From: an uncultured Candidatus Saccharibacteria bacterium | GTDB lineage: Bacteria > Patescibacteriota > Minisyncoccia > Portnoybacterales > UBA2143 | DNA length: 64,000 nt | NCBI GenBank assembly: GCA_964594155.1 | Contig: CAZQLH010000002.1 | Coordinates: 44,324 to 108,323, forward strand | Direction of reading: 5' to 3' | Shown: positions 1-64,000 of the stretch, one piece after another | Layout: each line of letters starts with the position of its first letter | Position numbering within the stretch: position 1 is the stretch's first letter | Program-made: the position numbers and the translations under genes | Notes under the pieces: model-generated | The model's database searches: none | What the model was told of the DNA's origin: nothing | Seen by the model: the letters and a program-made list of their open reading frames with translations, nothing else

Positions 1-900
1 CCAAACACCGCCGCCGACAAAAATACATTTTTCAATTTTCTGGTTATACTTGCCTTGATAAGAATCAATTATTTTCCTTATTTCAATAACAATAGCTCCT
101 AAACTAGGCTGAATGCTTCCTTTTAGTTGAGGTGTAATTTCATTAGACAGTTGTTTGTCTGACAACTCTTTTTTTAACATTTCTGCCTTTTCTAAACTCA
201 AATCTACTTGTTGAGCAATAGCTTGAGTTATTTTTGCTCCTCCTATTTCCAAATTATGAGTTATTCGAATATACCCATCATCAATAATACTAACGCTAAT
301 AGAACGCGCGCCAGCGTCAATTAAAATAATAGCGCTTTTGTCATTGCCAACTAAAACACGGGCCAAGCTAAAAACTTCTTCTTCCATAGCTTTAAGATTT
401 AACCCTGCTAAAATGGCTATCTGTTTATAGTTATTAACGATTTTTTTAGGTACAGCAATAAGCAATGCTTGATACTCGGATTTTTTAACCGGTGAATCAA
501 CAATACTCCAATCCAAAACTACTTCAGATATAGGAATCGGAATATATTTCTTTGCCTCAAAAGGAATAGCCGCGGCAATTTCTTTTTCAGACATATTCGG
601 AAAATCAATCAGAGTTGAAAAACTAAAGCAAATAGGAATAGAAAAATAAGCATCCTTAGATTCAATCTTTGCTTCTTTAATGCTCTTCTTTATAATCCCG
701 GCTACTTCTTCATTAGAAATCTTAAGAGACCTTGAGCTAACCTTGTAATCATTTTTCTTAAGATACTCTTCTAAAGAAAAAATAGCGTAATTTTTCAATT
801 CGTATCTTTGGTCTTGTTTTTTCAATTCAACCAGCTTAACTGCTGAAGCGCCAATATCAACACCTAAAAAACTCTTTGGCTTTTTTTTAAATAAAAACAT
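1..900 (-). CDS. pilM: Type IV pilus assembly protein PilM (actin-like ATPase), partial; the C-terminus runs off the window start
   Basis: ATG at 900 on the minus strand. N-terminus MFLFKKKPKSFLGVDIGASAVKLVEL and a later VGGG motif are typical of PilM/FtsA-fold proteins. Confidence 0.7.
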   Translation of the reverse strand, partial: MFLFKKKPKSFLGVDIGASAVKLVELKKQDQRYELKNYAIFSLEEYLKKNDYKVSSRSLKISNEEVAGIIKKSIKEAKIESKDAYFSIPICFSFSTLIDFPNMSEKEIAAAIPFEAKKYIPIPISEVVLDWSIVDSPVKKSEYQALLIAVPKKIVNNYKQIAILAGLNLKAMEEEVFSLARVLVGNDKSAIILIDAGARSISVSIIDDGYIRITHNLEIGGAKITQAIAQQVDLSLEKAEMLKKELSDKQLSNEITPQLKGSIQPSLGAIVIEIRKIIDSYQGKYNQKIEKCIFVGGGVW

Positions 901-993
901 TGTCTTGTTTCAGTTAATATGATTATACCATATCTGAAAAAGCAAACCAATTAAAGATATCCACAATCTCTTATAATATGATAAAATATATTT

Positions 994-1641
994 ATGAAAA
1001 AATTTATCCTTGATTTGCTATTTCCTATTAGCTGTCTTGAATGCAACCAAGAAGGAAAATTTATCTGTTCTGCTTGTTTTGAAAAAATACCGCTTATTAA
1101 AAATCAACCAGTTAAAAATTTAATTATTACTAGCCATTATAATCATCCTTTAATTAAAAAAGCTGTTCATAGATATAAATATGACTTTGTTAAAAAATTA
1201 GCCAAGCCCCTTGGGCATTTAATGGTTAAAAAACTAAATCAACAAAATATTAAAAATCCTATTCTTATTCCTATTCCTCTTCATTTAAAACGTCTTAGAT
1301 GGCGCGGATTTAACCAGGCTGATCTTCTTGCCCGGCAAATCAGCAAAGAATTAAATATTCCTATAATCAATAATCTGCTCATCCGAACAAAACATACTTT
1401 GCCGCAGATGAAAATTAAAAATGCCAAAAAGAGAAAACAAAACATTAAACATGCCTTTGCTTTAAATTCAAGGAACGTCTTGAAAAATGATGTTCTTGGA
1501 ACAAGGACGTCATTTTCAGGACGTTCCTTTATTCTCATAGACGATATCTCCACAACCGGCGCCACCTTAAAAGAATGCGCTAAAGTATTAAAGCCATTAA
1601 AACCAAAAAAGATTTATGGATTAGTAATAGCTAAGGGGTGA
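994..1641 (+). CDS. comFC: ComF family protein (ComFC-like; double zinc ribbon plus phosphoribosyltransferase domain)
   Basis: N-terminal CxxC...CxxC, a central RWRGFNQA and C-terminal ILIDDISTTGATL PRTase motif. Confidence 0.75.
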   Translation: MKKFILDLLFPISCLECNQEGKFICSACFEKIPLIKNQPVKNLIITSHYNHPLIKKAVHRYKYDFVKKLAKPLGHLMVKKLNQQNIKNPILIPIPLHLKRLRWRGFNQADLLARQISKELNIPIINNLLIRTKHTLPQMKIKNAKKRKQNIKHAFALNSRNVLKNDVLGTRTSFSGRSFILIDDISTTGATLKECAKVLKPLKPKKIYGLVIAKG

Positions 1642-1645
1642 TAAT

Positions 1646-1675
1646 AAAAAACTGTCTATTAGTTAGACAGTTTTC
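1646..1675. terminator. Bidirectional hairpin between convergent genes
   Basis: aaaaactgtcta-ttagt-tagacagtttt: perfect stem flanked by an A-tract and a T-tract. Confidence 0.5.
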
Positions 1676-1702
1676 TAATTCTTTAAGAAATGATATTTAA
1701 AA

Positions 1703-2377
1703 TTAGTCAATGAATTTGAAACTTTGAACCATGTTATTAAAAACATCAAAATTACAACGATCTTTAATATGATCGCGACACCTGATTACATATAAATTAT
1801 CAGACTTATTTGCAGTAATAATATTATCAACATGCCAATATTCTTTATTATCTATTTTCCATTTATGCTCTATTTTATAATAAGTTGCTTTTTCATTTCC
1901 TAATAACATCCATGATTCTGTTTTTGTATTTGGAGCGTTTATTTGCATAATTCCATTAATATATTCGTCATCATTCATATCTTCAATAAAAAATATATCA
2001 ATTGAATATGTATCTTCTGATGTTTTGTCTTGCGGAAGAAAAGCAAAAGAATGATATTTAGGATTTATATCATCTTTTTTTGTAAATTTCCATGTTTCTG
2101 GATACCTCACCTCAAATTCATACTCTTCATTTCTATAGGTCTGCCAAAGAATTGTTTTGTCAGTTATCTGTTGTTGATTAACTTGTTGTTGGTTGTTTGG
2201 TTGTTCTTCTGGTTCAGAATAATAATATTGATAAGTAATATAACCTCCTGCGCCAACAACAACTATAATTAAAACTGCGATTAAAATAATATCCCAGGCA
2301 GGCAAATGAAATTTTTTTGGAATGTTTGGCTGTTGTGATTGATTTTCTAATTGATCCATATATTTATATTTTATCAT
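1703..2377 (-). CDS. Hypothetical single-pass membrane protein with a Q/N-rich linker
   Basis: ORF of 224 aa with an N-terminal TM helix (ILIAVLIIVVVGAGGYI) and no recognisable domain. Confidence 0.45.
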   Translation of the reverse strand: MIKYKYMDQLENQSQQPNIPKKFHLPAWDIILIAVLIIVVVGAGGYITYQYYYSEPEEQPNNQQQVNQQQITDKTILWQTYRNEEYEFEVRYPETWKFTKKDDINPKYHSFAFLPQDKTSEDTYSIDIFFIEDMNDDEYINGIMQINAPNTKTESWMLLGNEKATYYKIEHKWKIDNKEYWHVDNIITANKSDNLYVIRCRDHIKDRCNFDVFNNMVQSFKFID

Positions 2378-2472
2378 GATTAATTAAAATAGTATATGTG
2401 GATAAATTAAAAATCTAATCTAAAACAACACTTGAAGAAACGATTAAAATAAGGTATTGTAAAAATAGCTTT

Positions 2473-2557
2473 GGAAGAGTCGGATAACGGTATTCCAGCA
2501 GCTTGCTAAGCTGTCGCCCTTTTGGGCTTGCGGGTTCGAATCCCGCCTCTTCCGCCA
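2473..2557 (+). tRNA. tRNA-Ser (anticodon GCT)
   Basis: Cloverleaf read by eye: acceptor GGAAGAG/CTCTTCC, 3-bp D stem, anticodon loop TTGCTAA, long variable arm, GTTCGAAT T-loop and encoded CCA. Confidence 0.85.
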
Positions 2558-2558
2558 G

Positions 2559-2999
2559 ATGACTATTCAAAATACAATAAATAAAGTATTGCCTATTTTT
2601 AACTCTTATCCAGAAATAAAACTGGTTTATTTTTTTGGTTCAAAAATAACAAATAAAACAGGGTCATTGAGCGATTATGACTTTGCTGTCTATTTAGATA
2701 AAAAAAATAAAAAAAAGCTATTTGAAATTAAAATAAAATTATTAAATCAAATAAGCGATGTTTTAAAAACTGATAAAGTTGATATTGTTATTCTAAACAC
2801 AGTTGAACAACCAGAATTAAAATACAATATAATCAAACAAGGAAAATTAATTCTTGAAAAAGAACCTTTTAAAATTTTAATTGAACCAAAAATCCTAAAT
2901 GAATATTTTGATTTTCGAACTCTACTTTTAAAATATAATTTAACAAAACCTATATATGGAGAGGTTAGATTACGCAGCGAATCTCTCTTTCTTTATTAA
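2559..2999 (+). CDS. Nucleotidyltransferase-domain protein (MNT-like minimal nucleotidyltransferase)
   Basis: FFGS...GSLSDYDFAVYLD matches the GS-x(9-13)-DxD nucleotidyltransferase signature. The start abuts the tRNA. Confidence 0.6.
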   Translation: MTIQNTINKVLPIFNSYPEIKLVYFFGSKITNKTGSLSDYDFAVYLDKKNKKKLFEIKIKLLNQISDVLKTDKVDIVILNTVEQPELKYNIIKQGKLILEKEPFKILIEPKILNEYFDFRTLLLKYNLTKPIYGEVRLRSESLFLY

Positions 3000-3036
3000 T
3001 TTTCATATTAAAACTTTTTTAATTTATAATAAAAAA

Positions 3037-3921
3037 ATGTCTAGCCTAATAATTAAGAATAATAAAATTATTTGTGCCATCCCGCTTACAGGCGCTACAA
3101 GCAAAATCAGAGTAAAAAAACGTATTAATAATTTTGGAAACCCAGTTTCAGTAAAAAAGAATCCTTTTACTGATGATTTTTATATTGAATGGCAGATATC
3201 TTATTTTCTTCCTTTTGATAAAATTTGGGATAATTATAGAAAGGCAAAAAATAAAAAAGTAAGACTAAAAATTATTAATGATCTTTCTTTAAATTATAAA
3301 AACAAGAATGTTGTTTCTGCTTTAAAAAATTTTATACAAAATAATAAGATAAATAGCAAAAAAGAGTTTAAAAATAAATTAGAAAATATCTTTAAAAAAC
3401 ATAATGAAACAATAATAAAAAAAGAACATAAAAACGATAATATTTATGTTCGTTATGAGTTAGCTGATATGTTCAAATTTGCTCTAGAAAATAATTTAAT
3501 AAACAAAAAAGAAATTAAGAGTTTAATAGGTTTTAATCAAGATAAAACTCTTGATATTGAAAAGCAATATAAAATTATCAGAACATCTGTTAATAAAAAG
3601 ATTTATAATAAATTTGAGTATTATGAAGAAAAGACACCATTATTTATAAATAAAATAAATGAAAATAATTTTGTAGAGATTATCTTAGAACATAAACAAC
3701 GTGCTGTTGGATATCAAAGTATGATTTATTTTTGCTCTTATATTAAAAATTTATTTGATGATAAAGAACAGTCGATTATTGGCAGAACAGCTAAATCTAA
3801 TGAGATTATATACCTACCCATAGGAAAAGAAGATCTAGTTAATATTGCTGAAAGTTTTATGGTTGCCTCTCAAGATCATCTTTGGGATATGAAAAAAATA
3901 TTAAATGATATTATTAAATAA
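3037..3921 (+). CDS. Hypothetical protein (294 aa) and a candidate unrecognised nuclease/defense component
   Basis: ORF with an ATG at 3037 in frame with the track ORF. No motif recognised. It is convergent and tail-overlapping with the gamma-class MTase. Confidence 0.45.
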   Translation: MSSLIIKNNKIICAIPLTGATSKIRVKKRINNFGNPVSVKKNPFTDDFYIEWQISYFLPFDKIWDNYRKAKNKKVRLKIINDLSLNYKNKNVVSALKNFIQNNKINSKKEFKNKLENIFKKHNETIIKKEHKNDNIYVRYELADMFKFALENNLINKKEIKSLIGFNQDKTLDIEKQYKIIRTSVNKKIYNKFEYYEEKTPLFINKINENNFVEIILEHKQRAVGYQSMIYFCSYIKNLFDDKEQSIIGRTAKSNEIIYLPIGKEDLVNIAESFMVASQDHLWDMKKILNDIIK

Positions 3922-5044
3922 TAACTTTAAAGTTATAAATATCCTCTTTTTTAATTGATTTACTGCCTACTCGGCAAGTGATATTTCTAAAATAATCAAT
4001 TCTTTCGTTAATTTGTTTACAGATAATTTCTTTTATCTGTTTATTTTTTTTATATTGATCTTGGACATCAAAAACGTAAAACATATCATTTAGAATATCT
4101 TCCCTTGCATTAACTAAACCACATTTTCCTACGCTTGCATTTCCCACTCGAACTACTGCAATTTTATAATCCTCAATTGTTTTGCCTAATGGAATTTTGT
4201 TTTTTGCAAGAATATTTTTAGCTGAAATATTGTTTTCTTTGTATGATTTTTGGACTTTTATGTTTTTACTTTCAAAATATTTATTTAACGGAACGCCTTT
4301 ATCATTTTCAACATATCCATTATTTTTATGAAAAATTACTTGTGGAATTAATTCTTCATTAAATTTATCTATATTAAATACTTCCTCATTCTTAATGCTG
4401 TTTTCGTATATTATAATTATTTTATCTTTTAATTTTTCGATATTAGCAAATATAGCAAAGCAACAAGGTATATTTCTATCAAACCAAATTTTATCATTTT
4501 GATAAACAATAATTGATGAAAAATATTTTAAAATTTCAATTTTAATATTTTTATTTTTATTTTTTATGAAGAAAGAAATAGGCAAAACAAAACCAATGGA
4601 AGAATTTTCATTTTTTAAATGCTTTAATGATTTTAATATAAAAGCATTTTCAATTTTTTCTTTTTCTTTTTTCATTTCTATCTTTGTTAAATAATCAATT
4701 AGCGAGACTTCTGATTTTAAATAATTTTTTGGAAAAAAATAACTTTCTTTTAGATTATACTTGCTAAACGGAGGGTTGCCCACAATAAAATCATATTTAT
4801 TTTGGACTGATAGATTAAAAAAATCAGATGGTTTTTTTGTTAATTCTGGGTCTATTTCACAATCATTAGTATTTTTAAATCCTTTTTCTTTTAAAACTCT
4901 AACAAAATTACCTGTTCCAGATGAAGGTTCTAATATTTTTATATTTTCATTGTATTTTTTATAACTAAATAATAAATCTAATAGTTTTTTAACTATTTCG
5001 ATTTTCGTAAAATATTGACCTAAAATTTCTTGTTTATTTATCAT
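3914..5044 (-). CDS. N6-adenine DNA methyltransferase, gamma-class (M.TaqI-like)
   Basis: GQYFT, ILEPSSGTGNF (motif I) preceding VGNPPFSKY (motif IV NPPF), with a C-terminal TRD-like region. Confidence 0.8.
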   Translation of the reverse strand: MINKQEILGQYFTKIEIVKKLLDLLFSYKKYNENIKILEPSSGTGNFVRVLKEKGFKNTNDCEIDPELTKKPSDFFNLSVQNKYDFIVGNPPFSKYNLKESYFFPKNYLKSEVSLIDYLTKIEMKKEKEKIENAFILKSLKHLKNENSSIGFVLPISFFIKNKNKNIKIEILKYFSSIIVYQNDKIWFDRNIPCCFAIFANIEKLKDKIIIIYENSIKNEEVFNIDKFNEELIPQVIFHKNNGYVENDKGVPLNKYFESKNIKVQKSYKENNISAKNILAKNKIPLGKTIEDYKIAVVRVGNASVGKCGLVNAREDILNDMFYVFDVQDQYKKNKQIKEIICKQINERIDYFRNITCRVGSKSIKKEDIYNFKVII

Positions 5045-5046
5045 AA

Positions 5047-5685
5047 TTAAAACTTTTTTAGTCTGTTAATAGCTAACTCACAATATTTTGGATCAATTTC
5101 AAATCCTATATAATTTCTTTTTAATTGTTTGCAAGCAACTGCCGTGCTCCCGCTTCCGATAAAGGGATCTAAAATAACATCATTTTCTTTTGAAAACATC
5201 ATCAAAATTTCTTTGATAAAAGTTTTAGGCTTAGGTGTGGGGTGATTGATAAAGCCTTCATCTGGCTCTACCATTTTTCCTGGAGTATCTATAAAAATAT
5301 CTTTACCTCTCTTAGTCATTTTTGGATTGCCCTTTTTAAACACCATACAAGACATATATTTTGTAAATCCTATTGGCGATATTACTCTTCCATTGGGACA
5401 GAATAAAACGAAGTTCCAAAAATATTGAAATGGATTATTTTTAAAAATATCTGGCAAAAATTTTGTACTGAAAAAAGTTATTAAAAATGCATCATTTTTC
5501 AAAACTTTATAACTTTCAGGCAATATTGAATAAAATAAATTTAAATTATGATCATTTTTGATGCCCGTTTTATTTAAACCATAAGGAGGATCTGTAAAAA
5601 TTAAATCAATAGAATTATCTGGCAAGGATTTTAATCCCTCAAGGCAGTCTATATTCTGAATTGTATTAACCCAATTTTTTGCCAT
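5047..5685 (-). CDS. DNA methyltransferase, beta-class (N4-cytosine or N6-adenine; PF01555-like)
   Basis: DLIFTDPPYGL (motif IV) precedes ILDPFIGSGSTAVAC (motif I), which is the beta-class motif order. Confidence 0.8.
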   Translation of the reverse strand: MAKNWVNTIQNIDCLEGLKSLPDNSIDLIFTDPPYGLNKTGIKNDHNLNLFYSILPESYKVLKNDAFLITFFSTKFLPDIFKNNPFQYFWNFVLFCPNGRVISPIGFTKYMSCMVFKKGNPKMTKRGKDIFIDTPGKMVEPDEGFINHPTPKPKTFIKEILMMFSKENDVILDPFIGSGSTAVACKQLKRNYIGFEIDPKYCELAINRLKKF

Positions 5686-5890
5686 GTTTTTTAGTTTTTA
5701 AGATTTTTATTAAATCTTCACCCTTAAATCTCCTCAGACCATTAAATTTAATTGAAGGTATTTTATTCTCGGCAATATATCTTTTAATAGTGACTGGCGA
5801 AACCTTTAAAATTTCAGCCACTTCTTCAGTAGTATAAATTTGATTTTTATCCACAGTCATAGTAATATTGAAAGTATCAATTAGTATCAT
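5666..5890 (-). CDS. Excisionase/MerR-type HTH DNA-binding protein (possible controller)
   Basis: 74 aa. EEVAEILKVSPVTIKRYIAENKIPSIKFNGLRRF resembles an HTH_17 excisionase-family domain. It overlaps the MTase by 20 nt, suggesting an operon. Confidence 0.6.
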   Translation of the reverse strand: MILIDTFNITMTVDKNQIYTTEEVAEILKVSPVTIKRYIAENKIPSIKFNGLRRFKGEDLIKILKTKKHGKKLG

Positions 5891-5943
5891 ATTTAGTATA
5901 ACATATCTTATGTCAAAAGGGAAAAGAAAAACTGATTTTAAAT

Positions 5944-6447
5944 ATGGATAAAGAAATACAACAACTAATCCAGATTACAAACAAAACCTTTGGTTCTGAA
6001 AAACAAGCGTATGCTTATTTAAAAAACTTGGTTTCAAGATATAACAAGAAACTATTTAATAACATCTTGCCGCCAGTTCAAATAAGTATAGTTCCAAAAA
6101 TAGAACCTATCTATAATTTTGGAGGTGCGCAATATAAATCGTGGCATCGTATACCTCAGATTTTTTTACATGTAGAAGCAATAAACTCAAAAGAAAAAGT
6201 CAATATTATAGTAGTACATGAATTGATACATCACTGGGAATATAATGTTAAAACAGATAAGGATTCTGCTATATATCCACAAAAGATAGATGACCTAATA
6301 AAATCTTCTTATTCTAACAAACAGGAAAGAATATGGCGCGCAGGCCACTCAAAACATTTTATTGCAAAAAGTTACGAAATCTCTTCTAATCTTAATGTAG
6401 ATATTGGCCAGCTACTTTCTGGTCAAATGAAAAGAAAAAATAATTAA
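5944..6447 (+). CDS. SprT-like HExxH zinc-metallopeptidase domain protein
   Basis: VVHELIHHWEY resembles the SprT-like HExxH(W) motif. It is divergent from the HTH gene. Confidence 0.45.
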   Translation: MDKEIQQLIQITNKTFGSEKQAYAYLKNLVSRYNKKLFNNILPPVQISIVPKIEPIYNFGGAQYKSWHRIPQIFLHVEAINSKEKVNIIVVHELIHHWEYNVKTDKDSAIYPQKIDDLIKSSYSNKQERIWRAGHSKHFIAKSYEISSNLNVDIGQLLSGQMKRKNN

Positions 6448-6595
6448 TAGACCTTAATTTAAAACTTAGGAATTTCAAACCAGCTCGGATTTTTTCTGTA
6501 TAATTTGCATAATTCGCAGATTTTTGGTTTAATATAAGGTAACAGAAAGTTCTAACTTTTGGAAATCCACACCGCCAGTAAAAATATAAAATAAT

Positions 6596-6685
6596 GGAGA
6601 GGTGCCGGAGTCTGGTTGAACGGGATAGTCTTGAAAACTATTGTTGTCTTTGACAACCGTGGGTTCGAATCCCACCCTCTCCGCC
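6596..6685 (+). tRNA. tRNA-Ser (anticodon TGA)
   Basis: Acceptor GGAGAGG/CCTCTCC, anticodon stem ATAGT/ACTAT with loop CTTGAAA, long variable arm and GTTCGAAT. Confidence 0.85.
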
Positions 6686-6760
6686 TTTGCCTCGCCGAAG
6701 CTCTGCTTTGCAGAGCGAAGGCGGGCTTTGCCCGCTTTTCGGCTCAGCTTCGGCGTGATA
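6686..6760 (+). other. GC-rich nested-hairpin element immediately 3' of tRNA-Ser
   Basis: An outer 9-bp stem gccgaagct/agcttcggc encloses hairpins ctctgc-ttt-gcagag and ggcgggc-ttt-gcccgc. It is strongly GC-rich in an AT-rich genome. Confidence 0.4.
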
Positions 6761-6773
6761 AATCCGCTATATT

Positions 6774-7238
6774 ATGTCAAAAAATCAAATTAAATGGTCA
6801 GCTCCTGAATTTGAATATTATAATAAAGAAAAATCCTGGTTTGTAATCACTGGCATATTTGCCATCATATTATTTCTATGGGCTTTGTTCACTAAAAACA
6901 TCCTTTTTGTCTTATTAATCGGATTAGGATACTTTTCAATAGTTGCTTTTGGCCTTAAAAAACCAAGGGATATAAAATTGGCTATTACTCCTAAAGGAGT
7001 TCAGATTGAAAAAACTGTTTATCCTTTTGATAATTTAAAATCCTTTTGGATTTTTTATGATCCAGACGGGCCAAAAGAAATCAGCTTGCGGAGCAAAAAA
7101 ACAGTTATACCATATATTAAAATACCCTTAGGCAGCCAAAACCCGGCTGAAATCAGAAAAATCTTAATCAAATACTTGCCTGAAAGAAAACATGCTGAAT
7201 CTTTAATTGATAATTTATCCAGAAGCTTAAAATTTTAA
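6774..7238 (+). CDS. Hypothetical membrane protein (two TM helices)
   Basis: 154-aa ORF with hydrophobic segments and no recognised domain. Confidence 0.5.
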   Translation: MSKNQIKWSAPEFEYYNKEKSWFVITGIFAIILFLWALFTKNILFVLLIGLGYFSIVAFGLKKPRDIKLAITPKGVQIEKTVYPFDNLKSFWIFYDPDGPKEISLRSKKTVIPYIKIPLGSQNPAEIRKILIKYLPERKHAESLIDNLSRSLKF

Positions 7239-7240
7239 AT

Positions 7241-7314
7241 GTCCTCGTAGCTCAGTTGGATAGAGCGCTTCCTTGCGGAGGAAGAGGCCGCAGGTTCGAA
7301 TCCTGCCGAGGATG
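7241..7314 (+). tRNA. tRNA-Arg (anticodon GCG)
   Basis: Acceptor GTCCTCG/CGAGGAT (G1-U72), D stem GCTC/GAGC, anticodon stem CTTCC/GGAAG with loop TTGCGGA, and GTTCGAAT. Confidence 0.7.
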
Positions 7315-7315
7315 C

Positions 7316-9346
7316 ATGTTGTCTTTAAATACTAAAATTAAAAATATTAAAAAAGTAGGTCCTGCTTATTTGAAAAAGCTTCATAAGCTTAACATCAAAA
7401 ACATCCAGGACCTATTTTTTCATTTCCCCCATAGATATGATGATTTTAGCAAGACAGTTTTAATTAGCAATCTTAAACAAGGACAAATAGCAACTATTCA
7501 AGCAAAAGTTAATGAAATAAAGAACACTCGGATTCCTTATAAAAAAATGGTTTTAACTGAAGCTTTGGTTAAAGATAAAAGCGGCACCATTAAAATTGTC
7601 TGGTTTAACCAGCCATATTTAATTGATACTCTTAAAAAAGGCAAAACAGCTAATTTTTCCGGCAAATTGACTTTTTCTAAAAAAACTCTTTGTCTTTCTA
7701 ATCCGGTTTACGAGATTGCTAATAGAAAAAAAGATGCAACTCATACCGGCAGATTAGTTCCAGTATATCACGAAACAGCCGGCTTATCTTCCCGCTATCT
7801 CCGTTATTTAATCAAACCCTTATTATTCCTAACTGATAAAATAACTGACTTTCTGCCTGAACAAATTAAGAAAGAATTCAACCTGTTTAACCTTAATCAA
7901 GCTATCAAGCAAATTCATTTTCCAGACAACGCTGTTTCAGCTCAAAAGGCTCGCCAGCGATTGGCTTTTGATGAGTTTTTTTTAATCCAATTAAGCGCGC
8001 TTAAACAAAAACAAAAACTAGCTCAAGAAAAAGCGCCTGATATTCCTTTTGATCAAAAACTAATTAAAGCTTTTGTCAAAAGCCTGCCTTTTAAATTAAC
8101 TAATGATCAAAGAATAACTGCCTGGGAAATTCTTCAAGACATTAATCAGGATAAACCCATGAATCGATTGCTTAATGGCGATGTTGGATCAGGCAAAACC
8201 ATTGTTGCCATTATATCTGCCCTGGAAACTGCTAAAACCGGGTATCAAGCTGCTTTAATGGCGCCAACTGAAATACTGGCTAAGCAGCATTTTGAAACTT
8301 TTAAGAAATTCCTTAAAAAATCTAATTTAAAAATCGCCTTATTAACCAGCTCTGAAGTTAGATTAACTAAAAAAACAACCCGGGCCAAATTAAAAAAGCA
8401 AATCTCTGACGGAAAAATAGACATTATTATAGGCACTCATTCATTAATTCAGGAAGATTTATCTTTTAATAATTTAGCCTTGGCTATTATTGATGAACAA
8501 CATCGTTTTGGCGTTGCTCAACGAGCTGCTTTGCAAAGAAAGATTTATCAAATAAAAGACGGATTGTCAACAATACCGCATCTGCTTTCAATGACAGCCA
8601 CTCCTATTCCCAGAACTTTGGCTTTAACTCTTTATGGCGACTTGGATATTTCTTTAATTAAAAAAATGCCCCGAGGCAGAAAAAAAATAATCACTAAAAT
8701 CATTACTCCGGATGACCGGCAAAAAACCTATGATTTTATCAAAAACCAGATTAAACAAAAAAAACAGGTCTTTGTTATTTGCCCGCTAATTGATGAATCG
8801 GATAAATTAGCGGTCAAATCTGTAACTCAAGAATACAAAAAGCTTTCTCAAGAAATATTTCCTCAATTAAGAATCAACATGCTTCATGGCAAGCTTAAAC
8901 CAAAAGAAAAAGAAAACATTATGAAAGATTTCCAAAAAAGAAAAACAGATATTTTGATTTCTACTTCAGTGGTTGAAGTCGGCGTTGATATTCCCAATGC
9001 CACAGTAATGATGATTGAAGGAGCTGACCGATTTGGCTTGGCTCAGCTTCATCAATTCCGAGGCAGAATTGGCCGAAGCAGCGATCAATCCTATTGTTTT
9101 CTTTTTGCTGATTCTCCAGCGAAAAAAACAAATCAGCGGCTCAAAGCCATTGTTATTAACCAAGACGGCTTTGAATTAGCTGAAAAAGATTTAAAAATCA
9201 GAGGAGCTGGCGATTTCTTGGGAACCCGCCAATGGGGATTTCCTGATTTAATTATGGCTTCTTTAAATGATATTGATTTAATCAAACAAGCTCGTCAGGC
9301 AGCCAGCATTGTTTTAGAAAAAAACTTAATTAATCAAAATCTTTAG
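7316..9346 (+). CDS. recG: ATP-dependent DNA helicase RecG
   Basis: N-terminal LFFHFPHRYDD wedge motif, helicase motifs GDVGSGKT and DEQHRFG, and a C-terminal QLHQFRGRIGR. Confidence 0.85.
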   Translation: MLSLNTKIKNIKKVGPAYLKKLHKLNIKNIQDLFFHFPHRYDDFSKTVLISNLKQGQIATIQAKVNEIKNTRIPYKKMVLTEALVKDKSGTIKIVWFNQPYLIDTLKKGKTANFSGKLTFSKKTLCLSNPVYEIANRKKDATHTGRLVPVYHETAGLSSRYLRYLIKPLLFLTDKITDFLPEQIKKEFNLFNLNQAIKQIHFPDNAVSAQKARQRLAFDEFFLIQLSALKQKQKLAQEKAPDIPFDQKLIKAFVKSLPFKLTNDQRITAWEILQDINQDKPMNRLLNGDVGSGKTIVAIISALETAKTGYQAALMAPTEILAKQHFETFKKFLKKSNLKIALLTSSEVRLTKKTTRAKLKKQISDGKIDIIIGTHSLIQEDLSFNNLALAIIDEQHRFGVAQRAALQRKIYQIKDGLSTIPHLLSMTATPIPRTLALTLYGDLDISLIKKMPRGRKKIITKIITPDDRQKTYDFIKNQIKQKKQVFVICPLIDESDKLAVKSVTQEYKKLSQEIFPQLRINMLHGKLKPKEKENIMKDFQKRKTDILISTSVVEVGVDIPNATVMMIEGADRFGLAQLHQFRGRIGRSSDQSYCFLFADSPAKKTNQRLKAIVINQDGFELAEKDLKIRGAGDFLGTRQWGFPDLIMASLNDIDLIKQARQAASIVLEKNLINQNL

Positions 9347-9349
9347 AAT

Positions 9350-9454
9350 AAGGTCCGACCTTAAAATGCCTAACCTTACCCAACGATAATTATAGATATT
9401 TGCTAATTAAAAGAGATTTAGATGGAAAGGTTAGGCATTTTAAGGTCGGACCTT
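9350..9454. repeat. Perfect 28-bp inverted repeat (arms 9350-9377 and 9427-9454, 49-nt spacer), each arm containing AAGGTCCGACCTT
   Basis: aaggtccgaccttaaaatgcctaacctt pairs with aaggttaggcattttaaggtcggacctt, seen directly in the sequence. Confidence 0.7.
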
Positions 9455-9532
9455 GGCTTAGGGTTGACAAAAGTAAACTATTAAGTTAATCTGTAATTAG
9501 ATTTTATCACTTTAAAAATTAAATAGAAGGAG

Positions 9533-9814
9533 GTGTTGTATTTGCAAGAAATCAAAGAATCGCTTGAAAGAAAAATAAAAGGTTTTCAGAAGAGCTTAAA
9601 AGAAACTAATATTGATTCTTACTCTTCATACTATGAATTTTTTGCCAAGGAGGTGCCAAAGATAAAAAAAGAAGTTATCCAAAAGTGTAAAAAAGCGCTG
9701 GAAAAAATAGAAAACGGCACTTTTGGAATCTGCGAAAATTGCGGAAAAAAAATCCCGCCTGACCGTTTAAAAGCCGTTCCATCATTTGAACTTTGCTCGC
9801 CTAAATGCTCTTAA
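9533..9814 (+). CDS. DksA/TraR-family C4 zinc-finger protein
   Basis: C-terminal CENCGKKIPPDRLKAVPSFELCSPC is a TraR/DksA-type zinc finger. SD gaaggagg lies upstream. The true start is probably the TTG a few codons downstream of 9533. Confidence 0.55.
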   Translation: MLYLQEIKESLERKIKGFQKSLKETNIDSYSSYYEFFAKEVPKIKKEVIQKCKKALEKIENGTFGICENCGKKIPPDRLKAVPSFELCSPKCS

Positions 9815-9827
9815 AAGGAGGAAAACA

Positions 9828-10073
9828 ATGGAATTACAGGCCAGAACAACTACAACGAACTCGGCAAAAGAAATTCTAAAAACCTTAAAAAGCGTCCAAG
9901 AGTACTTTGAAAGTAACGGCGGAACTCCAAAAAACATAAAAACAGCAGAAAAAGCTGTTAAAAAAGCATCTTTAGGACAATATGGCATTTGCGCTTGTGG
10001 ACATATTGCCACAAGCCAAGAAATCCACAACAGCCCTTTTTATTGTTCTAAATGTAAAAAAGCCTTTATTTAA
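9828..10073 (+). CDS. DksA/TraR-like zinc-finger protein (second tandem copy)
   Basis: ATG at 9828 preceded by aaaggagg, with a C-terminal GICACGHI...CSKC zinc ribbon. Confidence 0.5.
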   Translation: MELQARTTTTNSAKEILKTLKSVQEYFESNGGTPKNIKTAEKAVKKASLGQYGICACGHIATSQEIHNSPFYCSKCKKAFI

Positions 10074-10154
10074 TGACCGGGTGGGCATGTGCTTCTCGAG
10101 AGCCCGCTCATTAAACAAGGGAAAAAGATACAGAAAGCCGTATCTAACCCTGAA

Positions 10155-10184
10155 GCCAGAGAGTAATCACTCTCTGGCTTTTTC
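10155..10184 (+). terminator. Rho-independent terminator
   Basis: agccagagagtaatcactctctggct followed by ttttt. Confidence 0.65.
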
Positions 10185-10194
10185 ATTTCCCTAT

Positions 10195-11754
10195 TTATTT
10201 AACGTCATCCGATGACGTTATTTTTGGCGTTACCCAAAATCCCATATACTTGCCTAACATTAAACGGGTCTGAGCTTCTAATCCTGGAATAGCTCCGAAA
10301 AACAAAATAGTAAAAGGCACTAAAATCCATTGAACAACCATTCCCAAGTGGCTGATTATTCCATGTTTTTTAGGTCTTTTTGGCAATAATAAGGTGCTGT
10401 AAATAGCCGAACCAACTAAGCCAATCATAGCTAAAGTCATTAAAGTTCGGGTAACCCGAGGCAGATTATATGATAAAAGGGTAACATTAAATTTTTCTCC
10501 GCCTAAAAACAAAGGCAGCCAGCCAAGAAGAAATATTAGAATAGCATTGGTTGCCCAAGACCAGAATCCTTCAAATTGAACCCAAGTCCAATGAAATTTC
10601 TTTTGCCATGCAATTTTCTTATTCTTTAAAAATCCAAAAGACAAAAAAGGAATATTCTCTGCTCCCCAACCCCAACGTCTTTGTTGTTTGTAAACATTGG
10701 CTGATGTTTGCCAGAAAGTCGGGGCTAAATTAGCATCCATTGAAACTGGATAATACAAAGGCATTACCTTGTAATCTCCATTATAAAAAAGCAAACATTG
10801 CCAGAAAATCCGCGAATCTTCAGAAACAATATTAGTTATCCAAAAGTCAACTTCATTCAAGGCTTTAAAGCTTAATGCTTGGGAAGAAAAAGTAGAAAGC
10901 CGTTCTGGTCGCTGTTGCTGAATCATCTGCCAAAAAGTGCCTGAAGTAGCCACTACCCGAGAAACACAAGGCGCTTGCCAAATATTGTTGTTATAAACTG
11001 GAACTGGCTGATAACTGGTCTGAGTCGGTTTTTCAGCTGTTAAATAATGATAAGTCAAGCAAGAAAAATATTTTGGAAAAACCTGAGTATCAATATCAAA
11101 ACAAGAAACAATAATATTTTCATAAGGAATTTTCTTAAAATCAATAATTTCTTTTTTAGCTTGTTTAGCCATCCAAGTAATATTAGACGCTTTGCCAGCT
11201 AACTCTCCTGCAATATCTTGAGGATGAGTAGTAATCATGAATTTATAAAATTGATCGCCAAACTCTTCTTTAATTTTTAGGGCTGTTTCCTGGGCTGTTT
11301 GCCCAGCTCTTTCTTCAGCTCCTAAAACAATAATCATTTTATCTTTAGGATAATCTGAATTAATAATCGCCTGAAATGTTTCTTTAGCTACTTCTAATGA
11401 TTCATTGTAAAAAGGAAGAATGACTAAATGATAAATATCCTGCCAGTCCTTGTTTTTAACTGATTTAACTTTCTCCATCCAGTCAATTTTCATCTGTCTT
11501 TTCATTTTAAGATAACTAAATCTTAAATGCACAGAAAGATAAACTGTTTTTAACAGCCAATAAACATCAAAAGCAATAATAAAAAAAGCAACCCAGATTG
11601 GCTGAAGCCAAGATAAAAAAATAACGCTTAATAGCGTTAGCCAAGATAAAGCTCCTGGCATAATTTCAAAAGCCCGATAAATCAATCTTTCTTTCGGGCT
11701 TTTTAAATCACTGGCTTTGCCTATTTTCAAATAATACTTTTCTGATGATAGCAT
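10195..11754 (-). CDS. Family-2 processive glycosyltransferase, membrane-embedded (cellulose/PNAG/hyaluronan-synthase-like)
   Basis: DID (DxD) and QQRRWGWG (QxxRW) motifs, N-terminal 2 TM and C-terminal multi-TM. Confidence 0.7.
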   Translation of the reverse strand: MLSSEKYYLKIGKASDLKSPKERLIYRAFEIMPGALSWLTLLSVIFLSWLQPIWVAFFIIAFDVYWLLKTVYLSVHLRFSYLKMKRQMKIDWMEKVKSVKNKDWQDIYHLVILPFYNESLEVAKETFQAIINSDYPKDKMIIVLGAEERAGQTAQETALKIKEEFGDQFYKFMITTHPQDIAGELAGKASNITWMAKQAKKEIIDFKKIPYENIIVSCFDIDTQVFPKYFSCLTYHYLTAEKPTQTSYQPVPVYNNNIWQAPCVSRVVATSGTFWQMIQQQRPERLSTFSSQALSFKALNEVDFWITNIVSEDSRIFWQCLLFYNGDYKVMPLYYPVSMDANLAPTFWQTSANVYKQQRRWGWGAENIPFLSFGFLKNKKIAWQKKFHWTWVQFEGFWSWATNAILIFLLGWLPLFLGGEKFNVTLLSYNLPRVTRTLMTLAMIGLVGSAIYSTLLLPKRPKKHGIISHLGMVVQWILVPFTILFFGAIPGLEAQTRLMLGKYMGFWVTPKITSSDDVK

Positions 11755-11756
11755 AT

Positions 11757-12470
11757 TTAATCAAAAGGAATAACTTTTGCTTTTCCTTTAGCTAAATTAT
11801 CAAAAATTAAATCAGTAGTAATGTTATTTAAACTATTTTTAATTTCTTGGCTAAACTTATCTTTTGCCTGATATTCAATATTTGTTAATAAATTTAATAT
11901 TTTACCAATATCATTTTGGACTGGAATCAATCCTATTTCAAAACCTATCTTATAGCTCCCTTGTTTTTCAATCTTATCAATTTCCCAAACTATTCGCTTG
12001 CTCATTTGTCCAAAATTAAGCTTTCCAGCTAAAACAGTTTTATTGCCAGTCCAAATTACATTATCTGGCAATTGAGCAGTCATAACAAAATTCTCTAAAT
12101 CTTTATTAAAATTCCCTATTTCCCAAAAAACCCAATAATTTGTCCGAATATCTACTATTGGCGGCAAAGGACCAATACCTAATTGATCGCCTTGAGGACT
12201 ATAATAATATCCAGCTGATTTTACATCCAAAATGATTTTTTTATTAACTGCCACTGGCTGGGAATCTGAATCATCTTTTGAATCTTTATCAGTCTTACCT
12301 TTATTAAATAAAATAATTTCATTAATATTACCAGAAAGAAGAGTAATTTCTTCGCTTAATTCCCAATAACGAACTGAAACCAAAATATTAATAAAAAACA
12401 AAATCACTATTGTTAAAATAATAGCCCAAACAGTATAATCTATTTTTTTATAAAATGGTTGTTTATTCAT
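11757..12470 (-). CDS. Hypothetical single-TM protein (possible synthase accessory subunit)
   Basis: 237-aa ORF with an N-terminal TM helix and a 4-nt overlap with the upstream gene. Confidence 0.45.
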   Translation of the reverse strand: MNKQPFYKKIDYTVWAIILTIVILFFINILVSVRYWELSEEITLLSGNINEIILFNKGKTDKDSKDDSDSQPVAVNKKIILDVKSAGYYYSPQGDQLGIGPLPPIVDIRTNYWVFWEIGNFNKDLENFVMTAQLPDNVIWTGNKTVLAGKLNFGQMSKRIVWEIDKIEKQGSYKIGFEIGLIPVQNDIGKILNLLTNIEYQAKDKFSQEIKNSLNNITTDLIFDNLAKGKAKVIPFD

Positions 12471-14473
12471 AAATTATTTGTCCCAACTAAAATTTCATCC
12501 AAACCATCTCCAGTAATATCGCCAGATGATACTATAATACCATTTCTGTCATTTTCATTATAGGCCATAAATTCACTTAGAATCTGATTATCTTGGGAAA
12601 ACACTTTAATATGAGGCCCGCCGCTTGGCCCAGCCCCAGTAATTATTTCCATAATTCCATCGTTATTAACATCGCCTACTGCTACATCAACTCCGCCTCT
12701 GAATCTTTCATCATAAGCCATAAACTCGTTTAATAATTGGCCATTATATGAAAAAATCTTGACATGAGGCCCGCCAGTAAATCCTGCGCCAGTAACTATT
12801 TCTTCAAATCCATCTTTATTAACATCGCCTACTGCTACATCAACTCCGCCTCTGAATCTCTGATCATAAGCCATAAACTCGTTTAATAATTGGCCGTCTT
12901 GAGAAAATATTTTAATATGCGGTCCGCCTCCAAAACCAGCTCCAGTTACTATTTCATTAATACCATTGTTATTCACATCGCCTACTGCAAAAGATATGCT
13001 GCCAGAGAAATTATACGGGACAAAGGAATTTACATCTCCGTTATTCTGATGAATAGAAATTACACCATTACCATTAACTAATGTTTCATCATTATTATCA
13101 TTGTCAAGATCAGTTATTAAAATCTGGGTATTCCCTGAAAAATTATCTTGATAAGTAAAAAATCCATTTCTAGTTTGATTGCCTTGTTGATTAAAAATCC
13201 GAATAAAACTTCCGTTATTAAAACTAGTATTTCTTATCTCTTTATTTATTTTCAATAAAACAACTCCGTCTTTTGGCTTTAAATTAACCAAGTTAACTTT
13301 AGCTCCGTGATTAATTCTACGATCTTGCGTTCCATTAATCGCTTCAAATTCTTCTTGGTCAAAAACATAAACTTGATTTTGATCAGTTGAATTAACTAAA
13401 GTAATGCCGTTCTCAAAATCACGTCGCCATAAACCTGATTTAATTTCCTTGTTTCCCTGATCAAGCAGATTATATGAAAATGATTCAGCTCGGCCTAAAT
13501 TTTCATCATATTCATCATACCACCAAGTTTGACTATGGGTTTGGTCGCCAGAATCAAACGAGAAATAACCGTCTCCTAAAAGAGTATTTGTCAAACCAAA
13601 GCGCATTTCACGATAATTATCCATCTCCCAAGTATTATCAACATTAGAATTGATAATATAAATTTGGGGCAATTGATTTTTATCAGGTAAATTTTTTAAG
13701 TACGAATTCATTAAAAGAAACCATCCTTTTTCGCCCAGCCATTCAGCTGGAAAATTTTCCATCATTATTCCATTAAGATTTTCTTCATAATTATCCGGAT
13801 AATTAAGATTAGCTACTAATGGCTTATTAATCCTCGCTTTGGTTTTTTGCAATAAATCATTAGTTTGTGAATGCCAATAATTATCAATGGCTTCTGAACT
13901 GTCTATCTGTCCATCTTGATCTATATCAATATCTCCATTATTCAGCCAATATAAATTAGCAAAGACCATATCATAAAAAATGCCATCCCAGATATCTCGA
14001 CTAGCCACATCATTAACTACTAAATCTGAAATATATTCATTCCAGTCCTTAACTGGATTAACAAATTTAAGAAAAGGCCAGGTTTCTGAAAAACCAATCA
14101 TTTGGCCATTGCTATCTCTAAGCCACCAATTATTGAAATTAATCTTATTATAGATCATCTTGCGGAAACGAGCCCAATCATCAAGGTCTCTTATATTAAT
14201 GCTCTGACTGGGAAGATAAGCTAAAAACTGAATATCTTTATTTTTATCCTCAATATCAGAAAACATATCTGGATTAATTGTTTGAGTATCAACATCTAAG
14301 ATTAACAAATCATACTTAGCTAAATCATCATAATGATCTTTAGGAACTAAAGGTTGAAGATAGTAATTAGCTATCCGCGGATAAGTTTCCTTAATTTCAA
14401 AAGCGCTTGCTGAAAAACTAAAAGCCCATCCCAAGGACAATAATAAAAAGATTACTAACCATTTATATTTCAT
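12467..14473 (-). CDS. Secreted protein with four C-terminal FG-GAP/VCBS-like repeats and an N-terminal putative glycan-hydrolase-like domain
   Basis: Signal peptide, then the block VGDVNxDGxxEIxTGAGxxGGPHxKxFS repeated four times. Confidence 0.6.
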   Translation of the reverse strand: MKYKWLVIFLLLSLGWAFSFSASAFEIKETYPRIANYYLQPLVPKDHYDDLAKYDLLILDVDTQTINPDMFSDIEDKNKDIQFLAYLPSQSINIRDLDDWARFRKMIYNKINFNNWWLRDSNGQMIGFSETWPFLKFVNPVKDWNEYISDLVVNDVASRDIWDGIFYDMVFANLYWLNNGDIDIDQDGQIDSSEAIDNYWHSQTNDLLQKTKARINKPLVANLNYPDNYEENLNGIMMENFPAEWLGEKGWFLLMNSYLKNLPDKNQLPQIYIINSNVDNTWEMDNYREMRFGLTNTLLGDGYFSFDSGDQTHSQTWWYDEYDENLGRAESFSYNLLDQGNKEIKSGLWRRDFENGITLVNSTDQNQVYVFDQEEFEAINGTQDRRINHGAKVNLVNLKPKDGVVLLKINKEIRNTSFNNGSFIRIFNQQGNQTRNGFFTYQDNFSGNTQILITDLDNDNNDETLVNGNGVISIHQNNGDVNSFVPYNFSGSISFAVGDVNNNGINEIVTGAGFGGGPHIKIFSQDGQLLNEFMAYDQRFRGGVDVAVGDVNKDGFEEIVTGAGFTGGPHVKIFSYNGQLLNEFMAYDERFRGGVDVAVGDVNNDGIMEIITGAGPSGGPHIKVFSQDNQILSEFMAYNENDRNGIIVSSGDITGDGLDEILVGTNNL

Positions 14474-14518
14474 TTAATAAAGAAAAAGTAGCACAAATGT
14501 GCTACTTTGTCAATTTAG

Positions 14519-14590
14519 CAGCCCCAAGGGGAATCGAACCCCTGTTACCAGGATGAAAACCTGGCGTCCTAACCACTAGACGATGGGGCC
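14519..14590 (-). tRNA. tRNA-Glu (anticodon TTC)
   Basis: Reverse complement folds with acceptor GGCCCCA/TGGGGCT, anticodon stem CCAGG/CCTGG, loop TTTTCAT and GTTCGATTC. Confidence 0.75.
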
Positions 14591-14634
14591 GTCTATTGTC
14601 ACATCATACAACTTAAGCTATTATTTGTAAAGAT

Positions 14635-15654
14635 ATGACTATTTTAGGAATTGAAACATCTTGTGATGATACTGGAATTGCTTTGGTAGAATGCGACAAA
14701 AAAAATTGTCGTATTTTATCTAATGTAGTTTCTTCTCAAATAAAGATGCATGCTCCATATGGCGGAGTTGTGCCTAATTTGGCTGCCCGAGCGCACTTAG
14801 AAAACATTAAACCCTGCCTTGAACAAGCTTTAAAAAAAGCTAAATATCCTAAAATTGATTTAATTGCTGTAACCAACGGACCTGGCTTAATTCCCTGTCT
14901 TTTAGTAGGAGTTAATTTTGCCAAAGCCCTAGCATATAATTGGCAAAAACCGATTATAGGGATTAATCATATTGAAGGACATATATACGCTAATAATCTT
15001 AAAAAGTTTCCTGTTCTTTGCTTAATTGTTTCTGGCGGGCATACCCAATTAATTCTTATGAAAGATCATGGAAAATATGAATTACTTGGACAAACAAGAG
15101 ATGATGCAGCTGGCGAGGCATTTGACAAAGTGGCTAAATTATTAGGCCTTGGTTATCCAGGCGGCCCAATTATTTCTGAAAAAGCTGATAATGGAAATCC
15201 GCAAACATTTGATTTGCCTCGGCCAATGATAAATACAAAAGATTTTGATTTTTCTTTTTCTGGATTAAAAACTGCTGTGCTCTACGAAGTTTACCCCGCC
15301 AGGCGGGGTAAAAAAGAAAAGAAATTTTCTAAAGAATATATTAATAATATAACTGCTTCATTCCAACAAGCAGTAATTGATGTTTTAATTAATAAGACAA
15401 TTAAAGCTGCAAAAAAACATAACCCAAAAACAGCTATTCTGTCTGGCGGCGTAGCAGCTAATCAAGAATTAAGAAAACAACTGAAAGAAAAAATTAAAAA
15501 AGAATTGCCTCAAATTAATTTCCAAACTCCAGATATTAATTTATGCGCTGACAATGGAGCAATGATCGCCATAGCTGCTTGTTATAAGAAAAAGCCAGCT
15601 TCTAAACAAAGCTGGCTTAAGGTTGACGCAAATGCAAATTTGAAAATTAATTGA
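14635..15654 (+). CDS. tsaD: tRNA N6-adenosine threonylcarbamoyltransferase TsaD (Kae1/Gcp)
   Basis: MTILGIETSCDDTGIALV and GVAANQ motifs. Confidence 0.9.
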   Translation: MTILGIETSCDDTGIALVECDKKNCRILSNVVSSQIKMHAPYGGVVPNLAARAHLENIKPCLEQALKKAKYPKIDLIAVTNGPGLIPCLLVGVNFAKALAYNWQKPIIGINHIEGHIYANNLKKFPVLCLIVSGGHTQLILMKDHGKYELLGQTRDDAAGEAFDKVAKLLGLGYPGGPIISEKADNGNPQTFDLPRPMINTKDFDFSFSGLKTAVLYEVYPARRGKKEKKFSKEYINNITASFQQAVIDVLINKTIKAAKKHNPKTAILSGGVAANQELRKQLKEKIKKELPQINFQTPDINLCADNGAMIAIAACYKKKPASKQSWLKVDANANLKIN

Positions 15655-15686
15655 TTAAAACAATAATTTAAGATATATTAAATACA

Positions 15687-17840
15687 ATGAAAGAATTATC
15701 CAAAGCATACAATCCAAAAGAAAATGAAAAAAAGATTTACCAAAAATGGGAAAAATCTGGTTTTTTTAATCCTGATAAATTAAAAATAAAAAAGAATAGC
15801 AAGCCATATACCATTACTATTCCTCCTCCTAATGTAACTGGCGAACTACATATGGGCCATGCTATGAACGCTTTTATTCAAGACGCTTTAATTCGCTGGA
15901 AAAGAATGCAAGGGTATAGAACTCTATGGCTGCCTGGAACTGACCACGCTGGCATTGCTACTCAAAATGTAGTGGAAAAAGAATTAAAGAAAAAAGGATT
16001 AACTCGCCATAAGCTTGGCAAAGAAAAACTTCTTAAAGAAATCTGGACCTGGAAAGACAAATACGGCAATTTGATTTTAGAACAATTAAAAAGATTAGGA
16101 TGTTCATGCGATTGGTCTCGAACAGCTTTTACTATGGATCCTGATTACCAAGAAGCAGTTAAATCCGCTTTTCTCCATTTCTATAACAAAGGATGGATTT
16201 ACCAAGGTAAAAGAGTAATTAATTGGTGTCCGCGTTGTCAAACAAGCTTATCTGATTTGGAATTAGAATACAAAGAAGAAAAAAGTCATTTATGGTATAT
16301 TAAATACCCTTTAGTTAAGCCAGTTGGAACAAAAAAACATATTACTGTTGCTACAACCCGACCAGAAACAATGCTTGGCGATACAGCAGTAGCAGTTCAT
16401 CCTAATGACAAAAGATACAAAAAGCTAATTGGGCAAAAAGCAATCTTGCCATTAATTAATAGAGAAATCCCTATTATTGCTGATCCAATTCTTGATCCTG
16501 AATTCGGCACTGGCGCATTAAAAGTAACTCCAGCCCATTCCATAATTGACGCGGAAATTGCTCAAAGGCATAACTTGCCAGCAATTCAAGTTATTAATGA
16601 CAAAGGACGAATGACTAAAAGAGCTGGTCATAAATTTGCCAGCTTAACTGTCTTAGACGCTCGTAAAAAAGTTATTAAAGAATTAGAAAAAGAAAAATTA
16701 TTAGAAAAAACAAAAGATTATACTCATCAAATTCCTCGCTGTTATCGCTGTAATTCAGCTATTGAACCGTTAATCAGCCCGCAATGGTTTTTAAAAATGG
16801 ACAATCTTGCCAATCAAGCAATTAAAGCGGTTAAAAGCAATAAAGTTAAATTTCATCCTAAGCGATGGGAAAAAGTATATTTTGACTGGCTGAAAAATAT
16901 TAAAGATTGGTGTATTTCCCGCCAGATTTGGTGGGGACATCAATTGCCTATTTGGCAATGCCAGAATAAAAAAACAGAATACTTTGCTGCGGATAAAAAA
17001 CCAAAAAAATGCTCTGCTTGCAATAAATGCAAGCCAGAACAAATTAAAGATGTTTTAGATACTTGGTTTTCTTCAGCTTTATGGCCTTTTGCCACTTTAG
17101 GCTGGCCCAAGCAAACTAAAGATATAAAAGAATTTTATCCAACTGACACCTTAAGCACGGCCCGCGATATTATTAACCTCTGGGTTGCAAGAATGGTTTT
17201 TTCCAGCGCAGAACTAATTAAAAAAATACCTTTTCAAGATGTTGTTATTCACGCCACTATTTTTGCCAAAGACGGCCAAAGAATGAGCAAGTCATTAGGC
17301 ACTGGCATTGATCCTTTAGATTTAGTTAATGAATACGGTGCTGACGCTACTCGCTTTGGCATGCTTTATCAAGCCCTAACCAATCAAGATATTCTTTTTT
17401 CTGAAGAAAATATTTTAATGGGGAAAAAATTTGCTAATAAAATATGGAATGCAAGCAGGTTTGCTCTAATGCAAGTTGATAAAGAAAAAATTGAAATTCC
17501 TGATAAACCTAATTGGAAAAAAACCACTAAAGCTGATAAAGAAATTCTTAAACAATTAAACGCTGCTATAAAAAAAACAAATTCTTGTTTAAAAACATTC
17601 CAATTCGGCAAAGCTGCTCATTTGCTCTATGATTTTTTCTGGCATGATTTCTGTGATAAATACATTGAATCAGCTAAAAAACAAAACAACGCGCAAACCA
17701 AGCAAATTTTAGCTTATGTTCTCTTGAATTCCTTAAAACTGCTTCATCCTTTTATGCCATTTGTCACAGAATCAATTTACCAACAACTTCCTTTTAAAGA
17801 AAAAGAGTTTTTAATGATTGAAAATTGGCCTAAAACCTAA
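15687..17840 (+). CDS. valS: Valine--tRNA ligase (short form lacking the C-terminal coiled coil)
   Basis: PPPNVTGELHMGHA, TDHAGIATQ and KMSKS (QRMSKSLG). Confidence 0.85.
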   Translation: MKELSKAYNPKENEKKIYQKWEKSGFFNPDKLKIKKNSKPYTITIPPPNVTGELHMGHAMNAFIQDALIRWKRMQGYRTLWLPGTDHAGIATQNVVEKELKKKGLTRHKLGKEKLLKEIWTWKDKYGNLILEQLKRLGCSCDWSRTAFTMDPDYQEAVKSAFLHFYNKGWIYQGKRVINWCPRCQTSLSDLELEYKEEKSHLWYIKYPLVKPVGTKKHITVATTRPETMLGDTAVAVHPNDKRYKKLIGQKAILPLINREIPIIADPILDPEFGTGALKVTPAHSIIDAEIAQRHNLPAIQVINDKGRMTKRAGHKFASLTVLDARKKVIKELEKEKLLEKTKDYTHQIPRCYRCNSAIEPLISPQWFLKMDNLANQAIKAVKSNKVKFHPKRWEKVYFDWLKNIKDWCISRQIWWGHQLPIWQCQNKKTEYFAADKKPKKCSACNKCKPEQIKDVLDTWFSSALWPFATLGWPKQTKDIKEFYPTDTLSTARDIINLWVARMVFSSAELIKKIPFQDVVIHATIFAKDGQRMSKSLGTGIDPLDLVNEYGADATRFGMLYQALTNQDILFSEENILMGKKFANKIWNASRFALMQVDKEKIEIPDKPNWKKTTKADKEILKQLNAAIKKTNSCLKTFQFGKAAHLLYDFFWHDFCDKYIESAKKQNNAQTKQILAYVLLNSLKLLHPFMPFVTESIYQQLPFKEKEFLMIENWPKT

Positions 17841-17861
17841 GGTCCGACCTTGAACAACCAT

Positions 17862-18623
17862 ATGCAATACCTTTTTTATATCCTACTCGGGCTTTTGCCC
17901 AGTTTAATCTGGCTGTCTTTTTATCTAAAAAAAGACAAGCTTCCTGAATCAAATTCAATAGTTTTAAGAATTTTTATATGGGGAATGTTTTTAGCTCCTC
18001 TGGCTATTATTCTTGAACTGATTTTAATCTGGCTGCTTAATCCCGGTTCTAATCCCTTAGACCTTTTATCTCAAACATACCAAGCCAGTTTTATTAAAAT
18101 TATTTTGGCTGCAACTCTAATTCCAGCCTTGGTTGAAGAATATTTAAAATATTCTATTATTAGACACAGATTTCTCAGAAAGCCGGAATTTGACGAGCCA
18201 GTTGACGCTATGCTATATTGTATTATAGCTGGCCTGGGCTTTGCTGCTGTGGAAAACCTGCTTATTCTTTTTAAAATTTCTTTTCCAGACCTTGAAAGAG
18301 CTTTTACCACAATTGGTTTCCGTTTTTTAGGAGCAACCCTGATTCATGCCTTAGCTTCAGGAATAGTTGGATACTATCTGGCTCAAGGACTGCTTCATGT
18401 TAAAAAAAGAAAAAAGCTTATTCTGACTGGTCTAACTATTGCTATTATTTTCCATAGCTGCTATAATTACCTTATCATTGCTGCGCTTAATCAAGAAACC
18501 TATAATCAAAAATTACTCCTTATCTCTATTATTGCCGTTCTCCTGATTTCAGCAATGTCCCTTGTTTCATATTATTTTAAAAAACTAAAAAAGCAGCAAT
18601 CTATTTGTCAAACTTATGACTAA
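17862..18623 (+). CDS. PrsW-family intramembrane protease-like protein
   Basis: Multi-TM protein with the EExxK (VEEYLKY), FxxxH (FLGATLIHA) and HxxxN (HSCYN) motifs. The ATG at 17862 is preferred over the TTG at 17850. Confidence 0.55.
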   Translation: MQYLFYILLGLLPSLIWLSFYLKKDKLPESNSIVLRIFIWGMFLAPLAIILELILIWLLNPGSNPLDLLSQTYQASFIKIILAATLIPALVEEYLKYSIIRHRFLRKPEFDEPVDAMLYCIIAGLGFAAVENLLILFKISFPDLERAFTTIGFRFLGATLIHALASGIVGYYLAQGLLHVKKRKKLILTGLTIAIIFHSCYNYLIIAALNQETYNQKLLLISIIAVLLISAMSLVSYYFKKLKKQQSICQTYD

Positions 18624-19164
18624 AAAATCATCATTTTTTGAAAAACTAACTGGCGCTAATTGGTCAGATGAAGATACAAAAAAAAGAAATCTTGTTTCTT
18701 CTGAAAAAAAAGTAAAACCTAAAAAAACTAAAACCAAAGGAAAGTTAAAGGCTATGAAAAAAAGCTACATCAAAGGAAAAAAATCTCCTCGGGCTAAAAA
18801 AGAGAAAGAAACTGAAGAATGGCTAGGCGAATCAGAAGGCCAATTAACCATTGACGTCTATCAAACTCCTAATGAAATAGTCATCAAATCCACTATTGCT
18901 GGAGTAAAACCAGAAGATATTGATATTACCATGACTAATGATATGATCACTATTAAAGGAACCAGGGAAAAAGACGAAGATGTTAAAGAAGAGGACTATT
19001 ATTACCAGGAATGTTACTGGGGACCTTTTTCTCGCTCAATTATCCTGCCAGTTGATGTTGAGGTTGACAATTCTGACGCAGCTATGAAAAACGGTATTCT
19101 AACAATTAAACTGCCTAAGATTGAAAAGATAAAGACTAAAAAAATAAGAATTAAAAGTGAATAA
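18616..19164 (+). CDS. Hsp20/alpha-crystallin family small heat-shock protein with a Lys-rich N-terminal extension
   Basis: ACD-like block TIDVYQTPNEIVIK...GILTIKLPK. Confidence 0.7.
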   Translation: MTKKSSFFEKLTGANWSDEDTKKRNLVSSEKKVKPKKTKTKGKLKAMKKSYIKGKKSPRAKKEKETEEWLGESEGQLTIDVYQTPNEIVIKSTIAGVKPEDIDITMTNDMITIKGTREKDEDVKEEDYYYQECYWGPFSRSIILPVDVEVDNSDAAMKNGILTIKLPKIEKIKTKKIRIKSE

Positions 19165-19181
19165 ATAAAATTAATAGAAAT

Positions 19182-19213
19182 AAAAAGAGGCGCATAGACT
19201 GCGCCTCTTTTTC
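19182..19213 (+). terminator. Rho-independent terminator
   Basis: gaggcgcatagactgcgcctc followed by tttttcgtttt. Confidence 0.7.
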
Positions 19214-19236
19214 GTTTTGTGGTATAATTATAAATA

Positions 19237-20949
19237 ATGAAAAAGATTATAATAACTATTCTTTTAATAATTCTTGTTTGTCTTATTTATCTAACCATAA
19301 CCCTTCAAATAGTTAATAGCCAAAAGATTGTCTGGGGCGTTAAAATAGCTGATTTTAGATTAAATGAACGCGGTTTTCCTTCTGCTCAAAGCGCGATTGA
19401 AGACAAATGGAATGATTTTGCCAGTCAAGAAATAACTTTTGTTTATCAAAATAAAACTTGGTCTGTTAAATTAGCTGATTTAGGATTTCAAATTGATTCC
19501 CAGTCAACTTTAAGACAAGCATACCAGATTGGCCGCCAATCAAATATCTTAATTAATTTAAGCAGCCAGATAGCTGCTTTAGCTGGGAAATATAATCTTG
19601 AGCCAGTTTATGAAATAAATAAGTCAGAATTTCAGGATAAAACCACTGAACTTTTTAAAAACATTGAAAAACCAGCCCAAAACGCTTCTTTGGTTTTTAA
19701 CAAAGAAATTAATGATTTTTCTCTCAAGCATTCATCAAAAGGAAACATTATTAACAGAAGCCAACTATTAGCTGACTTATCAAAAAACATTAAATCTTTT
19801 TCTAATGAATCAGTTAACTTGCAATTAATTCTTGATCGGCCTTTAGTAGAAAACAATGAAGTGGATTCTGCTCAAGAAAAAGCTCAACAGATTTTAGCTA
19901 ATCAGCCCTATCAACTAACTTTTGAATCTGCCCGGGCTGACTATCTTAATAAAAAAAGATACTGGACTATTAATAAAGAAACAATAATTGACTGGCTTAA
20001 ATTTGAACCAGTCAAAGAAAAAAATTCAGATAATAAAATTCTTGGTGTTTCTTTAGACAATGATAAGGTTGAAGAATATCTGAATAAAATTGCTTTATTT
20101 ATTGACCAGCCGCCAATTAACGCTCAATTAAAAACAGAAGGCAATAAAGCGATTGTTTTTATTCCGTCTGAAAATGGCTTTGAGGTTAAAAAAAAACAAA
20201 CCATTGAAAAAATATCTGAAAATATTTTAGCTGATTTGCCAATTAAAAAAACAGTTATTATTGCTGATAAGGCCCTTGCTAAAATATCTTTAAGCCAGAC
20301 CAATAAATTAGGCATTAACACTGTTATTGGCCAAGGAATTTCTAATTTTGCCGGTTCGCCTAAAAACAGAATTCATAACATTAAAACAGGAGCTGCTAAA
20401 TTAAATGGCTTGATTTTAAATCCAGGAGAAGAATTCTCTTTTAATGCTCTTTTAGGAGAAAGCGGGCCAGAACAAGGGTTCTTGCCAGAATTGGTTATTA
20501 AAAAGAATAAAACTATTCCTGAATACGGCGGCGGGCTTTGTCAGGTCTCAACCACTATTTTTAGATCAGCAGTTAATTCTGGATTGGAAATAACTCAACG
20601 AACATCTCATTCTTTTCCAGTAGAGTATTATAACCCTCAGGGATTTGACGCTACGGTTTATGATCCTTATCCTGACCTTCGCTTTATTAACAATACTCCT
20701 AATCACCTTTTGATTGAATCATTTACCCAGGGAACATATCTGACTTTTAATTTTTATGGCGCTAATGATGGTCGGGAAATTAAAATCAAAGGCCCTTATG
20801 TTTTAGAAAAAAATGAAGACGGTTCTATGAAAACCGTTCTAACCCAAGAAATCTATCAAGACGGCGAATTAATAAATAAGCAAGTATTTTCTTCTAATTA
20901 TAAGTCCCCTGACCTCTATCCAATAGAAAATGGAGAAAATGAAGAATAA
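19237..20949 (+). CDS. VanW-domain protein (YoaR-like)
   Basis: N-terminal TM, then a C-terminal GGGLCQVSTTIFRSAVNSGL...PVEYY VanW-type domain. Confidence 0.65.
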   Translation: MKKIIITILLIILVCLIYLTITLQIVNSQKIVWGVKIADFRLNERGFPSAQSAIEDKWNDFASQEITFVYQNKTWSVKLADLGFQIDSQSTLRQAYQIGRQSNILINLSSQIAALAGKYNLEPVYEINKSEFQDKTTELFKNIEKPAQNASLVFNKEINDFSLKHSSKGNIINRSQLLADLSKNIKSFSNESVNLQLILDRPLVENNEVDSAQEKAQQILANQPYQLTFESARADYLNKKRYWTINKETIIDWLKFEPVKEKNSDNKILGVSLDNDKVEEYLNKIALFIDQPPINAQLKTEGNKAIVFIPSENGFEVKKKQTIEKISENILADLPIKKTVIIADKALAKISLSQTNKLGINTVIGQGISNFAGSPKNRIHNIKTGAAKLNGLILNPGEEFSFNALLGESGPEQGFLPELVIKKNKTIPEYGGGLCQVSTTIFRSAVNSGLEITQRTSHSFPVEYYNPQGFDATVYDPYPDLRFINNTPNHLLIESFTQGTYLTFNFYGANDGREIKIKGPYVLEKNEDGSMKTVLTQEIYQDGELINKQVFSSNYKSPDLYPIENGENEE

Positions 20950-20962
20950 TCTCTCCCTATTT

Positions 20963-21736
20963 TTAATAGAGAACTTTTACTGGAATAAATTTTGTTTTAA
21001 CTTTAAATTGTTTTTCTAATTTCTTAGCTAAAGCTTGAACCCCAAAAACTTCTGTAGCATAATGCCCTCCTGCCACATAATTAAATTTCATCTCTTTAAC
21101 TGTTTGAGGAACATGTTCAGAGATTTCACCGGTTAGATACAAATCAACTTTTTCTTGAGATAATTGCATTAAAAAAGATGACTTGGAAGCGCCCCCGCTA
21201 ATTACAGCAATTGTCTTAATATTTTTTTTGCCATATAAAGACACTTCTGGTTTTTGTTTTAAAATCTTTGTTATTTTTCTAATTAATTCTTCTCTTGAAA
21301 TACTTTTTGGAAATACGCCAATAAAAAACACGCCTTTTAAGCCAGCGTATTCTCCAGCTTGGCGTTTAAAATCAGCGCCGAGTTTTTTTAATATTAAAAT
21401 GTTATTGCCAACTTCTTCATGAAAATCTAATGGCAAATGATAACAAAGCAAAGAAATATTTTTTTCCATAAGAAATTTTATCCGATCTTTGTTAATGCCA
21501 ATAATTCCATTATTTAACGCATCTTTGCGTAAAATCGCATGATGAGTAATAATCATATCTGCTTTCCATTGAGCAGCTTTTTTAAAAAGCTCCATATTAG
21601 GCGAAACACCAAATGCAATTTTCTCAACCCTATCCTTTCCTTCAATATTTAAACCGTTAATTGTTGTATCATTAGAAAAATCACTAACTTTTAAATAGTG
21701 ATTAAGAAATTTTTCAATATCTTTTAATTTTGTCAT
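20963..21736 (-). CDS. Nif3-family dinuclear metal centre protein (YqfO/GTP cyclohydrolase 1 type 2-like)
   Basis: ITHHA and GGHYATE motifs, 257 aa. Confidence 0.75.
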   Translation of the reverse strand: MTKLKDIEKFLNHYLKVSDFSNDTTINGLNIEGKDRVEKIAFGVSPNMELFKKAAQWKADMIITHHAILRKDALNNGIIGINKDRIKFLMEKNISLLCYHLPLDFHEEVGNNILILKKLGADFKRQAGEYAGLKGVFFIGVFPKSISREELIRKITKILKQKPEVSLYGKKNIKTIAVISGGASKSSFLMQLSQEKVDLYLTGEISEHVPQTVKEMKFNYVAGGHYATEVFGVQALAKKLEKQFKVKTKFIPVKVLY

Positions 21737-21826
21737 ATTTTAATAATAAGTTATTAAATCTAAAAAATCAATAAAAATAGGGGGCTTGTTTATTAAGCCC
21801 CCTATAATAGCTAACGTCTTATGACG

Positions 21827-23233
21827 CTAAAGCTTTTTGACCAACCAGTGTTTTGGATCCCAGATATTAGGATCAAAATTATACTGGTTGATTCTCGGCA
21901 ATCTGAGATTGATTGACGGATAAATCACAAAATCCAGTTTATCAGCGCCAAATACATGCTTAATCAGAGAAAAAAGACGATCATTCCGAATCTGATGCAT
22001 GTATGAATCCGGACCTTCAAGAAGATATTTATGCATATACCTGCCGCTAAGATGGTATGATTTCCCGTTTTTGGATGTTAATAATCCAATTAATACAATG
22101 AAAAAATGGGAATCCAAAACCAATCTGACTTTTCGGCTAATTTTATGTCCAGGATTATCCTGAATCTGAGCCAACTCGGAAAAAGTCTGAAAAGCGTTTT
22201 CAGGAGCGTCAATCAGCTTAAACTCGACTTCTTTAAAAGAAGAACTGGTGTATGTTGCAATGCCTTTGTAGATTTCTCTCAGCCGATATGTTAATCCTTT
22301 TTCGTCTATTAAACGGTAATATCTTTCCGGATCTTTCTCAGCAATAATCCCAAGGATTTCCAGTATTTTATCTTTTCCTATTCTATCCAGCAGAAACTTA
22401 CTGGAAAGAATGCAATTTGAAAAAATACTCCTTGTTGCTGTCACATGAAAATTAAAGGGAGATGACGATTCCTGGGCCAAATCGCGAAAGTCGCCAAAAT
22501 CAATCTGATTCAACGCTTTGGAATCCCATTCCGCATAAGGACCCCAAATTTCATCAGATGATTTAGGAGATATTCTTTTGTCATTAAACATCCCTACATT
22601 GTCTGATTTCTCCTTAAACTCATGCAAGATAACCGGAACGCCTGTTGCTGACGGAACCAACATAACTGGAGAATCCCAAGTGCCAATATGGCCAGACCTG
22701 ACAATTCCTTTTTCAATAGCTGCGCTGAAAGACCCCATGTTTTTGCCGTCCTTTACTGAAAAATCATAAGATGATTTTCTATTTGGATCTATCCCGTAAG
22801 GCCAGAAAAAATAATTGCCTGATCTATCGCGCCAATTTTGCCCATGAATGATCCATGACCCGATGATGTTATTAGCAACTGACAAAGATTTACGCTCCTT
22901 AAACCTATGTCTTTTGTTGTTTCTGGAAACAGGGATAACACACATCTCGCCATCGCAAACATGCTTAAGGCTAAAACTTTCCGCGTCTTCTAAAAACAAT
23001 CCTTCCTTAACGCCAATCTTTAGAACAAATTCCCGCTCTTCTCCAGTGTTATTAAGTATAACCTTGCCTATACAAACTCCTTCTTTCCATTGCCCGAAAT
23101 CTCTAACATTGAAACATGGAGAAATCCTAGGATGAGCAATTTGCCTTAAAACTTCTTCAGCAAATCCTCCTGGCATTGCGGAAATAACATTGATAATTTG
23201 TTCTCCTGGAATCAATCCTCCTTTTGCTTTCAT
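21827..23233 (-). CDS. Hypothetical protein (468 aa) with visibly higher GC and different codon usage than its neighbours
   Basis: Long clean ORF and no motif recognised. The nucleotide composition is roughly 40% GC against about 33% for flanking genes, judged by eye. Confidence 0.5.
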   Translation of the reverse strand: MKAKGGLIPGEQIINVISAMPGGFAEEVLRQIAHPRISPCFNVRDFGQWKEGVCIGKVILNNTGEEREFVLKIGVKEGLFLEDAESFSLKHVCDGEMCVIPVSRNNKRHRFKERKSLSVANNIIGSWIIHGQNWRDRSGNYFFWPYGIDPNRKSSYDFSVKDGKNMGSFSAAIEKGIVRSGHIGTWDSPVMLVPSATGVPVILHEFKEKSDNVGMFNDKRISPKSSDEIWGPYAEWDSKALNQIDFGDFRDLAQESSSPFNFHVTATRSIFSNCILSSKFLLDRIGKDKILEILGIIAEKDPERYYRLIDEKGLTYRLREIYKGIATYTSSSFKEVEFKLIDAPENAFQTFSELAQIQDNPGHKISRKVRLVLDSHFFIVLIGLLTSKNGKSYHLSGRYMHKYLLEGPDSYMHQIRNDRLFSLIKHVFGADKLDFVIYPSINLRLPRINQYNFDPNIWDPKHWLVKKL

Positions 23234-23493
23234 AATACCTCCTTTTTGTAATAAGATTTTAAAGAGCTATATTTCTAAAACAAAAAACCGGCCTAATCAG
23301 ACCGACTTTGATTTAATGAAAATGTTTTCTGTGCTAAGTTATTCTAATTTCCCCTAAATCAAAACCGGTCTGGCTAAACCAGATAAAAGCAATTACTAAC
23401 AAATAATAGGCTTTGATTAAAGTATCCATAATATAGGTTAATCTTAATAAATTACTCATTAACTGTCAAATTATTTTATCCACAGTATATTGG

Positions 23494-23577
23494 TGCGGAC
23501 GGTGGGAGTTGAACCCACACGAGATTACTCTCACTAGGTCCTAAACCTAGCGCGTCTGCCAATTCCGCCACGTCCGC
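23494..23577 (-). tRNA. tRNA-Leu (anticodon TAG)
   Basis: Reverse complement has acceptor GCGGACG/CGTCCGC, anticodon stem CTAGG/CCTAG, loop TTTAGGA, a long variable arm and GTTCAACT. Confidence 0.8.
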
Positions 23578-23735
23578 ATACTATATTCTAAACATTTTTT
23601 TAATCATTAGTCAACTATTGACTTTTCTGTTTTATTGATATATAATATAGATAATAAATTAGGAAAAAGGAGGGACTTAATTTAAAGTTCCTTGAAAATT
23701 TAATAAATTACTGAAATGCAGAAAAGGAGGAAAAA

Positions 23736-24710
23736 ATGTCGCAAAAACTGAAAAATTTTTGGCAAAGAGAAAAAAGGTTTACCTTAATTACACTTAACAC
23801 AGTCGGCTTGATTTATATTTTCATTCGTCTTATTCAATTCTCTACAACGACAAAATTACTTCTTGGATTTGTCGCGCTTCTTCTTTTAATTGCCTTAATA
23901 GGCGGAACAACAGTTATTGGCACAAAAAAGAAAGCAAAAGAAGATGATGAAGAAGAAAAGAAAATTAAAGGAGATCAACTTTTAGCCGGTATTTTAAGAA
24001 ACACACCAGCTAATATGATTTGGGTTACGCGAAGATCTGTATTTGGTTCAGATATTGAATCTCAAGATCTTGAAGGTTATCGCGCTCAAAAAGAAGGATG
24101 GGGTTATTATGTCCCTTATTACCATGAAGATCTTGGTTTTGTTGACTTATCACCAATACCAAGAGATCCAGAATCAATTACTGTTAACACCAGTGATAAT
24201 CAGACAGCAATTGTTGACTGGCGAATTGAAACATTTGTTCCTGACGATAACAGCGCTATTATATTAGCTACCAAAGTTGATGGTAATAGAGAAGAATTTG
24301 AAGACAAAAAAGCAATTGTCATCCTTAATCAAATTTGCTCAGAAAAAACACAAGACGACCTTACTAGACTTGATCCAGGCGAACTTAAGCAAATAGGAGA
24401 TGATACGAAAGATAGATTTAATAATGAAATGAAAGATCTAGGAATTCGAGCTCGGGCTTTGGAAATTAAAAAAATCCTAATGCCTGAAGAAATTAGAGCT
24501 GCTGCTGAATACAAAACAGTAACTGAAATAAGAAAAAAAGTGGCAGCAATTAAGGCAGAAGAATTAGAAACAATTATTAATGCCACAAAAGCCAATGCAA
24601 CTAAAGTTGTTGTGACAGAAATGGTTCGTGACATGCTAACCAACATAGCAGATGTATTTGTTAACGCACTCAGAACACATCAAGAGACAAAGGAGGACAA
24701 AGATGAATAG
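23736..24710 (+). CDS. SPFH/band-7 (stomatin/HflC-like) domain membrane protein
   Basis: N-terminal TM. GIRARALEIKKILMPEEIRAAAEYKTVTEIRKKVAAIKAE resembles the SPFH C-terminal region. Confidence 0.6.
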   Translation: MSQKLKNFWQREKRFTLITLNTVGLIYIFIRLIQFSTTTKLLLGFVALLLLIALIGGTTVIGTKKKAKEDDEEEKKIKGDQLLAGILRNTPANMIWVTRRSVFGSDIESQDLEGYRAQKEGWGYYVPYYHEDLGFVDLSPIPRDPESITVNTSDNQTAIVDWRIETFVPDDNSAIILATKVDGNREEFEDKKAIVILNQICSEKTQDDLTRLDPGELKQIGDDTKDRFNNEMKDLGIRARALEIKKILMPEEIRAAAEYKTVTEIRKKVAAIKAEELETIINATKANATKVVVTEMVRDMLTNIADVFVNALRTHQETKEDKDE

Positions 24711-25686
24711 ATTAAAGATGAATAGATATAGAATTATATTTATCACGTCAATAATCCTGTTCGTTATATTAAGTATTGTTTCCTCTATAATAGGAACAGG
24801 GCTATTTCAAAGCTTTCTCATTTTAACAGCTTTAATACTCCTCTTATTTGTTTCCATAGGAGGAATAGCTATTCTAGGCCATCAAAAATTCTGGTGGGAC
24901 TATTTCAAACCTTTGGCTGCCCTTCCGATTGCCTGGGGATTACTTCATTTAGGTTTTGCTCTTCTATTCCCGGACACCTCTAAAGAAATTTGGGCTGTTC
25001 ATTGGAAAATCTTATTAGTAATTGAACTTTCTGTTTTTGTTTTAAATTCAATTGTTAATAAAAACACTGCTTTTGAAAAAAGAGCATCGCAGAAACTCTT
25101 AGTAGCTTCTTACGTCTTATTCTTCATTGTTTCTGGAACTATGATTACCTATCGGTTATTCTGGGGAGAATCTGCAGTCAATCTTGATAAAACCATCTCA
25201 TCCAGACTTATAACTTCAAAAGTAGAGTTGATCGCAGGAAACATTGAAAAACTTACCAATGACCAAAAAACAAAACCTCTGTTAGATGAATTAAAGCAGT
25301 TAAACAAAGAAGTGGAAAAAAGACTTCTTACTGAAGCTGAATTAGAAAAGAAGGAAGAATTAATAACAAAAATTAAGGAACAATATGAAACAAACGCTAA
25401 TTCTACTGATCCTCCAGCTACAGAAGAAACTCCTATTTCATCCCGCCCTGGCACTATTACAGTACCCTCTGGATGGGGTCTGTATAAAACAGATGTCTTT
25501 ATTAACAAGGGCGAACGAATATGGCTAGATGCTAATCCATCAGCAATTCTATTGGATTGCAAAACAGGAAGGAAAATAGAAATTACTTGGGAAGGTATCC
25601 TTTTATCTCCTACAAGAAAAGAAGGAAAACTTTTCTTTGTAAAACAATCAAAATCCAGTTCGGTAAATTATCGAATAGGAATTTGA
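24703..25686 (+). CDS. NfeD-like membrane protein (multi-TM N-terminus, soluble beta-rich C-terminus), partner of the SPFH gene
   Basis: ATG at 24703 preceded by aaggagg, four TM segments and a C-terminal soluble domain. The NfeD assignment is inferred from context. Confidence 0.4.
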   Translation: MNRLKMNRYRIIFITSIILFVILSIVSSIIGTGLFQSFLILTALILLLFVSIGGIAILGHQKFWWDYFKPLAALPIAWGLLHLGFALLFPDTSKEIWAVHWKILLVIELSVFVLNSIVNKNTAFEKRASQKLLVASYVLFFIVSGTMITYRLFWGESAVNLDKTISSRLITSKVELIAGNIEKLTNDQKTKPLLDELKQLNKEVEKRLLTEAELEKKEELITKIKEQYETNANSTDPPATEETPISSRPGTITVPSGWGLYKTDVFINKGERIWLDANPSAILLDCKTGRKIEITWEGILLSPTRKEGKLFFVKQSKSSSVNYRIGI

Positions 25687-25816
25687 AAAGTAGGAGGGAA
25701 AACAACAAAAAAAGCCAGACAGGGCAAAGCATAAAACGCTTTCTCTCCTGGCTTTTTATATTTCCAAAAAATAACGTTAATTAATAACAATTAATATTAT
25801 TTGACTATAGTTCACA

Positions 25817-26158
25817 CTATCCCGTTACTAAAGTTTTCACTATAGCTACTAATCCTTTAGCTAAAACAGCTACACCAACACCAACTAAAGCATATATTAA
25901 AGTTTTTCTAGCATTATCTAGTTTATCTGAATCTCCAGCAGCTGTCATCCAACCAAAACCAGCATAAATAATCATAAACGCGGCTACTGCTATAAGAATA
26001 GCAAATGCCCAATCTACTATTTTATCTATAATATCAATCAAACCTTCTATATTCGTAGGCCCTGTAGGTGCTGTGTCTACTCTAGCAACAACAGGCAAAA
26101 CAAAAACTCCAAAAACCAATACTAAAGACAAAATCCAAACAATTCTATTTTTCATCAA
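25817..26158 (-). CDS. Small secreted/membrane protein, VirB2/TrbC-pilin-like (paralog 1 of 3)
   Basis: Signal peptide plus two hydrophobic helices, with a shared IIYAGF...A.KTLxYALVG core. Confidence 0.5.
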   Translation of the reverse strand: MMKNRIVWILSLVLVFGVFVLPVVARVDTAPTGPTNIEGLIDIIDKIVDWAFAILIAVAAFMIIYAGFGWMTAAGDSDKLDNARKTLIYALVGVGVAVLAKGLVAIVKTLVTG

Positions 26159-26184
26159 TTTTCACCCCCTTTCATTTTAATAAC

Positions 26185-26553
26185 TTATTTAACTCCAAGA
26201 AGTTCTTTTAGCATATAAACAAAACCCTCGCCTATCACTAATATTAATAATCCAACTAAAGCATATGTTAAAGTCTTTTTAGCTTTAGTAATTTCTTCAT
26301 CTCTGCCAGCAGAAAACATATATAAAAAACCAGCATAAATAATCATAAGCACAGCTACTGCTTCGCCAACTCTAATAAGCCATCCAATAATATTTTTAAC
26401 TAATGTTGTAAAATCTTTTGCATTGAGCGGATTTTGTAATGTTCCAGACCATCCTCCTGCTCCTGTTCCATTAGTAGCCAAAACAAAAACTGGCAAGCAT
26501 AATGATATCAACATGATAACCAAAGAAATTTTTTTAAAATTATTTTTATTCAT
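26185..26553 (-). CDS. Small secreted/membrane protein, VirB2/TrbC-pilin-like (paralog 2 of 3)
   Basis: MIIYAGFLYMFSAGRDEEITKAKKTLTYALVGL parallels paralog 1. Confidence 0.5.
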   Translation of the reverse strand: MNKNNFKKISLVIMLISLCLPVFVLATNGTGAGGWSGTLQNPLNAKDFTTLVKNIIGWLIRVGEAVAVLMIIYAGFLYMFSAGRDEEITKAKKTLTYALVGLLILVIGEGFVYMLKELLGVK

Positions 26554-26555
26554 AT

Positions 26556-26963
26556 TTATTTACAAATAGGAAATTTATTCCAAGCCCCGCTAAATGTTCC
26601 TACAGCAATAGTTTTAAGCAATGTATCAATTAAAAGCCAACTACAGAAAATAATGACTAACCCAGTAACTGTATTAGTAAAAATACTTCTAGCCAAATCA
26701 ACTCTGTCCTGACTGCCGCCAGAAGTCAATAAAATAACACCAGATGCAGCAAATAAAAGCGCGCCTATTGGAATAGCTAAATTAAAACTAATAAAATTAA
26801 TGACATTACTAGCTAAATGCCATAAATCACAAAGATCACAAGGATTTTTTTCACTACCACAAGGAACAAGCGGATCTGTAACAATGCCAGCCAAAGCCAA
26901 ATTAGCGCTAAATAATCCAATTAATAATAAGGAACTAATTATAATTTTTTGATAAAATTTCAT
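26556..26963 (-). CDS. Small secreted/membrane protein with a Cys-rich N-terminal segment (divergent paralog 3)
   Basis: Signal peptide, CGSEKNPCDLCDLW, and two hydrophobic helices. Confidence 0.45.
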   Translation of the reverse strand: MKFYQKIIISSLLLIGLFSANLALAGIVTDPLVPCGSEKNPCDLCDLWHLASNVINFISFNLAIPIGALLFAASGVILLTSGGSQDRVDLARSIFTNTVTGLVIIFCSWLLIDTLLKTIAVGTFSGAWNKFPICK

Positions 26964-28246
26964 AAACCATTAATATCATTGACTGCCTTGTTAATAGCAT
27001 CTTTAATAGTTGACTGTCCTAATACTACTGATTCTATCATATCTGCTAAAACAGTTTCAATAGATAAGTTATCCACTTGAGGCCAGGAATAAGCAGTAAG
27101 AGATTGCTGGGCGAAAACGCCTAAATCTGGATCATCTTTTTGTGAAAAGATTAAATCACGGCGAGCAGTTGGTTTCTTAGTTAATTCTAAGTATTTTTGA
27201 GCATTTTCCTTTTGCGTCAGCCAAACAATGAATTGCCAGGCTTCATTAATATCTTCAGTATTATGAGATACAGTTATTCCCCAATAATTAGCGTAATTAA
27301 CATCTTTTTCTGAAGATTTAATTTGAGGCATTGGCGCAACGCCAAAATTCAAATATGGCGATTTAGCTCTGATAGTTGGCAAATGATAAGAATAATTAAA
27401 CATCATGGCTACTTTTCCTTTGTAAAACGCATCAATTGAATAATCCATTCTTGTGTTCCAAGTATAAACTGACTTTAAAGGATTTGTAAAATCAGTGTAA
27501 AATTCTAAAGCTCTTTCACCAGGATTAAAGCTTTGGCCATTTAAACTAACTATTTGATTAAAAGCCGCCTTATTTGTCTGTTCATTAACCATTTGAGCGC
27601 CTGATTGAATCATTAAAAGAGATACAATATCAGTTGAACGGTTAATATTTCTTGGAGCGCCTAAAGCAGCTCCAGCTCGCTCAATATTCCCCCGATCATC
27701 TTGAATAGTAATTTTTTCTACAACAGCTAAAAATTCTTCCCAAGTTTGAGGCGGTTGAGGAATGCCATTTGTATTAAAAATGTCTTTGTTGTAATAAAGA
27801 GCTAAAGTATCAACACTTAAAGGAAGAGCGGCAATATAGTTATCAATGACAAAATCATTAACAACTACATCAACAAAATTATCTTGAAATTCTTTTAAAG
27901 TAAGCAAATTTGAGGGAACTCCCCAAATCTTATCTTCATAACGACTTGGCCAAGTATGATGAATCATAAAAATATCTGGGCCCCGTCCAGTAGCCATAGC
28001 TTCTAATAGATCTTTTTCATAGGTCTGGCTGTTTTTTTTGCGGTAATTAATTGTAATATTAGAATAGGTTTCATTAAAATCTGCTATTAATGTTTGAAAA
28101 ACATCTGAATCGTCAAAAACACCCCAGAATTCCAGTTCTACTTTTTTAAGAGAAACTGGCTTGCGGCCGAACAGGAATATTAAAATGCCCCCTATTATCA
28201 GGATTGCAACAGCAGCAATAATAATGATTTTTTTTCTATCAAGCAT
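26960..28246 (-). CDS. ABC transporter substrate-binding protein (family 1, sugar-type), membrane-anchored
   Basis: N-terminal TM anchor and an SBP_bac_1-like sequence. No permease or ATPase is adjacent. Confidence 0.65.
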   Translation of the reverse strand: MLDRKKIIIIAAVAILIIGGILIFLFGRKPVSLKKVELEFWGVFDDSDVFQTLIADFNETYSNITINYRKKNSQTYEKDLLEAMATGRGPDIFMIHHTWPSRYEDKIWGVPSNLLTLKEFQDNFVDVVVNDFVIDNYIAALPLSVDTLALYYNKDIFNTNGIPQPPQTWEEFLAVVEKITIQDDRGNIERAGAALGAPRNINRSTDIVSLLMIQSGAQMVNEQTNKAAFNQIVSLNGQSFNPGERALEFYTDFTNPLKSVYTWNTRMDYSIDAFYKGKVAMMFNYSYHLPTIRAKSPYLNFGVAPMPQIKSSEKDVNYANYWGITVSHNTEDINEAWQFIVWLTQKENAQKYLELTKKPTARRDLIFSQKDDPDLGVFAQQSLTAYSWPQVDNLSIETVLADMIESVVLGQSTIKDAINKAVNDINGL

Positions 28247-28248
28247 AA

Positions 28249-28785
28249 CTATTTCATGAAAACTATCCCGTAATGCTGTTTATCTATCTTAAGTTCTTTG
28301 TCAAAAACCATTTTTTCATCTTCAACAATCTTCCTGGCTTCTTCTTTTGAAATTGTCCATCCTTTTTTAGGAGCTAAAGATGAATCAGGAATCCAATCGA
28401 TTAAAATCATTTGTCCTTGTTTTTTCAAAACTCGTTTAGCTTCTTTAATAATCTCTCTTTTCTTTTCTGTTTGGAATAAAATATTAGCTAAAACAACTAA
28501 ATCCATTGAATTATCAGGCAGTTTGGAACCATTGAGAGTCTCAAGATTACAATGGATAGCTTTAATATTATCAACCTTGTCTAATTCAGCCTGGCTTTTG
28601 ACTGCTTCTAAGGCTGATTTTTGCACATCTAAGATATATATTTTTCCCTGGTTAGCCATTTTTGCCAAAGGAATGCTGAAATAACCATGACCACAGCCAA
28701 AATCAGCCGCTTGCATGTTATCGCGGATATCTAACTGCTTTAAAATTGCTTCTGGGTCAAGAAACCCGCCAGTATGCTCAATCAT
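28249..28785 (-). CDS. Class I SAM-dependent methyltransferase
   Basis: DFGCGHGYFSIPLA motif I. Confidence 0.7.
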   Translation of the reverse strand: MIEHTGGFLDPEAILKQLDIRDNMQAADFGCGHGYFSIPLAKMANQGKIYILDVQKSALEAVKSQAELDKVDNIKAIHCNLETLNGSKLPDNSMDLVVLANILFQTEKKREIIKEAKRVLKKQGQMILIDWIPDSSLAPKKGWTISKEEARKIVEDEKMVFDKELKIDKQHYGIVFMK

Positions 28786-28797
28786 AAAATTTTAAAT

Positions 28798-31230
28798 CTA
28801 AATACACGCTACAGAAGCCACCTTGTCTCCTTTTTTCATCTGCATAATCTTAACGCCCTGAGTAGCTCTGCCTAAGCTTGAAATATCCTTGAGTTTGGTT
28901 TTAATTATTTGTCCTTTTTTAGAAATAGCAATTAGATTCTCTATTTCATTATTCAATATCTGGCTGGCAATGATATTCCCGGTCTTATCAGTAATTTTAG
29001 CTGTCTTGATTCCTATGCCGCCTCTTTTTTGCATCTTGTAATGTTTTAAATCAGTTCTTTTGCCATAACCATTTTCAGTTAAGACTAATATTTTTAAATT
29101 CTTCTTTTCTACTTCTTTCATAATTACTCCCATTCTAACTAGTTTATCGCCTTTTCTTAAATTAATTCCTTTAACTCCGGCAGCTGACCGTCCCATAGGC
29201 CTAACATCGCTTTCTTTGAATCTAATGCTCTGGCCATGGGAAGTTATTAAAATAATTTCATCCTGGCCAGAAGTAAGCTTAGCCCATTTTAATTTATCGT
29301 CTTTTTTGAGATTAATGGCTATTAGTCCGCTTCGGCGAACATTTGCAAAATCCTCTATTTTAGTTCTTTTAATTATACCATTTTTAGTTGTCATAACCAA
29401 ATACTTGGTCTGATTGTTTTTAGCAACATTAAGAATAGCAGTAATTTTTTCTTGAGGGCTTAATTGCAGAATATTGACAATTGCCTGTCCGCGCGCCACT
29501 CGACTAGCTTCAGGAAGCTCATAGGCCTTGGCTTGAAAAATACGCCCTTGATCAGTAAAAAACAAAACATCATCATGGGTTGAAGCCGGTAAAAAGTGGC
29601 CAACTGCGTCTTCTTCCCGCGGAGTAATGCCGATAATTCCTTTACCGCCTCTTTTTTGAGCCCGATAAGCTTGAGGATTAACTCTTTTAATATAGCCGCC
29701 CTGGGTTAAGATAATAACGCATCCTTGTTCAGGAATTAATTCTTCTTCGTTTAACTGACCTACTAAACGGCTAAAAACCTTGGTTCGCCGCTGGTCACCG
29801 TATTTTTTCTTTAATTCTTTAAGATCATTCTTAATCACTGTTAGAATCTTCTTTGGATCCCTGAGCAAAGCTTGTAATTCTTTAATCAGTTTTTTCTTTT
29901 CTTTTAATTCATCTTTGATTTTCTTTTGTTCTAATCCAGCTAAAGCCTGTAATCTCATCTCTAATATGGCTGTTGTCTGGCGATCGCTAAGCTTAAACTT
30001 TTTGATCAAGTTTTTATGAGCTTGTTCGCGGGTAGAAGATTTTTTAATTGTATTAATAACCGCGTCAATATGATCAAGCGCTTTGTTTAGCCCTTCTAAA
30101 ATATGGGCTCTTTCTTTAGCTTGCTTTAATTCAAACTTGGTTTTCCGAGTAACCACTTCCTGGCGATGTTTAATATATTCTTCTAAGAAACTGACTAAAG
30201 ATAAAACCTGCGGTTGAATGCCATTAACTAAAGCCAGCATATTCATATGAAAGCTTTTTTGCAGATCAGTTAGCTTAAAAAGCTGGTTAAGGACTTTCTT
30301 GGGATAAGCATCGTTCTTTAATTCAATAACAATCCTAACTCCGTCCCTGTCTGATTCATCGCGAAGATCTCTTATTCCTTGAATTTTTTTATCTTTAACA
30401 AAATCAGCTATTTTAGAAATCAAAGCTGCTTTGTTAACCCCATAAACCATTTCATTAACGATAATCTGGAATTTATTTGCTTTGGTTTCAACAATCTCTG
30501 TTTTAGCTCTTATTACAATCGGACCCTTGCCAGAACTATATGCTTGAATCATTCCCTTGCGGTCATAAATCTCTCCGCCAGTAGGAAAATCTGGCCCTTT
30601 GATAAATTGAAAAAGATCTTTTACTGTTGCTTTAGGATGGCTAATTAAATAAATAATCGCGTCAATTAATTCGCCTAAATTATGAGGCGGGATATTAGTG
30701 GCCATTCCCACAGCAATTCCAAAAGCGCCGTTCATAAGCAATTGAGGCAGCTTGCTTGGCAGAACAACTGGTTCTTGGCGAGTGCCGTCATAATTATCAA
30801 CCCAATTTACTGTTTCTTTTTCAATGTCAAAAAGCATTTCTTCAGCTATTTGCATTAAACGGGCTTCAGTATATCTATAAGCAGCTGCATTGTCTCCGTC
30901 CATTGAGCCAAAATTACCTTGTCCATCAATTAAAGGATATCTTAAAGAAAAATCTTGAGCCATTCTAACTAAAGAATCATAAACAGCTGTATCTCCATGC
31001 GGATGAAATTTCTTTAAAACATCGCCAACTACGCCAGCGCATTTTGAATACTTGTTGCTGTGCCGAAGACCAGCTTCCCACATAGCATATAAAATACGGC
31101 GATGGACTGGTTTTAGCCCATCACGAACATCTGGCAGAGCCCGAGCAATAATTACGCTCATAGCGTAATCTATGTAAGACTCTTTCATTTCTTTGGTAAT
31201 TGAACGTTTTTTAACCTGACCTATTTCCAT
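28798..31230 (-). CDS. gyrA: DNA gyrase subunit A
   Basis: [29 protein letters not shown], the active-site Tyr region and C-terminal beta-pinwheel repeats. Confidence 0.9.
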
Positions 31231-31240
31231 ACAATTAGCT

Positions 31241-31603
31241 TTAATTGCTTAAAGGCAACTTAGCTGGTTTGATTGTTTCTGTCTCTTTTAAAATAATGTT
31301 TTCTGGTTGATTTGATTTAGCTGGGATTTTCAATTGTTCTAATTCCTGGTCTAATCCCTCTTCAAAAAAAACGCCAAAAATATCTTTAAGCGCCTCTTTT
31401 AAAGATGGGATTTCGATTTCTTTTTTAGCTCTGGCTAATGATTGATCAATCTCTCCGCTAATACTTGCTTTCTGGTTTTCAAAAGAGGTCACCCACAGAG
31501 AAACAATAATTAGCATGGAAATAAAAACAGAGAGCCATAAAATCTGGACGCGGACATGACGGGGTTTTTGTTGGATTTTTTCTATAAAATCAATTAAAGA
31601 CAT
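31241..31603 (-). CDS. Hypothetical single-TM protein
   Basis: 120-aa ORF with a TM helix near the N-terminus. Confidence 0.4.
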
Positions 31604-31607
31604 TTTA

Positions 31608-32252
31608 TTATAGTTTAAATATTACTACTTCCATTTCTTTATTAACCAAATCATTCTTTTTAATGGTTAATTTATCAACTGGCGCTTTGCCATTCAATCC
31701 CATTTCTTTTAAAAAATCCTTAACATCAGCTAAGTTAATTTTCAATCCAGGCAGATTATAATGCATTGGAATTATTATATTTGGCTCAAGCTGTTTAACT
31801 ATTTTAAATGCTTTCCGAGCTCCAATAGTATAAGTTCCGCCAACTGGAATCATTAAAATATCCACTTGGCCAATTGTTTCTAATTGCTTGTCAGTTAATT
31901 TTTCCTGCCCAAAGTCGCCTAAGTGGCAAACTCTAATTTTATCCATTTTTATTAAATAAATAATATTGATTCCCCTGTCTTCCCCTTTTTTTTCATCATG
32001 AAAACTAGAACAGCCATTAATGCTAATTCCCTTGACTTCATATTCGCCAGGGCCATTAATCACAAAAGGTTCGCCAGTAACTGTTTTAATATTATTATGA
32101 TCATCGTGATCATGAGAAACAACTACAATATCAGCGCTAACTCTTGGTGGATTTAAGCCAATTTTTTTATCAAAAGGGTCTGTAATAATAGTTAAGTGGC
32201 CACCCTGATTAGAAATTCTAAAACAAGAATGACCATACCAAGATATTGTCAT
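31608..32252 (-). CDS. MBL-fold metal-dependent hydrolase (UPF0173-like)
   Basis: ISWYGHSCF and VVVSHDHDDH motifs. Confidence 0.7.
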   Translation of the reverse strand: MTISWYGHSCFRISNQGGHLTIITDPFDKKIGLNPPRVSADIVVVSHDHDDHNNIKTVTGEPFVINGPGEYEVKGISINGCSSFHDEKKGEDRGINIIYLIKMDKIRVCHLGDFGQEKLTDKQLETIGQVDILMIPVGGTYTIGARKAFKIVKQLEPNIIIPMHYNLPGLKINLADVKDFLKEMGLNGKAPVDKLTIKKNDLVNKEMEVVIFKL

Positions 32253-32318
32253 ATAATTCTATTTTATCACATCTTTCCCCTCTTGCCAAGTTTAAAATCT
32301 TCAGTTATACTGTGTTCT

Positions 32319-33374
32319 ATGACTGCTAAAAAAGAAACAAAATCAAACGCTCCTCTTTTACCTCAGGTTGGAGATATTATTAAAGGACGGATTATTAAAA
32401 TAAGCAAAAACGAACTTATTTTAGAATTAGGCCCTATAGGAACAGGCATTATTTACGGCGCTGAATTAAGAGAAAACAAAGATATGATCAAGGATTTAAA
32501 AATCAAAGATACAATTTCTGCTTTGGTTTTAGATCAAGAAAATGAAGACGGATATACCGAACTTTCTCTTAAAGAAGCTAATTTAGAAAAATCCTGGACT
32601 GATCTTAGAGATAAAAAAGAAAAAAATCAACCAGTGATTGTTAAAGTGATTGAAGCTAATCGAGGAGGTTTAGTTATCAGATTATCAAGTATTATTGGTT
32701 TCCTTCCTGTGTCTCAATTGTCTTCACAGAATTATCCTCGGGTAGAAGGCGGAGATAAAAACAAAATCCTCAAACATCTCAGTAATTTCATTGGTAAAGA
32801 AATGGAAGTTAAGATTATCAGCTTAGATAAAAAAACAGAAAAATTAGTTGTTTCTGAAAAAGCCCTTCAAGAAAAAGAAATGGAAGAAAGTTTAAAAAAC
32901 TACAAAAAAGGAGATATTGTCAAGGGAACAGTCACTGCATTAACTAACTTTGGCGCTTTTATCAAGTTTAATGACAATTTAGAAGGATTAGTCCATATTT
33001 CTGAACTGGACTGGAAAATTATTGATCATCCCAGTCAAATTCTTAAAGAAAACGAAAAAGTCAAAACTCAAATTATTGATATTCAAAATGGACAGGTATC
33101 TCTTTCTTTGCGAGCCCTTAAAAAAGATCCTTGGGAAAATATTGAAAAAAAGTATAAAAATGAACAAATAGTTAAAGGAAAAGTGATTAAATTTAGTTCT
33201 TCAGGCGCTTTTGTTGAAATAGATAAAGGAATCAATGGTTTAGTTCATTCTTCAGAATTTTCTAAACAAAACAAACAAATGGAAGATATTCTAAAGATAA
33301 ACAAATCATATGATTTTAAAATTCTATCATTAATTCCTTCATTGCACAAAATGTCTTTAGGGTTAAATAACTGA
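32319..33374 (+). CDS. rpsA: 30S ribosomal protein S1 (short, four S1 domains)
   Basis: Repeated S1-domain signatures (GDIIKGRI..., GDIVKGTVTALTNFGAFIKF...GLVHISEL). The ATG at 32319 is in frame with the track ORF. Confidence 0.7.
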   Translation: MTAKKETKSNAPLLPQVGDIIKGRIIKISKNELILELGPIGTGIIYGAELRENKDMIKDLKIKDTISALVLDQENEDGYTELSLKEANLEKSWTDLRDKKEKNQPVIVKVIEANRGGLVIRLSSIIGFLPVSQLSSQNYPRVEGGDKNKILKHLSNFIGKEMEVKIISLDKKTEKLVVSEKALQEKEMEESLKNYKKGDIVKGTVTALTNFGAFIKFNDNLEGLVHISELDWKIIDHPSQILKENEKVKTQIIDIQNGQVSLSLRALKKDPWENIEKKYKNEQIVKGKVIKFSSSGAFVEIDKGINGLVHSSEFSKQNKQMEDILKINKSYDFKILSLIPSLHKMSLGLNN

Positions 33375-33385
33375 TTAAATAACTA

Positions 33386-35209
33386 ATGAAATATCTACTT
33401 AAAAACTTGCTTATTGTTTTTCTGGTTTTTTTAAGTATTGCCGGTTTTTTTGCTTTGCTTAATGACCCAACTGAAAAATCAAAAGAAATATCTTTAAATC
33501 AATTGGTTGAACAAATCAATCAGGAAAAAGTATCAAACATAGTTATTCAAGACAATAAACTGCAAATTGAATTAAAAGACGGCGCTAAAGAAATAGCTAT
33601 CAAAGAAAAGGAAACTTCTTTGACTGAATCACTGAAAAATTACAATCTTGATCCAGAAAAGCTTAAAATGGTTAACTTGGAAATAAAAAAGGAAAGCGAA
33701 TTGGTTTTCTGGCTAGGAACTGTTCTGCCTTTTCTTTTTCCTTTAATCATTATTGGTTTTTTCTTCTGGTTTATGTTTCGCGGAGCTCAACAAGGACAAA
33801 TGAAAGCCTTTACTTTTGGCCGTTCTAGAGCTCGCTTGGTTGATCCTAAGGATAAGAAAAACAAAGTTACTTTTAAGGATGTGGCTGGCTTAAAAGAAGC
33901 CAAGGAAGAGCTTTTTGAAATAGTTGATTTCTTAAAAAACCCAAAGAAATTTATTAACCTGGGAGCTAAAATCCCTAAGGGCGTTTTATTAGTTGGCGCG
34001 CCTGGAACAGGCAAAACTCTTTTAGCCAGAGCTATTGCTTCTGAAGCTAATGTTCCTTTTTTTAGCGTTTCTGGTTCAGAATTCGTAGAAATGTTTGTAG
34101 GAGTTGGAAGCTCTAGAACAAGAGATCTTTTTCAAACCGCTAAAAAGCATGCTCCAGCTTTAATCTTTATTGATGAATTGGACGCTATTGGCCGCCAGCG
34201 AGGAGCTGGTTTAGGCGGCGGGCATGATGAAAGAGAACAAACTCTTAATCAGATCTTAGTGGAAATGGACGGCTTTGATCCAAATACTGGAATTATTCTT
34301 TTAGCAGCTACTAACCGGCCTGATGTTCTTGATCCAGCTTTATTAAGACCAGGGCGTTTTGACAGAAAAGTTACTTTAGATTTGCCTGATTTAAAAGATC
34401 GTAAAGAAATTTTAAAAATTCATGCTAAAGGCAAGCCATTAGGAAGTAATGTTAATTTCCAGGAAATCGCTGAAAGAACACCTGGTTTTTCTGGCGCTGA
34501 TCTAGCTAATCTAGTTAATGAAGCAGCTATTTTAACTGCTCGCAGAAATAAGCAAAAAGTAAGCCAAGATGAATTAAGAGAATGCATTGAAAAAGTTCTT
34601 TTAGGCCCAGAAAGAAAAAGCCATATCTTATCTAAAAAAGAAAAAGAAATTGCTGCTTTTCATGAAGCAGGACATGCTTTAACAGCTGCTTCATTGCCTA
34701 ATGTTGATCCAGTTCAAAAAATCTCCATTATTTCCCGCGGGATGGCTGCTGGTTATACTCTTAAGCTTCCTACTGAAGATAAGCACTTTCACAGCCGCTC
34801 TGAATTCATAGATGAATTAGTTGTTCTTTTAGGCGGCTATACAGCTGAAAAAATAGTTTTTAATGAATTAACTACTGGCGCTTCCAGTGATCTGCAAAAA
34901 GCTACTCATCTAGCTCACACATTAATTACTAAATACGGAATGAGTGAAAAATTAGGCCCAAGAACTTTTGGCAGAAAAGAAGAAATGGTTTTCTTAGGCA
35001 AAGAAATTACTACTGAAAAAAATTATTCTGAAGAAATAGCTGCTAAAATTGACAAGGAAGTGACTAAATTAACTAATACTGCCTTTAAAACTGCTAAAAC
35101 TATTCTTAATAAAAAAAGAAAGAAATTAGATCAAATTGCCCAAGTATTAATTAAAAAAGAAACTATTGAAAGAAAACAATTTGAAAGGTTGATGAAAAAG
35201 AAAATTTAG
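33386..35209 (+). CDS. ftsH: ATP-dependent zinc metalloprotease FtsH
   Basis: Two TM segments, AAA+ Walker [12 protein letters not shown] and HEAGHAL. Confidence 0.9.
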
Positions 35210-35250
35210 GGTATAATAAACAATCCGCCTACGCCCTATGGGCTTCGGCG

Positions 35251-35298
35251 GGACGCTAAATTTATTATCAAAATTAAAATTTTGAATAAATTTGCGGG
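35251..35298 (+). promoter_or_regulatory. Conserved 48-nt tRNA-upstream element, copy 1 (identical to 36890-36937), preceded by a GC hairpin
   Basis: ggacgctaaatttattatcaaaattaaaattttgaataaatttgcggg is identical at both sites. It contains TTGAAT and TAAATT promoter-like hexamers. Confidence 0.5.
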
Positions 35299-35370
35299 CG
35301 CGTAGCTCAGTGGCAGTAGCACCTAGCTTATATCTAGGCGGTCGGGGGTTCGAATCCCTTCGCGCCCACC
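35296..35370 (+). tRNA. tRNA-Ile (anticodon TAT), AUA-decoding type
   Basis: Acceptor GGGCGCG/CGCGCCC, anticodon stem CCTAG/CTAGG with loop CTTATAT and GTTCGAAT. The D stem has one mismatch. Confidence 0.55.
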
Positions 35371-35528
35371 TTTCGACTCCGTTCGTCGCTTATACGACTC
35401 ACTTCGCTCAGGGTGTTCCACCTGCTTTTAGTCTCAAAATCTTTTAAAAGAAAAGGAGACGAAGGCCCTGAGTGGAGCGAACCCCGAGTTAATCGAGGGG
35501 GAGCGAAATCGAAGGGAATAAAAACACA

Positions 35529-35789
35529 ATGCAATATTTCATTTATTTAGCACGATGTAGTGACAAATCACTATACATAGGATCATGCACAGACATTAAA
35601 TCAAGAGAGATAAAACACAATAAAGGAGACGGAGCTCAATATACTAGACAAAGACGTCCAATAAAAATTATCTATTTTGAAGAATACAATACACTAATTA
35701 AAGCTAGAAGAAGAGAAGCGCAGATTAAAAGATGGACAAGAATTAAAAAAGAAAATTTGATAAAATATGGTCACCCGACCAAATTTTAA
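35529..35789 (+). CDS. GIY-YIG nuclease domain protein (86 aa, nuclease domain only)
   Basis: YFIYLARCSDKSLYIGSCTD...R...HN matches the GIY-x10-YIG core with the downstream Arg and His/Asn. Confidence 0.65.
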   Translation: MQYFIYLARCSDKSLYIGSCTDIKSREIKHNKGDGAQYTRQRRPIKIIYFEEYNTLIKARRREAQIKRWTRIKKENLIKYGHPTKF

Positions 35790-35799
35790 TAAAATTCAA

Positions 35800-35875
35800 G
35801 GGCGATTGGCGCAGTCGGTTAGCGCGCGTCGTTGACATCGACGAGGTCACTGGTTCGAATCCAGTATCGCCCACT
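35800..35875 (+). tRNA. tRNA-Val (anticodon GAC)
   Basis: Acceptor GGGCGAT/ATCGCCC, anticodon stem CGTCG/CGACG with loop TTGACAT and GTTCGAAT. Confidence 0.8.
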
Positions 35876-35920
35876 AAGATTATATCGTAAGATATATTTT
35901 TTATATATCTCAATACACAT

Positions 35921-36772
35921 ATGAAAAAACAAAAAATTGGTTTTATAGGCCAAGGATGGATCGGCAAAAACTACGCTGATAATTTCAAGAATAGAGGTTA
36001 TCAGGTTGTAAGGTATGCCAAAGAGCCAAAGTATGTAAAGAATAAGAATAAAATTAAGGATTGCGATATTGTTTTCGTAGCTGTGCCTACTCCAACTTGC
36101 GAAAACAAATTTGACGTCTCTATCCTAGAACAAGCATTATCTGTGGTCGGAGAAAGTAAAATAGCAATTATTAAATCTACTGTAATCCCAGGTACTACAA
36201 AAAAACTACAAAAGAAATATCCTAAAAAGATAATTCTGCATTCTCCTGAATTCTTAACTGAAGCTACTGCCCGCTATGACGCTGATCATCCTAAAAGAAA
36301 CATTATTGGATATGTTAATGAAAAAGGCAGAATAGCAGCTAACAAAGTAATGAAGGTTTTGCCAGAAGCTCCTTACAAATCAATTTTGCCAGTCAAAACA
36401 GCTGAATTAGTAAAATATGCTGGAAATTGCTGGTTTTATCTCAAAGTTATTTATATCAATCTTATCTATGACTTAGCTGAAAAAATGGATGTTGACTACG
36501 AAACAGTAAAGGAAGCTATAAGCTATGATCCAAGAATAGGTTTTACTCATTTGGATCCTATTCATAAATCAGGCAGAGGCGCAGGCGGTAATTGCTTTAT
36601 TAAAGATTTCGCTGCTTTTGCCCAAATGTACAAAAAACTAAATCCAAAAGATAAAAAAGGAAATAACTTTCTTAAAAAAGCTCAAGAAAAAAACATAGAA
36701 TTATTGCTTCAGTCTAAAAAAGATTTAGAATTACTGAAAGGAGTTTACGGAAAAGACGTTATGAAGAAATAA
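35921..36772 (+). CDS. Nucleotide-sugar dehydrogenase-like protein (UDP-glucose/GDP-mannose dehydrogenase N-terminal and central domains; C-terminal domain absent)
   Basis: IGFIGQGWIG Rossmann motif, VFVAVPTP, IIKSTVIPGTT and the catalytic-Cys motif GAGGNCFIKD. It is only 283 aa. Confidence 0.55.
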   Translation: MKKQKIGFIGQGWIGKNYADNFKNRGYQVVRYAKEPKYVKNKNKIKDCDIVFVAVPTPTCENKFDVSILEQALSVVGESKIAIIKSTVIPGTTKKLQKKYPKKIILHSPEFLTEATARYDADHPKRNIIGYVNEKGRIAANKVMKVLPEAPYKSILPVKTAELVKYAGNCWFYLKVIYINLIYDLAEKMDVDYETVKEAISYDPRIGFTHLDPIHKSGRGAGGNCFIKDFAAFAQMYKKLNPKDKKGNNFLKKAQEKNIELLLQSKKDLELLKGVYGKDVMKK

Positions 36773-36889
36773 AAATAGCATGGAAAACTAAAAACCGCTT
36801 GTTTAGGCGTTTTTTAGTACTTGCTTTTTACCTAAAATCCTGTTACTTTGTAACTAGCCTGTCATAGGTGGACGTTGTCCGCCAGAGGC

Positions 36890-36937
36890 GGACGCTAAAT
36901 TTATTATCAAAATTAAAATTTTGAATAAATTTGCGGG
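36890..36937 (+). promoter_or_regulatory. Conserved 48-nt tRNA-upstream element, copy 2
   Basis: Identical to 35251-35298 and preceded by the hairpin gtccgcc-aga-ggcggac. Confidence 0.5.
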
Positions 36938-37009
36938 CCAGTAGCTCAGTGGTAGAGCATCTGTTTTGCAATCAGAAGGTCAAGGGTTCAATTCCCTTCT
37001 GGTCCACCA
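36935..37009 (+). tRNA. tRNA-Ala (anticodon TGC)
   Basis: Acceptor GGGCCAG/CTGGTCC with the G3-U70 identity pair, anticodon loop TTTGCAA and an encoded CCA. Confidence 0.75.
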
Positions 37010-37014
37010 TAAAT

Positions 37015-37740
37015 ATGCTTAAAATTGTTTTTGAAAATCAAGATATCCTTATTATCAACAAGCCAGCCGGATTAACAGTTCATCCAATTAAACCAGAACA
37101 AGATAATACATTAGTTAATCAATTGCTCGCCTATTATCCAGAAATTAAAAATGTTGGAGACCCTTCAACAAGTTCAGGGCAAGTAAATTTACGGCCAGGC
37201 ATTGTTCATCGCTTAGACAAAGATACTTCTGGATTAATGATGATAGCGAAGAATAATAAGGCGTTTGAATACTTAAAAAATTTATTTAAAAATAAAAAAA
37301 TTGTTAAAAAATATTTAGCTTTAGTTCATGGAAAAGTAAAAGATAAAAAAGGAACTATTGCCAAATCAATCAGCTTATCTAAAAAAGACCATCTTAAAAG
37401 AAGCGCCTTATTAGATGAAAAATCAAAACCAGCTTGGACAGAATATCAGGTTAAAAAATATTTTGATAATTACACTCTTTTAAAAGTTTATCCTAAAACA
37501 GGCCGAACCCATCAAATTAGAATTCACTTAGCTTCAATTGGGCATCCAATTACTGGAGACAAACAATACAAATTTAAAAGGCAAATTAATCCAAAAAATC
37601 TAAACAGGCAATTTCTTCATGCTTCTTACTTGAAATTCAAACTTCCTAATGGTAAGATGGCAGAATTCAAATCAAAGCTTCCTCAAGATTTAGAGGAAGT
37701 TTTACAAGGTATTAACCATTATGAGCAACAAACTAGATAA
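37015..37740 (+). CDS. RluA-family pseudouridine synthase
   Basis: [14 protein letters not shown] and the catalytic [10 protein letters not shown] motif. Confidence 0.8.
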
Positions 37741-38089
37741 ATTTAATAAAAAGCAATTAAAAAAAGACCTTCCTGATATTAGAACTGGTTATACAGTCAA
37801 AGTTCATCAAAAGATTAAAGAAGGCGACAAGCAAAGAATCCAGGTCTTTGAAGGCTTAGTTATTGCTAAAAAACACGGTAATGGAATTAACGCTACTATT
37901 ACTGTTCGGAGAGTAAGCCAAGGATTTGGCGTAGAAAGAATATTTCCTATTCATGCTCCATTTATTGAAAAAATAGAAGTGGTTAAAAAACACAAAGTTA
38001 GAAGAGCTAAACTTTATTATATTAGAGATAAATCAGCTAAAGAATCTAGACTTAAAGAAATCAAGGAACCAAATAAAAAGAAGAAGTAG
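37721..38089 (+). CDS. rplS: 50S ribosomal protein L19
   Basis: [46 protein letters not shown] matches the L19 family. Confidence 0.85.
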
Positions 38090-38097
38090 CCAAAATA

Positions 38098-38181
38098 GCC
38101 CAGGTGGTGGAACGGTTTACACAACAGGTTGAGGGCCTGTGCTCCTCGTGAGCGTGCGGGTTCGAATCCCGCCCTGGGCAC
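38098..38181 (+). tRNA. tRNA-Leu (anticodon GAG)
   Basis: Acceptor GCCCAGG/CCTGGGC, anticodon stem ACAGG/CCTGT with loop TTGAGGG, a long variable arm and GTTCGAAT. Confidence 0.8.
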
Positions 38182-38231
38182 AAAATAAAATCGCCAATCT
38201 TTTGGCGTTTTTATTATCCCCCAAACACTCA

Positions 38232-39428
38232 TCATCTGCTAAACCTTATTTCCCCCTTTTCAAGCAGATTAAAAACAATACTGACTAAAGCAGCTAAGGC
38301 AAAAACCCATTGAATAGCAAAAGACAATGAAACAATAATAATTAAAACAGCCATTATTAACCTGCCAGACTGAAGCGCCATTTCCCTTAAAACAGTAAAT
38401 TCATCAACATAATGCCCTTGATCTGCAGCTATTTCATAAGTCAAAGCGTCAAAAGGCGTTCGCAGTAAAATATCAGTTACGCTATGATAAGCTCCAGCAA
38501 TAAAAATCTGAAAAGCGGTTGAAACAAAGATTTTAATTACCCATCCTGAAGAATAAAGCAAGGTTCCCCATTTCAAAGCTTTTTTCTTAGAAATTTTCAC
38601 ATCAATTAACTTCCCTATAACCAACTGCAAACTAACTGTAAAGCCAATGATTAAAGTAGAAATAGCTCCTACTTGAAAATAGTTTCCCTTTAAAACTTGA
38701 AAGATGAAAATTGGCCAAACAACCAAACCAACCATATTTTCTGCTCCGTCAGCCATATACACTAAAACCATTTTTCTTCTTTCTTTTGAAAAAAATTCCT
38801 GCCAGGTTTTTTTTAAGCTCCAGCTAAACTTTTCCTTGGTTCGCGGAAGAGTTAAATAAGGAATGCCAGATACTAGCCAAAGAATAATTGCAATTACAAA
38901 AAGAACATCAAAGCCAAAGCGAACGATAATAAAGCCGGAGATTATTGGAATAAATACTCCTAATATCATGCGAGTGGCGCTTAACATGCTAACCTGCCTG
39001 GCCCGAGTTTTCTTATTAGTAAATTTAGCAAAATCAACGTGAAAAGGAAGCCAATGGAATAAGCGGAAAAAAACAAGAGTAAAAATAGAAAGAGGAATTA
39101 AATAAACTAAATTATCTTTATTTATAAAATAAAAGATTGTATAAAAAAGAGCTGCTAAAATAACACTGACTTGTAATGCCCTTCTAAAACCAAATTTATT
39201 TAAAAATCTTGATCCAAAAGAAATAGTTATTCCAAAAAGAGAAAATCCTGCTGCATAATATATAACTACTGCCTGAAAATTCTGATTAAAAAGATTATAT
39301 AAAAAAATTGGGAGGAATAATCCCAAAAGAGCTGCCGAAATTAATGAAATTGTCCTACCAGTGTATAAAGAGACAAAACCGCGAGACAATGGAATATCAA
39401 AATATTTTCTTTCAAGTTTTTCTAACAT
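38232..39428 (-). CDS. MFS-type transporter
   Basis: 398 aa with roughly 12 hydrophobic segments. Confidence 0.55.
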   Translation of the reverse strand: MLEKLERKYFDIPLSRGFVSLYTGRTISLISAALLGLFLPIFLYNLFNQNFQAVVIYYAAGFSLFGITISFGSRFLNKFGFRRALQVSVILAALFYTIFYFINKDNLVYLIPLSIFTLVFFRLFHWLPFHVDFAKFTNKKTRARQVSMLSATRMILGVFIPIISGFIIVRFGFDVLFVIAIILWLVSGIPYLTLPRTKEKFSWSLKKTWQEFFSKERRKMVLVYMADGAENMVGLVVWPIFIFQVLKGNYFQVGAISTLIIGFTVSLQLVIGKLIDVKISKKKALKWGTLLYSSGWVIKIFVSTAFQIFIAGAYHSVTDILLRTPFDALTYEIAADQGHYVDEFTVLREMALQSGRLIMAVLIIIVSLSFAIQWVFALAALVSIVFNLLEKGEIRFSR

Positions 39429-39492
39429 AGATACATTGTATCATAGATCTGGATTTTTTTGAAAGTTTCTGTTAAAATACTTCAGTAATAAG

Positions 39493-39568
39493 GGCGGTTA
39501 ACTCAGCTGGCTAGAGTGTCTCGTTTACACCGAGGAAGTCGCAGGTTCGAGTCCTGCACCGCCCACCA
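39493..39568 (+). tRNA. tRNA-Val (anticodon TAC)
   Basis: Acceptor GGGCGGT/ACCGCCC, D stem ACTC/GAGT, loop TTTACAC, GTTCGAGT and an encoded CCA. Confidence 0.8.
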
Positions 39569-39570
39569 AT

Positions 39571-39608
39571 AAACAAACCCATCTATAATAGATGGATTTG
39601 TTTATTTT
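39571..39608. terminator. Long hairpin terminator (bidirectional position)
   Basis: aaacaaacccatctat-aat-agatggatttgttt followed by atttt. Confidence 0.55.
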
Positions 39609-39629
39609 AGAACAAGTTTTTAAAAAAAG

Positions 39630-40796
39630 TTAACGGATACTTTTATAACCCATTTGTGAATCTATTTTAGAAAACACTATCTGCCATAAATAATTCTTAT
39701 GCGCTCTAAAAGCTCCTGCACAAGCTAAAAGATAATAATTCCACATCCTCTTAAATCGTTCATCATAATGAAATTTGATTTTATTCCAGTTTTTATTAAA
39801 ATTCTCATGCCAAGCCATTAAAGTTTTATCATAATCTGTTCCAAAATTATGCCAATCTTTAAGCTTGAATATATTTTTATATGCCTTAGTGATTTGACTT
39901 ATTGAAGGATTCATTCCATTTGGAAATATATATTTATCAATCCAAGGGTCTACGCGATTAACTGACTTATTTTTTCCAATGGTATGTAATAGGAATAGAC
40001 CATCATCTTTTAAGCATTTGTTAACAACTTTGAAGAATTTCCTGTAATTTTTATAACCAACATGCTCAAACATGCCTACTGAAACAACACGATCAAACTT
40101 TCCCTTAAGATCCCTGTAATCCAGTAACTTTATTTCAACATCAAGGCCCTGACAAAATTCCTTGGCTAATCTTACTTGTTCTTTAGAAATGGTAATGCCT
40201 ACTACTTTAGCTTGATATTCCTCTGCGGCAAATTTTGCCAGACTTCCCCAACCACAGCCAATATCTAAAAGAGTCATGCCTGGTTTTAACTTTAATTTTT
40301 TGCAAATCAGATCTAATTTAGCCTCTTGGGCTTGATCTAAAGTTTTTGCATTCTTCCAATAACCACAACTATAATTCATTCTTTTATCAAGTATATTCTT
40401 ATAAAAATCATTACCTATATCATAATGCCATTCTCCAATTTTGTACGCTTCTGACTTTTTTTGCTGATTTATTACTTTGGTTTTAATAATATTCCAAATA
40501 AAACGCTTTAAGTTTTTAATTTTCTCATCCAATCTTGCTCTAATAGATCTGTCAATTAACTGATCAAGCGCTTTGCATTCCCACCATCCATCCATATATG
40601 ATTCTCCTAAAGCAAGCGATCCTCCAGCTAAAACCCTTGAATAAAAACCTTGGTTATTTACTTGAATATCCCAGGGTCTTTTCCCATTGATCTTAATATC
40701 TGCTTGATTAAGAAAATCTTGCATTGTTTGTTTTGTGTTTTTCATTTTCATATTAATAATTACTGATATCGTATATAAAAAATTGACCAGAGTCAA
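39630..40796 (-). CDS. cfa: Cyclopropane-fatty-acyl-phospholipid synthase
   Basis: MTLLDIGCGWGSLAKFAAE SAM motif within a CFA-synthase-like sequence. Confidence 0.8.
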   Translation of the reverse strand: MTLVNFLYTISVIINMKMKNTKQTMQDFLNQADIKINGKRPWDIQVNNQGFYSRVLAGGSLALGESYMDGWWECKALDQLIDRSIRARLDEKIKNLKRFIWNIIKTKVINQQKKSEAYKIGEWHYDIGNDFYKNILDKRMNYSCGYWKNAKTLDQAQEAKLDLICKKLKLKPGMTLLDIGCGWGSLAKFAAEEYQAKVVGITISKEQVRLAKEFCQGLDVEIKLLDYRDLKGKFDRVVSVGMFEHVGYKNYRKFFKVVNKCLKDDGLFLLHTIGKNKSVNRVDPWIDKYIFPNGMNPSISQITKAYKNIFKLKDWHNFGTDYDKTLMAWHENFNKNWNKIKFHYDERFKRMWNYYLLACAGAFRAHKNYLWQIVFSKIDSQMGYKSIR

Positions 40797-40822
40797 TAAA
40801 AATGGTAATTTAAGCAGTATAG

Positions 40823-40908
40823 GGAGAGGTTCGAGAGTGGTTTAATCGGACGGTTTCGAAAACCGTTGTTGTTTTTGACAACCGTGGGTTCGAATCCCAC
40901 CCTCTCCG
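40823..40908 (+). tRNA. tRNA-Ser (anticodon CGA)
   Basis: Acceptor GGAGAGG/CCTCTCC, anticodon stem ACGGT/ACCGT with loop TTCGAAA and a long variable arm. Its 3' half is nearly identical to tRNA-Ser(TGA) at 6596. Confidence 0.8.
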
Positions 40909-40909
40909 C

Positions 40910-41461
40910 ATGAGTAAAAAAACAAACAAAAATATTGAAGTTGAAACTAGAGACTTTATTTCTAAATCTCAATATTATTCCTTAATAAAATTTTTAAAAA
41001 ACAAAGGAAAGTTTTTAGGACAAGATAAACAAATCACCTACTATTTCTCTGGCAAAAATGATTTAAGAATACAAAAGAATAATAAATTTGCTAAGCTTTG
41101 GTTAAAAATAGGTTGTAATATTTATGACGATCACCGAGAAGAAATAGAAATCAAATTTGATAGAAATGATTTTGACAGATTAGAAGAACTGCTTATTAAG
41201 CTTGGATATAAAGTAGAAATAAAGTGGTTTCGGACCAGAAATCGCTTTCAATGGAAAGGAACTAAAGTAACTGTAGATTCTACTAAAGGTTATGACTATA
41301 TTATTGAATTAGAAAGAATTTCAGATAAAAAGAATAAAGAAAAAGTTTATCAAAAATTACTCCAACAACTTAACCAACTTAAAGTAGAATTAACGCCTAA
41401 AAAAGAATTTGAAAGGAAGTATAAGTATTATAAAAAGAATTGGCCAAGGCTAATTAAATAA
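40910..41461 (+). CDS. CYTH-like domain protein (class IV adenylate cyclase/triphosphatase fold), tentative
   Basis: N-terminal IEVETRDFI resembles an ExExK-like start; 183 aa. Confidence 0.35.
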   Translation: MSKKTNKNIEVETRDFISKSQYYSLIKFLKNKGKFLGQDKQITYYFSGKNDLRIQKNNKFAKLWLKIGCNIYDDHREEIEIKFDRNDFDRLEELLIKLGYKVEIKWFRTRNRFQWKGTKVTVDSTKGYDYIIELERISDKKNKEKVYQKLLQQLNQLKVELTPKKEFERKYKYYKKNWPRLIK

Positions 41462-41466
41462 TCATT

Positions 41467-41958
41467 ATGACTAATTTTTTAATCAACAATCAAATTACAT
41501 TCCTCTTTATAGCAACCATAGTTGTTTTAATCATTTGGAATATTACTCTTTCGTATAATCTCTGGCAAATCAGAAAAAAACTTAAAACATTTTTTAATGG
41601 AAAAAAAGCTTCTGATTTAGAAGGAGTTCTTTTTGAAGAAATCAGAAGATTAAAAAAAGCAGAAGATAGTATTAAAAAATTATTAGAATTTTCAAAAGAA
41701 TTAGAAAAAACAACTAAAAAAAGCGTTCAAAAAGTCAGTGTTATTAGATTTAATCCTTTTAAAGAAACTGGCGGCGATCAAAGCTTTGTTATTGCCCTGC
41801 TTGATAGTCAAGATAATGGACTCGTTATTTCCAGCTTATACACCCGCGAAGGAACCAGAATCTACAGCAAACCAATTGAAAATGGCCAATCAAAATACCC
41901 TTTGTCTAAAGAAGAATTAGAGGCCTTAAAAAAAGCAGGGATCAAAGCTGAAAAATAA
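41467..41958 (+). CDS. Hypothetical membrane-anchored protein
   Basis: 163-aa ORF with an N-terminal TM helix. Confidence 0.45.
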   Translation: MTNFLINNQITFLFIATIVVLIIWNITLSYNLWQIRKKLKTFFNGKKASDLEGVLFEEIRRLKKAEDSIKKLLEFSKELEKTTKKSVQKVSVIRFNPFKETGGDQSFVIALLDSQDNGLVISSLYTREGTRIYSKPIENGQSKYPLSKEELEALKKAGIKAEK

Positions 41959-41983
41959 TCTTATATAATTACATATCGCATAT

Positions 41984-42010
41984 AAAAAAACCGGCTATCA
42001 TAAGCCGGTT
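41984..42010. terminator. Hairpin terminator (T-tract on the minus strand)
   Basis: aaaaaaaccggctatcataagccggtt. Confidence 0.5.
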
Positions 42011-42196
42011 AAATTATTTCACTTAACGTTTACGTGTATCTGATGTTTCTTGCCGGATTCATCAGTATTTGCGTACATTTTAGCACATTCGTCGACTGTT
42101 TGAATAAGCTTTGGTTGTACGCTATTCGGAGGCAAGAAATATGGGCGGAGCAAAAGGACATTCCATTAATTTACATTTGAGTCCTTTTTGTGTAGC

Positions 42197-42239
42197 CAGA
42201 TATGCGTTGTTATACTTGCTGTTTTTTGGAGGCAAATTC
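42197..42239. repeat. Intergenic element IG1: cagatatgcg...ttttttggaggcaaattc. The 18-mer at 42222-42239 is the exact reverse complement of 43163-43180.
   Basis: Direct sequence comparison. Confidence 0.7.
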
Positions 42240-42291
42240 CCACCCAAACGTCATAAAAATTTTCTGATTTTACACATAGACCTCTTAGCAA

Positions 42292-43116
42292 TTATTTTTT
42301 AGCTGATATCAAGTAATGTTTTCTAGGGTAATAATCATCGTTTCCGATTGCTCTGCTATTATACTCCTTTTCTAGTTTTTCGATCTCTTGTATTAGTCCA
42401 TTCTGTAAATCCGAATTGTTTAAATTTTTGATTCTTCCTTTCGCCCATTCTAAACGTTGCCTAAATTCAATATCTATTTCCTCTTTACTTTCAAAAAATT
42501 GAGTATCATTAATTTGTAGCCCTGAATTTTTTATCAATGGAATGATCCAATCTGACGGATACTCAAAAGTTCTGATAGTTGGAAGAAAGAGAGTCAACGA
42601 TTTCGCGATCATCATATACAAATTTACTATCTCCGTCAGATCTCTAGGATTTCTTTTAGAAAGTTCAGGATCACCCTCAATTTTATCCATAGAAATATAA
42701 TCGAATTTAGGCTCATATCCCCAATAAGCTTCTCTGTCTATAAATATGACTTCACCACCTTTTTTCAAAAATTTAAACAATGCCTTGAAAGTATCGGAAA
42801 GCCTTGAAGGAGTAATCTCTCCAATAAGATAATCAGCTAAAATTAAGTCAAAAGTTGAATCACTAAAGGTAGAACTTTTTGAAATATCACCATATTTTAA
42901 AGTGTAGTTTTCATAACTCTTGTTGATTAGCTCTTGATTTGCTTGTTCACCCTTCCTTAGATCTCCTTCATATGCGAGCAATGTCAAATGCTCTGGATTC
43001 CTTTGAGCGAGAAACCATGCACTAGTTCTACCTGTTCCAGCGTCTAAAACAGATTTACCATCAAGAGATTTTCCTTTAAAATAGTTTTCTATATATTGAA
43101 ACTTTTGACTGATCAT
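42292..43116 (-). CDS. Class I SAM-dependent methyltransferase
   Basis: VLDAGTGRTSAW motif I; 274 aa. Confidence 0.65.
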   Translation of the reverse strand: MISQKFQYIENYFKGKSLDGKSVLDAGTGRTSAWFLAQRNPEHLTLLAYEGDLRKGEQANQELINKSYENYTLKYGDISKSSTFSDSTFDLILADYLIGEITPSRLSDTFKALFKFLKKGGEVIFIDREAYWGYEPKFDYISMDKIEGDPELSKRNPRDLTEIVNLYMMIAKSLTLFLPTIRTFEYPSDWIIPLIKNSGLQINDTQFFESKEEIDIEFRQRLEWAKGRIKNLNNSDLQNGLIQEIEKLEKEYNSRAIGNDDYYPRKHYLISAKK

Positions 43117-43162
43117 AATTTTAAAAATAGTTGCTAAGAAAACTTTTCCACCATACCTTCAT

Positions 43163-43269
43163 GAATTTGCCTCCAAAAAATGGCGTATAACGTTTCTGGA
43201 TATGCGATGTTGCGATAGCAATATGGGTGAAGCGAAGCGGAACCGCATATCCAGTGTTATGTGATGTAG
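43163..43269. repeat. Intergenic element IG2: 18-mer gaatttgcctccaaaaaa, a hairpin with arms ggatatgcg/cgcatatcc (loop containing gcgatagc and gcggaac), then gtgttatgtgatgtag
   Basis: Seen in the sequence. It is homologous to the elements at 45729-45830 and 44813-44866. Confidence 0.7.
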
Positions 43270-43320
43270 TGAAAAACATTCCTTAGTTATTTATAATTTT
43301 TAGTAATTTACATCCTTGTT

Positions 43321-44748
43321 TTAATAGCTTTTAGCAAAATACCAGTCATGTTTTGCCTCTTTTCCTGTTATAAAACATTTACTATTTTTAGGATTACTGT
43401 CTTCAAAATGTTTTGGTAAAACTCTTGATACCATAGAAAATTTTTCTTTCAATAATTTTTCTGATTCTACACTTTCACACCAGCTTGCTTCAAAAAAGCC
43501 AACTTGATCTTTAATATCATGTATACTTTCAATCCTGTGTATATGATACGTTGCAAATTCCTGAGCTTGCTGAAATAAGTTATTTTGAATGCTTTCAAAT
43601 AGTTGGGGTATAATAGAATCTAATTTTGCTAAATGTATTTTTTCTTTTGAATTTGTATCTCTTCTAAAAATTGTTAATTCGGATGAGTCTAGTTCTTTTT
43701 CACCAATTTCAATCCTAATAGGGACACCTTTTACTTCCCAATAATTAAACTTAAAACCAGGAGTCAATTTTTCTCTAATATCAATTTTTGTTCTATAGTC
43801 AGAAAGTTTTGATTCTATTTCTTTTGCAAATCCGATTATTTTATTTTTATTATTCTCTTTGAAAATTGGAGTAATTACAATTTGGATAGGGGCAATGTTC
43901 GGTGGCAAACGAAGTCCTGAATTATCACCATGAGTCATAATAACCGCACCTATTGACCTCCAGCTGAATCCCCAGGAGTTTTGATGGCAAAAATGTTGCT
44001 TTCCATCTTCACCAAGATATTTAACATCAAAAACTTTAGAAAAATTTGTTCCCAAGTAATGACTTGTGGCACCTTGAATTGCCTTACCATCTTTAACCAT
44101 AATTTCTGTTGTTTTTGTTGTGACCGCACCTGCAAATTTTTCCGCTTCAGACTTTTTTCCTGCAATTACAGGTATTGCCATGAATTCATAAATATCTTTG
44201 TAGATATTTAACATTTGATCCACTTCGTTCCTGGCATCTTCTTCGTTTGCAAAAACAGTATGTCCCTCTTGCCATAAAAACTCACTCCACCTTAAAAATG
44301 GTCTTGGACGTTTTTCCCATCTGACAACATTGTTCCATTGATTTAAACGAAGTGGTAAATCTTGATAGCTTTGTATCCATTTAGAATATGTTTTATACAT
44401 TGCTGTTTCGCTGGTTGGTCTAATAACTAGCTTATTCACTAATTCTTCACCACCTCCATGAGTTACAACTGCTAATTCAGGAGAAAATCCCTCAATATGC
44501 TCTTTCTCTGCTTCCAAATTTTCAATAGGTACAAAAATTGGAAAATAAACATTTTCTACTCCAGTAGCTTCAATTCTTTTGGATAACTCACTTTTAATTA
44601 GTTCCCAAATTTTGTATCCGTATGGTTTAACTATTCCGCAACCTCTAACTTCGGAAGTTTCTGCAAGGTCAGCTTCACGAACTACATCATGATACCATTG
44701 AGAAAAATTTTCTTCTTGCTTGGTGATTTGTTTTTTATCGAATTTCAT
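43321..44748 (-). CDS. proS: Proline--tRNA ligase, archaeal/eukaryotic type
   Basis: FSQWYHDVV...GCGIVKPYGYKIWE N-terminus and class II motifs, with a C-terminal zinc-binding domain; 475 aa. Confidence 0.85.
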   Translation of the reverse strand: MKFDKKQITKQEENFSQWYHDVVREADLAETSEVRGCGIVKPYGYKIWELIKSELSKRIEATGVENVYFPIFVPIENLEAEKEHIEGFSPELAVVTHGGGEELVNKLVIRPTSETAMYKTYSKWIQSYQDLPLRLNQWNNVVRWEKRPRPFLRWSEFLWQEGHTVFANEEDARNEVDQMLNIYKDIYEFMAIPVIAGKKSEAEKFAGAVTTKTTEIMVKDGKAIQGATSHYLGTNFSKVFDVKYLGEDGKQHFCHQNSWGFSWRSIGAVIMTHGDNSGLRLPPNIAPIQIVITPIFKENNKNKIIGFAKEIESKLSDYRTKIDIREKLTPGFKFNYWEVKGVPIRIEIGEKELDSSELTIFRRDTNSKEKIHLAKLDSIIPQLFESIQNNLFQQAQEFATYHIHRIESIHDIKDQVGFFEASWCESVESEKLLKEKFSMVSRVLPKHFEDSNPKNSKCFITGKEAKHDWYFAKSY

Positions 44749-44812
44749 AATTAAAGAGTAAATTACTGAAAATTATTTTAAAAAGAGTTTTTCACTATTT
44801 CACATAATGTTT

Positions 44813-44866
44813 GCGGCTATGCGTCTGTACTTGTATGACGTATAGCCGCTGTTAGCTGATGTAATT
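44813..44866. repeat. Intergenic element IG3: 13-bp hairpin gcggctatgcgtc/gacgtatagccgc followed by tgttagctgatgtaatt
   Basis: Seen in the sequence; related to IG2 and IG4. Confidence 0.6.
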
Positions 44867-44870
44867 AAAT

Positions 44871-45695
44871 TCAATTCAAACTTGTAACGTAATTTCTAAA
44901 AATTCCCATTATTTTTTTAGTATTTGGTCCGACACTACCATTTCCTACACGTTTACCATCAATGTTGACTACGGGGATTATTTCTTTGTTGGTTGCAGTA
45001 ATAAAAGCCTCAGAAATTCCTTTTAGCTCCTCAACGCTCAAATCTCTTTCCTCGATGTCAAAATGTTTTTTTGAAAGTTTAATAACTAAGTTTCTTGTCG
45101 TACCGAATAAGATATTCTGTTGGGGCGTGATTAGCTTATTGTTTTTGATAACGAAAAAATTGCTTGTTGTTGCTTCTAGAACACATCCCTCATAAGTATA
45201 CAATATTTCGAAAGCGTTTTTTTGTTTTTGTAAACCTTTTAGAGTTAACGCGGTTAAATAATTTGTTGTTTTAGCTCGCGGAAAATCCCTTTTATAATTA
45301 TGTGTAATAATTTTTATCCCCCTAGAGTAAACATGACCGGGTAGTTTCTCAAGCTTGCTGACTAATATATAAAAAGTAGGAGAGAATTTACCGGTATGTT
45401 TTTCTTCAGACCCACCAGTTAATACAATTCTTATATTTGATTCTTTATACTTATTTTTAGAAAGCAATTTTTTTATTATTTTTTTAATTTCAATATCTGT
45501 TGCCGGAATTTTTAGATTAATTGCCTTGGCGGAATTCTTAAGTCTTACCAAGTGTTCATCAAATAAAAAAACTTTTCCATTGTAGGTTCTCAAAGAATCA
45601 AAAACCCCATAGCTTCTTAATAATCCGAGGTCTGCCAAATTAATCGCAGCTTTATTTTCTGGCAGAAATTTTCCATTTAAATAACAAATTTTCAT
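44871..45695 (-). CDS. Class IV (fold-type IV PLP) aminotransferase, branched-chain/D-amino-acid aminotransferase family
   Basis: MKICYLNGKF start and EATTSNFFVIKNNKLITP...LFGTTR motifs. Confidence 0.7.
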   Translation of the reverse strand: MKICYLNGKFLPENKAAINLADLGLLRSYGVFDSLRTYNGKVFLFDEHLVRLKNSAKAINLKIPATDIEIKKIIKKLLSKNKYKESNIRIVLTGGSEEKHTGKFSPTFYILVSKLEKLPGHVYSRGIKIITHNYKRDFPRAKTTNYLTALTLKGLQKQKNAFEILYTYEGCVLEATTSNFFVIKNNKLITPQQNILFGTTRNLVIKLSKKHFDIEERDLSVEELKGISEAFITATNKEIIPVVNIDGKRVGNGSVGPNTKKIMGIFRNYVTSLN

Positions 45696-45728
45696 TGAAT
45701 TGAATTTAATTATTTCAGCTAACGTTCC

Positions 45729-45830
45729 GGCATATCTGAAGTTTTTTGTGGAGCGATAGCGGAACAAAAAATTTGGGAGAGCATTTTTCGGAGAAAAGTG
45801 CGAACCAGATATGCCGTGTTATGTGATGTA
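45729..45830. repeat. Intergenic element IG4: hairpin arms ggcatatctg/cagatatgcc (loop containing gcgatagc and ggaac), then gtgttatgtgatgta
   Basis: Seen in the sequence; homologous to IG2. Confidence 0.7.
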
Positions 45831-45899
45831 CCTGTTTTCCTTCAATCCGTCTTAGCGGATTGCTCTTAAAAAGAAAGAAATGGATTTGATTTTTTCCCG

Positions 45900-45948
45900 T
45901 TTGGGCGAGGGGCAAGAGGGGCTGGGGGTGAATTGCCCCTCGCCCAAA
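45900..45948. repeat. Perfect 16-bp GC-rich hairpin tttgggcgaggggcaa / ttgcccctcgcccaaa immediately 3' of the 635-aa ORF
   Basis: Seen in the sequence. Confidence 0.65.
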
Positions 45949-45955
45949 CACCTTA

Positions 45956-47863
45956 TTATTCTTTTGTTCGGTAATGCTCCTCAATAATTTTGTGTCCGGT
46001 TGCAACGAGTTCATGATATCCATGATTTGCTCTTGGGTCTTCGCTCATATTGTGAACATGGCGATCATCAAAGCCAAGTAAATCACCTTCTTTTTCTGAT
46101 GTGTCGGCTTGCCCGATGTTATGTCTAGTTTGAAATTCGTGAATAGCGGTTGTTGGAGTGCCGTCATAGAAAACAAGATGTTTTGGTTTTTCGTCTGGGT
46201 GTTGTTCAAAATATGTTTCCCAATATTCTTTGGCTGTTATAGTGTTTTCTGCCCTTTTCCAGTTTGCACTGGCAGATAGTAATATGGATCGCGCAGCATC
46301 TTCTTCTGTTTGATCTCCATAACTCCATTTGTTGCCCTTGTACAAATACATGCCTATTTTGTCGTTTGATAAAGTCTCATTTACTACATCTTCTGCCGTT
46401 TCTTCATCGAAGCCGAGTGCAATCATTTCTTCTCTCATAACACTAATAAAATCTCTTAGCATATTCTGTCGTTTTGAATAATCTCTTTCGTCTGAATATG
46501 CTTTGTACGCTTTTATAGACGGTGATTCTTCCGTTAAGCTCGTTGCCCACACAACAAAGGCAGAAACAAGTTTTTCGTCTTCCACCATGACTCTTTTTGC
46601 CTCACCATCGATTGTTTTAATTTCGGAAGCATATTTTGAGCCGGTTTGCGGGTCAACGGGTGTGTTCTCGGGAAGAAAAACTACACCTGCGTCAACTGGA
46701 ATCCCTGGATTGTCTAGTGTTGCAGGCCATACAAAAACATCGTTCCATTTTGTTTCACTTTGCGGTTTTGTGAAGTCCTTTTCCCAGCCATTGAAAGCAT
46801 AGTCATGTTGTGATGCCAGAACGTCAGAGGGGTACAAAAAGAAAACCTCGTTACTTTTTTCACCACCATAATATCCGTCAGCCACTATTTGAGCGGCAAA
46901 ATGGACAGCGGTTTTGTCGGGATAATTTGGAGCAGTTGCAAGTGAATGATTGAGTTGAGCGTTGAGCCGTTTCTTAGCTTCCTCCTCGTCTTCTGCTTGT
47001 AGCGCCCAATCTTCAACAAATTTTTGTATGGATGCTTCATCTCTTGCGAGCAAACCATCTCGGACTGCCATTGGTGGACGAAGCAGTTTTTGATCTCGCA
47101 ATACGCTCGTTAATCCATCGTGAAATTCCTGCAAACCAGCAGAGTGATAGACCATAGCGTTATGATCTCGAAATCCTTGTCGGGTAACATGCGAAAGAAA
47201 ATGCGGATTCAGCCTGCGCCATAGAGCAATGTATTCTTCCGTGCTAAGTTCGGCAAGCACTTCTGGACGAAGTAGTTCTCGTTTTTCTGAGTTCGACAAT
47301 GGCATTGTTTCCATTTTGGCGTAGTACGCTTCAAGCATTTTTTCTGGGTTGGGCAACTCTGCTTGTTTTTGAGCAAGTTTTTCTAATTCATCACGAAGTG
47401 CAAAAGCTTGTGAAGTAAGTTCTTCCATTTCAGCGTCCATTGTTGCGATTTCTGTTTGCATCTCTGCCGCTGATTTGTCCTTGATGCGGAAAAGTTTTTT
47501 GAGTCGTGTGGCAATTGTTTCAAGTCGTTGTTCCAATGCCAAAACTTTTTCAGCTTTGAGTGCGTCCAGTTCTCTAGCTTTTTGTTCTTTTTGTCCGAAC
47601 GATTCTGATTTTCCAGCAATACCTTCACCAACTGTGGCTGCACGTGTTCTCACCTCTGAAATTTCAGCTTCAACAGTTTGACGACCTTCGATGTCGTATT
47701 TTTGAGATATAGCGTGAGGGTCAAGCAAAGTACGTTTAATTTGCTCAATAGTTTGAGCAACAACTTCGGTTGTTTCTTGTGCAGTCTCAGCTTCTGGCGT
47801 GGGTTCGCCAGTAGGTTTTTCGGCGTGAGCTTGTTGTGTGTGTCTTTGTTCTTGGTTATCCAT
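45956..47863 (-). CDS. Hypothetical protein (635 aa) with a coiled-coil N-terminal half, strongly GC-rich and compositionally foreign
   Basis: About 45-50% GC by eye against about 33% for neighbours. The protein is rich in E/A/Q/T/R and poor in K/N/I, unlike the rest of the window. No motif recognised. Confidence 0.55.
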   Translation of the reverse strand: MDNQEQRHTQQAHAEKPTGEPTPEAETAQETTEVVAQTIEQIKRTLLDPHAISQKYDIEGRQTVEAEISEVRTRAATVGEGIAGKSESFGQKEQKARELDALKAEKVLALEQRLETIATRLKKLFRIKDKSAAEMQTEIATMDAEMEELTSQAFALRDELEKLAQKQAELPNPEKMLEAYYAKMETMPLSNSEKRELLRPEVLAELSTEEYIALWRRLNPHFLSHVTRQGFRDHNAMVYHSAGLQEFHDGLTSVLRDQKLLRPPMAVRDGLLARDEASIQKFVEDWALQAEDEEEAKKRLNAQLNHSLATAPNYPDKTAVHFAAQIVADGYYGGEKSNEVFFLYPSDVLASQHDYAFNGWEKDFTKPQSETKWNDVFVWPATLDNPGIPVDAGVVFLPENTPVDPQTGSKYASEIKTIDGEAKRVMVEDEKLVSAFVVWATSLTEESPSIKAYKAYSDERDYSKRQNMLRDFISVMREEMIALGFDEETAEDVVNETLSNDKIGMYLYKGNKWSYGDQTEEDAARSILLSASANWKRAENTITAKEYWETYFEQHPDEKPKHLVFYDGTPTTAIHEFQTRHNIGQADTSEKEGDLLGFDDRHVHNMSEDPRANHGYHELVATGHKIIEEHYRTKE

Positions 47864-48169
47864 AATTTTGAAGTTTAATCTGTTAATTATAGCTTAGATT
47901 AAGGCTAATATCAATCAAAAAACGTTTTCGTAGCGACCAGCGGGAGCGGAGAAAACACCTTATTCCCCCCTCTATAAAAAATAAAAAATCAAATCCATTT
48001 TCTTTTAAAAGCTTGGGCAATAGCCCAAAAAGGAAAACATGTATTTCACATAACTCGTTTATATACAATCTTTTTATATATAATTATTATTATTTGTATA
48101 TTATATACAATTTATGATATAATCTACAAATAATAACTTCATTAATATTTTAACAAAATACATTTATTT

Positions 48170-48985
48170 ATGCAAGAATATTTAATCCAAACAAAAAACG
48201 AACTAAAATTAAGAAACTACAGCATAAGAACAATAAAAAGTTATCTTTTGTGCTTAAAAGAATATTTTTCTTTTATTGAAAAAGATTTTGAAAAATTAAA
48301 TGTTGATCAAATAAGAAAATTTCTCTTAAAAAAACAAGAAAAAGGATATGCTCCTCAAACAATTAATCTTTATCTTAACTCAATAAAATTCTTTTATCGT
48401 GAAATTATTAAATCTTCTAATAATATAGATCTTAAATTCGCTAAAACAAATAAAAGATTGCCTGTTATTTTATCTCGGAAAGAAATTAAAAAAATTACAG
48501 AAAAAATAAAAAATAAAAAACATAAATTGATTATCTCTTTAACTTATGGGGCTGGTTTAAGAATCAGCGAAATAATTAATCTTAAAGTAAAAGATATTAA
48601 TTTAGAAGAATTAACTATTCATATTAAACAAGCTAAAGGCAAACAAGATAGAATCACTATATTCCCTGAAATACTAAAAAAAGATATTGGCATCTTAATT
48701 GCTTTAAAAGATATGAATAACTATATTTTTGAGAGTAATCGGGGCGGCAAACTATCTATGGGTTCTCTTCAGCAAATATTTAAAAAGGCGTTAAAATTAT
48801 CAAAAATTAAAAAACAGGCTACTTTTCATTCTCTACGACATAGTTTTGCCACTCACCTATTAGAAAATGGAACTGATGTTCGCTATGTCCAAGAATTATT
48901 AGGCCATCAAAATATTAGAACAACTCAAATATATACTAAAGTTACCAATCCTAGTCTTAAAAACATTAAAAGCCCTTTTAATTAA
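48170..48985 (+). CDS. Tyrosine site-specific recombinase (XerC/XerD/phage-integrase family)
   Basis: C-terminal HSLRHSFATHLLENGTDVRYVQELLGHQNIRTTQIYTKV carries the R...HxxR...Y catalytic residues; 271 aa. Confidence 0.8.
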   Translation: MQEYLIQTKNELKLRNYSIRTIKSYLLCLKEYFSFIEKDFEKLNVDQIRKFLLKKQEKGYAPQTINLYLNSIKFFYREIIKSSNNIDLKFAKTNKRLPVILSRKEIKKITEKIKNKKHKLIISLTYGAGLRISEIINLKVKDINLEELTIHIKQAKGKQDRITIFPEILKKDIGILIALKDMNNYIFESNRGGKLSMGSLQQIFKKALKLSKIKKQATFHSLRHSFATHLLENGTDVRYVQELLGHQNIRTTQIYTKVTNPSLKNIKSPFN

Positions 48986-48987
48986 GT

Positions 48988-50544
48988 TTGACGAAAAGGG
49001 TTAAAAATGTTAATTTAAGCCATATAATGACCAAGAAAAAAGAAAAACAGAATAAGTTAAAAACAAGACCGCCTGTTGTGGTCATTTTAGGCCATGTTGA
49101 TCATGGAAAATCTTCAATTTTAGAAGCAGTTAAAGATCTTAAAATTACTGAAAAAGAATCTGGCGGAATTACACAGCATATTGGAGCCTACCAAGTGGAA
49201 CATCAAGGCAAAAAAATCACTTTTATTGACACGCCTGGCCATGAGGTTTTTTCAGCAATGCGTTCTCGGGGCGCTAAAGTGGCTGATATTGCTATTTTAG
49301 TTGTGGCAGCTGAAGAAGGTGTTAAGCCGCAAACTAAAGAAGCTATTGCCCATATTAAAAAAACCGGTCTTCCTTTAATTGTTGCTTTGAATAAAATTGA
49401 TAAAAAAGAAGCTCAGCCAGAAAAAGTTAAACGTGAATTGTCAGAAAACGATATTTTAGTTGAATCATTAGGCGGTAAAATTCCTTGTATTAATCTTTCA
49501 GCTAAAAAAGGCCAAGGCATAGATGAATTTTTAGAAATGATTCTTTTAGTAGCTGAAATGGAAGAATTAAAAGACGAGTCAAGTGAATTAGCTTCTGGAC
49601 TAGTTATTGAATCATATCAAGATGACCGTCGCGGAGCTACAGCTACTCTTTTGGTTAAAAAAGGAATTTTAGAAAAAAAAGATATTATTGGCACTGATTC
49701 AACTATGGGGAAAATTAAATCAATGGAAAATTTCCAATTTCGACCTATAGAAAAAGCGCCTACTTCTATGCCTGTTATTATCACCGGCTTTAACCAAGTT
49801 CCCCAAGTAGGAGAAAAATTCTCTGTATTTAAAAGCCTTGATGAAGCTCAAATTAGAATTGACAAAAAAACAGCCAAAAGAAATATGATGCCTGGTGGAG
49901 AAAAAGAAGTTTTTTCTTTTGACCCAGATAAAAAAGTCCTTAATATTATTCTTAAAGCTGATGTTCATGGTTCTTTAGAAGCTATTAAAGAATCATTTAA
50001 AAGTATTCCTTCTGATGAAGTAATTATTAGAATCTTAAAATCTGAAGTTGGAGAAATTAATGAATCAGATATTAAATTAGCTGAATCAGCCAAGGCAAAA
50101 GTAATTGGATTTAGAAATAAAGCCAATCAATCTGTTAAGCAATTAGCTCAACAAAAGAAAATAAGGGTTTCTACTTTTGAAATAATCTATGAGCTTATCC
50201 AAGAAATAAGGCAATTAGCTTCTAATCTTTTAGATCCGGAAATAACTAGAAATGATTTAGGCAAAGTTAAAATCTTAGCTGTATTCCGAACTGAAAAAGA
50301 CAGACAGATTATTGGAGGCAAAGTAACTAGCGGACAAATTAAAAAAGGAACCTTGATTGATGTTATCCAAGATGGAAAAAAAGCAGGCCAAGGAAAAATA
50401 ATACAGCTTCAACGCGATAAAAAAGAAGCTGATGAAGTAAACAAAGGACAAGAATGCGGCCTTCTTTTTCAAGGAACATCTGTTATTGAAAAAGGAGATA
50501 TCCTAGAATTTTACGAAGAAGAAAGAAAAAAGAGAGAAATATAA
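48988..50544 (+). CDS. infB: Translation initiation factor IF-2 (short form)
   Basis: G-domain motifs [15 protein letters not shown] and NKID. The true start is possibly at the downstream ATG. Confidence 0.8.
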
Positions 50545-50551
50545 AAAATAA

Positions 50552-50890
50552 ATGTCTTCTGATAGAATAAAACGAATTAATCAGCTTCTTAAACAAGAAG
50601 TTAGCCAATTGCTTTTAAAAGAAGTTGATTTTAAAGATGTTTTAGTTACAATTACCAGAGTAAAAACATCACCTGATTTAAAATACGCTAAAATCAATAT
50701 TAGCGTCTTGCCAACAGAAAAAAATGAATTAGCTTTAAAAATAATTGAAAAAAATATTTTTAATATTCAACAAGAACTTAATAAAAGATTGCATCTAAAA
50801 TTCGTTCCTAAAATCAGATTTGAAATTGATCAAGTAGAAGTAGAAGCCAAAAGAATTGAAGAAATTTTAAGTAAAATAGATAAATCTTGA
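50552..50890 (+). CDS. rbfA: Ribosome-binding factor A
   Basis: RIKRINQLLKQEVSQLL and the KH-like fold region. Confidence 0.75.
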   Translation: MSSDRIKRINQLLKQEVSQLLLKEVDFKDVLVTITRVKTSPDLKYAKINISVLPTEKNELALKIIEKNIFNIQQELNKRLHLKFVPKIRFEIDQVEVEAKRIEEILSKIDKS

Positions 50891-50924
50891 AATTATTAAG
50901 AAATGTGGTAGAATAGGGAAATAA

Positions 50925-50996
50925 GGCCTTGTGGCGGAGTGGCTTACGCGGCGGTTTGCAAAACCGCTTACACCGGTTCAATTCCGGTCAAGGCCT
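50925..50996 (+). tRNA. tRNA-Cys (anticodon GCA)
   Basis: Acceptor GGCCTTG/CAAGGCC, anticodon stem GCGGT/ACCGC with loop TTGCAAA and discriminator U. Confidence 0.75.
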
Positions 50997-51017
50997 CTCG
51001 ATAAACAATAAATTTAT

Positions 51018-51103
51018 GCCGGAGTGATGGAATTGCCAGACATGCACGACTTAAAATCGTGTGGGCTTAGCCCGTGCGGGTTGGAATCCCGCCTCCGGCA
51101 CCA
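51018..51103 (+). tRNA. tRNA-Leu (anticodon TAA)
   Basis: Acceptor GCCGGAG/CTCCGGC, anticodon stem CACGA/TCGTG with loop CTTAAAA, a long variable arm and an encoded CCA. The T-loop TTGGAAT is unusual. Confidence 0.7.
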
Positions 51104-51109
51104 AAAAAT

Positions 51110-51865
51110 ATGGAAGGTTTATTTACTAAAGCTATCAATTCCCACTTCTTTAAAGAATGGAATTCAGAAATGAGTTATGTTTTAGGATACATAACAGCCG
51201 ATGGATGTATATCTATGGATAAAAAAAGAAAAAATCCATTTTCTCTTAATATAACTTCTGCTGAAAAAAAACATTTATATAAAATAAGAAAAGCACTTGG
51301 ATCAACTCATAAAATAGGTAAAAAAATAGGAGGATACTCTGGTGGGATTTCTTACCAAATTCAACTTCGTAATCCAGTTATTTGTAATAATCTTATAAAT
51401 TTAGGTATCTTACCTAGAAAGACATACAATTTAAATCCAATAAAAGTCCCTAATAAATATTTTTCTGATTTTGTTCGGGGATTTTTTGATGGCGATGGGA
51501 CAGTTTATATTTACACAGTTAATAGTACACCACAAATAAAAACTGAATTTGTAAGCACAAGTTTGCCTTTTATAACTGAATTTAATAAAGATCTCTGTAA
51601 AGGACTTAACATTCCTCAAAAAGCTATTCACAAACAAATTCCTAAAATAAAAAATAAAGTTGTTATGTATTCTATTTGTCTATATGTTGATGATTGTGAA
51701 AGATTAAATAAATTTATGTATCAAAATAATCCATCCTTATATCTCCCACGAAAGTATAAAGTTTTTGAAAAATGGAAAACTATTAAAAGAAGAAAATACA
51801 CGAAACAAAATTACCCATCAAAAGTTGGCTGGCAATTAAATCAAAATTACTTAAGAACAAACTAA
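51110..51865 (+). CDS. LAGLIDADG-family homing endonuclease, free-standing
   Basis: Two dodecapeptide motifs, LGYITADGCI and VRGFFDGDGTVYIY. The ATG lies 7 nt after the tRNA CCA. Confidence 0.75.
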   Translation: MEGLFTKAINSHFFKEWNSEMSYVLGYITADGCISMDKKRKNPFSLNITSAEKKHLYKIRKALGSTHKIGKKIGGYSGGISYQIQLRNPVICNNLINLGILPRKTYNLNPIKVPNKYFSDFVRGFFDGDGTVYIYTVNSTPQIKTEFVSTSLPFITEFNKDLCKGLNIPQKAIHKQIPKIKNKVVMYSICLYVDDCERLNKFMYQNNPSLYLPRKYKVFEKWKTIKRRKYTKQNYPSKVGWQLNQNYLRTN

Positions 51866-51894
51866 AAAAGACCCGATTGACGGGTCTTTTTTAT
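51864..51894. terminator. Bidirectional terminator
   Basis: aaaaaagacccg-attga-cgggtctttttt. Confidence 0.6.
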
Positions 51895-52379
51895 GCTCCA
51901 AGTACTTCTATTTTAACTTGTTTGATTCCAAATTGTTTGGCTTGATTACGAGAAGCAAACCAAATATCTATTTTATGGCTGTTTTTGCGAGCCATTCGGT
52001 CCTCAACTATGAAAATCTTATCTCCATATAATTGAGGAAAACGAACTCGCGTTCCAAACCTCAAAAAGTTACAAGCAACAATACCATCTCGAACTCTGGT
52101 TCCTGAAGCAGTAATAAAAGGTGTTGAGTCAGTTTGATCAAATGTGCTTGAATAAGCAGTTGTCAAAACCCAAGAACTATATCTTACTACTGGAATATCA
52201 GGAACAGACGGCTGAATTAAAGCCTGGCCATAAAGAGTGGCCAAATTATTATCCAAAGATGCCTGAATTTCTTCAGCTGAATTCAAATCAATTGAATTAT
52301 AGCCAGAATAAGGTAATAGCAAGTTGGAAACCAAGCTAGCTAGAGCCAATGAAGCTGAAACTTTCGGATTAATATACAT
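51891..52379 (-). CDS. 3D-domain protein (MltA/YuiC-like cell-wall-binding fold)
   Basis: C-terminal VACN...GTRVRF...IFIVEDRMARKNSHKIDIWF resembles the 3D-domain signature. Confidence 0.55.
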   Translation of the reverse strand: MYINPKVSASLALASLVSNLLLPYSGYNSIDLNSAEEIQASLDNNLATLYGQALIQPSVPDIPVVRYSSWVLTTAYSSTFDQTDSTPFITASGTRVRDGIVACNFLRFGTRVRFPQLYGDKIFIVEDRMARKNSHKIDIWFASRNQAKQFGIKQVKIEVLGA

Positions 52380-52488
52380 AATATTGTTAAAGCAAATTAA
52401 AAAAGCCCTTCAGGACTTTCCCATATACTATCATATCTAATCCAATTTGTCAAGGATTTTTAGGGTATTTTATTGAATAAAAATCGTG

Positions 52489-52560
52489 AGCGGGTGAGCG
52501 GAATCGAACCGCCGTCGCGTGATTGGCAACCACGTGTAATAACCACTATACGACACCCGC
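52489..52560 (-). tRNA. tRNA-Gly (anticodon GCC)
   Basis: Reverse complement has acceptor GCGGGTG/CACCCGC and anticodon stem CGTGG/TCACG with loop TTGCCAA. Confidence 0.7.
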
Positions 52561-52611
52561 ATATTCAATTGTTCTTATTATACTACACTATCTCAATTTT
52601 TCAAGAAATTG

Positions 52612-52683
52612 TGCCGAGGGGCGGATTTGAACCGCCGACACCACGAGTTTCAGTCGTGTGCTCTACCCCTGAGCTACCTCGGC
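52612..52683 (-). tRNA. tRNA-Phe (anticodon GAA)
   Basis: Reverse complement has acceptor GCCGAGG/CCTCGGC, D stem GCTC/GAGC, loop CTGAAAC and GTTCAAAT. Confidence 0.8.
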
Positions 52684-52700
52684 ATATATTTAATTTTCTG

Positions 52701-52775
52701 TGGACCGTGTGGGACTCGAACCCACGACCCCTTCGATGCCATCGAAGTACTCTAAACCAACTGAGCTAACGGCCC
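52701..52775 (-). tRNA. tRNA-Ala (anticodon GGC)
   Basis: Reverse complement has acceptor GGGCCGT/ACGGTCC with G3-U70, loop ATGGCAT and GTTCGAGT. Confidence 0.7.
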
Positions 52776-52783
52776 CTTGCCAG

Positions 52784-52855
52784 TACCCCTACTAGGAGTC
52801 GAACCTAGATCAATGGCTTAGGAAGCCACGGCTCTATCCATTGAGCTATAGGGGC
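52784..52855 (-). tRNA. tRNA-Arg (anticodon CCT)
   Basis: Reverse complement has acceptor GCCCCTA/TAGGGGT, anticodon stem GTGGC/GCCAT with loop TTCCTAA and GTTCGACT. Confidence 0.7.
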
Positions 52856-52944
52856 AGTTTTCCCCATTGCTCACATAATATAATATTGACTTAATTGAGT
52901 CAATGGAATATACTGTAAGTAATCTAAGATAAATCTATAAAAAT

Positions 52945-54018
52945 ATGGCTAAAATAAAATCACCTACTGTTAAAGTTGTTAAAAAAATAAGTCCAGCTGT
53001 AGTTAGTATTATTATCAGCAAGGACCTGCCTAAAATCAAAAGATATATCTATCAGCCTTTTGATGAATTTTTAGGACCTTATGGTCCGCCTATCACTCAA
53101 TACCGCCAAGAAGGAAAACAAAAAGTTAAGCTTGGCGGAGGAAGTGGTTTTTTTGTTTCTCCAGACGGCATTATTATCACTAATCGCCATGTAGTTGTTT
53201 CTCCTGATGTTGACTATACAATAGTAACTGCTGTTGGAAAAGAATATCAAACAGAAATCTTAGCCCGTGATTCAGTTAATGACGTAGCTATTATTAAAAT
53301 TAAAGATACTAAAAAAAAGAAATTCCCAATTTTAGAATTAGGCGATTCTAATAAGGTTGAATTAGGACAAGATGTTGTAGCAATTGGCAATGCCTTAGGC
53401 GCTTTTAGAAACACTGTTTCTACTGGAGTTGTTTCTGGATTAAGCCGTTTCATTACTGCCCGCGATGGTATATCTGGTCAGTCAGCTTCTTTAAGAGGTT
53501 TAATCCAAACTGACGCGGCTATTAACCCAGGTAATTCAGGCGGACCTTTGGTTGATCTTGATGGCAAAGTCATTGCTATTAACGTAGCTACGGTCATGGG
53601 CGCTCAAAATATTGGCTTTGCTATTCCAGTTAATAATGCCAAAAAAGATCTATCTGACCTTAAAAAACATGGCCGGATTATCCAGCCATTTTTAGGCGTC
53701 CGCTATATTATGATAAATAAAATGGTTCAAGAAAGCTTTGCTGAAAGATTTGGTCTTCGCTTGCCAATTGATCATGGCGCTTTAGTTATTCCTGAACCAG
53801 GTATTGGCGATTCATCTATAGTTCCTAACAGTCCAGCAGCTAAAGCTGGCATAATGGAACGAGATATTATTTTAGAATTTGGCAAAACAAAAGTTACTGA
53901 AAAGAATCCTCTCCAGGAACTTATCTATAAGCATAAGCCAGGAGATGTAATTAAGATAAAAATCTTAAGAGGAGATAAAATCGGTATTACCACAATAAAA
54001 CTTGAAGAAAGAAAATAA
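52945..54018 (+). CDS. htrA: HtrA/DegP-family serine protease (trypsin-like plus PDZ)
   Basis: Catalytic triad context (H in TNRHVV, D, and GNSGGPL) with a C-terminal PDZ. Confidence 0.8.
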   Translation: MAKIKSPTVKVVKKISPAVVSIIISKDLPKIKRYIYQPFDEFLGPYGPPITQYRQEGKQKVKLGGGSGFFVSPDGIIITNRHVVVSPDVDYTIVTAVGKEYQTEILARDSVNDVAIIKIKDTKKKKFPILELGDSNKVELGQDVVAIGNALGAFRNTVSTGVVSGLSRFITARDGISGQSASLRGLIQTDAAINPGNSGGPLVDLDGKVIAINVATVMGAQNIGFAIPVNNAKKDLSDLKKHGRIIQPFLGVRYIMINKMVQESFAERFGLRLPIDHGALVIPEPGIGDSSIVPNSPAAKAGIMERDIILEFGKTKVTEKNPLQELIYKHKPGDVIKIKILRGDKIGITTIKLEERK

Positions 54019-54043
54019 CAACGGACTCTCTGCCTGAGAACAG

Positions 54044-54071
54044 AAACCCCCTGAATTTTCAGAGGGTTTTT
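54044..54071 (+). terminator. Rho-independent terminator
   Basis: aaaccccctgaa-ttt-tcagagggttttt. Confidence 0.5.
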
Positions 54072-54073
54072 GT

Positions 54074-54694
54074 TTATCCAACTATTAATTGAAAAAGCAG
54101 GAAAACTAAAGGTAAAATCCATTGAAAGGCAAAAACAATAAAGAAAAGCAAAAGAAAAGTTCCATATTGCTCTAAAAACACTCTAATATTATCCAAAGAA
54201 CGAGGTAAAAAAGCAAAAAGAATTTTAGAACCATCAAGCGGAGGTATAGGAATTAAATTAAAAACAGCTAAAAGGATGTTCAAAAAAACAATTAACCCAA
54301 AAATTTGGGTTAAATTGCCTGAAATTAAAAACTGTTCAGGCGCAAAACGCATAGCCAAACCAAATACCAAAGCTACTAAAAGATTAGCTGACGGACCAGC
54401 CGCTGCTACTTTAGCTTCTCCATATCTTTGATCACGAAGATTATATGGATTAAAGGGAACTGGTTTGGCCCAGCCAAAAATTGCCTGACCCCCAGAAGCA
54501 ACAAATACCATAAATGGGATAATTAAAGATCCCCAAAAATCCAAATGTTTAATAGGATTTAAAGTTAAACGACCATAATTTTTAGCTGTTGGATCGCCTA
54601 AGTTAAAAGCCATCCAACCATGAGCAAACTCATGAATAACTACTGACATTAATAGAATAGCTAATTGAAAAATTAAGATTACAAAAGACTCCAT
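54074..54694 (-). CDS. Site-2 protease family (M50) zinc metalloprotease
   Basis: HEFAHGW HExxH within a TM helix and a downstream LDG motif; 206 aa. Confidence 0.7.
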   Translation of the reverse strand: MESFVILIFQLAILLMSVVIHEFAHGWMAFNLGDPTAKNYGRLTLNPIKHLDFWGSLIIPFMVFVASGGQAIFGWAKPVPFNPYNLRDQRYGEAKVAAAGPSANLLVALVFGLAMRFAPEQFLISGNLTQIFGLIVFLNILLAVFNLIPIPPLDGSKILFAFLPRSLDNIRVFLEQYGTFLLLFFIVFAFQWILPLVFLLFQLIVG

Positions 54695-54735
54695 ATGCTT
54701 GAAAAATTATAATTTAAATGATAGAATGGTTTATT

Positions 54736-54924
54736 ATGTCCAGACGATGTACAATTTGCAATAAAAAATCAATGGTTGCAACCATACGAAAAAAGCTTCG
54801 TGGTCAGTATAACCCAACTGGCAAAAAAAGAAAATACCCTAATCTGCAATGGGTATATCTTCCTAATGGCAAAAGGGTCAAGGCCTGCGCTAAATGCATC
54901 AAAGCCATGGGAAAAACTAAATAA
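54736..54924 (+). CDS. rpmB: 50S ribosomal protein L28
   Basis: MSRRCTICNKK...GQYNPTGKKR...NLQWV...CAKCIK matches L28; the ATG at 54736 is used. Confidence 0.8.
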   Translation: MSRRCTICNKKSMVATIRKKLRGQYNPTGKKRKYPNLQWVYLPNGKRVKACAKCIKAMGKTK

Positions 54925-54936
54925 ATTCACAAAAGT

Positions 54937-54979
54937 AAAACGCCTTACTGAATTATCCAATAAGGCGTTTTTTTTTTTA
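54937..54979 (+). terminator. Rho-independent terminator
   Basis: aacgccttactgaattatccaataaggcgtt followed by T10. Confidence 0.7.
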
Positions 54980-54993
54980 TTTATTTATTTAAC

Positions 54994-55140
54994 TTAGATA
55001 TGCCGCGAGACGCCGCAATTCCTGCAGGGACTTTTTTTTCTTTTTCTTTTATTTTTGGTTCCGCAATTCTTGCAGATCCAACCTACATTTTCTCTTTCCT
55101 GGGGTTTTTTTACTCTAGCAAACATTCTTTTCCCTTTCAT
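54994..55140 (-). CDS. Small basic zinc-ribbon protein (48 aa), not on the ORF track
   Basis: MKGKRMFARVKKPQERENVGWICKNCGTKNKRKRKKSPCRNCGVSRHI carries CxxC-x11-CxxC and the SD taggagg 8 nt upstream. The plus-strand ORFs here are low complexity. Confidence 0.35.
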   Translation of the reverse strand: MKGKRMFARVKKPQERENVGWICKNCGTKNKRKRKKSPCRNCGVSRHI

Positions 55141-55148
55141 AAAGCCTC

Positions 55149-55286
55149 CTATTGTTGGTCATCAGATGATCTATCAGAACTTTCTTTGGGCTCCTTATCT
55201 CCTCCTTCTTTGTTTTTACTCAGCATTTCATCAATTTCGCTATTATCAATAATGACATTAACCGGAATACCAAAAATTTCTTTCAT
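55149..55286 (-). CDS. Small acidic peptide (45 aa), upstream partner of the zinc-ribbon ORF
   Basis: MKEIFGIPVNVIIDNSEIDEMLSKNKEGGDKEPKESSDRSSDDQQ with the SD aaggag 8 nt upstream. Confidence 0.3.
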   Translation of the reverse strand: MKEIFGIPVNVIIDNSEIDEMLSKNKEGGDKEPKESSDRSSDDQQ

Positions 55287-55363
55287 TGTTTTTTCTCCTT
55301 TTTTTAAAAAACAAAAATAACCTTAAGGCTGTTATTATAGCAAGAATAAAATCCTTGTCAACC

Positions 55364-55972
55364 CTATTCTTCTTTCATATCTAAATTGACATCATAAAGG
55401 ATTTCTTCTACAACTAAGCGGTAATTGAGAATTTCTTCTTTTTTAAACCAAATTTCTATTTCTTTTTTTGCTTCTTCAGGGCTGCCTGATGCATGAACAA
55501 GATTTCTAATTGCCCGATTATCAGTATCAGCTAAAGGATAAGAATCAATGGTAAAATCGCCCCGAATTGTTCCTACGTCAGAAATCAATGGCTCTGTTCC
55601 GCCGGTAATCTTCCTTATAATGCCATTTGCTTCATTTCCCTGCCAAACCATTGCTATTATCGGGCCAGAGGACATAAATTTTTTTAACTTGCCCAAAACC
55701 CATTGTCCGCATTCCTTGGGATTTTTAAATATCGGCTTTTCTCCTTTTTTCTTATAAGAATCTATTGTTTTTTTACCAACTGACTCTAACCAATTATCAT
55801 CAATTAAATAATGCTGTTCAATTAACTCTGGGGTTGGAATAAAAAACTTTAAGCCAATTAATTTTAATCCTGTTTGTTCATAACGTTTAATTATTTCGCC
55901 AATTAACGAACGTTGAATGCCATCAGGTTTTATAAGAACTAAACTTCTTTCTTTTTGTCTTTTATTCTTCAT
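55364..55972 (-). CDS. ndk: Nucleoside-diphosphate kinase (with an internal insertion)
   Basis: ERSLVLIKPDG and NLVHASGSPEEA motifs. Confidence 0.75.
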   Translation of the reverse strand: MKNKRQKERSLVLIKPDGIQRSLIGEIIKRYEQTGLKLIGLKFFIPTPELIEQHYLIDDNWLESVGKKTIDSYKKKGEKPIFKNPKECGQWVLGKLKKFMSSGPIIAMVWQGNEANGIIRKITGGTEPLISDVGTIRGDFTIDSYPLADTDNRAIRNLVHASGSPEEAKKEIEIWFKKEEILNYRLVVEEILYDVNLDMKEE

Positions 55973-55985
55973 TTTTTACCTCCTT

Positions 55986-56852
55986 TTATTTTTCAGTCAC
56001 TATATCAAATAAAACCCCATCTGTCAAAATTTGAATATCGTGATTTTTATCTGTTCTATAGATTGAAGAATTCTTTAATCTTTCTAAAACTGTTTCATTT
56101 GGATGATTATAGCGATTATTTTCTCCAACAGAAATCACAGCGATTTCTGGATTAACTTTATTAATAAAGCTCTGAATACTTGATGTTTTACTGCCATGAT
56201 GAGCTATTTTTAAAACATCTGATTCCAGCCATATATCCTGATTAACTAAATATTTTTCAATTTCTTTTTCAATATCGCCAGTTAAAAGAAATTCTGATTG
56301 ATTATAAACTAATCGCGCAACTATTGAACCGTTATTAGTATTCTTGTTAGATAATTCTATTAAATACTGATCTGGCCAAAGAATTTCTAAAATAATTCCA
56401 TCTTGTAAAATAATGTTCTGGCCAGCTTGAACTATGGTTAAAGGAATCTCTTTTTGTTTAATCAATTCCTGCCACTTTTTGTAAGTTGCTGTGTCTTTTT
56501 CAAAACCGCTAGTTAAAATACGGCCAATTTGATAATACTCAAGAACTTCAATTAGGCCAGTAATATGATCTGCGTCAGGATGTGTTAAAACAACTAAATC
56601 AATAGTTTGATCGTAAAAAGGCATTGCTTGATTTAATTTTTCCAAAACAGTTTTATCTGGCCCGCCATCAATTAAAACTTGTCTTTTATTTGGCGTTTCA
56701 ATAAAAATACTATCTCCTTGTCCAACATCAAAAAAATGAACTTCTAAAATATTATTAGGCGTTTGAATGAAAATAACTGACCAGACAAAAATAGTCCCGC
56801 TAAAAAGGATTATTAAAATGAAATATTTAGTTTTTCGCGCTATAAAAAACAT
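55986..56852 (-). CDS. comEC: ComEC C-terminal metallo-beta-lactamase domain (separate ORF)
   Basis: N-terminal TM then HFFDVGQGDSIFIETPNKRQVLIDGGPD...LTHPDADH MBL motifs. Confidence 0.7.
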   Translation of the reverse strand: MFFIARKTKYFILIILFSGTIFVWSVIFIQTPNNILEVHFFDVGQGDSIFIETPNKRQVLIDGGPDKTVLEKLNQAMPFYDQTIDLVVLTHPDADHITGLIEVLEYYQIGRILTSGFEKDTATYKKWQELIKQKEIPLTIVQAGQNIILQDGIILEILWPDQYLIELSNKNTNNGSIVARLVYNQSEFLLTGDIEKEIEKYLVNQDIWLESDVLKIAHHGSKTSSIQSFINKVNPEIAVISVGENNRYNHPNETVLERLKNSSIYRTDKNHDIQILTDGVLFDIVTEK

Positions 56853-58128
56853 AGACCCACGCTAAAATTACATAATATCCTATTAAAAAGACCCAAGAAA
56901 CACTTTTAAACTCATAAGCTGCTAAAGGAACTGCTGATAAATAATCAATTACTTTAATAAGATAGGTTAATAAAAACCAAACTGGCCAAGCAATGATTTG
57001 CCCTAAAGACAACCAAATTAAACCAGTAAAACTTAAAACTATTCCAGAAATCATTATTACGGGCAATAAAGGAACAATTAATAAATTAGCTAAAGGTGAA
57101 ATTAAAGAAAGCCGGCCAAAGTGGAAAATTAGAATTGGCAAAGTTCCTAATTGAGCAGCTAAAGTCATAGTTAAAATATCTTTAAGTTGGCAAGGATTAG
57201 GCAATTTGCTTGTTTTCTCATCTAAAATCGGCTTTAGATAAATAATGCTTAAACAAGCTATAAAAGAAAGTTGAAAGCCAACATCAGATTTCAAAAGAAG
57301 AGGATTAATTAAAAGCATAATAGCAGCGGCAAAAACCACTGCTCGATCAGCGCTTCTTAATCGCCCTGCTTTTTGAGCAAGTAAGAGCAAGCCAGCCATT
57401 ATTCCAGCCCTTATAGCTGATGCTGGAGCCCCTATCATTAAAATATATATGAATAACAAGATAAGAACAAAATAAAAGGCCTGTTGTCGCCATAAACCAA
57501 TAGCTAATCCTAAAAAAAGAAGAATCTGGCTCATAATAATCATATGCATGCCTGAAATAGCCACAATATGCCTAGTTCCGCTAATATTCAACTTTTCTTT
57601 TAATTCATTAGATAATCCATACTTGTCGCCTAAAAAAATAGCTTTTAATACTGAACTTTGGGGCGGCAATAATGTCTGTTCTATTACATTCCTTAATTTA
57701 TCTTTAAAATTAAAAATTATTTGAAAAAACCAATGCCCTTGATTTTCATCTAATTTAGTAATTTGTGAATAATATATTACTAAATGAATTTTATCTTTGG
57801 CTAAATAAGCGCGATAATCAAAATCATCAAAAACAGCAGGCTCTCTTAAAGTCCCGCTGATTTTTAATTCATCGCCATAATAATATTGAGGATATAGTTC
57901 TGTAGTTACTAAAATTTTTCCAGGAATCTCTTCTATTTTAAATTCAAATTTCTGTTGATTAATTCTTTGCTCTGGTTCATTAATAATAATTCCTTGTAAA
58001 ACTACTTCTTGATCATAATATTGATTAACTTTTTCTGGTTCTATTTTAAAACCTCCTAATAAAGAAAAAATCAAAACACCGCTAATAAAAACCAAACAAA
58101 TACAAACAAGAATTTTTGACTTAGTCAT
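56827..58128 (-). CDS. comEC: ComEC/Rec2 membrane channel portion (DUF4131 plus Competence domain)
   Basis: Multi-TM competence-domain sequence. Its end overlaps the MBL ORF by 26 nt in another frame, at an A6/T6 run. Confidence 0.7.
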   Translation of the reverse strand: MTKSKILVCICLVFISGVLIFSLLGGFKIEPEKVNQYYDQEVVLQGIIINEPEQRINQQKFEFKIEEIPGKILVTTELYPQYYYGDELKISGTLREPAVFDDFDYRAYLAKDKIHLVIYYSQITKLDENQGHWFFQIIFNFKDKLRNVIEQTLLPPQSSVLKAIFLGDKYGLSNELKEKLNISGTRHIVAISGMHMIIMSQILLFLGLAIGLWRQQAFYFVLILLFIYILMIGAPASAIRAGIMAGLLLLAQKAGRLRSADRAVVFAAAIMLLINPLLLKSDVGFQLSFIACLSIIYLKPILDEKTSKLPNPCQLKDILTMTLAAQLGTLPILIFHFGRLSLISPLANLLIVPLLPVIMISGIVLSFTGLIWLSLGQIIAWPVWFLLTYLIKVIDYLSAVPLAAYEFKSVSWVFLIGYYVILAWVYVFYSAKN

Positions 58129-58131
58129 AAT

Positions 58132-58638
58132 TCAATACTCAATCCCTTTTCTTGCTTTAACTCCTTTTTTGTAATAATGCTTTATTTCTTTCATTTCTGT
58201 AACTAAATCAGCTAATTGAATAAATTTTTTAGAAGCATTGCGGCCAGTTAAAATAAGCTCTGCTTTTAGTGGAGCTTTTTTTATTAAATTTATTACTTCT
58301 TCTATTTTTAATAAACCTAAATCAATAACTAGATTGATTTCATCTAAAATAATTAGATCATATTTTTTACTTTTAATAGCTTTTTTGGCAAAATTAAAAC
58401 CCTGCTCAGCAAGGTTAAAATCTTTTTTAGTTAATTTATTCTTATTCAAAAATCCTTTTTTGCCAAAAACTTTTGCATTAAAACCTGATAATTTCCTAAT
58501 CGCTTTTATTTCTGAACTCTGTCCATCTTTTAAAAACTGAATTAGTAAAACTTTTTTACCAGCGCCAATTGCTCGCAATCCTATTCCTAAAGCCGCAGTT
58601 GTTTTCCCTTTGCCATGGCCTGTATAAATATGGATCAT
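58132..58638 (-). CDS. cobO: Cob(I)alamin adenosyltransferase (CobO/CobA/BtuR type)
   Basis: YTGHGKGKTTAALG P-loop and LILDEIN motifs. Confidence 0.8.
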   Translation of the reverse strand: MIHIYTGHGKGKTTAALGIGLRAIGAGKKVLLIQFLKDGQSSEIKAIRKLSGFNAKVFGKKGFLNKNKLTKKDFNLAEQGFNFAKKAIKSKKYDLIILDEINLVIDLGLLKIEEVINLIKKAPLKAELILTGRNASKKFIQLADLVTEMKEIKHYYKKGVKARKGIEY

Positions 58639-58647
58639 AATAAAAAA

Positions 58648-61600
58648 CTAAATATTACAAGTTGGACAACTGCCTTTTGGTAAATCAGGTAATTCAGGCG
58701 AAGGATCTCTTAATTCTGGAGAAATTTCTATTTCTTTGATTGGATTTTTTTTATTATTCTTTTTTTTCTTTTTATTACTAGATGGATTTATTTTTTTCTT
58801 ATCATTTCCAATATTCAAAACTTGCTGTTTGCGACTTTCATTGCGATAAAGAGTCATTCCTTTACAGCCAAGTTTATAAGCTAAAAGATAAGCTTTTCTA
58901 ACATCTTGTTCAGAAGCTGAAAATGGAAAGTTAATTGTTTTACTAGTTGCATTATCAACATATTTTTGAAAAACCGCCTGCATCTTAATATGGTCTAATG
59001 GAGCAATATCCAAGGCAGTAACAAAAACTTTTTTTACATCTGTTGGAATTTCTTTAATATCTTGAACATTTCCTTTAGCTGATATTTTCTCAGCAAGTTC
59101 TTTAGACCAAAATCCTCGTTCTTTGGCTATCTCTTTAAAAAGAGGGTTTGTTTCAACCATTTCTTGTCCTCCTAAAATATGCTTTCTAACAAAAGAAATG
59201 GCAAAAAGCGGTTCAATAGCTGAAGAACAGCCAGCAATAATGCTAATTGTTCCAGTTGGCGCAATAGTTGTAGTTGTAGCGTTTCTTATTTTAGGCATCC
59301 CGCTTTTATTATAAACACTATCTTTAAAATTAGAAAAAACCTCTCTTTCTTCTGTTAAAACAACTGAAGCTTTTTTTGATTCTTCTTGAATGAATTTCAT
59401 CACTTTTTCAGCTAAATTTAATGCTTTTCTTGAATTATATGGAATGCTTAATCTAATAAACATATCAGCCAAGCCCATTACTCCCAAGCCAATCTTTCTA
59501 TTGCTTTTGGTCATTTGCTCAATTTCTGGTAAAGGATATTTATTAACATCAATAACATTATCTAAAAATCTAACAGCATTATGAGTGGTTTTTTTTAACT
59601 TATCCCAATCAACTTCCCATTTCTCGCCTTTTTTTTCAACCATTTTACTTAAATTAATACTTCCTAAATTACAGCTTTCATATCCAAGCAACGGCTGCTC
59701 ACCGCAATTATGCAACAGAAATCCATTTCCGTCAAATGCATTAATGCCGGGTATTTGAATATCATAAACATCTTTTTTGCCTATAAAAACAATATCTTTA
59801 ACCGTAACGATAAATCTCTCTCTAACCATTTTTCTATTAAATCCATTAATCAATGATCTTAATTTATCTTGCTTGTCTTTATTGCTAAAACCAACCATTT
59901 TATAAAAAGTTGCAATATTTTCTCTTGAAATAATAAGTTCATGTTGAGCTTTTGTGTTATATAATCTATAACCGCCCTTGCCGTCAGGCATTTCTTTTTT
60001 CATGCTTTTTCTGCGGTTTAAATGCAATTGTGAAAATATCCCCAACCTTAACAACATCCTTTGAACAGCTTTTAATCTCTGGATATTGCTTTGAGATAAT
60101 CTAATGCTAATCCCATTTGTATAAGTTCCTTGAACAGAACCATCAGCGTCAAAAAAACCTCTTAAAAATCCTCTGTAAAAGCTTGATGAAGTTTTTTCAA
60201 TTTCAGGGGTAATTTTTTTCTTATTATCCATACCTAATTCTTTTGTTAAATTTTTAAAATAACCCATAGCTAATCTATATTCATTACGATTAGATATTTT
60301 TTGCCATCCCTTAAAATCAGACCTATGAGGAAATGATTTAGTGTATTTCTCTACCACTTTTCTAATGCTTTTATCGCCGTTACTTTCTCCCCAGCTACTT
60401 AAAACAACTTTATCTTTTTTAATTGTGCCATCTCCTACTAATAGGCCCATTAAATATCCTTCTTTGTTATTATGTTTACCAGGCCATTGATAGTTTTTAT
60501 TAACATTAATTACAATTTTATCGCCTGATTTTAATTTACCAGCTTCTTCCCAATCAGAATTAATTTTATATCTGCTTATTTCTTTAACTTTTTTAATCAG
60601 ATGATTTGCAGTTAAAGAAATTTCATATCCTTCTTTAGTTATTAATTTAAATAATTTTTTAACACCAGTATTAAAGAATCCGTTTCCAGAATTAGACCAT
60701 TCTTTTCCTTCTACAATAACTTTAGTTTTTTTGCCGATCAATTCTTTAACCTGTCTAGGTCCATCATTAGTCATTATCCAAGAATCATCTGAAATACATG
60801 GATTGGTTGATTCTATCTCGCCTAATTTTGGCGTAGGATTGTCTTTATTGATCCTGTCAATGAAAATAATTCCTGGTTCGCCATTGCGCCAAGCATGATG
60901 AACAATTAAATCAAAAACCTCATTAGCGTCTAACTGACCGCTTACTTGGCCATCCCTAGGATTAATTAAATCATATTTCTGCTTCTTTCTAACTGCCTGC
61001 ATAAATTTATCAGTTATAGCAACTGATATATTAAAATTATTTAAAACCCCTTCTTCTAATTTAGAAGTGATGAATTCTAAAATATCAGGATGATCTACTC
61101 GCATAATGCCCATATTCGCGCCTCGTCTTTTTCCGCCTTGCTTAATTACCTCTGTAGCCGCGTTAAAAACAGTCATAAAGGAAAGCGGACCAGAAGATTC
61201 GCCTTGAGTTGATTTAACTAAATCTTTTTTTGGCCTTAAACGAGAAAAACTAAAACCAGTGCCGCCGCCGCTTTTATGGATTAAGGCCGCGTCTTTTACC
61301 GCTTGAAAAATATCCTCCATTGAATCTCCAATTGGAACTACAAAACAAGCGGATAATTGCTGTAAAGCGCCGCCAGCATTCATTAAAGTAGGTGAGTTTG
61401 GAAGGAATTCCAAAGAGGCCATCATTTGATAAAATTCTCTTCCAATACTAAAAAGATCGTCATCAGAAATTGACGGCTTAAAAAATGATTCAGCTGAAGC
61501 AATATTAGCAGCTACTCGTTGAAATAATTGTTGAGGTGTTTCAATAATCTTCCCTTGCTCGTCCTTTCTTAAATACCTTGACTCAAGAACCCTTAAGGCA

Positions 61601-61956
61601 TTTGGTGTAAGCTTGGTTTTAACATCTTGACTTAAAAGCCACCATTTGGCTTCGCGAATCTCTCTTCTTTTTTGACGATAAAGATTGTAAGCTTCAGCAA
61701 TTTCTTTATGTCCTTCTTTAGCTAAGGTCTCAACAACTATATTTTGAATTTGTTCCACTCTAGGAATTTTATCCTTAAACCTTTTATTTAAAACATCAAT
61801 TACTTTATTTGAAATTTTCTGAGCTAAACCTCTGTCTTCTTGTTCTTTAGCTTGAAAAGACTTAAAAATTGCTTCAGTTATCTTGGACTGATAAAAATCA
61901 ACAACCCGGCCGTCTCTTTTTTTAATTTGATTAAAGTTCATTTCTGCTTGAGGCAT
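58648..61956 (-). CDS. nrdJ: Class II (adenosylcobalamin-dependent) ribonucleotide reductase NrdJ with an N-terminal ATP-cone, interrupted by an intein
   Basis: ATP-cone [20 protein letters not shown]; an active-site TNPC...GEQPLL split by the intein; a C-terminal CPTCNI redox pair. Confidence 0.8.
59707..60798 (-). mobile_element. Intein (about 364 aa) with a LAGLIDADG homing-endonuclease domain inside nrdJ
   Basis: Starts with Cys after STNP, has block B TANH, LAGLIDADG motifs [11 protein letters not shown] and [11 protein letters not shown], ends ...LLHN followed by Cys, and the extein resumes CGEQPLL. Confidence 0.75.
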
Positions 61957-62060
61957 AAAAAAAATTCCTTTCTTTTTTAGAATTAAAAATATACTTCTAT
62001 TTTACTCCAAATATAAAAGGCAGTCAAATAACTGCCTTTTAAAATAAGATATAAATAAAT

Positions 62061-63200
62061 TTATTTCATTTTTCTTCTGATAAATGCGGGGATATCCCAT
62101 TCGCTTTCTGGTTCTTCAGCTGTAATAGTTGTTTTAGGTTTAGAAATAACAGGTGTATGTTTTTTCTTATCTTTTTCTCTAACTCCAATCTGACCAATTG
62201 GTGAAATATCCTGAATTCTTGTTTCACTAGCTTTTCTTAATAATCCTTCATCAAAGCCAGTTGCAATAACAGTCACTTTAATTTCTCCTTTCTTTAGCTT
62301 ATCATCCATAACAGCGCCAAAAATAACTTTGGCTTCTGGGTCAATAGACTCAGTAATAACCTTAGCTGCCTCGTTAATTTCAGCCATAGCCAGATCAGCG
62401 CCGCCGCTTACATTAAAAAGAACGCCTTTGGCTCCGTCAATAGAAACTTCTAAAAGAGGAGAATTAATAGCTGCTTTAGCTGCTTCAACTGCCCGATCTT
62501 CGCCAATAGCCCTGCCAATACCCATTAAAGCAGAACCAGTATCCTGCATAATTGCCTTAACATCAGCAAAATCAACATTAACTATTCCAGGTGTAATTAT
62601 TAGATCGGAAATACCTTGAACTGCTTGCCGTAAAACATCATCAACTACTGAAAAAGAGTTTAACAAAGAAGTCTTGCGATCAATAATTGACAGCAATCTA
62701 TCATTAGGAATAGTAATTAAAGTATCAACTTTATCTCTCAATTGAATTAAGCCTTCTTCAGCAATTTGAGTTCTTTGCTGTCCTTCAAAGCTAAAAGGCT
62801 TAGTAACAACTGCTACAGTTAAAGCGCCTGAATCTTTAGCTGCTTCAGCAATAACTGGACCAGCCCCTGATCCGGTTCCGCCGCCTAAACCATAAGCAAT
62901 AAAAACCATATCTGATCCTTTAACTACTTCATGAATCTCATCGCGGTTTTCTTCAGCTGCTTGCCGGCCTATCTCTGGATTCATACCAGCGCCTAATCCT
63001 TTAGTTAAGTTTTTACCAATATGAAGTTTTTCAGACGCGCTAACATGGTGTAAATCTTGAGCATCGGTATTAATAGCTACAAAATCAACTCCATGAATCT
63101 TACAGGCTATCATTCTTGAAATACCATTACCGCCGCTGCCGCCTACGCCAATTACTTTAATTTTAGCAAATGTTTCCACATCTGGTTTAATTTGAGCCAT
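62061..63200 (-). CDS. ftsZ: Cell division protein FtsZ
   Basis: GGGTGSGAGPV tubulin signature. Confidence 0.9.
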   Translation of the reverse strand: MAQIKPDVETFAKIKVIGVGGSGGNGISRMIACKIHGVDFVAINTDAQDLHHVSASEKLHIGKNLTKGLGAGMNPEIGRQAAEENRDEIHEVVKGSDMVFIAYGLGGGTGSGAGPVIAEAAKDSGALTVAVVTKPFSFEGQQRTQIAEEGLIQLRDKVDTLITIPNDRLLSIIDRKTSLLNSFSVVDDVLRQAVQGISDLIITPGIVNVDFADVKAIMQDTGSALMGIGRAIGEDRAVEAAKAAINSPLLEVSIDGAKGVLFNVSGGADLAMAEINEAAKVITESIDPEAKVIFGAVMDDKLKKGEIKVTVIATGFDEGLLRKASETRIQDISPIGQIGVREKDKKKHTPVISKPKTTITAEEPESEWDIPAFIRRKMK

Positions 63201-63299
63201 ACTATTAGAAGTAATAACGAGGATCCTATAGACCCTCCTTTTACTTAAAAATTAACTATCACTATAAATTAGCACAAACAAAAAAATATTGCAAGCTTT

Positions 63300-64000
63300 T
63301 TATGGCAAAAAGCCGCGCAGCCATCCTTTAATCTTTGCTACTGTTAAATCAACAGGAAATCTAGGCAAAGGAATACCTTGTCTGATGTTATTAATATTTT
63401 TATCCACACTCCAAAGAATCAATCCAATAACTGTGGAATAAGCAGGATCATTAATCTCATCTACAACTCCTTCTAATTCCAAGGGAAAACCTACTTGAAC
63501 TGGCAATTTTAATGTTTCTTTGGCTAAATCAACTAAACCAGGTATTTTAGCGCCGCCTCCCAAAAGAACTACTCCAGCTGGCAATAATCCTTGACGGTCA
63601 ATCTTTTTTAATTCTTTATTAGCTAATTCTAGTATTTCTCTTAAACGAGCTTCAATAATTTCAACTACTATTGCCCGAGGAATAATTCCTTTTTCCTCTA
63701 ATCCTAATTTGGATAAATCAATCGCATCCTTTTTACTAATTTCAGAAGTTAAAGCTGATCCGTATTCCAATTTAACTTTTTCAGCCAAATCAATGCCGCC
63801 TCTTAAACCAATAGCTATGTCATTAGTAATATGCGCAGAACCAACAGGCAAAATACAACTATGAATAATTTCGCCTTCTTCAAAAACTGTCAAGCCAGCT
63901 GTTCCACCGCCTAAATCTAAAGCTAAAACACCTAGTTCTTTTTGTCTTTTACTTAAAGCAGATCGGCTGGCAGCTAATGAAGATAAAACTATATCTTCTA
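63300..64000 (-). CDS. ftsA: Cell division protein FtsA, C-terminal part (the gene continues beyond the window end)
   Basis: Actin-like C-terminal domain sequence (VVLLGGGAKIPGL) with a stop at 63300. Confidence 0.75.
   Translation of the reverse strand, partial: EDIVLSSLAASRSALSKRQKELGVLALDLGGGTAGLTVFEEGEIIHSCILPVGSAHITNDIAIGLRGGIDLAEKVKLEYGSALTSEISKKDAIDLSKLGLEEKGIIPRAIVVEIIEARLREILELANKELKKIDRQGLLPAGVVLLGGGAKIPGLVDLAKETLKLPVQVGFPLELEGVVDEINDPAYSTVIGLILWSVDKNINNIRQGIPLPRFPVDLTVAKIKGWLRGFLP

Follow-up and report, generated by a model that had tools for sequence, protein, structure and literature searches.

Organization of the locus

The 64-kb window, by which we mean the whole stretch of 64,000 nucleotides that was analyzed, carries a tyrosine recombinase gene and, divergent from it, an array of four minus-strand cassettes that lead away from the recombinase and contain, in this order, a 635-aa ORF, an aminotransferase, ProRS and, in last place, a SAM-dependent methyltransferase (Table 1). 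Each of the four is closed by an attC-like imperfect palindrome, and every cassette begins with TTAnnnG plus a private extension, a start whose reverse complement immediately precedes the cassette's own palindrome. A bidirectional terminator-like hairpin lies at the end of the array; an equivalent one closes the array of a sister species (L073), where the adjoining flank aligns to the position of the DUF4446 gene. An Rfam scan of the window returned tRNAs only.

Table 1. Coordinates of the recombinase, the attI-like site, the cassettes and their repeats (window positions)
Feature	Position	Strand	Details
Tyrosine recombinase, 271 aa	48170–48985	+	Xer-like ("Cand" subgroup), no IntI I2 insertion; Pfam Phage_integrase + SAM_4
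attI-like core site	48043–48069	−	ATTGTATATAAACGA|GTTATGTGAAAT; crossover after G 48054
Cassette 1	45723–48053	−	635-aa ORF 45956–47863; attC-like site 45716–45825, CACATAAC a CGGCATATCTG...CAGATATGCCG gaac GTTAGCTG
Cassette 1 terminal inverted repeat	45815–45842 / 48030–48057		
Promoter-like TTGATA-17-TATAAT	47914–47886		inside cassette 1
Cassette 2	44808–45722	−	class IV aminotransferase (Pfam Aminotran_4); attC-like site 44801–44858
Cassette 2 terminal inverted repeat	44851–44879 / 45695–45723		29 nt, 93%
Cassette 3	43191–44807	−	ProRS, ORF 43321–44748; attC-like site 43184–43263; ends TTATGTGAAATAGTGAAAAAC / GTTTTTCACTACATCACATAA
Cassette 4	42027–43190	−	methyltransferase; limits set by the crossover following G 43191 and by G 42027 in the terminal R' box
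18-mer, 5' copy	43163–43180	−	cassette-specific extension after R' GTTATACG (43184–43191) and the 3-nt spacer CCA
13-codon upstream ORF	43121–43162	−	MKVWWKSFLSNYF; read from sequence
Second inverted-repeat block, 5' copy	43123–43139	−	TCTTAGCAACTATTTTT
SAM-dependent methyltransferase ORF, 274 aa	42292–43116	−	Pfam Methyltransf_31/25/23
Second inverted-repeat block, 3' copy	42283–42299	+	TCTTAGCAAYTATTTTT; overlaps stop codon
18-mer, 3' copy	42222–42239	+	TTTTTTGGAGGCAAATTC; on the cassette strand GAATTTGCCTCCAAAAAA, just upstream of R''
GTTATAC common to both flanks	42209–42215 / 43185–43191	+ / −	
Methyltransferase attC-like site	42020–42216	−	from site scans
Its boxes, 5' half	42209–42216; 42197–42207	−	R'' AGTATAAC; L'' ACGCATATCTG
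Its boxes, 3' half	42032–42042; 42020–42027	−	L' CAGATACACGT; AAAC; terminal R' GTTAAGTG
Bidirectional terminator-like hairpin	41989–42010		array end; adjoins the last R' box (42020–42027), then convergent conserved DUF4446 gene

The inverted repeats around the methyltransferase gene

The two copies of the 18-mer are exact reverse complements (18 nt, 100%), and the 825-bp methyltransferase ORF lies wholly between them, as the preliminary description of this DNA had reported. The match is non-random: within the window the 18-mer has 2 copies only, even with 3 mismatches allowed, and it gives 62 scattered single matches in unrelated taxa among 596 Gb of GTDB genomes, never paired, and 2 single matches with no pair among the IMG/VR viral contigs. 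Chance, or a motif common throughout genomes, is therefore rejected as its source. The similarity had been said to extend to about 44 bp, and further blocks do exist, though not as a continuous 44-bp repeat. GTTATAC is common to both flanks, where the spacers that separate it from the 18-mer differ by 2 nt (TTGCTG, 6 nt, vs GCCA, 4 nt), and a second inverted block of 17 nt (94%) adjoins both ends of the ORF. The "cagatatgcg" stretches do not pair in register and represent the L boxes of two different recombination sites. Target-site duplications, looked for outside the repeats both beside the 18-mers and beside GTTATAC, were absent; the flanks differ (TTGCTG vs TGGCGT), and the shared GTT is part of the conserved spacer.

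The spacer IG1 had been read as an inverted copy of the IG2/3/4 family and hence as the boundary of the array. It proves to be designed like the remaining spacers, in which the terminal repeat at the 3' end of the upstream cassette is followed by an R''-L''...L'-R' palindrome; in IG1 the upstream cassette is that of the methyltransferase, which contributes its 3' end and a palindrome of its own that is unusually long. IG1 appears inverted because the 5' end of each cassette is the complement of its own 3' end, and the same apparent inversion is present in the other three cassettes. It is nonetheless the boundary of the array, on the grounds that the last R' box is followed there by the bidirectional terminator and the DUF4446 gene.

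The start of the methyltransferase is placed at ATG 43116, a position backed by the N-termini of its homologues; an N-terminal extension or frameshift from ATG 43162 is rejected, as the homologues begin like ATG 43116. Also rejected is a pair of paralogous mini-genes running through both 18-mers (53 aa on the plus strand, from ATG 42142 to 42302; 52 aa on the minus strand, 43121–43279), because these ORFs cross the recombination sites and the peptide that they share, FFGGKF, is simply the repeat translated. At least 24 near-identical metagenome contigs encode the methyltransferase; more distant homologues number only 7 at E<1e-10, all on short contigs, and neither the 18-mer nor another copy of the cassette was found among these 7. 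Among the retrieved contigs, no variant was seen that lacks the methyltransferase cassette or carries it elsewhere.

A common site design and a rule for cognate ends

The attC-like sites share a design that reads, on the cassette strand, nnnnTAAC, a, an 11-nt L'', a loop of 15 to ~150 nt, an 11-nt L', (g/a)aac and GTTAnnnn. The L boxes vary from site to site yet remain complementary (CGGCATATCTG/CAGATATGCCG, GCGGCTATACG/CGCATAGCCGC and CTGGATATGCG/CGCATATCCAG are examples), and ~30 hallmark sites with differing but complementary L boxes were collected; as the site scan required L-box pairing, these pairing counts are not independent evidence, and formal covariation statistics would be circular. 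The boxes pair 11/11 with no bulged bases, and what is conserved instead is an asymmetric spacer (1 nt vs 3–5 nt) together with an AAA/CAT bubble. In the methyltransferase site the variable part is unusually long (~150 nt) and L pairing is 9/11, with 2 mismatches in the stem. The 5' end of this cassette reads G|TTATACG-CCA-18-mer and its 3' end 18-mer'-CAGCA-AGTATAAC, followed by L'' ACGCATATCTG.

The correspondence between the two ends of a cassette was measured by comparing the 110 nt after the upstream R' with the reverse complement of the 110 nt before the cassette's own R'', R boxes excluded, for 11 cassettes drawn from the window and from two sister species. Cognate leader and trailer pairs gave a mean local score of 40, compared with a mean of 18 and a 95th percentile of 23 for non-cognate pairs. 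The R boxes obey the same rule: bases 2–8 of R' are the complement of the cassette's own R'' in 10 of the 11 cassettes from the window and its close relatives, with the methyltransferase cassette matching at 6/7 positions (GTTATACG vs GTTATACT), and base 1 of R' (G or A) tracks the upstream cassette. Thirteen more cassettes from distant species agree at 7/7 positions in 12 cases, so that in the pooled sets the complementarity is complete in 22/24 and extends to 6/7 positions in the remaining two. Among the 13 distant cassettes, ~8 or 9 have a clearly cognate extension, whose repeat is weak or absent in ~4; the extension therefore may not be essential. At some sites self-complementary R boxes are found in place, which is compatible with unsplit elements.

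Among 47 loci retrieved with a recombinase profile, 21 hairpin sites lie on the divergent side in the cassette strand, and the other combinations of side and strand, in equal amounts of DNA, contain 3, 0 and 2. The same architecture recurs beside orthologous recombinases across Patescibacteria.

Cassette exchange in natural variants

ProRS is precisely missing from two contigs (L001 and L009) and 5 similar ones, which represent a strain with 7 SNPs over 5.2 kb; the missing segment corresponds to window positions 43206–44804. The junction reads ...GACGCATAGCCGCAAAC A|TTAT|ACGCCATTTTTTGGAGG, which may also be written ...GCCGCAAAC A|TTAT|ACGCCATTTTTTGG, where the A derives from the aminotransferase site and ACGCC from the start of the methyltransferase cassette. 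TTAT is all that the partner sites have in common at this excision. A contig from another sample (L176) carries a 95%-identical ProRS with identical cassette ends and different neighbors: the site before it belongs to a different cassette, the cassette start after it (G|TTATTCAAAATCAC) is likewise different, and compensatory changes have occurred in its own L boxes. In a 78% relative, proS is found in an ordinary DciA-proS-mreBCD context that has no such sites.

Gene content is hypervariable beside identical or near-identical recombinases. Three contigs of a second species share an identical recombinase, yet each has its own gene set, and two of them (L078 and L079) part immediately past their common ...GAAC G|TTA. 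In sister species with 87–88% identical recombinases the conserved flanks are the same and the cassettes completely different. From these natural variants the exchange can be placed within (G/A)|TTA, the interval to which they resolve it, much like the G|TT of integrons; they also show that a cassette moves as a whole, together with its terminal repeats.

The recombinase and its attI-like site

The recombinase passes the NCBIfam model NF040815 (XerA_Arch/integron integrase) with 222.6 bits against a cutoff of 220, and against the integron integrase model TIGR02249 it aligns in two stretches with 211 bits, below the cutoff of 265. Its best relative of known structure is the Vibrio integron integrase VchIntIA (2A3V; E 3e-43), with query residues 3–194 aligned to IntI 4–200 and query residues 199–270 to IntI 246–317; IntI residues 201–245, the ~45-residue IntI-specific insertion, have no counterpart. 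The archaeal XerA structures 4A8E and 5HXY are matched in a single stretch, the recombinase aligning end to end. The residues that we read as the R-K-H-R-H-Y catalytic set (R131, K153/K156, H220, R223, H246 and Y255) are invariant in the alignment of homologues, of which more than 5,000, 65–70% identical, are spread across Patescibacteria. The Xer-related "Cand" subgroup, to which the enzyme is assigned, has been described by Smyshlyaev et al. (PMC8138268).

At 25 of 29 loci an attI-like motif, typically TTCGTATAtAAACGA|GTTAnnnGAAAT (...AAACGA|GTTAnnnGAAAT), precedes the recombinase start by ~70–175 nt, mostly near 115 nt. The site resembles dif, the XerD arm of which in E. coli is TTATGTTAAAT. 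A GC-skew switch at 48 kb was sought within the window and is absent, and in L081 the recombinase locus lies ~6 kb from dnaA; the attI-like site as the dif of a replication terminus is thus unsupported both by skew in the window and by dnaA proximity in L081.

Hairpin folding and proposed mechanism

The 18-mers are very probably the outer parts of one long attC-like hairpin site that belongs to the methyltransferase cassette and operates in an integron-like platform. The anatomy of the sites, the cognate-end rule, the position of the crossover in natural variants and the association with the recombinase in many Patescibacteria are direct observations. In the proposed scheme, the first half of the site in the free circular cassette would run from the extension' (18 nt) through a small bubble, R'' AGTATAAC and L'' to the variable loop, and the second half from L' through AAAC, R' (G|TTATACG) and a bubble to the extension (18 nt). 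The circular junctions would then read ...CACGTAAACG|TTATACGCCATTTTTTGGAGG for the methyltransferase cassette and ...ATCCAGAAACG|TTATGTGAAATAGTG for the ProRS cassette. The cut would fall between bases 1 and 2 of R', so that on insertion the sequence 3' of it (TTATACG, CCA and the 18-mer) would end up at the 5' end of the cassette, before the gene, and the remainder of the hairpin would be left behind the gene. It is because the hairpin would be split at R' on insertion that the ORF seems bracketed by terminal inverted repeats.

The reconstituted circular junctions fold as one continuous hairpin that comprises the extension, the small bubble, the R stem, the asymmetric spacer, the L stem and the loop. 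On the top strand, the junctions of cassettes 1 to 4 have predicted energies of −46.9, −33.3, −32.5 and −42.4 kcal/mol, compared with −26.9, −16.4, −16.9 and −34.5 kcal/mol for the same sites as they stand in the array. For each of the four cassettes the greater stability is that of the bottom strand (−50.2 kcal/mol predicted for the methyltransferase junction), as it is at 44 of 56 sites overall (Wilcoxon p 3.5e-5). In the DNA fold of the plus strand, 42024–42041 pairs with 42196–42212 across the ~150-nt middle part, and the fold of the methyltransferase site is weakly better than that of shuffled sequences (z −2.45).

The Xer-like enzyme, which has no I2 insertion, is the presumptive catalyst of cassette recombination, and the folded bottom strand is its likely substrate by analogy with integrons. 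The reaction would consist of a single strand exchange on the folded strand, resolved by replication as in integrons or CTX-phi. Conservation of structure with no conservation of sequence, a shared core of 4 bp and the strand bias appear to fit such a reaction better than recombination of duplex sites by Xer. The extension would stabilize the hairpin of the excised cassette, so that free cassettes would recombine more readily than resident ones. Equally, it may be a remnant of the palindromic element that gave rise to the site of each cassette.

Alternative explanations

Recombination of duplex sites, in the Xer/dif manner of IMEX and pdif elements, is a serious alternative for the chemistry, though on balance we think it unlikely, and it would leave the identity of the repeat unaffected. 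The enzyme would then be the cell's Xer, the attI-like site its dif and the cassettes elements that exploit Xer on duplex DNA, with palindromes and terminal repeats as mere historical footprints that have no single-strand folding role. Such an assignment is consistent with an enzyme that passes the XerA model, lacks I2 and is highly conserved across the phylum in the manner of a housekeeping protein, and with an attI-like site (ATTGTATATAA-ACGAG-TTATGTGAAAT) that resembles dif. It does not account for L boxes that vary and yet stay complementary, which is expected of a folded substrate and not of a duplex binding site, or for the strand asymmetry of hairpin stability. Moreover, the TTAT that alone is shared at the ProRS excision is too short for the canonical 6–8 bp overlap with two strand exchanges, and a locus ~6 kb from dnaA in L081, with no skew switch in the window, is not obviously at the terminus.

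The remaining alternatives concern the repeat itself. Shine-Dalgarno motifs precede 3 of the 47 genes in the window, a background rate, and this tells against a device acting in the mRNA, in which the 5' copy would be the Shine-Dalgarno sequence of the 13-codon ORF coupled to the methyltransferase gene and the 3' copy (CCUCC) would pair with it, hiding the ribosome-binding site or guarding the mRNA ends. The arrangement that suggests this device is a GGAGG in the 18-mer 7 nt before ATG 43162, and an upstream ORF whose stop lies 4 nt before the methyltransferase ATG, itself lacking a Shine-Dalgarno sequence; but the terminal repeats of the other cassettes are equally good with no such motif, and it is the non-transcribed (bottom) strand that forms the more stable hairpins. 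As an explanation this is very improbable; it could coexist with the hairpin-site reading as a secondary use at most, and it leaves the repeat unexplained. The preliminary description had proposed a MITE-like, IS-derived or cassette unit, of which the cassette, moved by site-specific recombination, has held up. Transposon ends, or the sites of an invertase flanking an invertible segment, would produce the observed geometry of perfect inverted repeats around one ORF, but we consider both extremely improbable: the repeat lies inside the recombination boundaries, the cassette encodes no transposase, target-site duplications are lacking, and beyond the two copies in the window no paired copies exist in the 596 Gb of genomes. 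Inversion is further opposed by the orientation of the methyltransferase segment relative to its flanks, which is the same in 10/10 retrieved loci (of the 24 contigs).

Comparison with known recombination systems

As in integrons, the recombinase gene and a neighboring att site are divergent, the array leads away from that site, the cassettes point in one direction, hold mostly single genes and vary in content between strains, and an imperfect palindrome closes each. The outer boxes are like the RYYYAAC / GTTRRRY boxes of integrons (here nnnnTAAC / GTTAnnnn), the inner boxes are variable but complementary, and crossover takes place just after base 1 of the GTT box, with the rest of R' traveling at the 5' end of the cassette. 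In contrast to integrons, the recombinase has no IntI I2 insertion and its score falls short of the integron-integrase cutoff; extrahelical bases are missing from the L boxes, and it is the 1-nt vs 3–5-nt spacer and the AAA/CAT bubble that supply asymmetry; and complementarity runs 10–100 nt past the R boxes, which is why terminal inverted repeats arise. The promoter-like sequence, moreover, lies inside the first cassette and not in intI or attI, the host belongs to the Patescibacteria, and a housekeeping gene, ProRS, is a cassette. Integron integrases are believed to owe single-strand hairpin recombination to the acquisition of the I2 helix, and this insertion is considered necessary for single-strand attC recombination in IntI (PMC7790495). 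Its absence, together with L boxes free of extrahelical bases, is a point against an integron-type mechanism. To judge from sequence, the array would nonetheless be an integron in function: four of the defining features are present, namely an att site beside the recombinase, cassettes that all run in one direction, attC-like sites and boundaries of the G|TT type, while the integrase itself does not qualify (no I2, below cutoff).

With Xer/dif and the elements that exploit it (CTX-phi, other IMEX and XerS/difSL), the locus shares an Xer-type tyrosine recombinase with no accessory insertions and a dif-like core site; the XerS/difSL site lies immediately upstream of the recombinase gene, as the attI-like site does here. 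It differs in that a terminus location is supported neither by GC skew nor by distance to dnaA, and in that many small gene cassettes take the place of phage or island genomes, each unit having its own hairpin site with cassette-specific arms. Integration of CTX-phi uses a folded single-stranded hairpin and one strand exchange (PMC3442271).

The modules bounded by pdif sites in Acinetobacter have a similar inverted-repeat appearance around each gene. Their sites are complete 28-bp duplex sites in alternating orientation, whereas in this array the sites on either side of a gene point the same way, and the inverted repeat is produced by the splitting of a single hairpin site. The genes between these Xer-type sites are thought to move as modules (PMC7399989).

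Implications for Patescibacteria

A full-text literature search, incomplete in its coverage, returned no description of integrons or integron-like arrays in CPR/Patescibacteria, and an earlier description may exist. It seems to us an evenly balanced proposition that Patescibacteria possess a phylum-wide integron built on a plain Xer-like recombinase with no I2, as an independent invention or a surviving early stage. Its hairpins would reach far past the R boxes and give every cassette private terminal repeats such as the 18-mer pair, perhaps as a latch that favors folding and recombination of the excised over the resident cassette, and even the essential ProRS could be mobilized.

The cognate-end rule offers a simple way to delimit cassettes in metagenomes, and it also accounts for the assembly breaks at these loci. 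Restriction-modification and resistance-type genes, and even an aminoacyl-tRNA synthetase, occur in these arrays as strain-level differences. Should an Xer-like enzyme with no I2 indeed operate a cassette platform, direct tests would become possible both of a derivation of integrons from Xer/dif systems and of the minimal requirements of hairpin recombination, and the platform would represent a main route of gene flux in CPR bacteria, whose genomes are tiny and whose gene exchange is poorly understood.

First-cassette modules and cassette sites

The cassettes nearest the recombinase in different species carry long leader and trailer modules in common, placed around unrelated genes (the window and the compared loci L073, L078 and L080). 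These modules include the GGGCTATCGCCC hairpin, GGGGnATAAGGTGTTTTCTCCGC and ATTTATTTATAAGGGG, with CACCCCTTTAATTCCCCTC in the trailer, and the top promoter-like match of the region (TTGATA-17-TATAAT) lies within the leader of the window's own first cassette. In place of a single recombinase ORF, one strain's contig (L008) has two called ORFs, 152 and 107 aa long; this could reflect a frameshift or pseudogene, or else an assembly error.

At some attC-like sites the outer boxes R'' and R' are each other's complement where they stand (as in CACATAAC...GTTATGTG), an arrangement that would not be expected for neighbouring cassettes. Such sites, found in five compared loci, may be unsplit hairpin elements, or they may be formed by adjacent cassettes with a common box variant.

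Coordinates of the features discussed
Feature	Locus	Position	Strand
17-nt repeat, first arm	window	42415-42431	
17-nt repeat, second arm	window	42765-42781	
52-aa gene call	window	43121-43279	-
52-aa gene call	L003	9838-9996	
ProRS cassette	window	43191-44807	
First-cassette module stretch	window	45826-45955	
First-cassette module stretch	window	47864-48053	
Promoter-like match	window	47914-47886	
tRNA-Leu	window	51018-51103	
ORF called LAGLIDADG-like	window	51074-51865	
Recombinase (two ORF calls)	L008	585-1377	
First-cassette start	L076	2022-2051	-
Complementary R''/R' site	L095	~2682-2846	
Complementary R''/R' site	L099	~3946-4066	
Complementary R''/R' site	L105	~5764-5839	
Complementary R''/R' site	L114		
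Complementary R''/R' site	L126		

Repeats around the methyltransferase gene

The methyltransferase coding sequence contains a perfect 17-nt inverted repeat, ATTGTTTAAATTTTTGA / TCAAAAATTTAAACAAT, whose arms are separated by 333 nt; by rough estimate a chance origin is unlikely, even at 30% GC. The 52-aa gene called at 43121-43279 by metagenome pipelines is probably spurious, because its reading frame passes through the hairpin site of the ProRS cassette and the 18-mer that brackets the methyltransferase ORF. In a sister species (L076) the first cassette begins GTTAGGCGAAATTTGCCCTCCGCC, similar to the 18-mer taken in reverse complement (GAATTTGCCTCC), a likeness that may be coincidence.

Gene content and cassette cargo

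The whole window has a GC content of ~33% and 17 tRNA genes in 64 kb, and a Shine-Dalgarno motif precedes only 3 of its 47 ORFs. One ORF, which overlaps tRNA-Leu, is called LAGLIDADG-like in matching loci (the Pfam matches are faint), and a GIY-YIG gene is also present in matching metagenome loci.

Among the cassettes of other species (arrays L078-L080 and L081) are restriction-modification and defence genes, namely N6_N4_Mtase with ResIII, EcoRI methylase, GmrSD, AAA_13 and HNH, and one array holds an IS200/IS605-type Y1 transposase. Comparison of the window with loci L001, L009, L176 and L174 shows a normal prolyl-tRNA synthetase of the Parcubacteria type behaving as a cassette that moves: the ProRS cassette is missing with precise boundaries in some strains (window versus L001 and L009) and is flanked by other neighbours in another sample (L176). 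A 78% relative has proS at an ordinary DciA-proS-mreB locus.

Follow-up and report, generated by a model that had tools for sequence, protein, structure and literature searches.

Sedentary chromosomal integrons consist of an integrase gene (intI), an attI site and an array of attC-bounded gene cassettes, as in the Vibrio superintegron with its VCR repeats. Integron integrases (IntI) are approximately 320-337 aa long, most cassettes lack a promoter and are expressed from the Pc promoter of the platform, and exchange takes place at the core site GTTRRRY between the G and the TT. The Xer/dif site is 28 bp long and has 11-nt arms for XerC and XerD on either side of a 6-nt centre; the XerD arm of E.coli dif reads TTATGTTAAAT. 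In Acinetobacter, pdif (dif) modules are moved by the XerC/XerD recombinases of the host (PMC6449649, PMC11705084).

The window analysed here is a stretch of 64,000 nucleotides from a Patescibacteria (CPR) bacterium. Between positions 42016 and 48985 this chromosomal DNA carries a tyrosine recombinase gene, an attI-like site and then, on the other strand, four co-oriented cassettes. The first cassette contains an ORF coding for 635 amino acids (45956..47863, minus strand), and we consider it likely that this ORF is carried as cargo by a self-contained mobile cassette within a chromosomal integron-like array. As in integrons, a divergent tyrosine recombinase adjoins the insertion site, which is followed by co-oriented cassettes of accessory genes, resistance-type and defence genes among them. 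The array is called integron-like and not a canonical integron because its recombinase has no IntI-specific domain and the cassette has its own predicted promoter. It also differs from integrons in its patescibacterial host and in that a housekeeping gene, coding for prolyl-tRNA synthetase (ProRS), acts as a cassette.

Cassette 1 is 2331 bp long (45724..48054, minus strand); its limits follow from the extent of homology, the paired ends and the boundaries of a cassette common to two loci, L141 and L166. Two pairs of inverted arms surround the ORF: 45815-45842/48030-48057 (28 nt) and 45878-45895/47983-48000 (18 of 18 positions matching). The paired arms are unique in the window, and none was expected by chance. 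Two other sequences share this segment, a 91%-identical copy in another context (L001) and a 2263-bp Logan contig (L016); homology with both begins exactly at 48054, and the shared sequence is bounded by the arms. All elements of the cassette lie on the minus strand. In the direction of the gene, the A-end begins with the outer arm (48032..48054), which is the R' core box GTTATGTGAAATACATGTTTTCC. Next come, at 47983..48028, a small hairpin (48013-48028) and then the inner arm of the inverted repeats, AAATGGATTTGATTTTTT (47983-48000). This arm is followed at 47917..47972 by the G-rich motif GAGGGGGGAATAAGGTG and a stem resembling a terminator (GTTTTC...GAAAAC and a T-run), which are kept in most of the A-ends listed; judged from its sequence, this stem probably insulates the cassette from upstream transcription. 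The best promoter-like site of the region, TTGATA-17-TATAAT (47886..47914; 11 of 12 matches), is a promoter by prediction only and is kept in L001 and L016. Downstream of the gene lies a GC hairpin (45899..45949) of 17 perfect pairs with the conserved loop ATTCACCCCCAGCCCCTCT. The B-end (45818..45895) consists of the inner arm (45878-45895), a small hairpin (45844-45861) and, as its outer arm, the R'' box GGAAAACAGGTACATCACATAAC (45818-45840). The junction linker (45724..45817) contains L'' (GGCATATCTGG, 45805-45815), an internal hairpin (45781-45801) and L' (TCAGATATGCC, 45729-45739) followed by GGAAC. Cassette 1 represents a long form, in which the R boxes are extended into terminal inverted repeats of about 75-115 nt and the order of elements is terminator-like stem, own sigma-70-type promoter (predicted), gene and GC hairpin with a conserved C-rich loop. 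In this equipment the long-form cassettes differ from those of integrons.

The earlier note on this DNA described a perfect 16-bp hairpin directly after the stop codon of the ORF. The hairpin is indeed perfect and lies 3' of the gene, but its arms (45899-45915/45933-45949) form a 17-nt inverted repeat that starts 6 nt past the TAA. Nor does it belong to the 635-aa gene in particular; it is a module that is conserved in a family of cassettes with many unrelated cargo genes. Folded as RNA, it has a free energy of -35.1 kcal/mol (z = -4.8 against shuffled sequences). No U-run follows on the gene strand, where the downstream sequence is CGGGAAAAAAUC, and a scan for the intrinsic-terminator consensus made no call. 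The hairpin is 100% identical in the window, L001 and L016. Across the cassette family the stems vary yet stay complementary and the C-rich loop is constant; the small hairpin of the B-end shows compensatory changes between the window, L001 and L016. RNAalifold gave a weak consensus for the hairpin, since the subfamilies are shifted in register within the alignment, and the evidence for covariation of the hairpin therefore comes from individual sequences. Rfam had no match to the hairpin or to the junctions. The sequences suggest that the two stems may insulate the cassette transcriptionally or stabilize the 3'-end of the mRNA, and that the hairpin-loop motif, of which the other end carries an inverted copy, is a putative binding site.

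Each of the four cassettes starts with a core box, (G/A)TTAT(R)TGAAAT, and all are on the minus strand. Cassette 2 (44809..45723) starts with GTTAGCTGAAAT (45712-45723); its gene (44871-45695) codes for a class IV aminotransferase, and a short junction (44809-44862) closes the cassette. Cassette 3 (43192..44808; 1617 bp) starts with ATTATGTGAAAT (44797-44808) and carries the ProRS gene (43321-44748) and a junction at 43192-43267. Cassette 4 (42028..43191) starts with GTTATACGCCAT (43180-43191) and codes for a SAM-dependent methyltransferase (42292-43116); its terminal junction is long and degenerate. The last core site of the array, GTTAAGTGAAAT (42016..42027, minus strand), is followed by the bidirectional terminator of a convergent DUF4446 gene. 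The three further cassettes, the terminal inverted repeats and the recombination junctions were absent from the earlier note.

The junctions are imperfect palindromes with the layout R''(...CATAAC) - L'' - variable hairpins - L' - (G)AAC - R'. In 10 of the 18 junctions that could be anchored independently of the stem, 10 of 11 bases were complementary, although the sequences differed. The mean pairing was 7.44 of 11, compared with 5.26 +/- 0.39 for shuffled partners, and was reached by none of 500 shuffles. A 3-nt asymmetry is constant. In their R''-L''...L'-R' organization, in keeping structure over sequence and in their fixed asymmetry the junctions resemble the attC sites of integrons, and by analogy they may fold as single strands. 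Co-oriented cassettes are also arrayed in L166, and in the cassette that it has in common with L141 the shared sequence extends from the GTTATG of the A-end through the B-end and the linker to the next GTTA.

The recombinase (48170..48985, plus strand; 271 aa), the presumable platform integrase, is divergent from the cassettes, and the 635-aa ORF, as the earlier note had stated, is the integrase-proximal gene of the block. The recombinase scored 222.6 bits with the XerA/integron-integrase model NF040815 of NCBIfam (cutoff 220). With the integron-integrase model TIGR02249 the score was 211 bits, below the cutoff of 265, and the match was split into two stretches. Alignment with IntI1 gave 28% identity, with gaps of about 36 aa at the position of the additional domain. 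Its length, the sub-cutoff TIGR02249 score and these gaps indicate that the IntI-specific additional domain is lacking. There were also weak matches to models of tyrosine-type DNA invertases. The attI-like region between the integrase gene and the first cassette (48055..48169) ends with ...ATTGTATATAAACGA|GTTATG and contains three direct repeats (48058-48069, 48073-48084 and 48100-48111) and a 20-nt palindrome (48087-48136). At integrase-adjacent loci the flank has the consensus TTCGyATAwAAmsrA|GTTAT. Divergent integrase homologues (40-66% identity) stand 85-120 nt from an A-end at at least six independent loci (the window, L001, L129, L166, L128 and L158), and at five more loci a homologue is found farther upstream of the A-end. 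This adjacency, which is what links the enzyme to the sites, suggests that the recombinase catalyses cassette exchange.

At least 14 unrelated sets of cargo genes lie between the same ends as those of cassette 1, hairpin and constant C-rich loop included, and the arm pattern was present in more than 120 metagenome contigs among the matches listed. Pairs of A- and B-ends, inverted around every gene module, stand 0.95-4.5 kb apart and are oriented from A to B with one exception. The cargo between them includes an APH kinase, the rifampin ADP-ribosyltransferase Arr, DNA methylases, a restriction-modification system, DsrE, a GT2 glycosyltransferase, Schlafen/AlbA_2, a trypsin-like protease and a PDC-S37/Hhe-like helicase, among others. 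One contig (L092) contains a degraded copy of the 635-aa gene within the same ends. The arm pattern was not found in IMG/VR, nor the cassette in PLSDB. None of about 90 ends had a target-site duplication, and none of the units contained a transposase gene.

Precise gain or loss of a whole cassette, another property shared with integrons, was observed for cassette 3. Within one and the same strain the 1617-bp ProRS cassette varies from sample to sample, being missing from L007, L209 and L211 and present in L008, L210, L212 and L213. The deletion joint reads ...AAACATTA|TACGCC (ATTA|TACGCC); the two sites have far too little sequence in common for the deletion to be an assembly artefact. This indel places the exchange within RTTA|T, the exact phosphodiester bond being below its resolution. 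The core of the array, (G/A)TTAT(R)T or GTTATRT, is one position off the GTTRRRY of integrons. A whole cassette is thus deleted or inserted when two R' boxes that stand as direct repeats recombine within RTTA|T. Recombination of cassette 1 itself was not seen: every contig of the strain that contained the integrase gene also contained cassette 1, and no contig of the strain was found without it.

For cassette 1 there is evidence of lateral transfer from comparison with another genome. The cargo genes have a nucleotide identity of 0.879 (dN 0.050, dS 0.54), and the adjacent integrases an amino acid identity of 0.667 with saturated dS. The non-coding cassette ends are 91-93% identical, as against 76% for third codon positions. 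In L001, moreover, the cassette occupies a different position in the array. A cassette that is 88% identical in nucleotides beside an integrase that is 66% identical in amino acids supports lateral acquisition, and we infer that cassette 1 entered the lineage laterally. The horizontal acquisition proposed in the earlier note was thus borne out by these discordant identities and by the discrete cassette with its conserved ends. The linker following the B-end is only 44% identical between the window and L001, and hence the moving unit is not always 'A-end to next R''. The B-side (R'') sites may recombine too, as in dif modules.

The original argument for foreign origin had been composition. The GC content of the ORF is 0.424 (z = 2.4; 59 other ORFs average 0.32), which makes it the highest of the protein-coding genes in the window; it does not surpass everything else there, since a cluster of four tRNA genes called as an ORF (52473-52769) is richer. 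The excess peaks at codon position 1 (0.587, z = 3.2) and is therefore largely a matter of amino acid composition. When the protein was recoded with host codon usage, GC fell to 0.387, which assigns about 60% of the excess to amino acid composition and about 40% to codon choice. The expected GC3 outlier was real (0.312 against 0.234 expected, z ~5) but not unique, as the excess of ORF 21827-23233 is at least as large and two more ORFs come close. The gene has a GC content of 0.42 in hosts with 0.33 and 0.36.

The protein itself is not foreign to the phylum. Full-length homologues with 48-91% identity occur across many lineages of Patescibacteria, and the family (528 representative clusters, 64 genome loci) was found only in CPR-labelled genomes. 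The gene is under strong purifying selection (dN/dS ~0.09). No syntenic orthologues appeared: among the neighbourhoods of 57 homologue loci there was no conserved synteny, and the largest common neighbour family was present in 8. A link to type IV secretion, hinted at by L004 and L021, was dropped because TraG/VirD4-like genes occur in just 4 of the 57 loci. Remoter homologues (up to 64% identity) lack the cassette ends and have ordinary, varied contexts, and a search for inverted repeats of their own gave nothing convincing.

According to a confident structure model, the protein has a disordered segment (residues 2-35), a long helical hairpin (39-170) and then an alpha/beta domain of 460 aa, which has invariant residues (His, Asp, Glu, Gln and Trp). 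The coiled-coil part is therefore about one fifth of the protein and not its N-terminal half, as previously predicted. The absence of a recognizable motif was confirmed: apart from coiled-coil noise, neither the single sequence nor a profile matched anything in Pfam, NCBIfam, PHROGs, PADLOC or PDB sequences. Nor was there a fold match, as Foldseek gave nothing better than E = 0.01 for the full-length model against PDB and BFVD and for the C-terminal model against PDB. Pfam searches with all 65 family members returned nothing beyond coiled-coil noise and weak matches to DUF687 and LXG, the latter (E ~0.02) in three members. The C-terminal domain of the family also ends giant proteins of 3030 and 1616 aa, in which the fusion partners had no informative domains. 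Our best guess is an enzyme-type effector, composed of a helical-hairpin N-terminal module and a catalytic-looking C-terminal domain. LXG-type polymorphic toxins and effectors similarly have a long N-terminal helical hairpin before a conserved C-terminal globular domain, but the 635-aa protein has no significant toxin-family match and no secretion signal, and its cassette has no adjacent immunity gene. The resemblance serves as a lead only.

The array might alternatively work in the manner of dif modules, with inverted double-stranded Xer-type sites that are shuffled by an Xer-like enzyme at the R'' or the R' side and without folded single-stranded substrates of the attC kind. We regard this as a possible but considerably less probable reading; it is a variant of the mechanism and is compatible with the cassette interpretation. 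Each end is laid out as L box - 7-9 nt - R box, the R box TTATGTGAAAT resembling the XerD arm of E.coli dif and the L box CGCATA the XerC arm. Like pdif modules, the units have accessory genes within inverted Xer-type sites of dif-like half-sites, the sites alternate in orientation, and genes and linkers form mosaic pairs: one gene module has two different linkers in the window and L001 (the 44% identity mentioned above). On the B-side an 11-6-11 reading is possible (ACATCACATAA-CACGGC-ATATCTGGTTC), while the A-side spacer is 3 nt longer. The XerA-like score of the recombinase points the same way, and the ProRS deletion requires just two direct double-stranded sites. In contrast to pdif modules, which are plasmid-borne, the array is chromosomal (no PLSDB match), and it has a dedicated recombinase beside a specialized attI-like site of its own at the head, in a fixed divergent geometry. 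Its junctions are long structured palindromes, and covarying stems and a conserved 3-nt asymmetry are the hallmark of folded attC sites. No module was seen in an inverted orientation variant.

The remaining explanations fit the data less well. That the ORF is an ordinary, vertically inherited CPR gene, GC-rich on account of its Glu/Ala/Gln/Thr/Arg-rich product and followed by a transcription terminator, would agree with the spread of the family over CPR-labelled lineages, with purifying selection and with the share of the GC excess that composition explains, GC3 being no unique outlier. This is nevertheless unlikely in view of the discrete ends common to unrelated cargo, the discordance between cassette and integrase, the other array position in L001 and the lack of synteny; besides, the hairpin has no U-tract and the non-coding ends are better kept than synonymous sites. 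Long terminal inverted repeats around a single large ORF, and short contigs that stop at the repeats, would suit an IS- or MITE-like transposon with the 635-aa product as a new transposase. The junctions do resemble MITE-like and REP palindromes in being repeated, structured, palindromic, intergenic and assembly-breaking, but they delimit precisely exchanged units, are polar (A differs from B) and are associated with a recombinase. The same ends surround many unrelated genes, none of them a transposase, target-site duplications are absent, most homologues of the protein have no repeats, and the protein has no recognizable transposase domain or fold. As the rearrangement actually observed is a conservative core-site exchange beside a tyrosine recombinase, a transposon is very improbable. 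We give just as little credence to a phase-variation switch, in which the neighbouring recombinase would flip the segment at the inverted arms. The gene does lie between inverted repeats and adjoins a tyrosine recombinase with weak DNA invertase matches, yet all copies have one orientation relative to the ends and the integrase; and with the predicted promoter inside the segment, inversion would change nothing obvious.

If the integron-like array works as proposed, it extends the integron principle to CPR bacteria, with a simpler, Xer-like recombinase and with larger and different junctions, and it bears on the origin of integrons from Xer-type systems. Such arrays probably escape standard tools of the IntegronFinder type, since these depend on IntI and attC models, and a limited full-text search of the literature found no description of such cassette arrays in CPR. 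The family of the cargo protein, abundant, highly conserved, found only in CPR-labelled genomes and provided with a confident model that has no detectable relative in PDB, is a target for biochemistry, and insulated expression cassettes together with recombination sites could be used in emerging CPR genetics.

On balance we favour, with some reserve, the wider view that the locus represents a widespread gene-capture platform of Patescibacteria. Such a platform would combine an Xer-like integrase without the IntI domain, giant attC-like junctions and often self-sufficient cassettes (carrying defence genes, resistance-type genes, genes of unknown function and a tRNA synthetase) with a cargo family found only in CPR-labelled genomes and without a detectable relative in PDB. 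In genomes as reduced as these it would rank among the main routes of gene flux. The platform could have originated independently of integrons on the same principle, or it could represent the ancestral, Xer-like form of that principle. If true, this would explain how defence and resistance-type genes are exchanged among the tiny genomes of CPR bacteria.

The 635-aa ORF (45956-47863, minus strand) is followed, 6 bases past its TAA stop codon, by a perfect 17-nt inverted repeat with a 17-nt loop (45899-45915/45933-45949). The RNA fold of this hairpin was calculated at -35.1 kcal/mol (z = -4.8 against dinucleotide shuffles); no U-run was found 3' of it, and a consensus terminator scan made no call there. 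At 42.4% GC against 32.9% for the window, the ORF is the most GC-rich protein-coding gene of the window. (The only 'ORF' of higher GC, 52473-52769, is not a gene: it overlaps the four tRNA genes of a Gly, Phe, Ala, Arg cluster at 52488-52855, minus strand.) The excess peaks at codon position 1 (58.7%, z = 3.2), and position 3 shows a modest one (31.3%, z = 1.5). Recoding the protein by host codon preferences gave an expected GC of 38.7% and an expected GC3 of 23.4%; therefore about 60% of the excess derives from the Glu/Ala/Gln/Thr/Arg-rich protein and about 40% from codon choice. The earlier note had described the gene as far richer in GC than anything else in the window. This compositional observation is real, yet weaker and less unique than claimed: z against the 59 other ORFs is only 2.4, and the GC3 excess over the recoded expectation (z about 5) is equalled by a 468-aa ORF at 21827-23233 (minus strand; GC3 0.349 against 0.241 expected, z 5.6). 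The latter had no match in a Pfam search and, given its GC3 excess, may be another foreign gene.

When the locus was compared with L001, a 1.06-Mb genome containing a 91%-identical homologue, similarity started and stopped abruptly in the non-coding flanks, and inverted repeats were found at the break points. The outer arms (45815-45842/48030-48057) are 28 nt long and 86% complementary, the inner arms (45878-45895/47983-48000) are complementary in 18 of 18 positions, and each is the one such pair in the window, with 0 expected by chance. A 2263-bp Logan contig, whose copy of the gene is 80% identical, stops 24 nt and 4 nt beyond these arms, and many other homologues are found on contigs of 2.0-2.3 kb; assemblies therefore break at the cassette ends. 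When three copies were aligned, conservation was higher in the non-coding ends than in the coding sequence: all three agreed completely over the 54-nt hairpin region, and a small hairpin near the right end displayed compensatory changes (AATCCG/CGGATT, AATTCG/CGAATT, AATTTG/CAAATT). The G-rich motif GAGGGG..AAT at one of the two ends, the A-end (47956-47972), matches in inverted orientation the conserved C-rich hairpin loop (45916-45932), thus the terminal inverted repeat reaches about 115 nt. This type of motif occurs once at each cassette end and may be a binding site; the roles that the hairpins would have are deduced from their sequence.

Scanning a 23-nt arm pattern against JGI metagenome contigs yielded at least 120 matching contigs. 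Among the matches listed, the ends fall into two types. The A-end consists of GTTATATGAAATACATGTTTTCC, a GC hairpin, CTCTTAAAAAGAATCCGATTTTGTTTTT, a G-rich motif, and a terminator-like stem plus T-run, after which come promoter and gene; the B-end, reading inward, of GTTATATGATGTACATGTTTTCC, a small hairpin with covariation, again the 28-nt inner repeat, and finally the GC hairpin. A/B pairs in this set are 0.95 to 4.5 kb apart and enclose differing cargo, which is oriented from A to B with one exception: an APH-type kinase, an Arr rifampin ADP-ribosyltransferase, DNA methylases and a four-gene restriction-modification unit, DsrE with a membrane protein, a GT2 glycosyltransferase, a Schlafen/AlbA_2 trio, a trypsin-like protease with a membrane protein, a 1385-aa helicase matching the defence candidates PDC-S37 and Hhe, several unknowns, and the 635-aa family. 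One copy of the latter (L092, 5730-7816) is split into ORFs of 261 and 331 aa with about 150 nt lost; here the cargo has become a pseudogene within intact ends. The 43 first ORFs beside the ends in the listed matches form 36 sequence clusters, an upper bound because B-ends were also counted. In the 32 distinct hairpin copies among these matches the stem sequences vary with complementarity kept (for example GGGCGAGGGGCAA/TTGCCCCTCGCCC, GGGCTTCGGGAA/TTCCCGAAGCCC, TGATTTTGGGCA/TGCCCAAAATCA and GGGGTGGCGGGCA/TGCCCGCCACCCC; some have a 3x3 internal loop), and the loop ATTCACCCC-N-CCCCTCT is invariable. Since unrelated cargo has these ends and hairpin in common, the GC hairpin singled out in the earlier note, real and perfect as it is, belongs to the cassette family and not to the 635-aa gene. 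The arm pattern was absent from IMG/VR and the cassette from PLSDB.

Locus L166 has an integrase and, after it, six genes that lie in cassettes and point the same way, with junctions of the form ...CATCACATAAC | GC TGCGTATGCGG - hairpins - TCGCATACGCA GGAAC | GTTA... One cassette is present both there and in L141, and the common sequence, which includes the B-end and a 113-nt linker, extends from the A-end GTTATG to the next GTTA. The junction layout, R''-L''-variable-L'-R', is that of attC sites, with a fixed asymmetry of 2 nt between the left and 5 nt between the right boxes. A junction detector found about fifty junctions in other loci, with many different complementary 11-mers, and three in the window (45822-45720, 44855-44805 and 43260-43188). 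Pairing was tested again with junctions anchored by the B-end and the next AAC-RTTA alone, thus unselected for pairing: 10 of 11 bases were complementary in 10 of the 18 junctions, and mean complementarity was 7.44 against 5.26 +/- 0.39 for shuffled partners (maximum 6.61 in 500 shuffles). The window thus contains an array of four cassettes: C1 (45724-48054) with the 635-aa gene, C2 (44809-45723) with a class IV aminotransferase, C3 (43192-44808) with a prolyl-tRNA synthetase and C4 (42028-43191) with a SAM methyltransferase, ended by a core box at 42016-42027. Long-form ends and foreign composition are confined to C1 among the four. We regard the interpretation of the locus as a cassette array as likely correct. 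A publicly annotated 52-aa gene overlapping the cassette 3/4 junction (10585-10743 of contig L008, window about 43148-43306) is probably spurious.

Same-strain contigs (99.9% identical) from different samples contained C3 (L008, L210, L212, L213) or lacked it (L007, L209, L211), each form being seen in several samples. The sequence is ...CGCATAGCCGCAAAC ATTA|TGTGAAAT...ProRS...CCAGAAAC GTTA|TACGCCAT... in the former and ...CGCATAGCCGCAAAC ATTA|TACGCCAT... in the latter, and the size difference, 1617 bp, is exactly the C3 length set by its core boxes. Absence through assembly collapse is implausible because the two sites have only about nine bases in common. Such a pattern is what conservative site-specific exchange inside RTTA|T leaves behind. 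It is unusual for a housekeeping gene such as prolyl-tRNA synthetase to act as an excisable cassette.

Cassette 1 adjoins a gene for a 271-aa tyrosine recombinase (48170-48985), which, to judge from this adjacency, would be the catalyst. It scored above the cutoff of the NCBIfam XerA/integron-integrase model (222.6 bits, cutoff 220) and below that of the integron-integrase subfamily model (211, cutoff 265). With IntI1 it aligned end to end at 28% identity, with gaps at the IntI-specific domain. Homologues (40-66% identity) lie divergently 85-120 nt from an A-end in L001, L129, L166, L128 and L158, and farther upstream of cassettes in five more loci. The flank just outside the first cassette has the common form TTCGyATAwAAmsrA|GTTAT, and this region can be read as an attI-like site. 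Upstream of this flank in the window, between integrase start and first cassette, a 20-nt, 95% palindrome (TTATTATTTGTATATTATAT/ATATAATCTACAAATAATAA, 48087-48136) lies beside three direct repeats resembling ATTGTATATAA, and both elements are possible operator or accessory binding sites. Only 3 nt (48985-48988) separate the integrase stop codon from the infB (IF-2) start, with rbfA next on the same strand, and in this genome the recombinase seems to form part of a housekeeping operon. In L001 and L166 the integrase homologues have other neighbours.

The recent horizontal acquisition proposed in the earlier note found support as far as lateral origin is concerned. In the comparison of the window with L001, nucleotide identity of the cargo gene is 0.879 (dN 0.050, dS 0.54) and the non-coding ends are 91-93% identical, whereas the adjacent integrases have 66.7% residue identity and saturated synonymous sites. 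The cassette occupies the second place of the L001 array, behind a DUF559 cassette, and lies behind a peptidase cassette in a Magasanikbacteria copy; the gene has about 42% GC in hosts of 33% and 36%. Acquisition is therefore supported by this discordance, the differing array places and the GC of the gene. More distant, non-cassette homologues are lower in GC than their hosts. The linker is poorly conserved (44% identity in the same comparison), which suggests that recombination is possible on the R'' side too, in the manner of dif modules. Elsewhere in the window, a very AT-rich block (2500-5050, GC 0.22) encodes a protein with an R.Pab1-type restriction endonuclease domain (2956-3921) and contains an unknown ORF of 376 aa (3914-5044). 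GC3 is well under expectation in both, so the block may likewise be an acquired island. Directly behind tRNA-Cys and tRNA-Leu (50925-51103) comes a free-standing LAGLIDADG homing-endonuclease-like gene (51074-51865, plus strand).

Full-length homologues of the 635-aa protein (48-91% identity) are found in many Patescibacteria lineages, and a profile search of 1.84 billion representatives returned 528 clusters; the family also occurs fused at the C-terminus of 3030- and 1616-aa proteins. Several family-bearing MAGs (among others L033, L039, L042, L044, L045, L050 and L081) bear the labels Gammaproteobacteria, Pseudomonadales, Bdellovibrionales, archaeon or Oscillospiraceae, probably because CPR contigs were mis-binned or mislabelled. 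No conserved gene neighbourhood was found around the homologues. In confident AlphaFold models (pLDDT 87.8 for the full length, 90.5 for residues 175-635) the N-terminus is disordered, residues 39-170 form a long helical hairpin, and a mixed alpha/beta domain is present. Family and fold searches gave no match. That the protein may be an enzyme is suggested by its invariant residues (H225, T227, Q229, G230, R232, D233, H234, H240, D316, H321, YGGE332-335, E339, D347, S351, Q352, Q368, N374 and W379). A tentative, rather doubtful proposal is an effector-type enzyme whose helical module would serve in delivery or oligomerisation.

The array of the window works like a sedentary chromosomal integron, but the IntI domain and the promoterless cassettes of integrons are not found in it. 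It resembles the dif modules of Acinetobacter in the inverted Xer-type sites around each module and differs from them in having a dedicated recombinase and a putative attI-like site. A full-text literature search brought up no account of such arrays in CPR.
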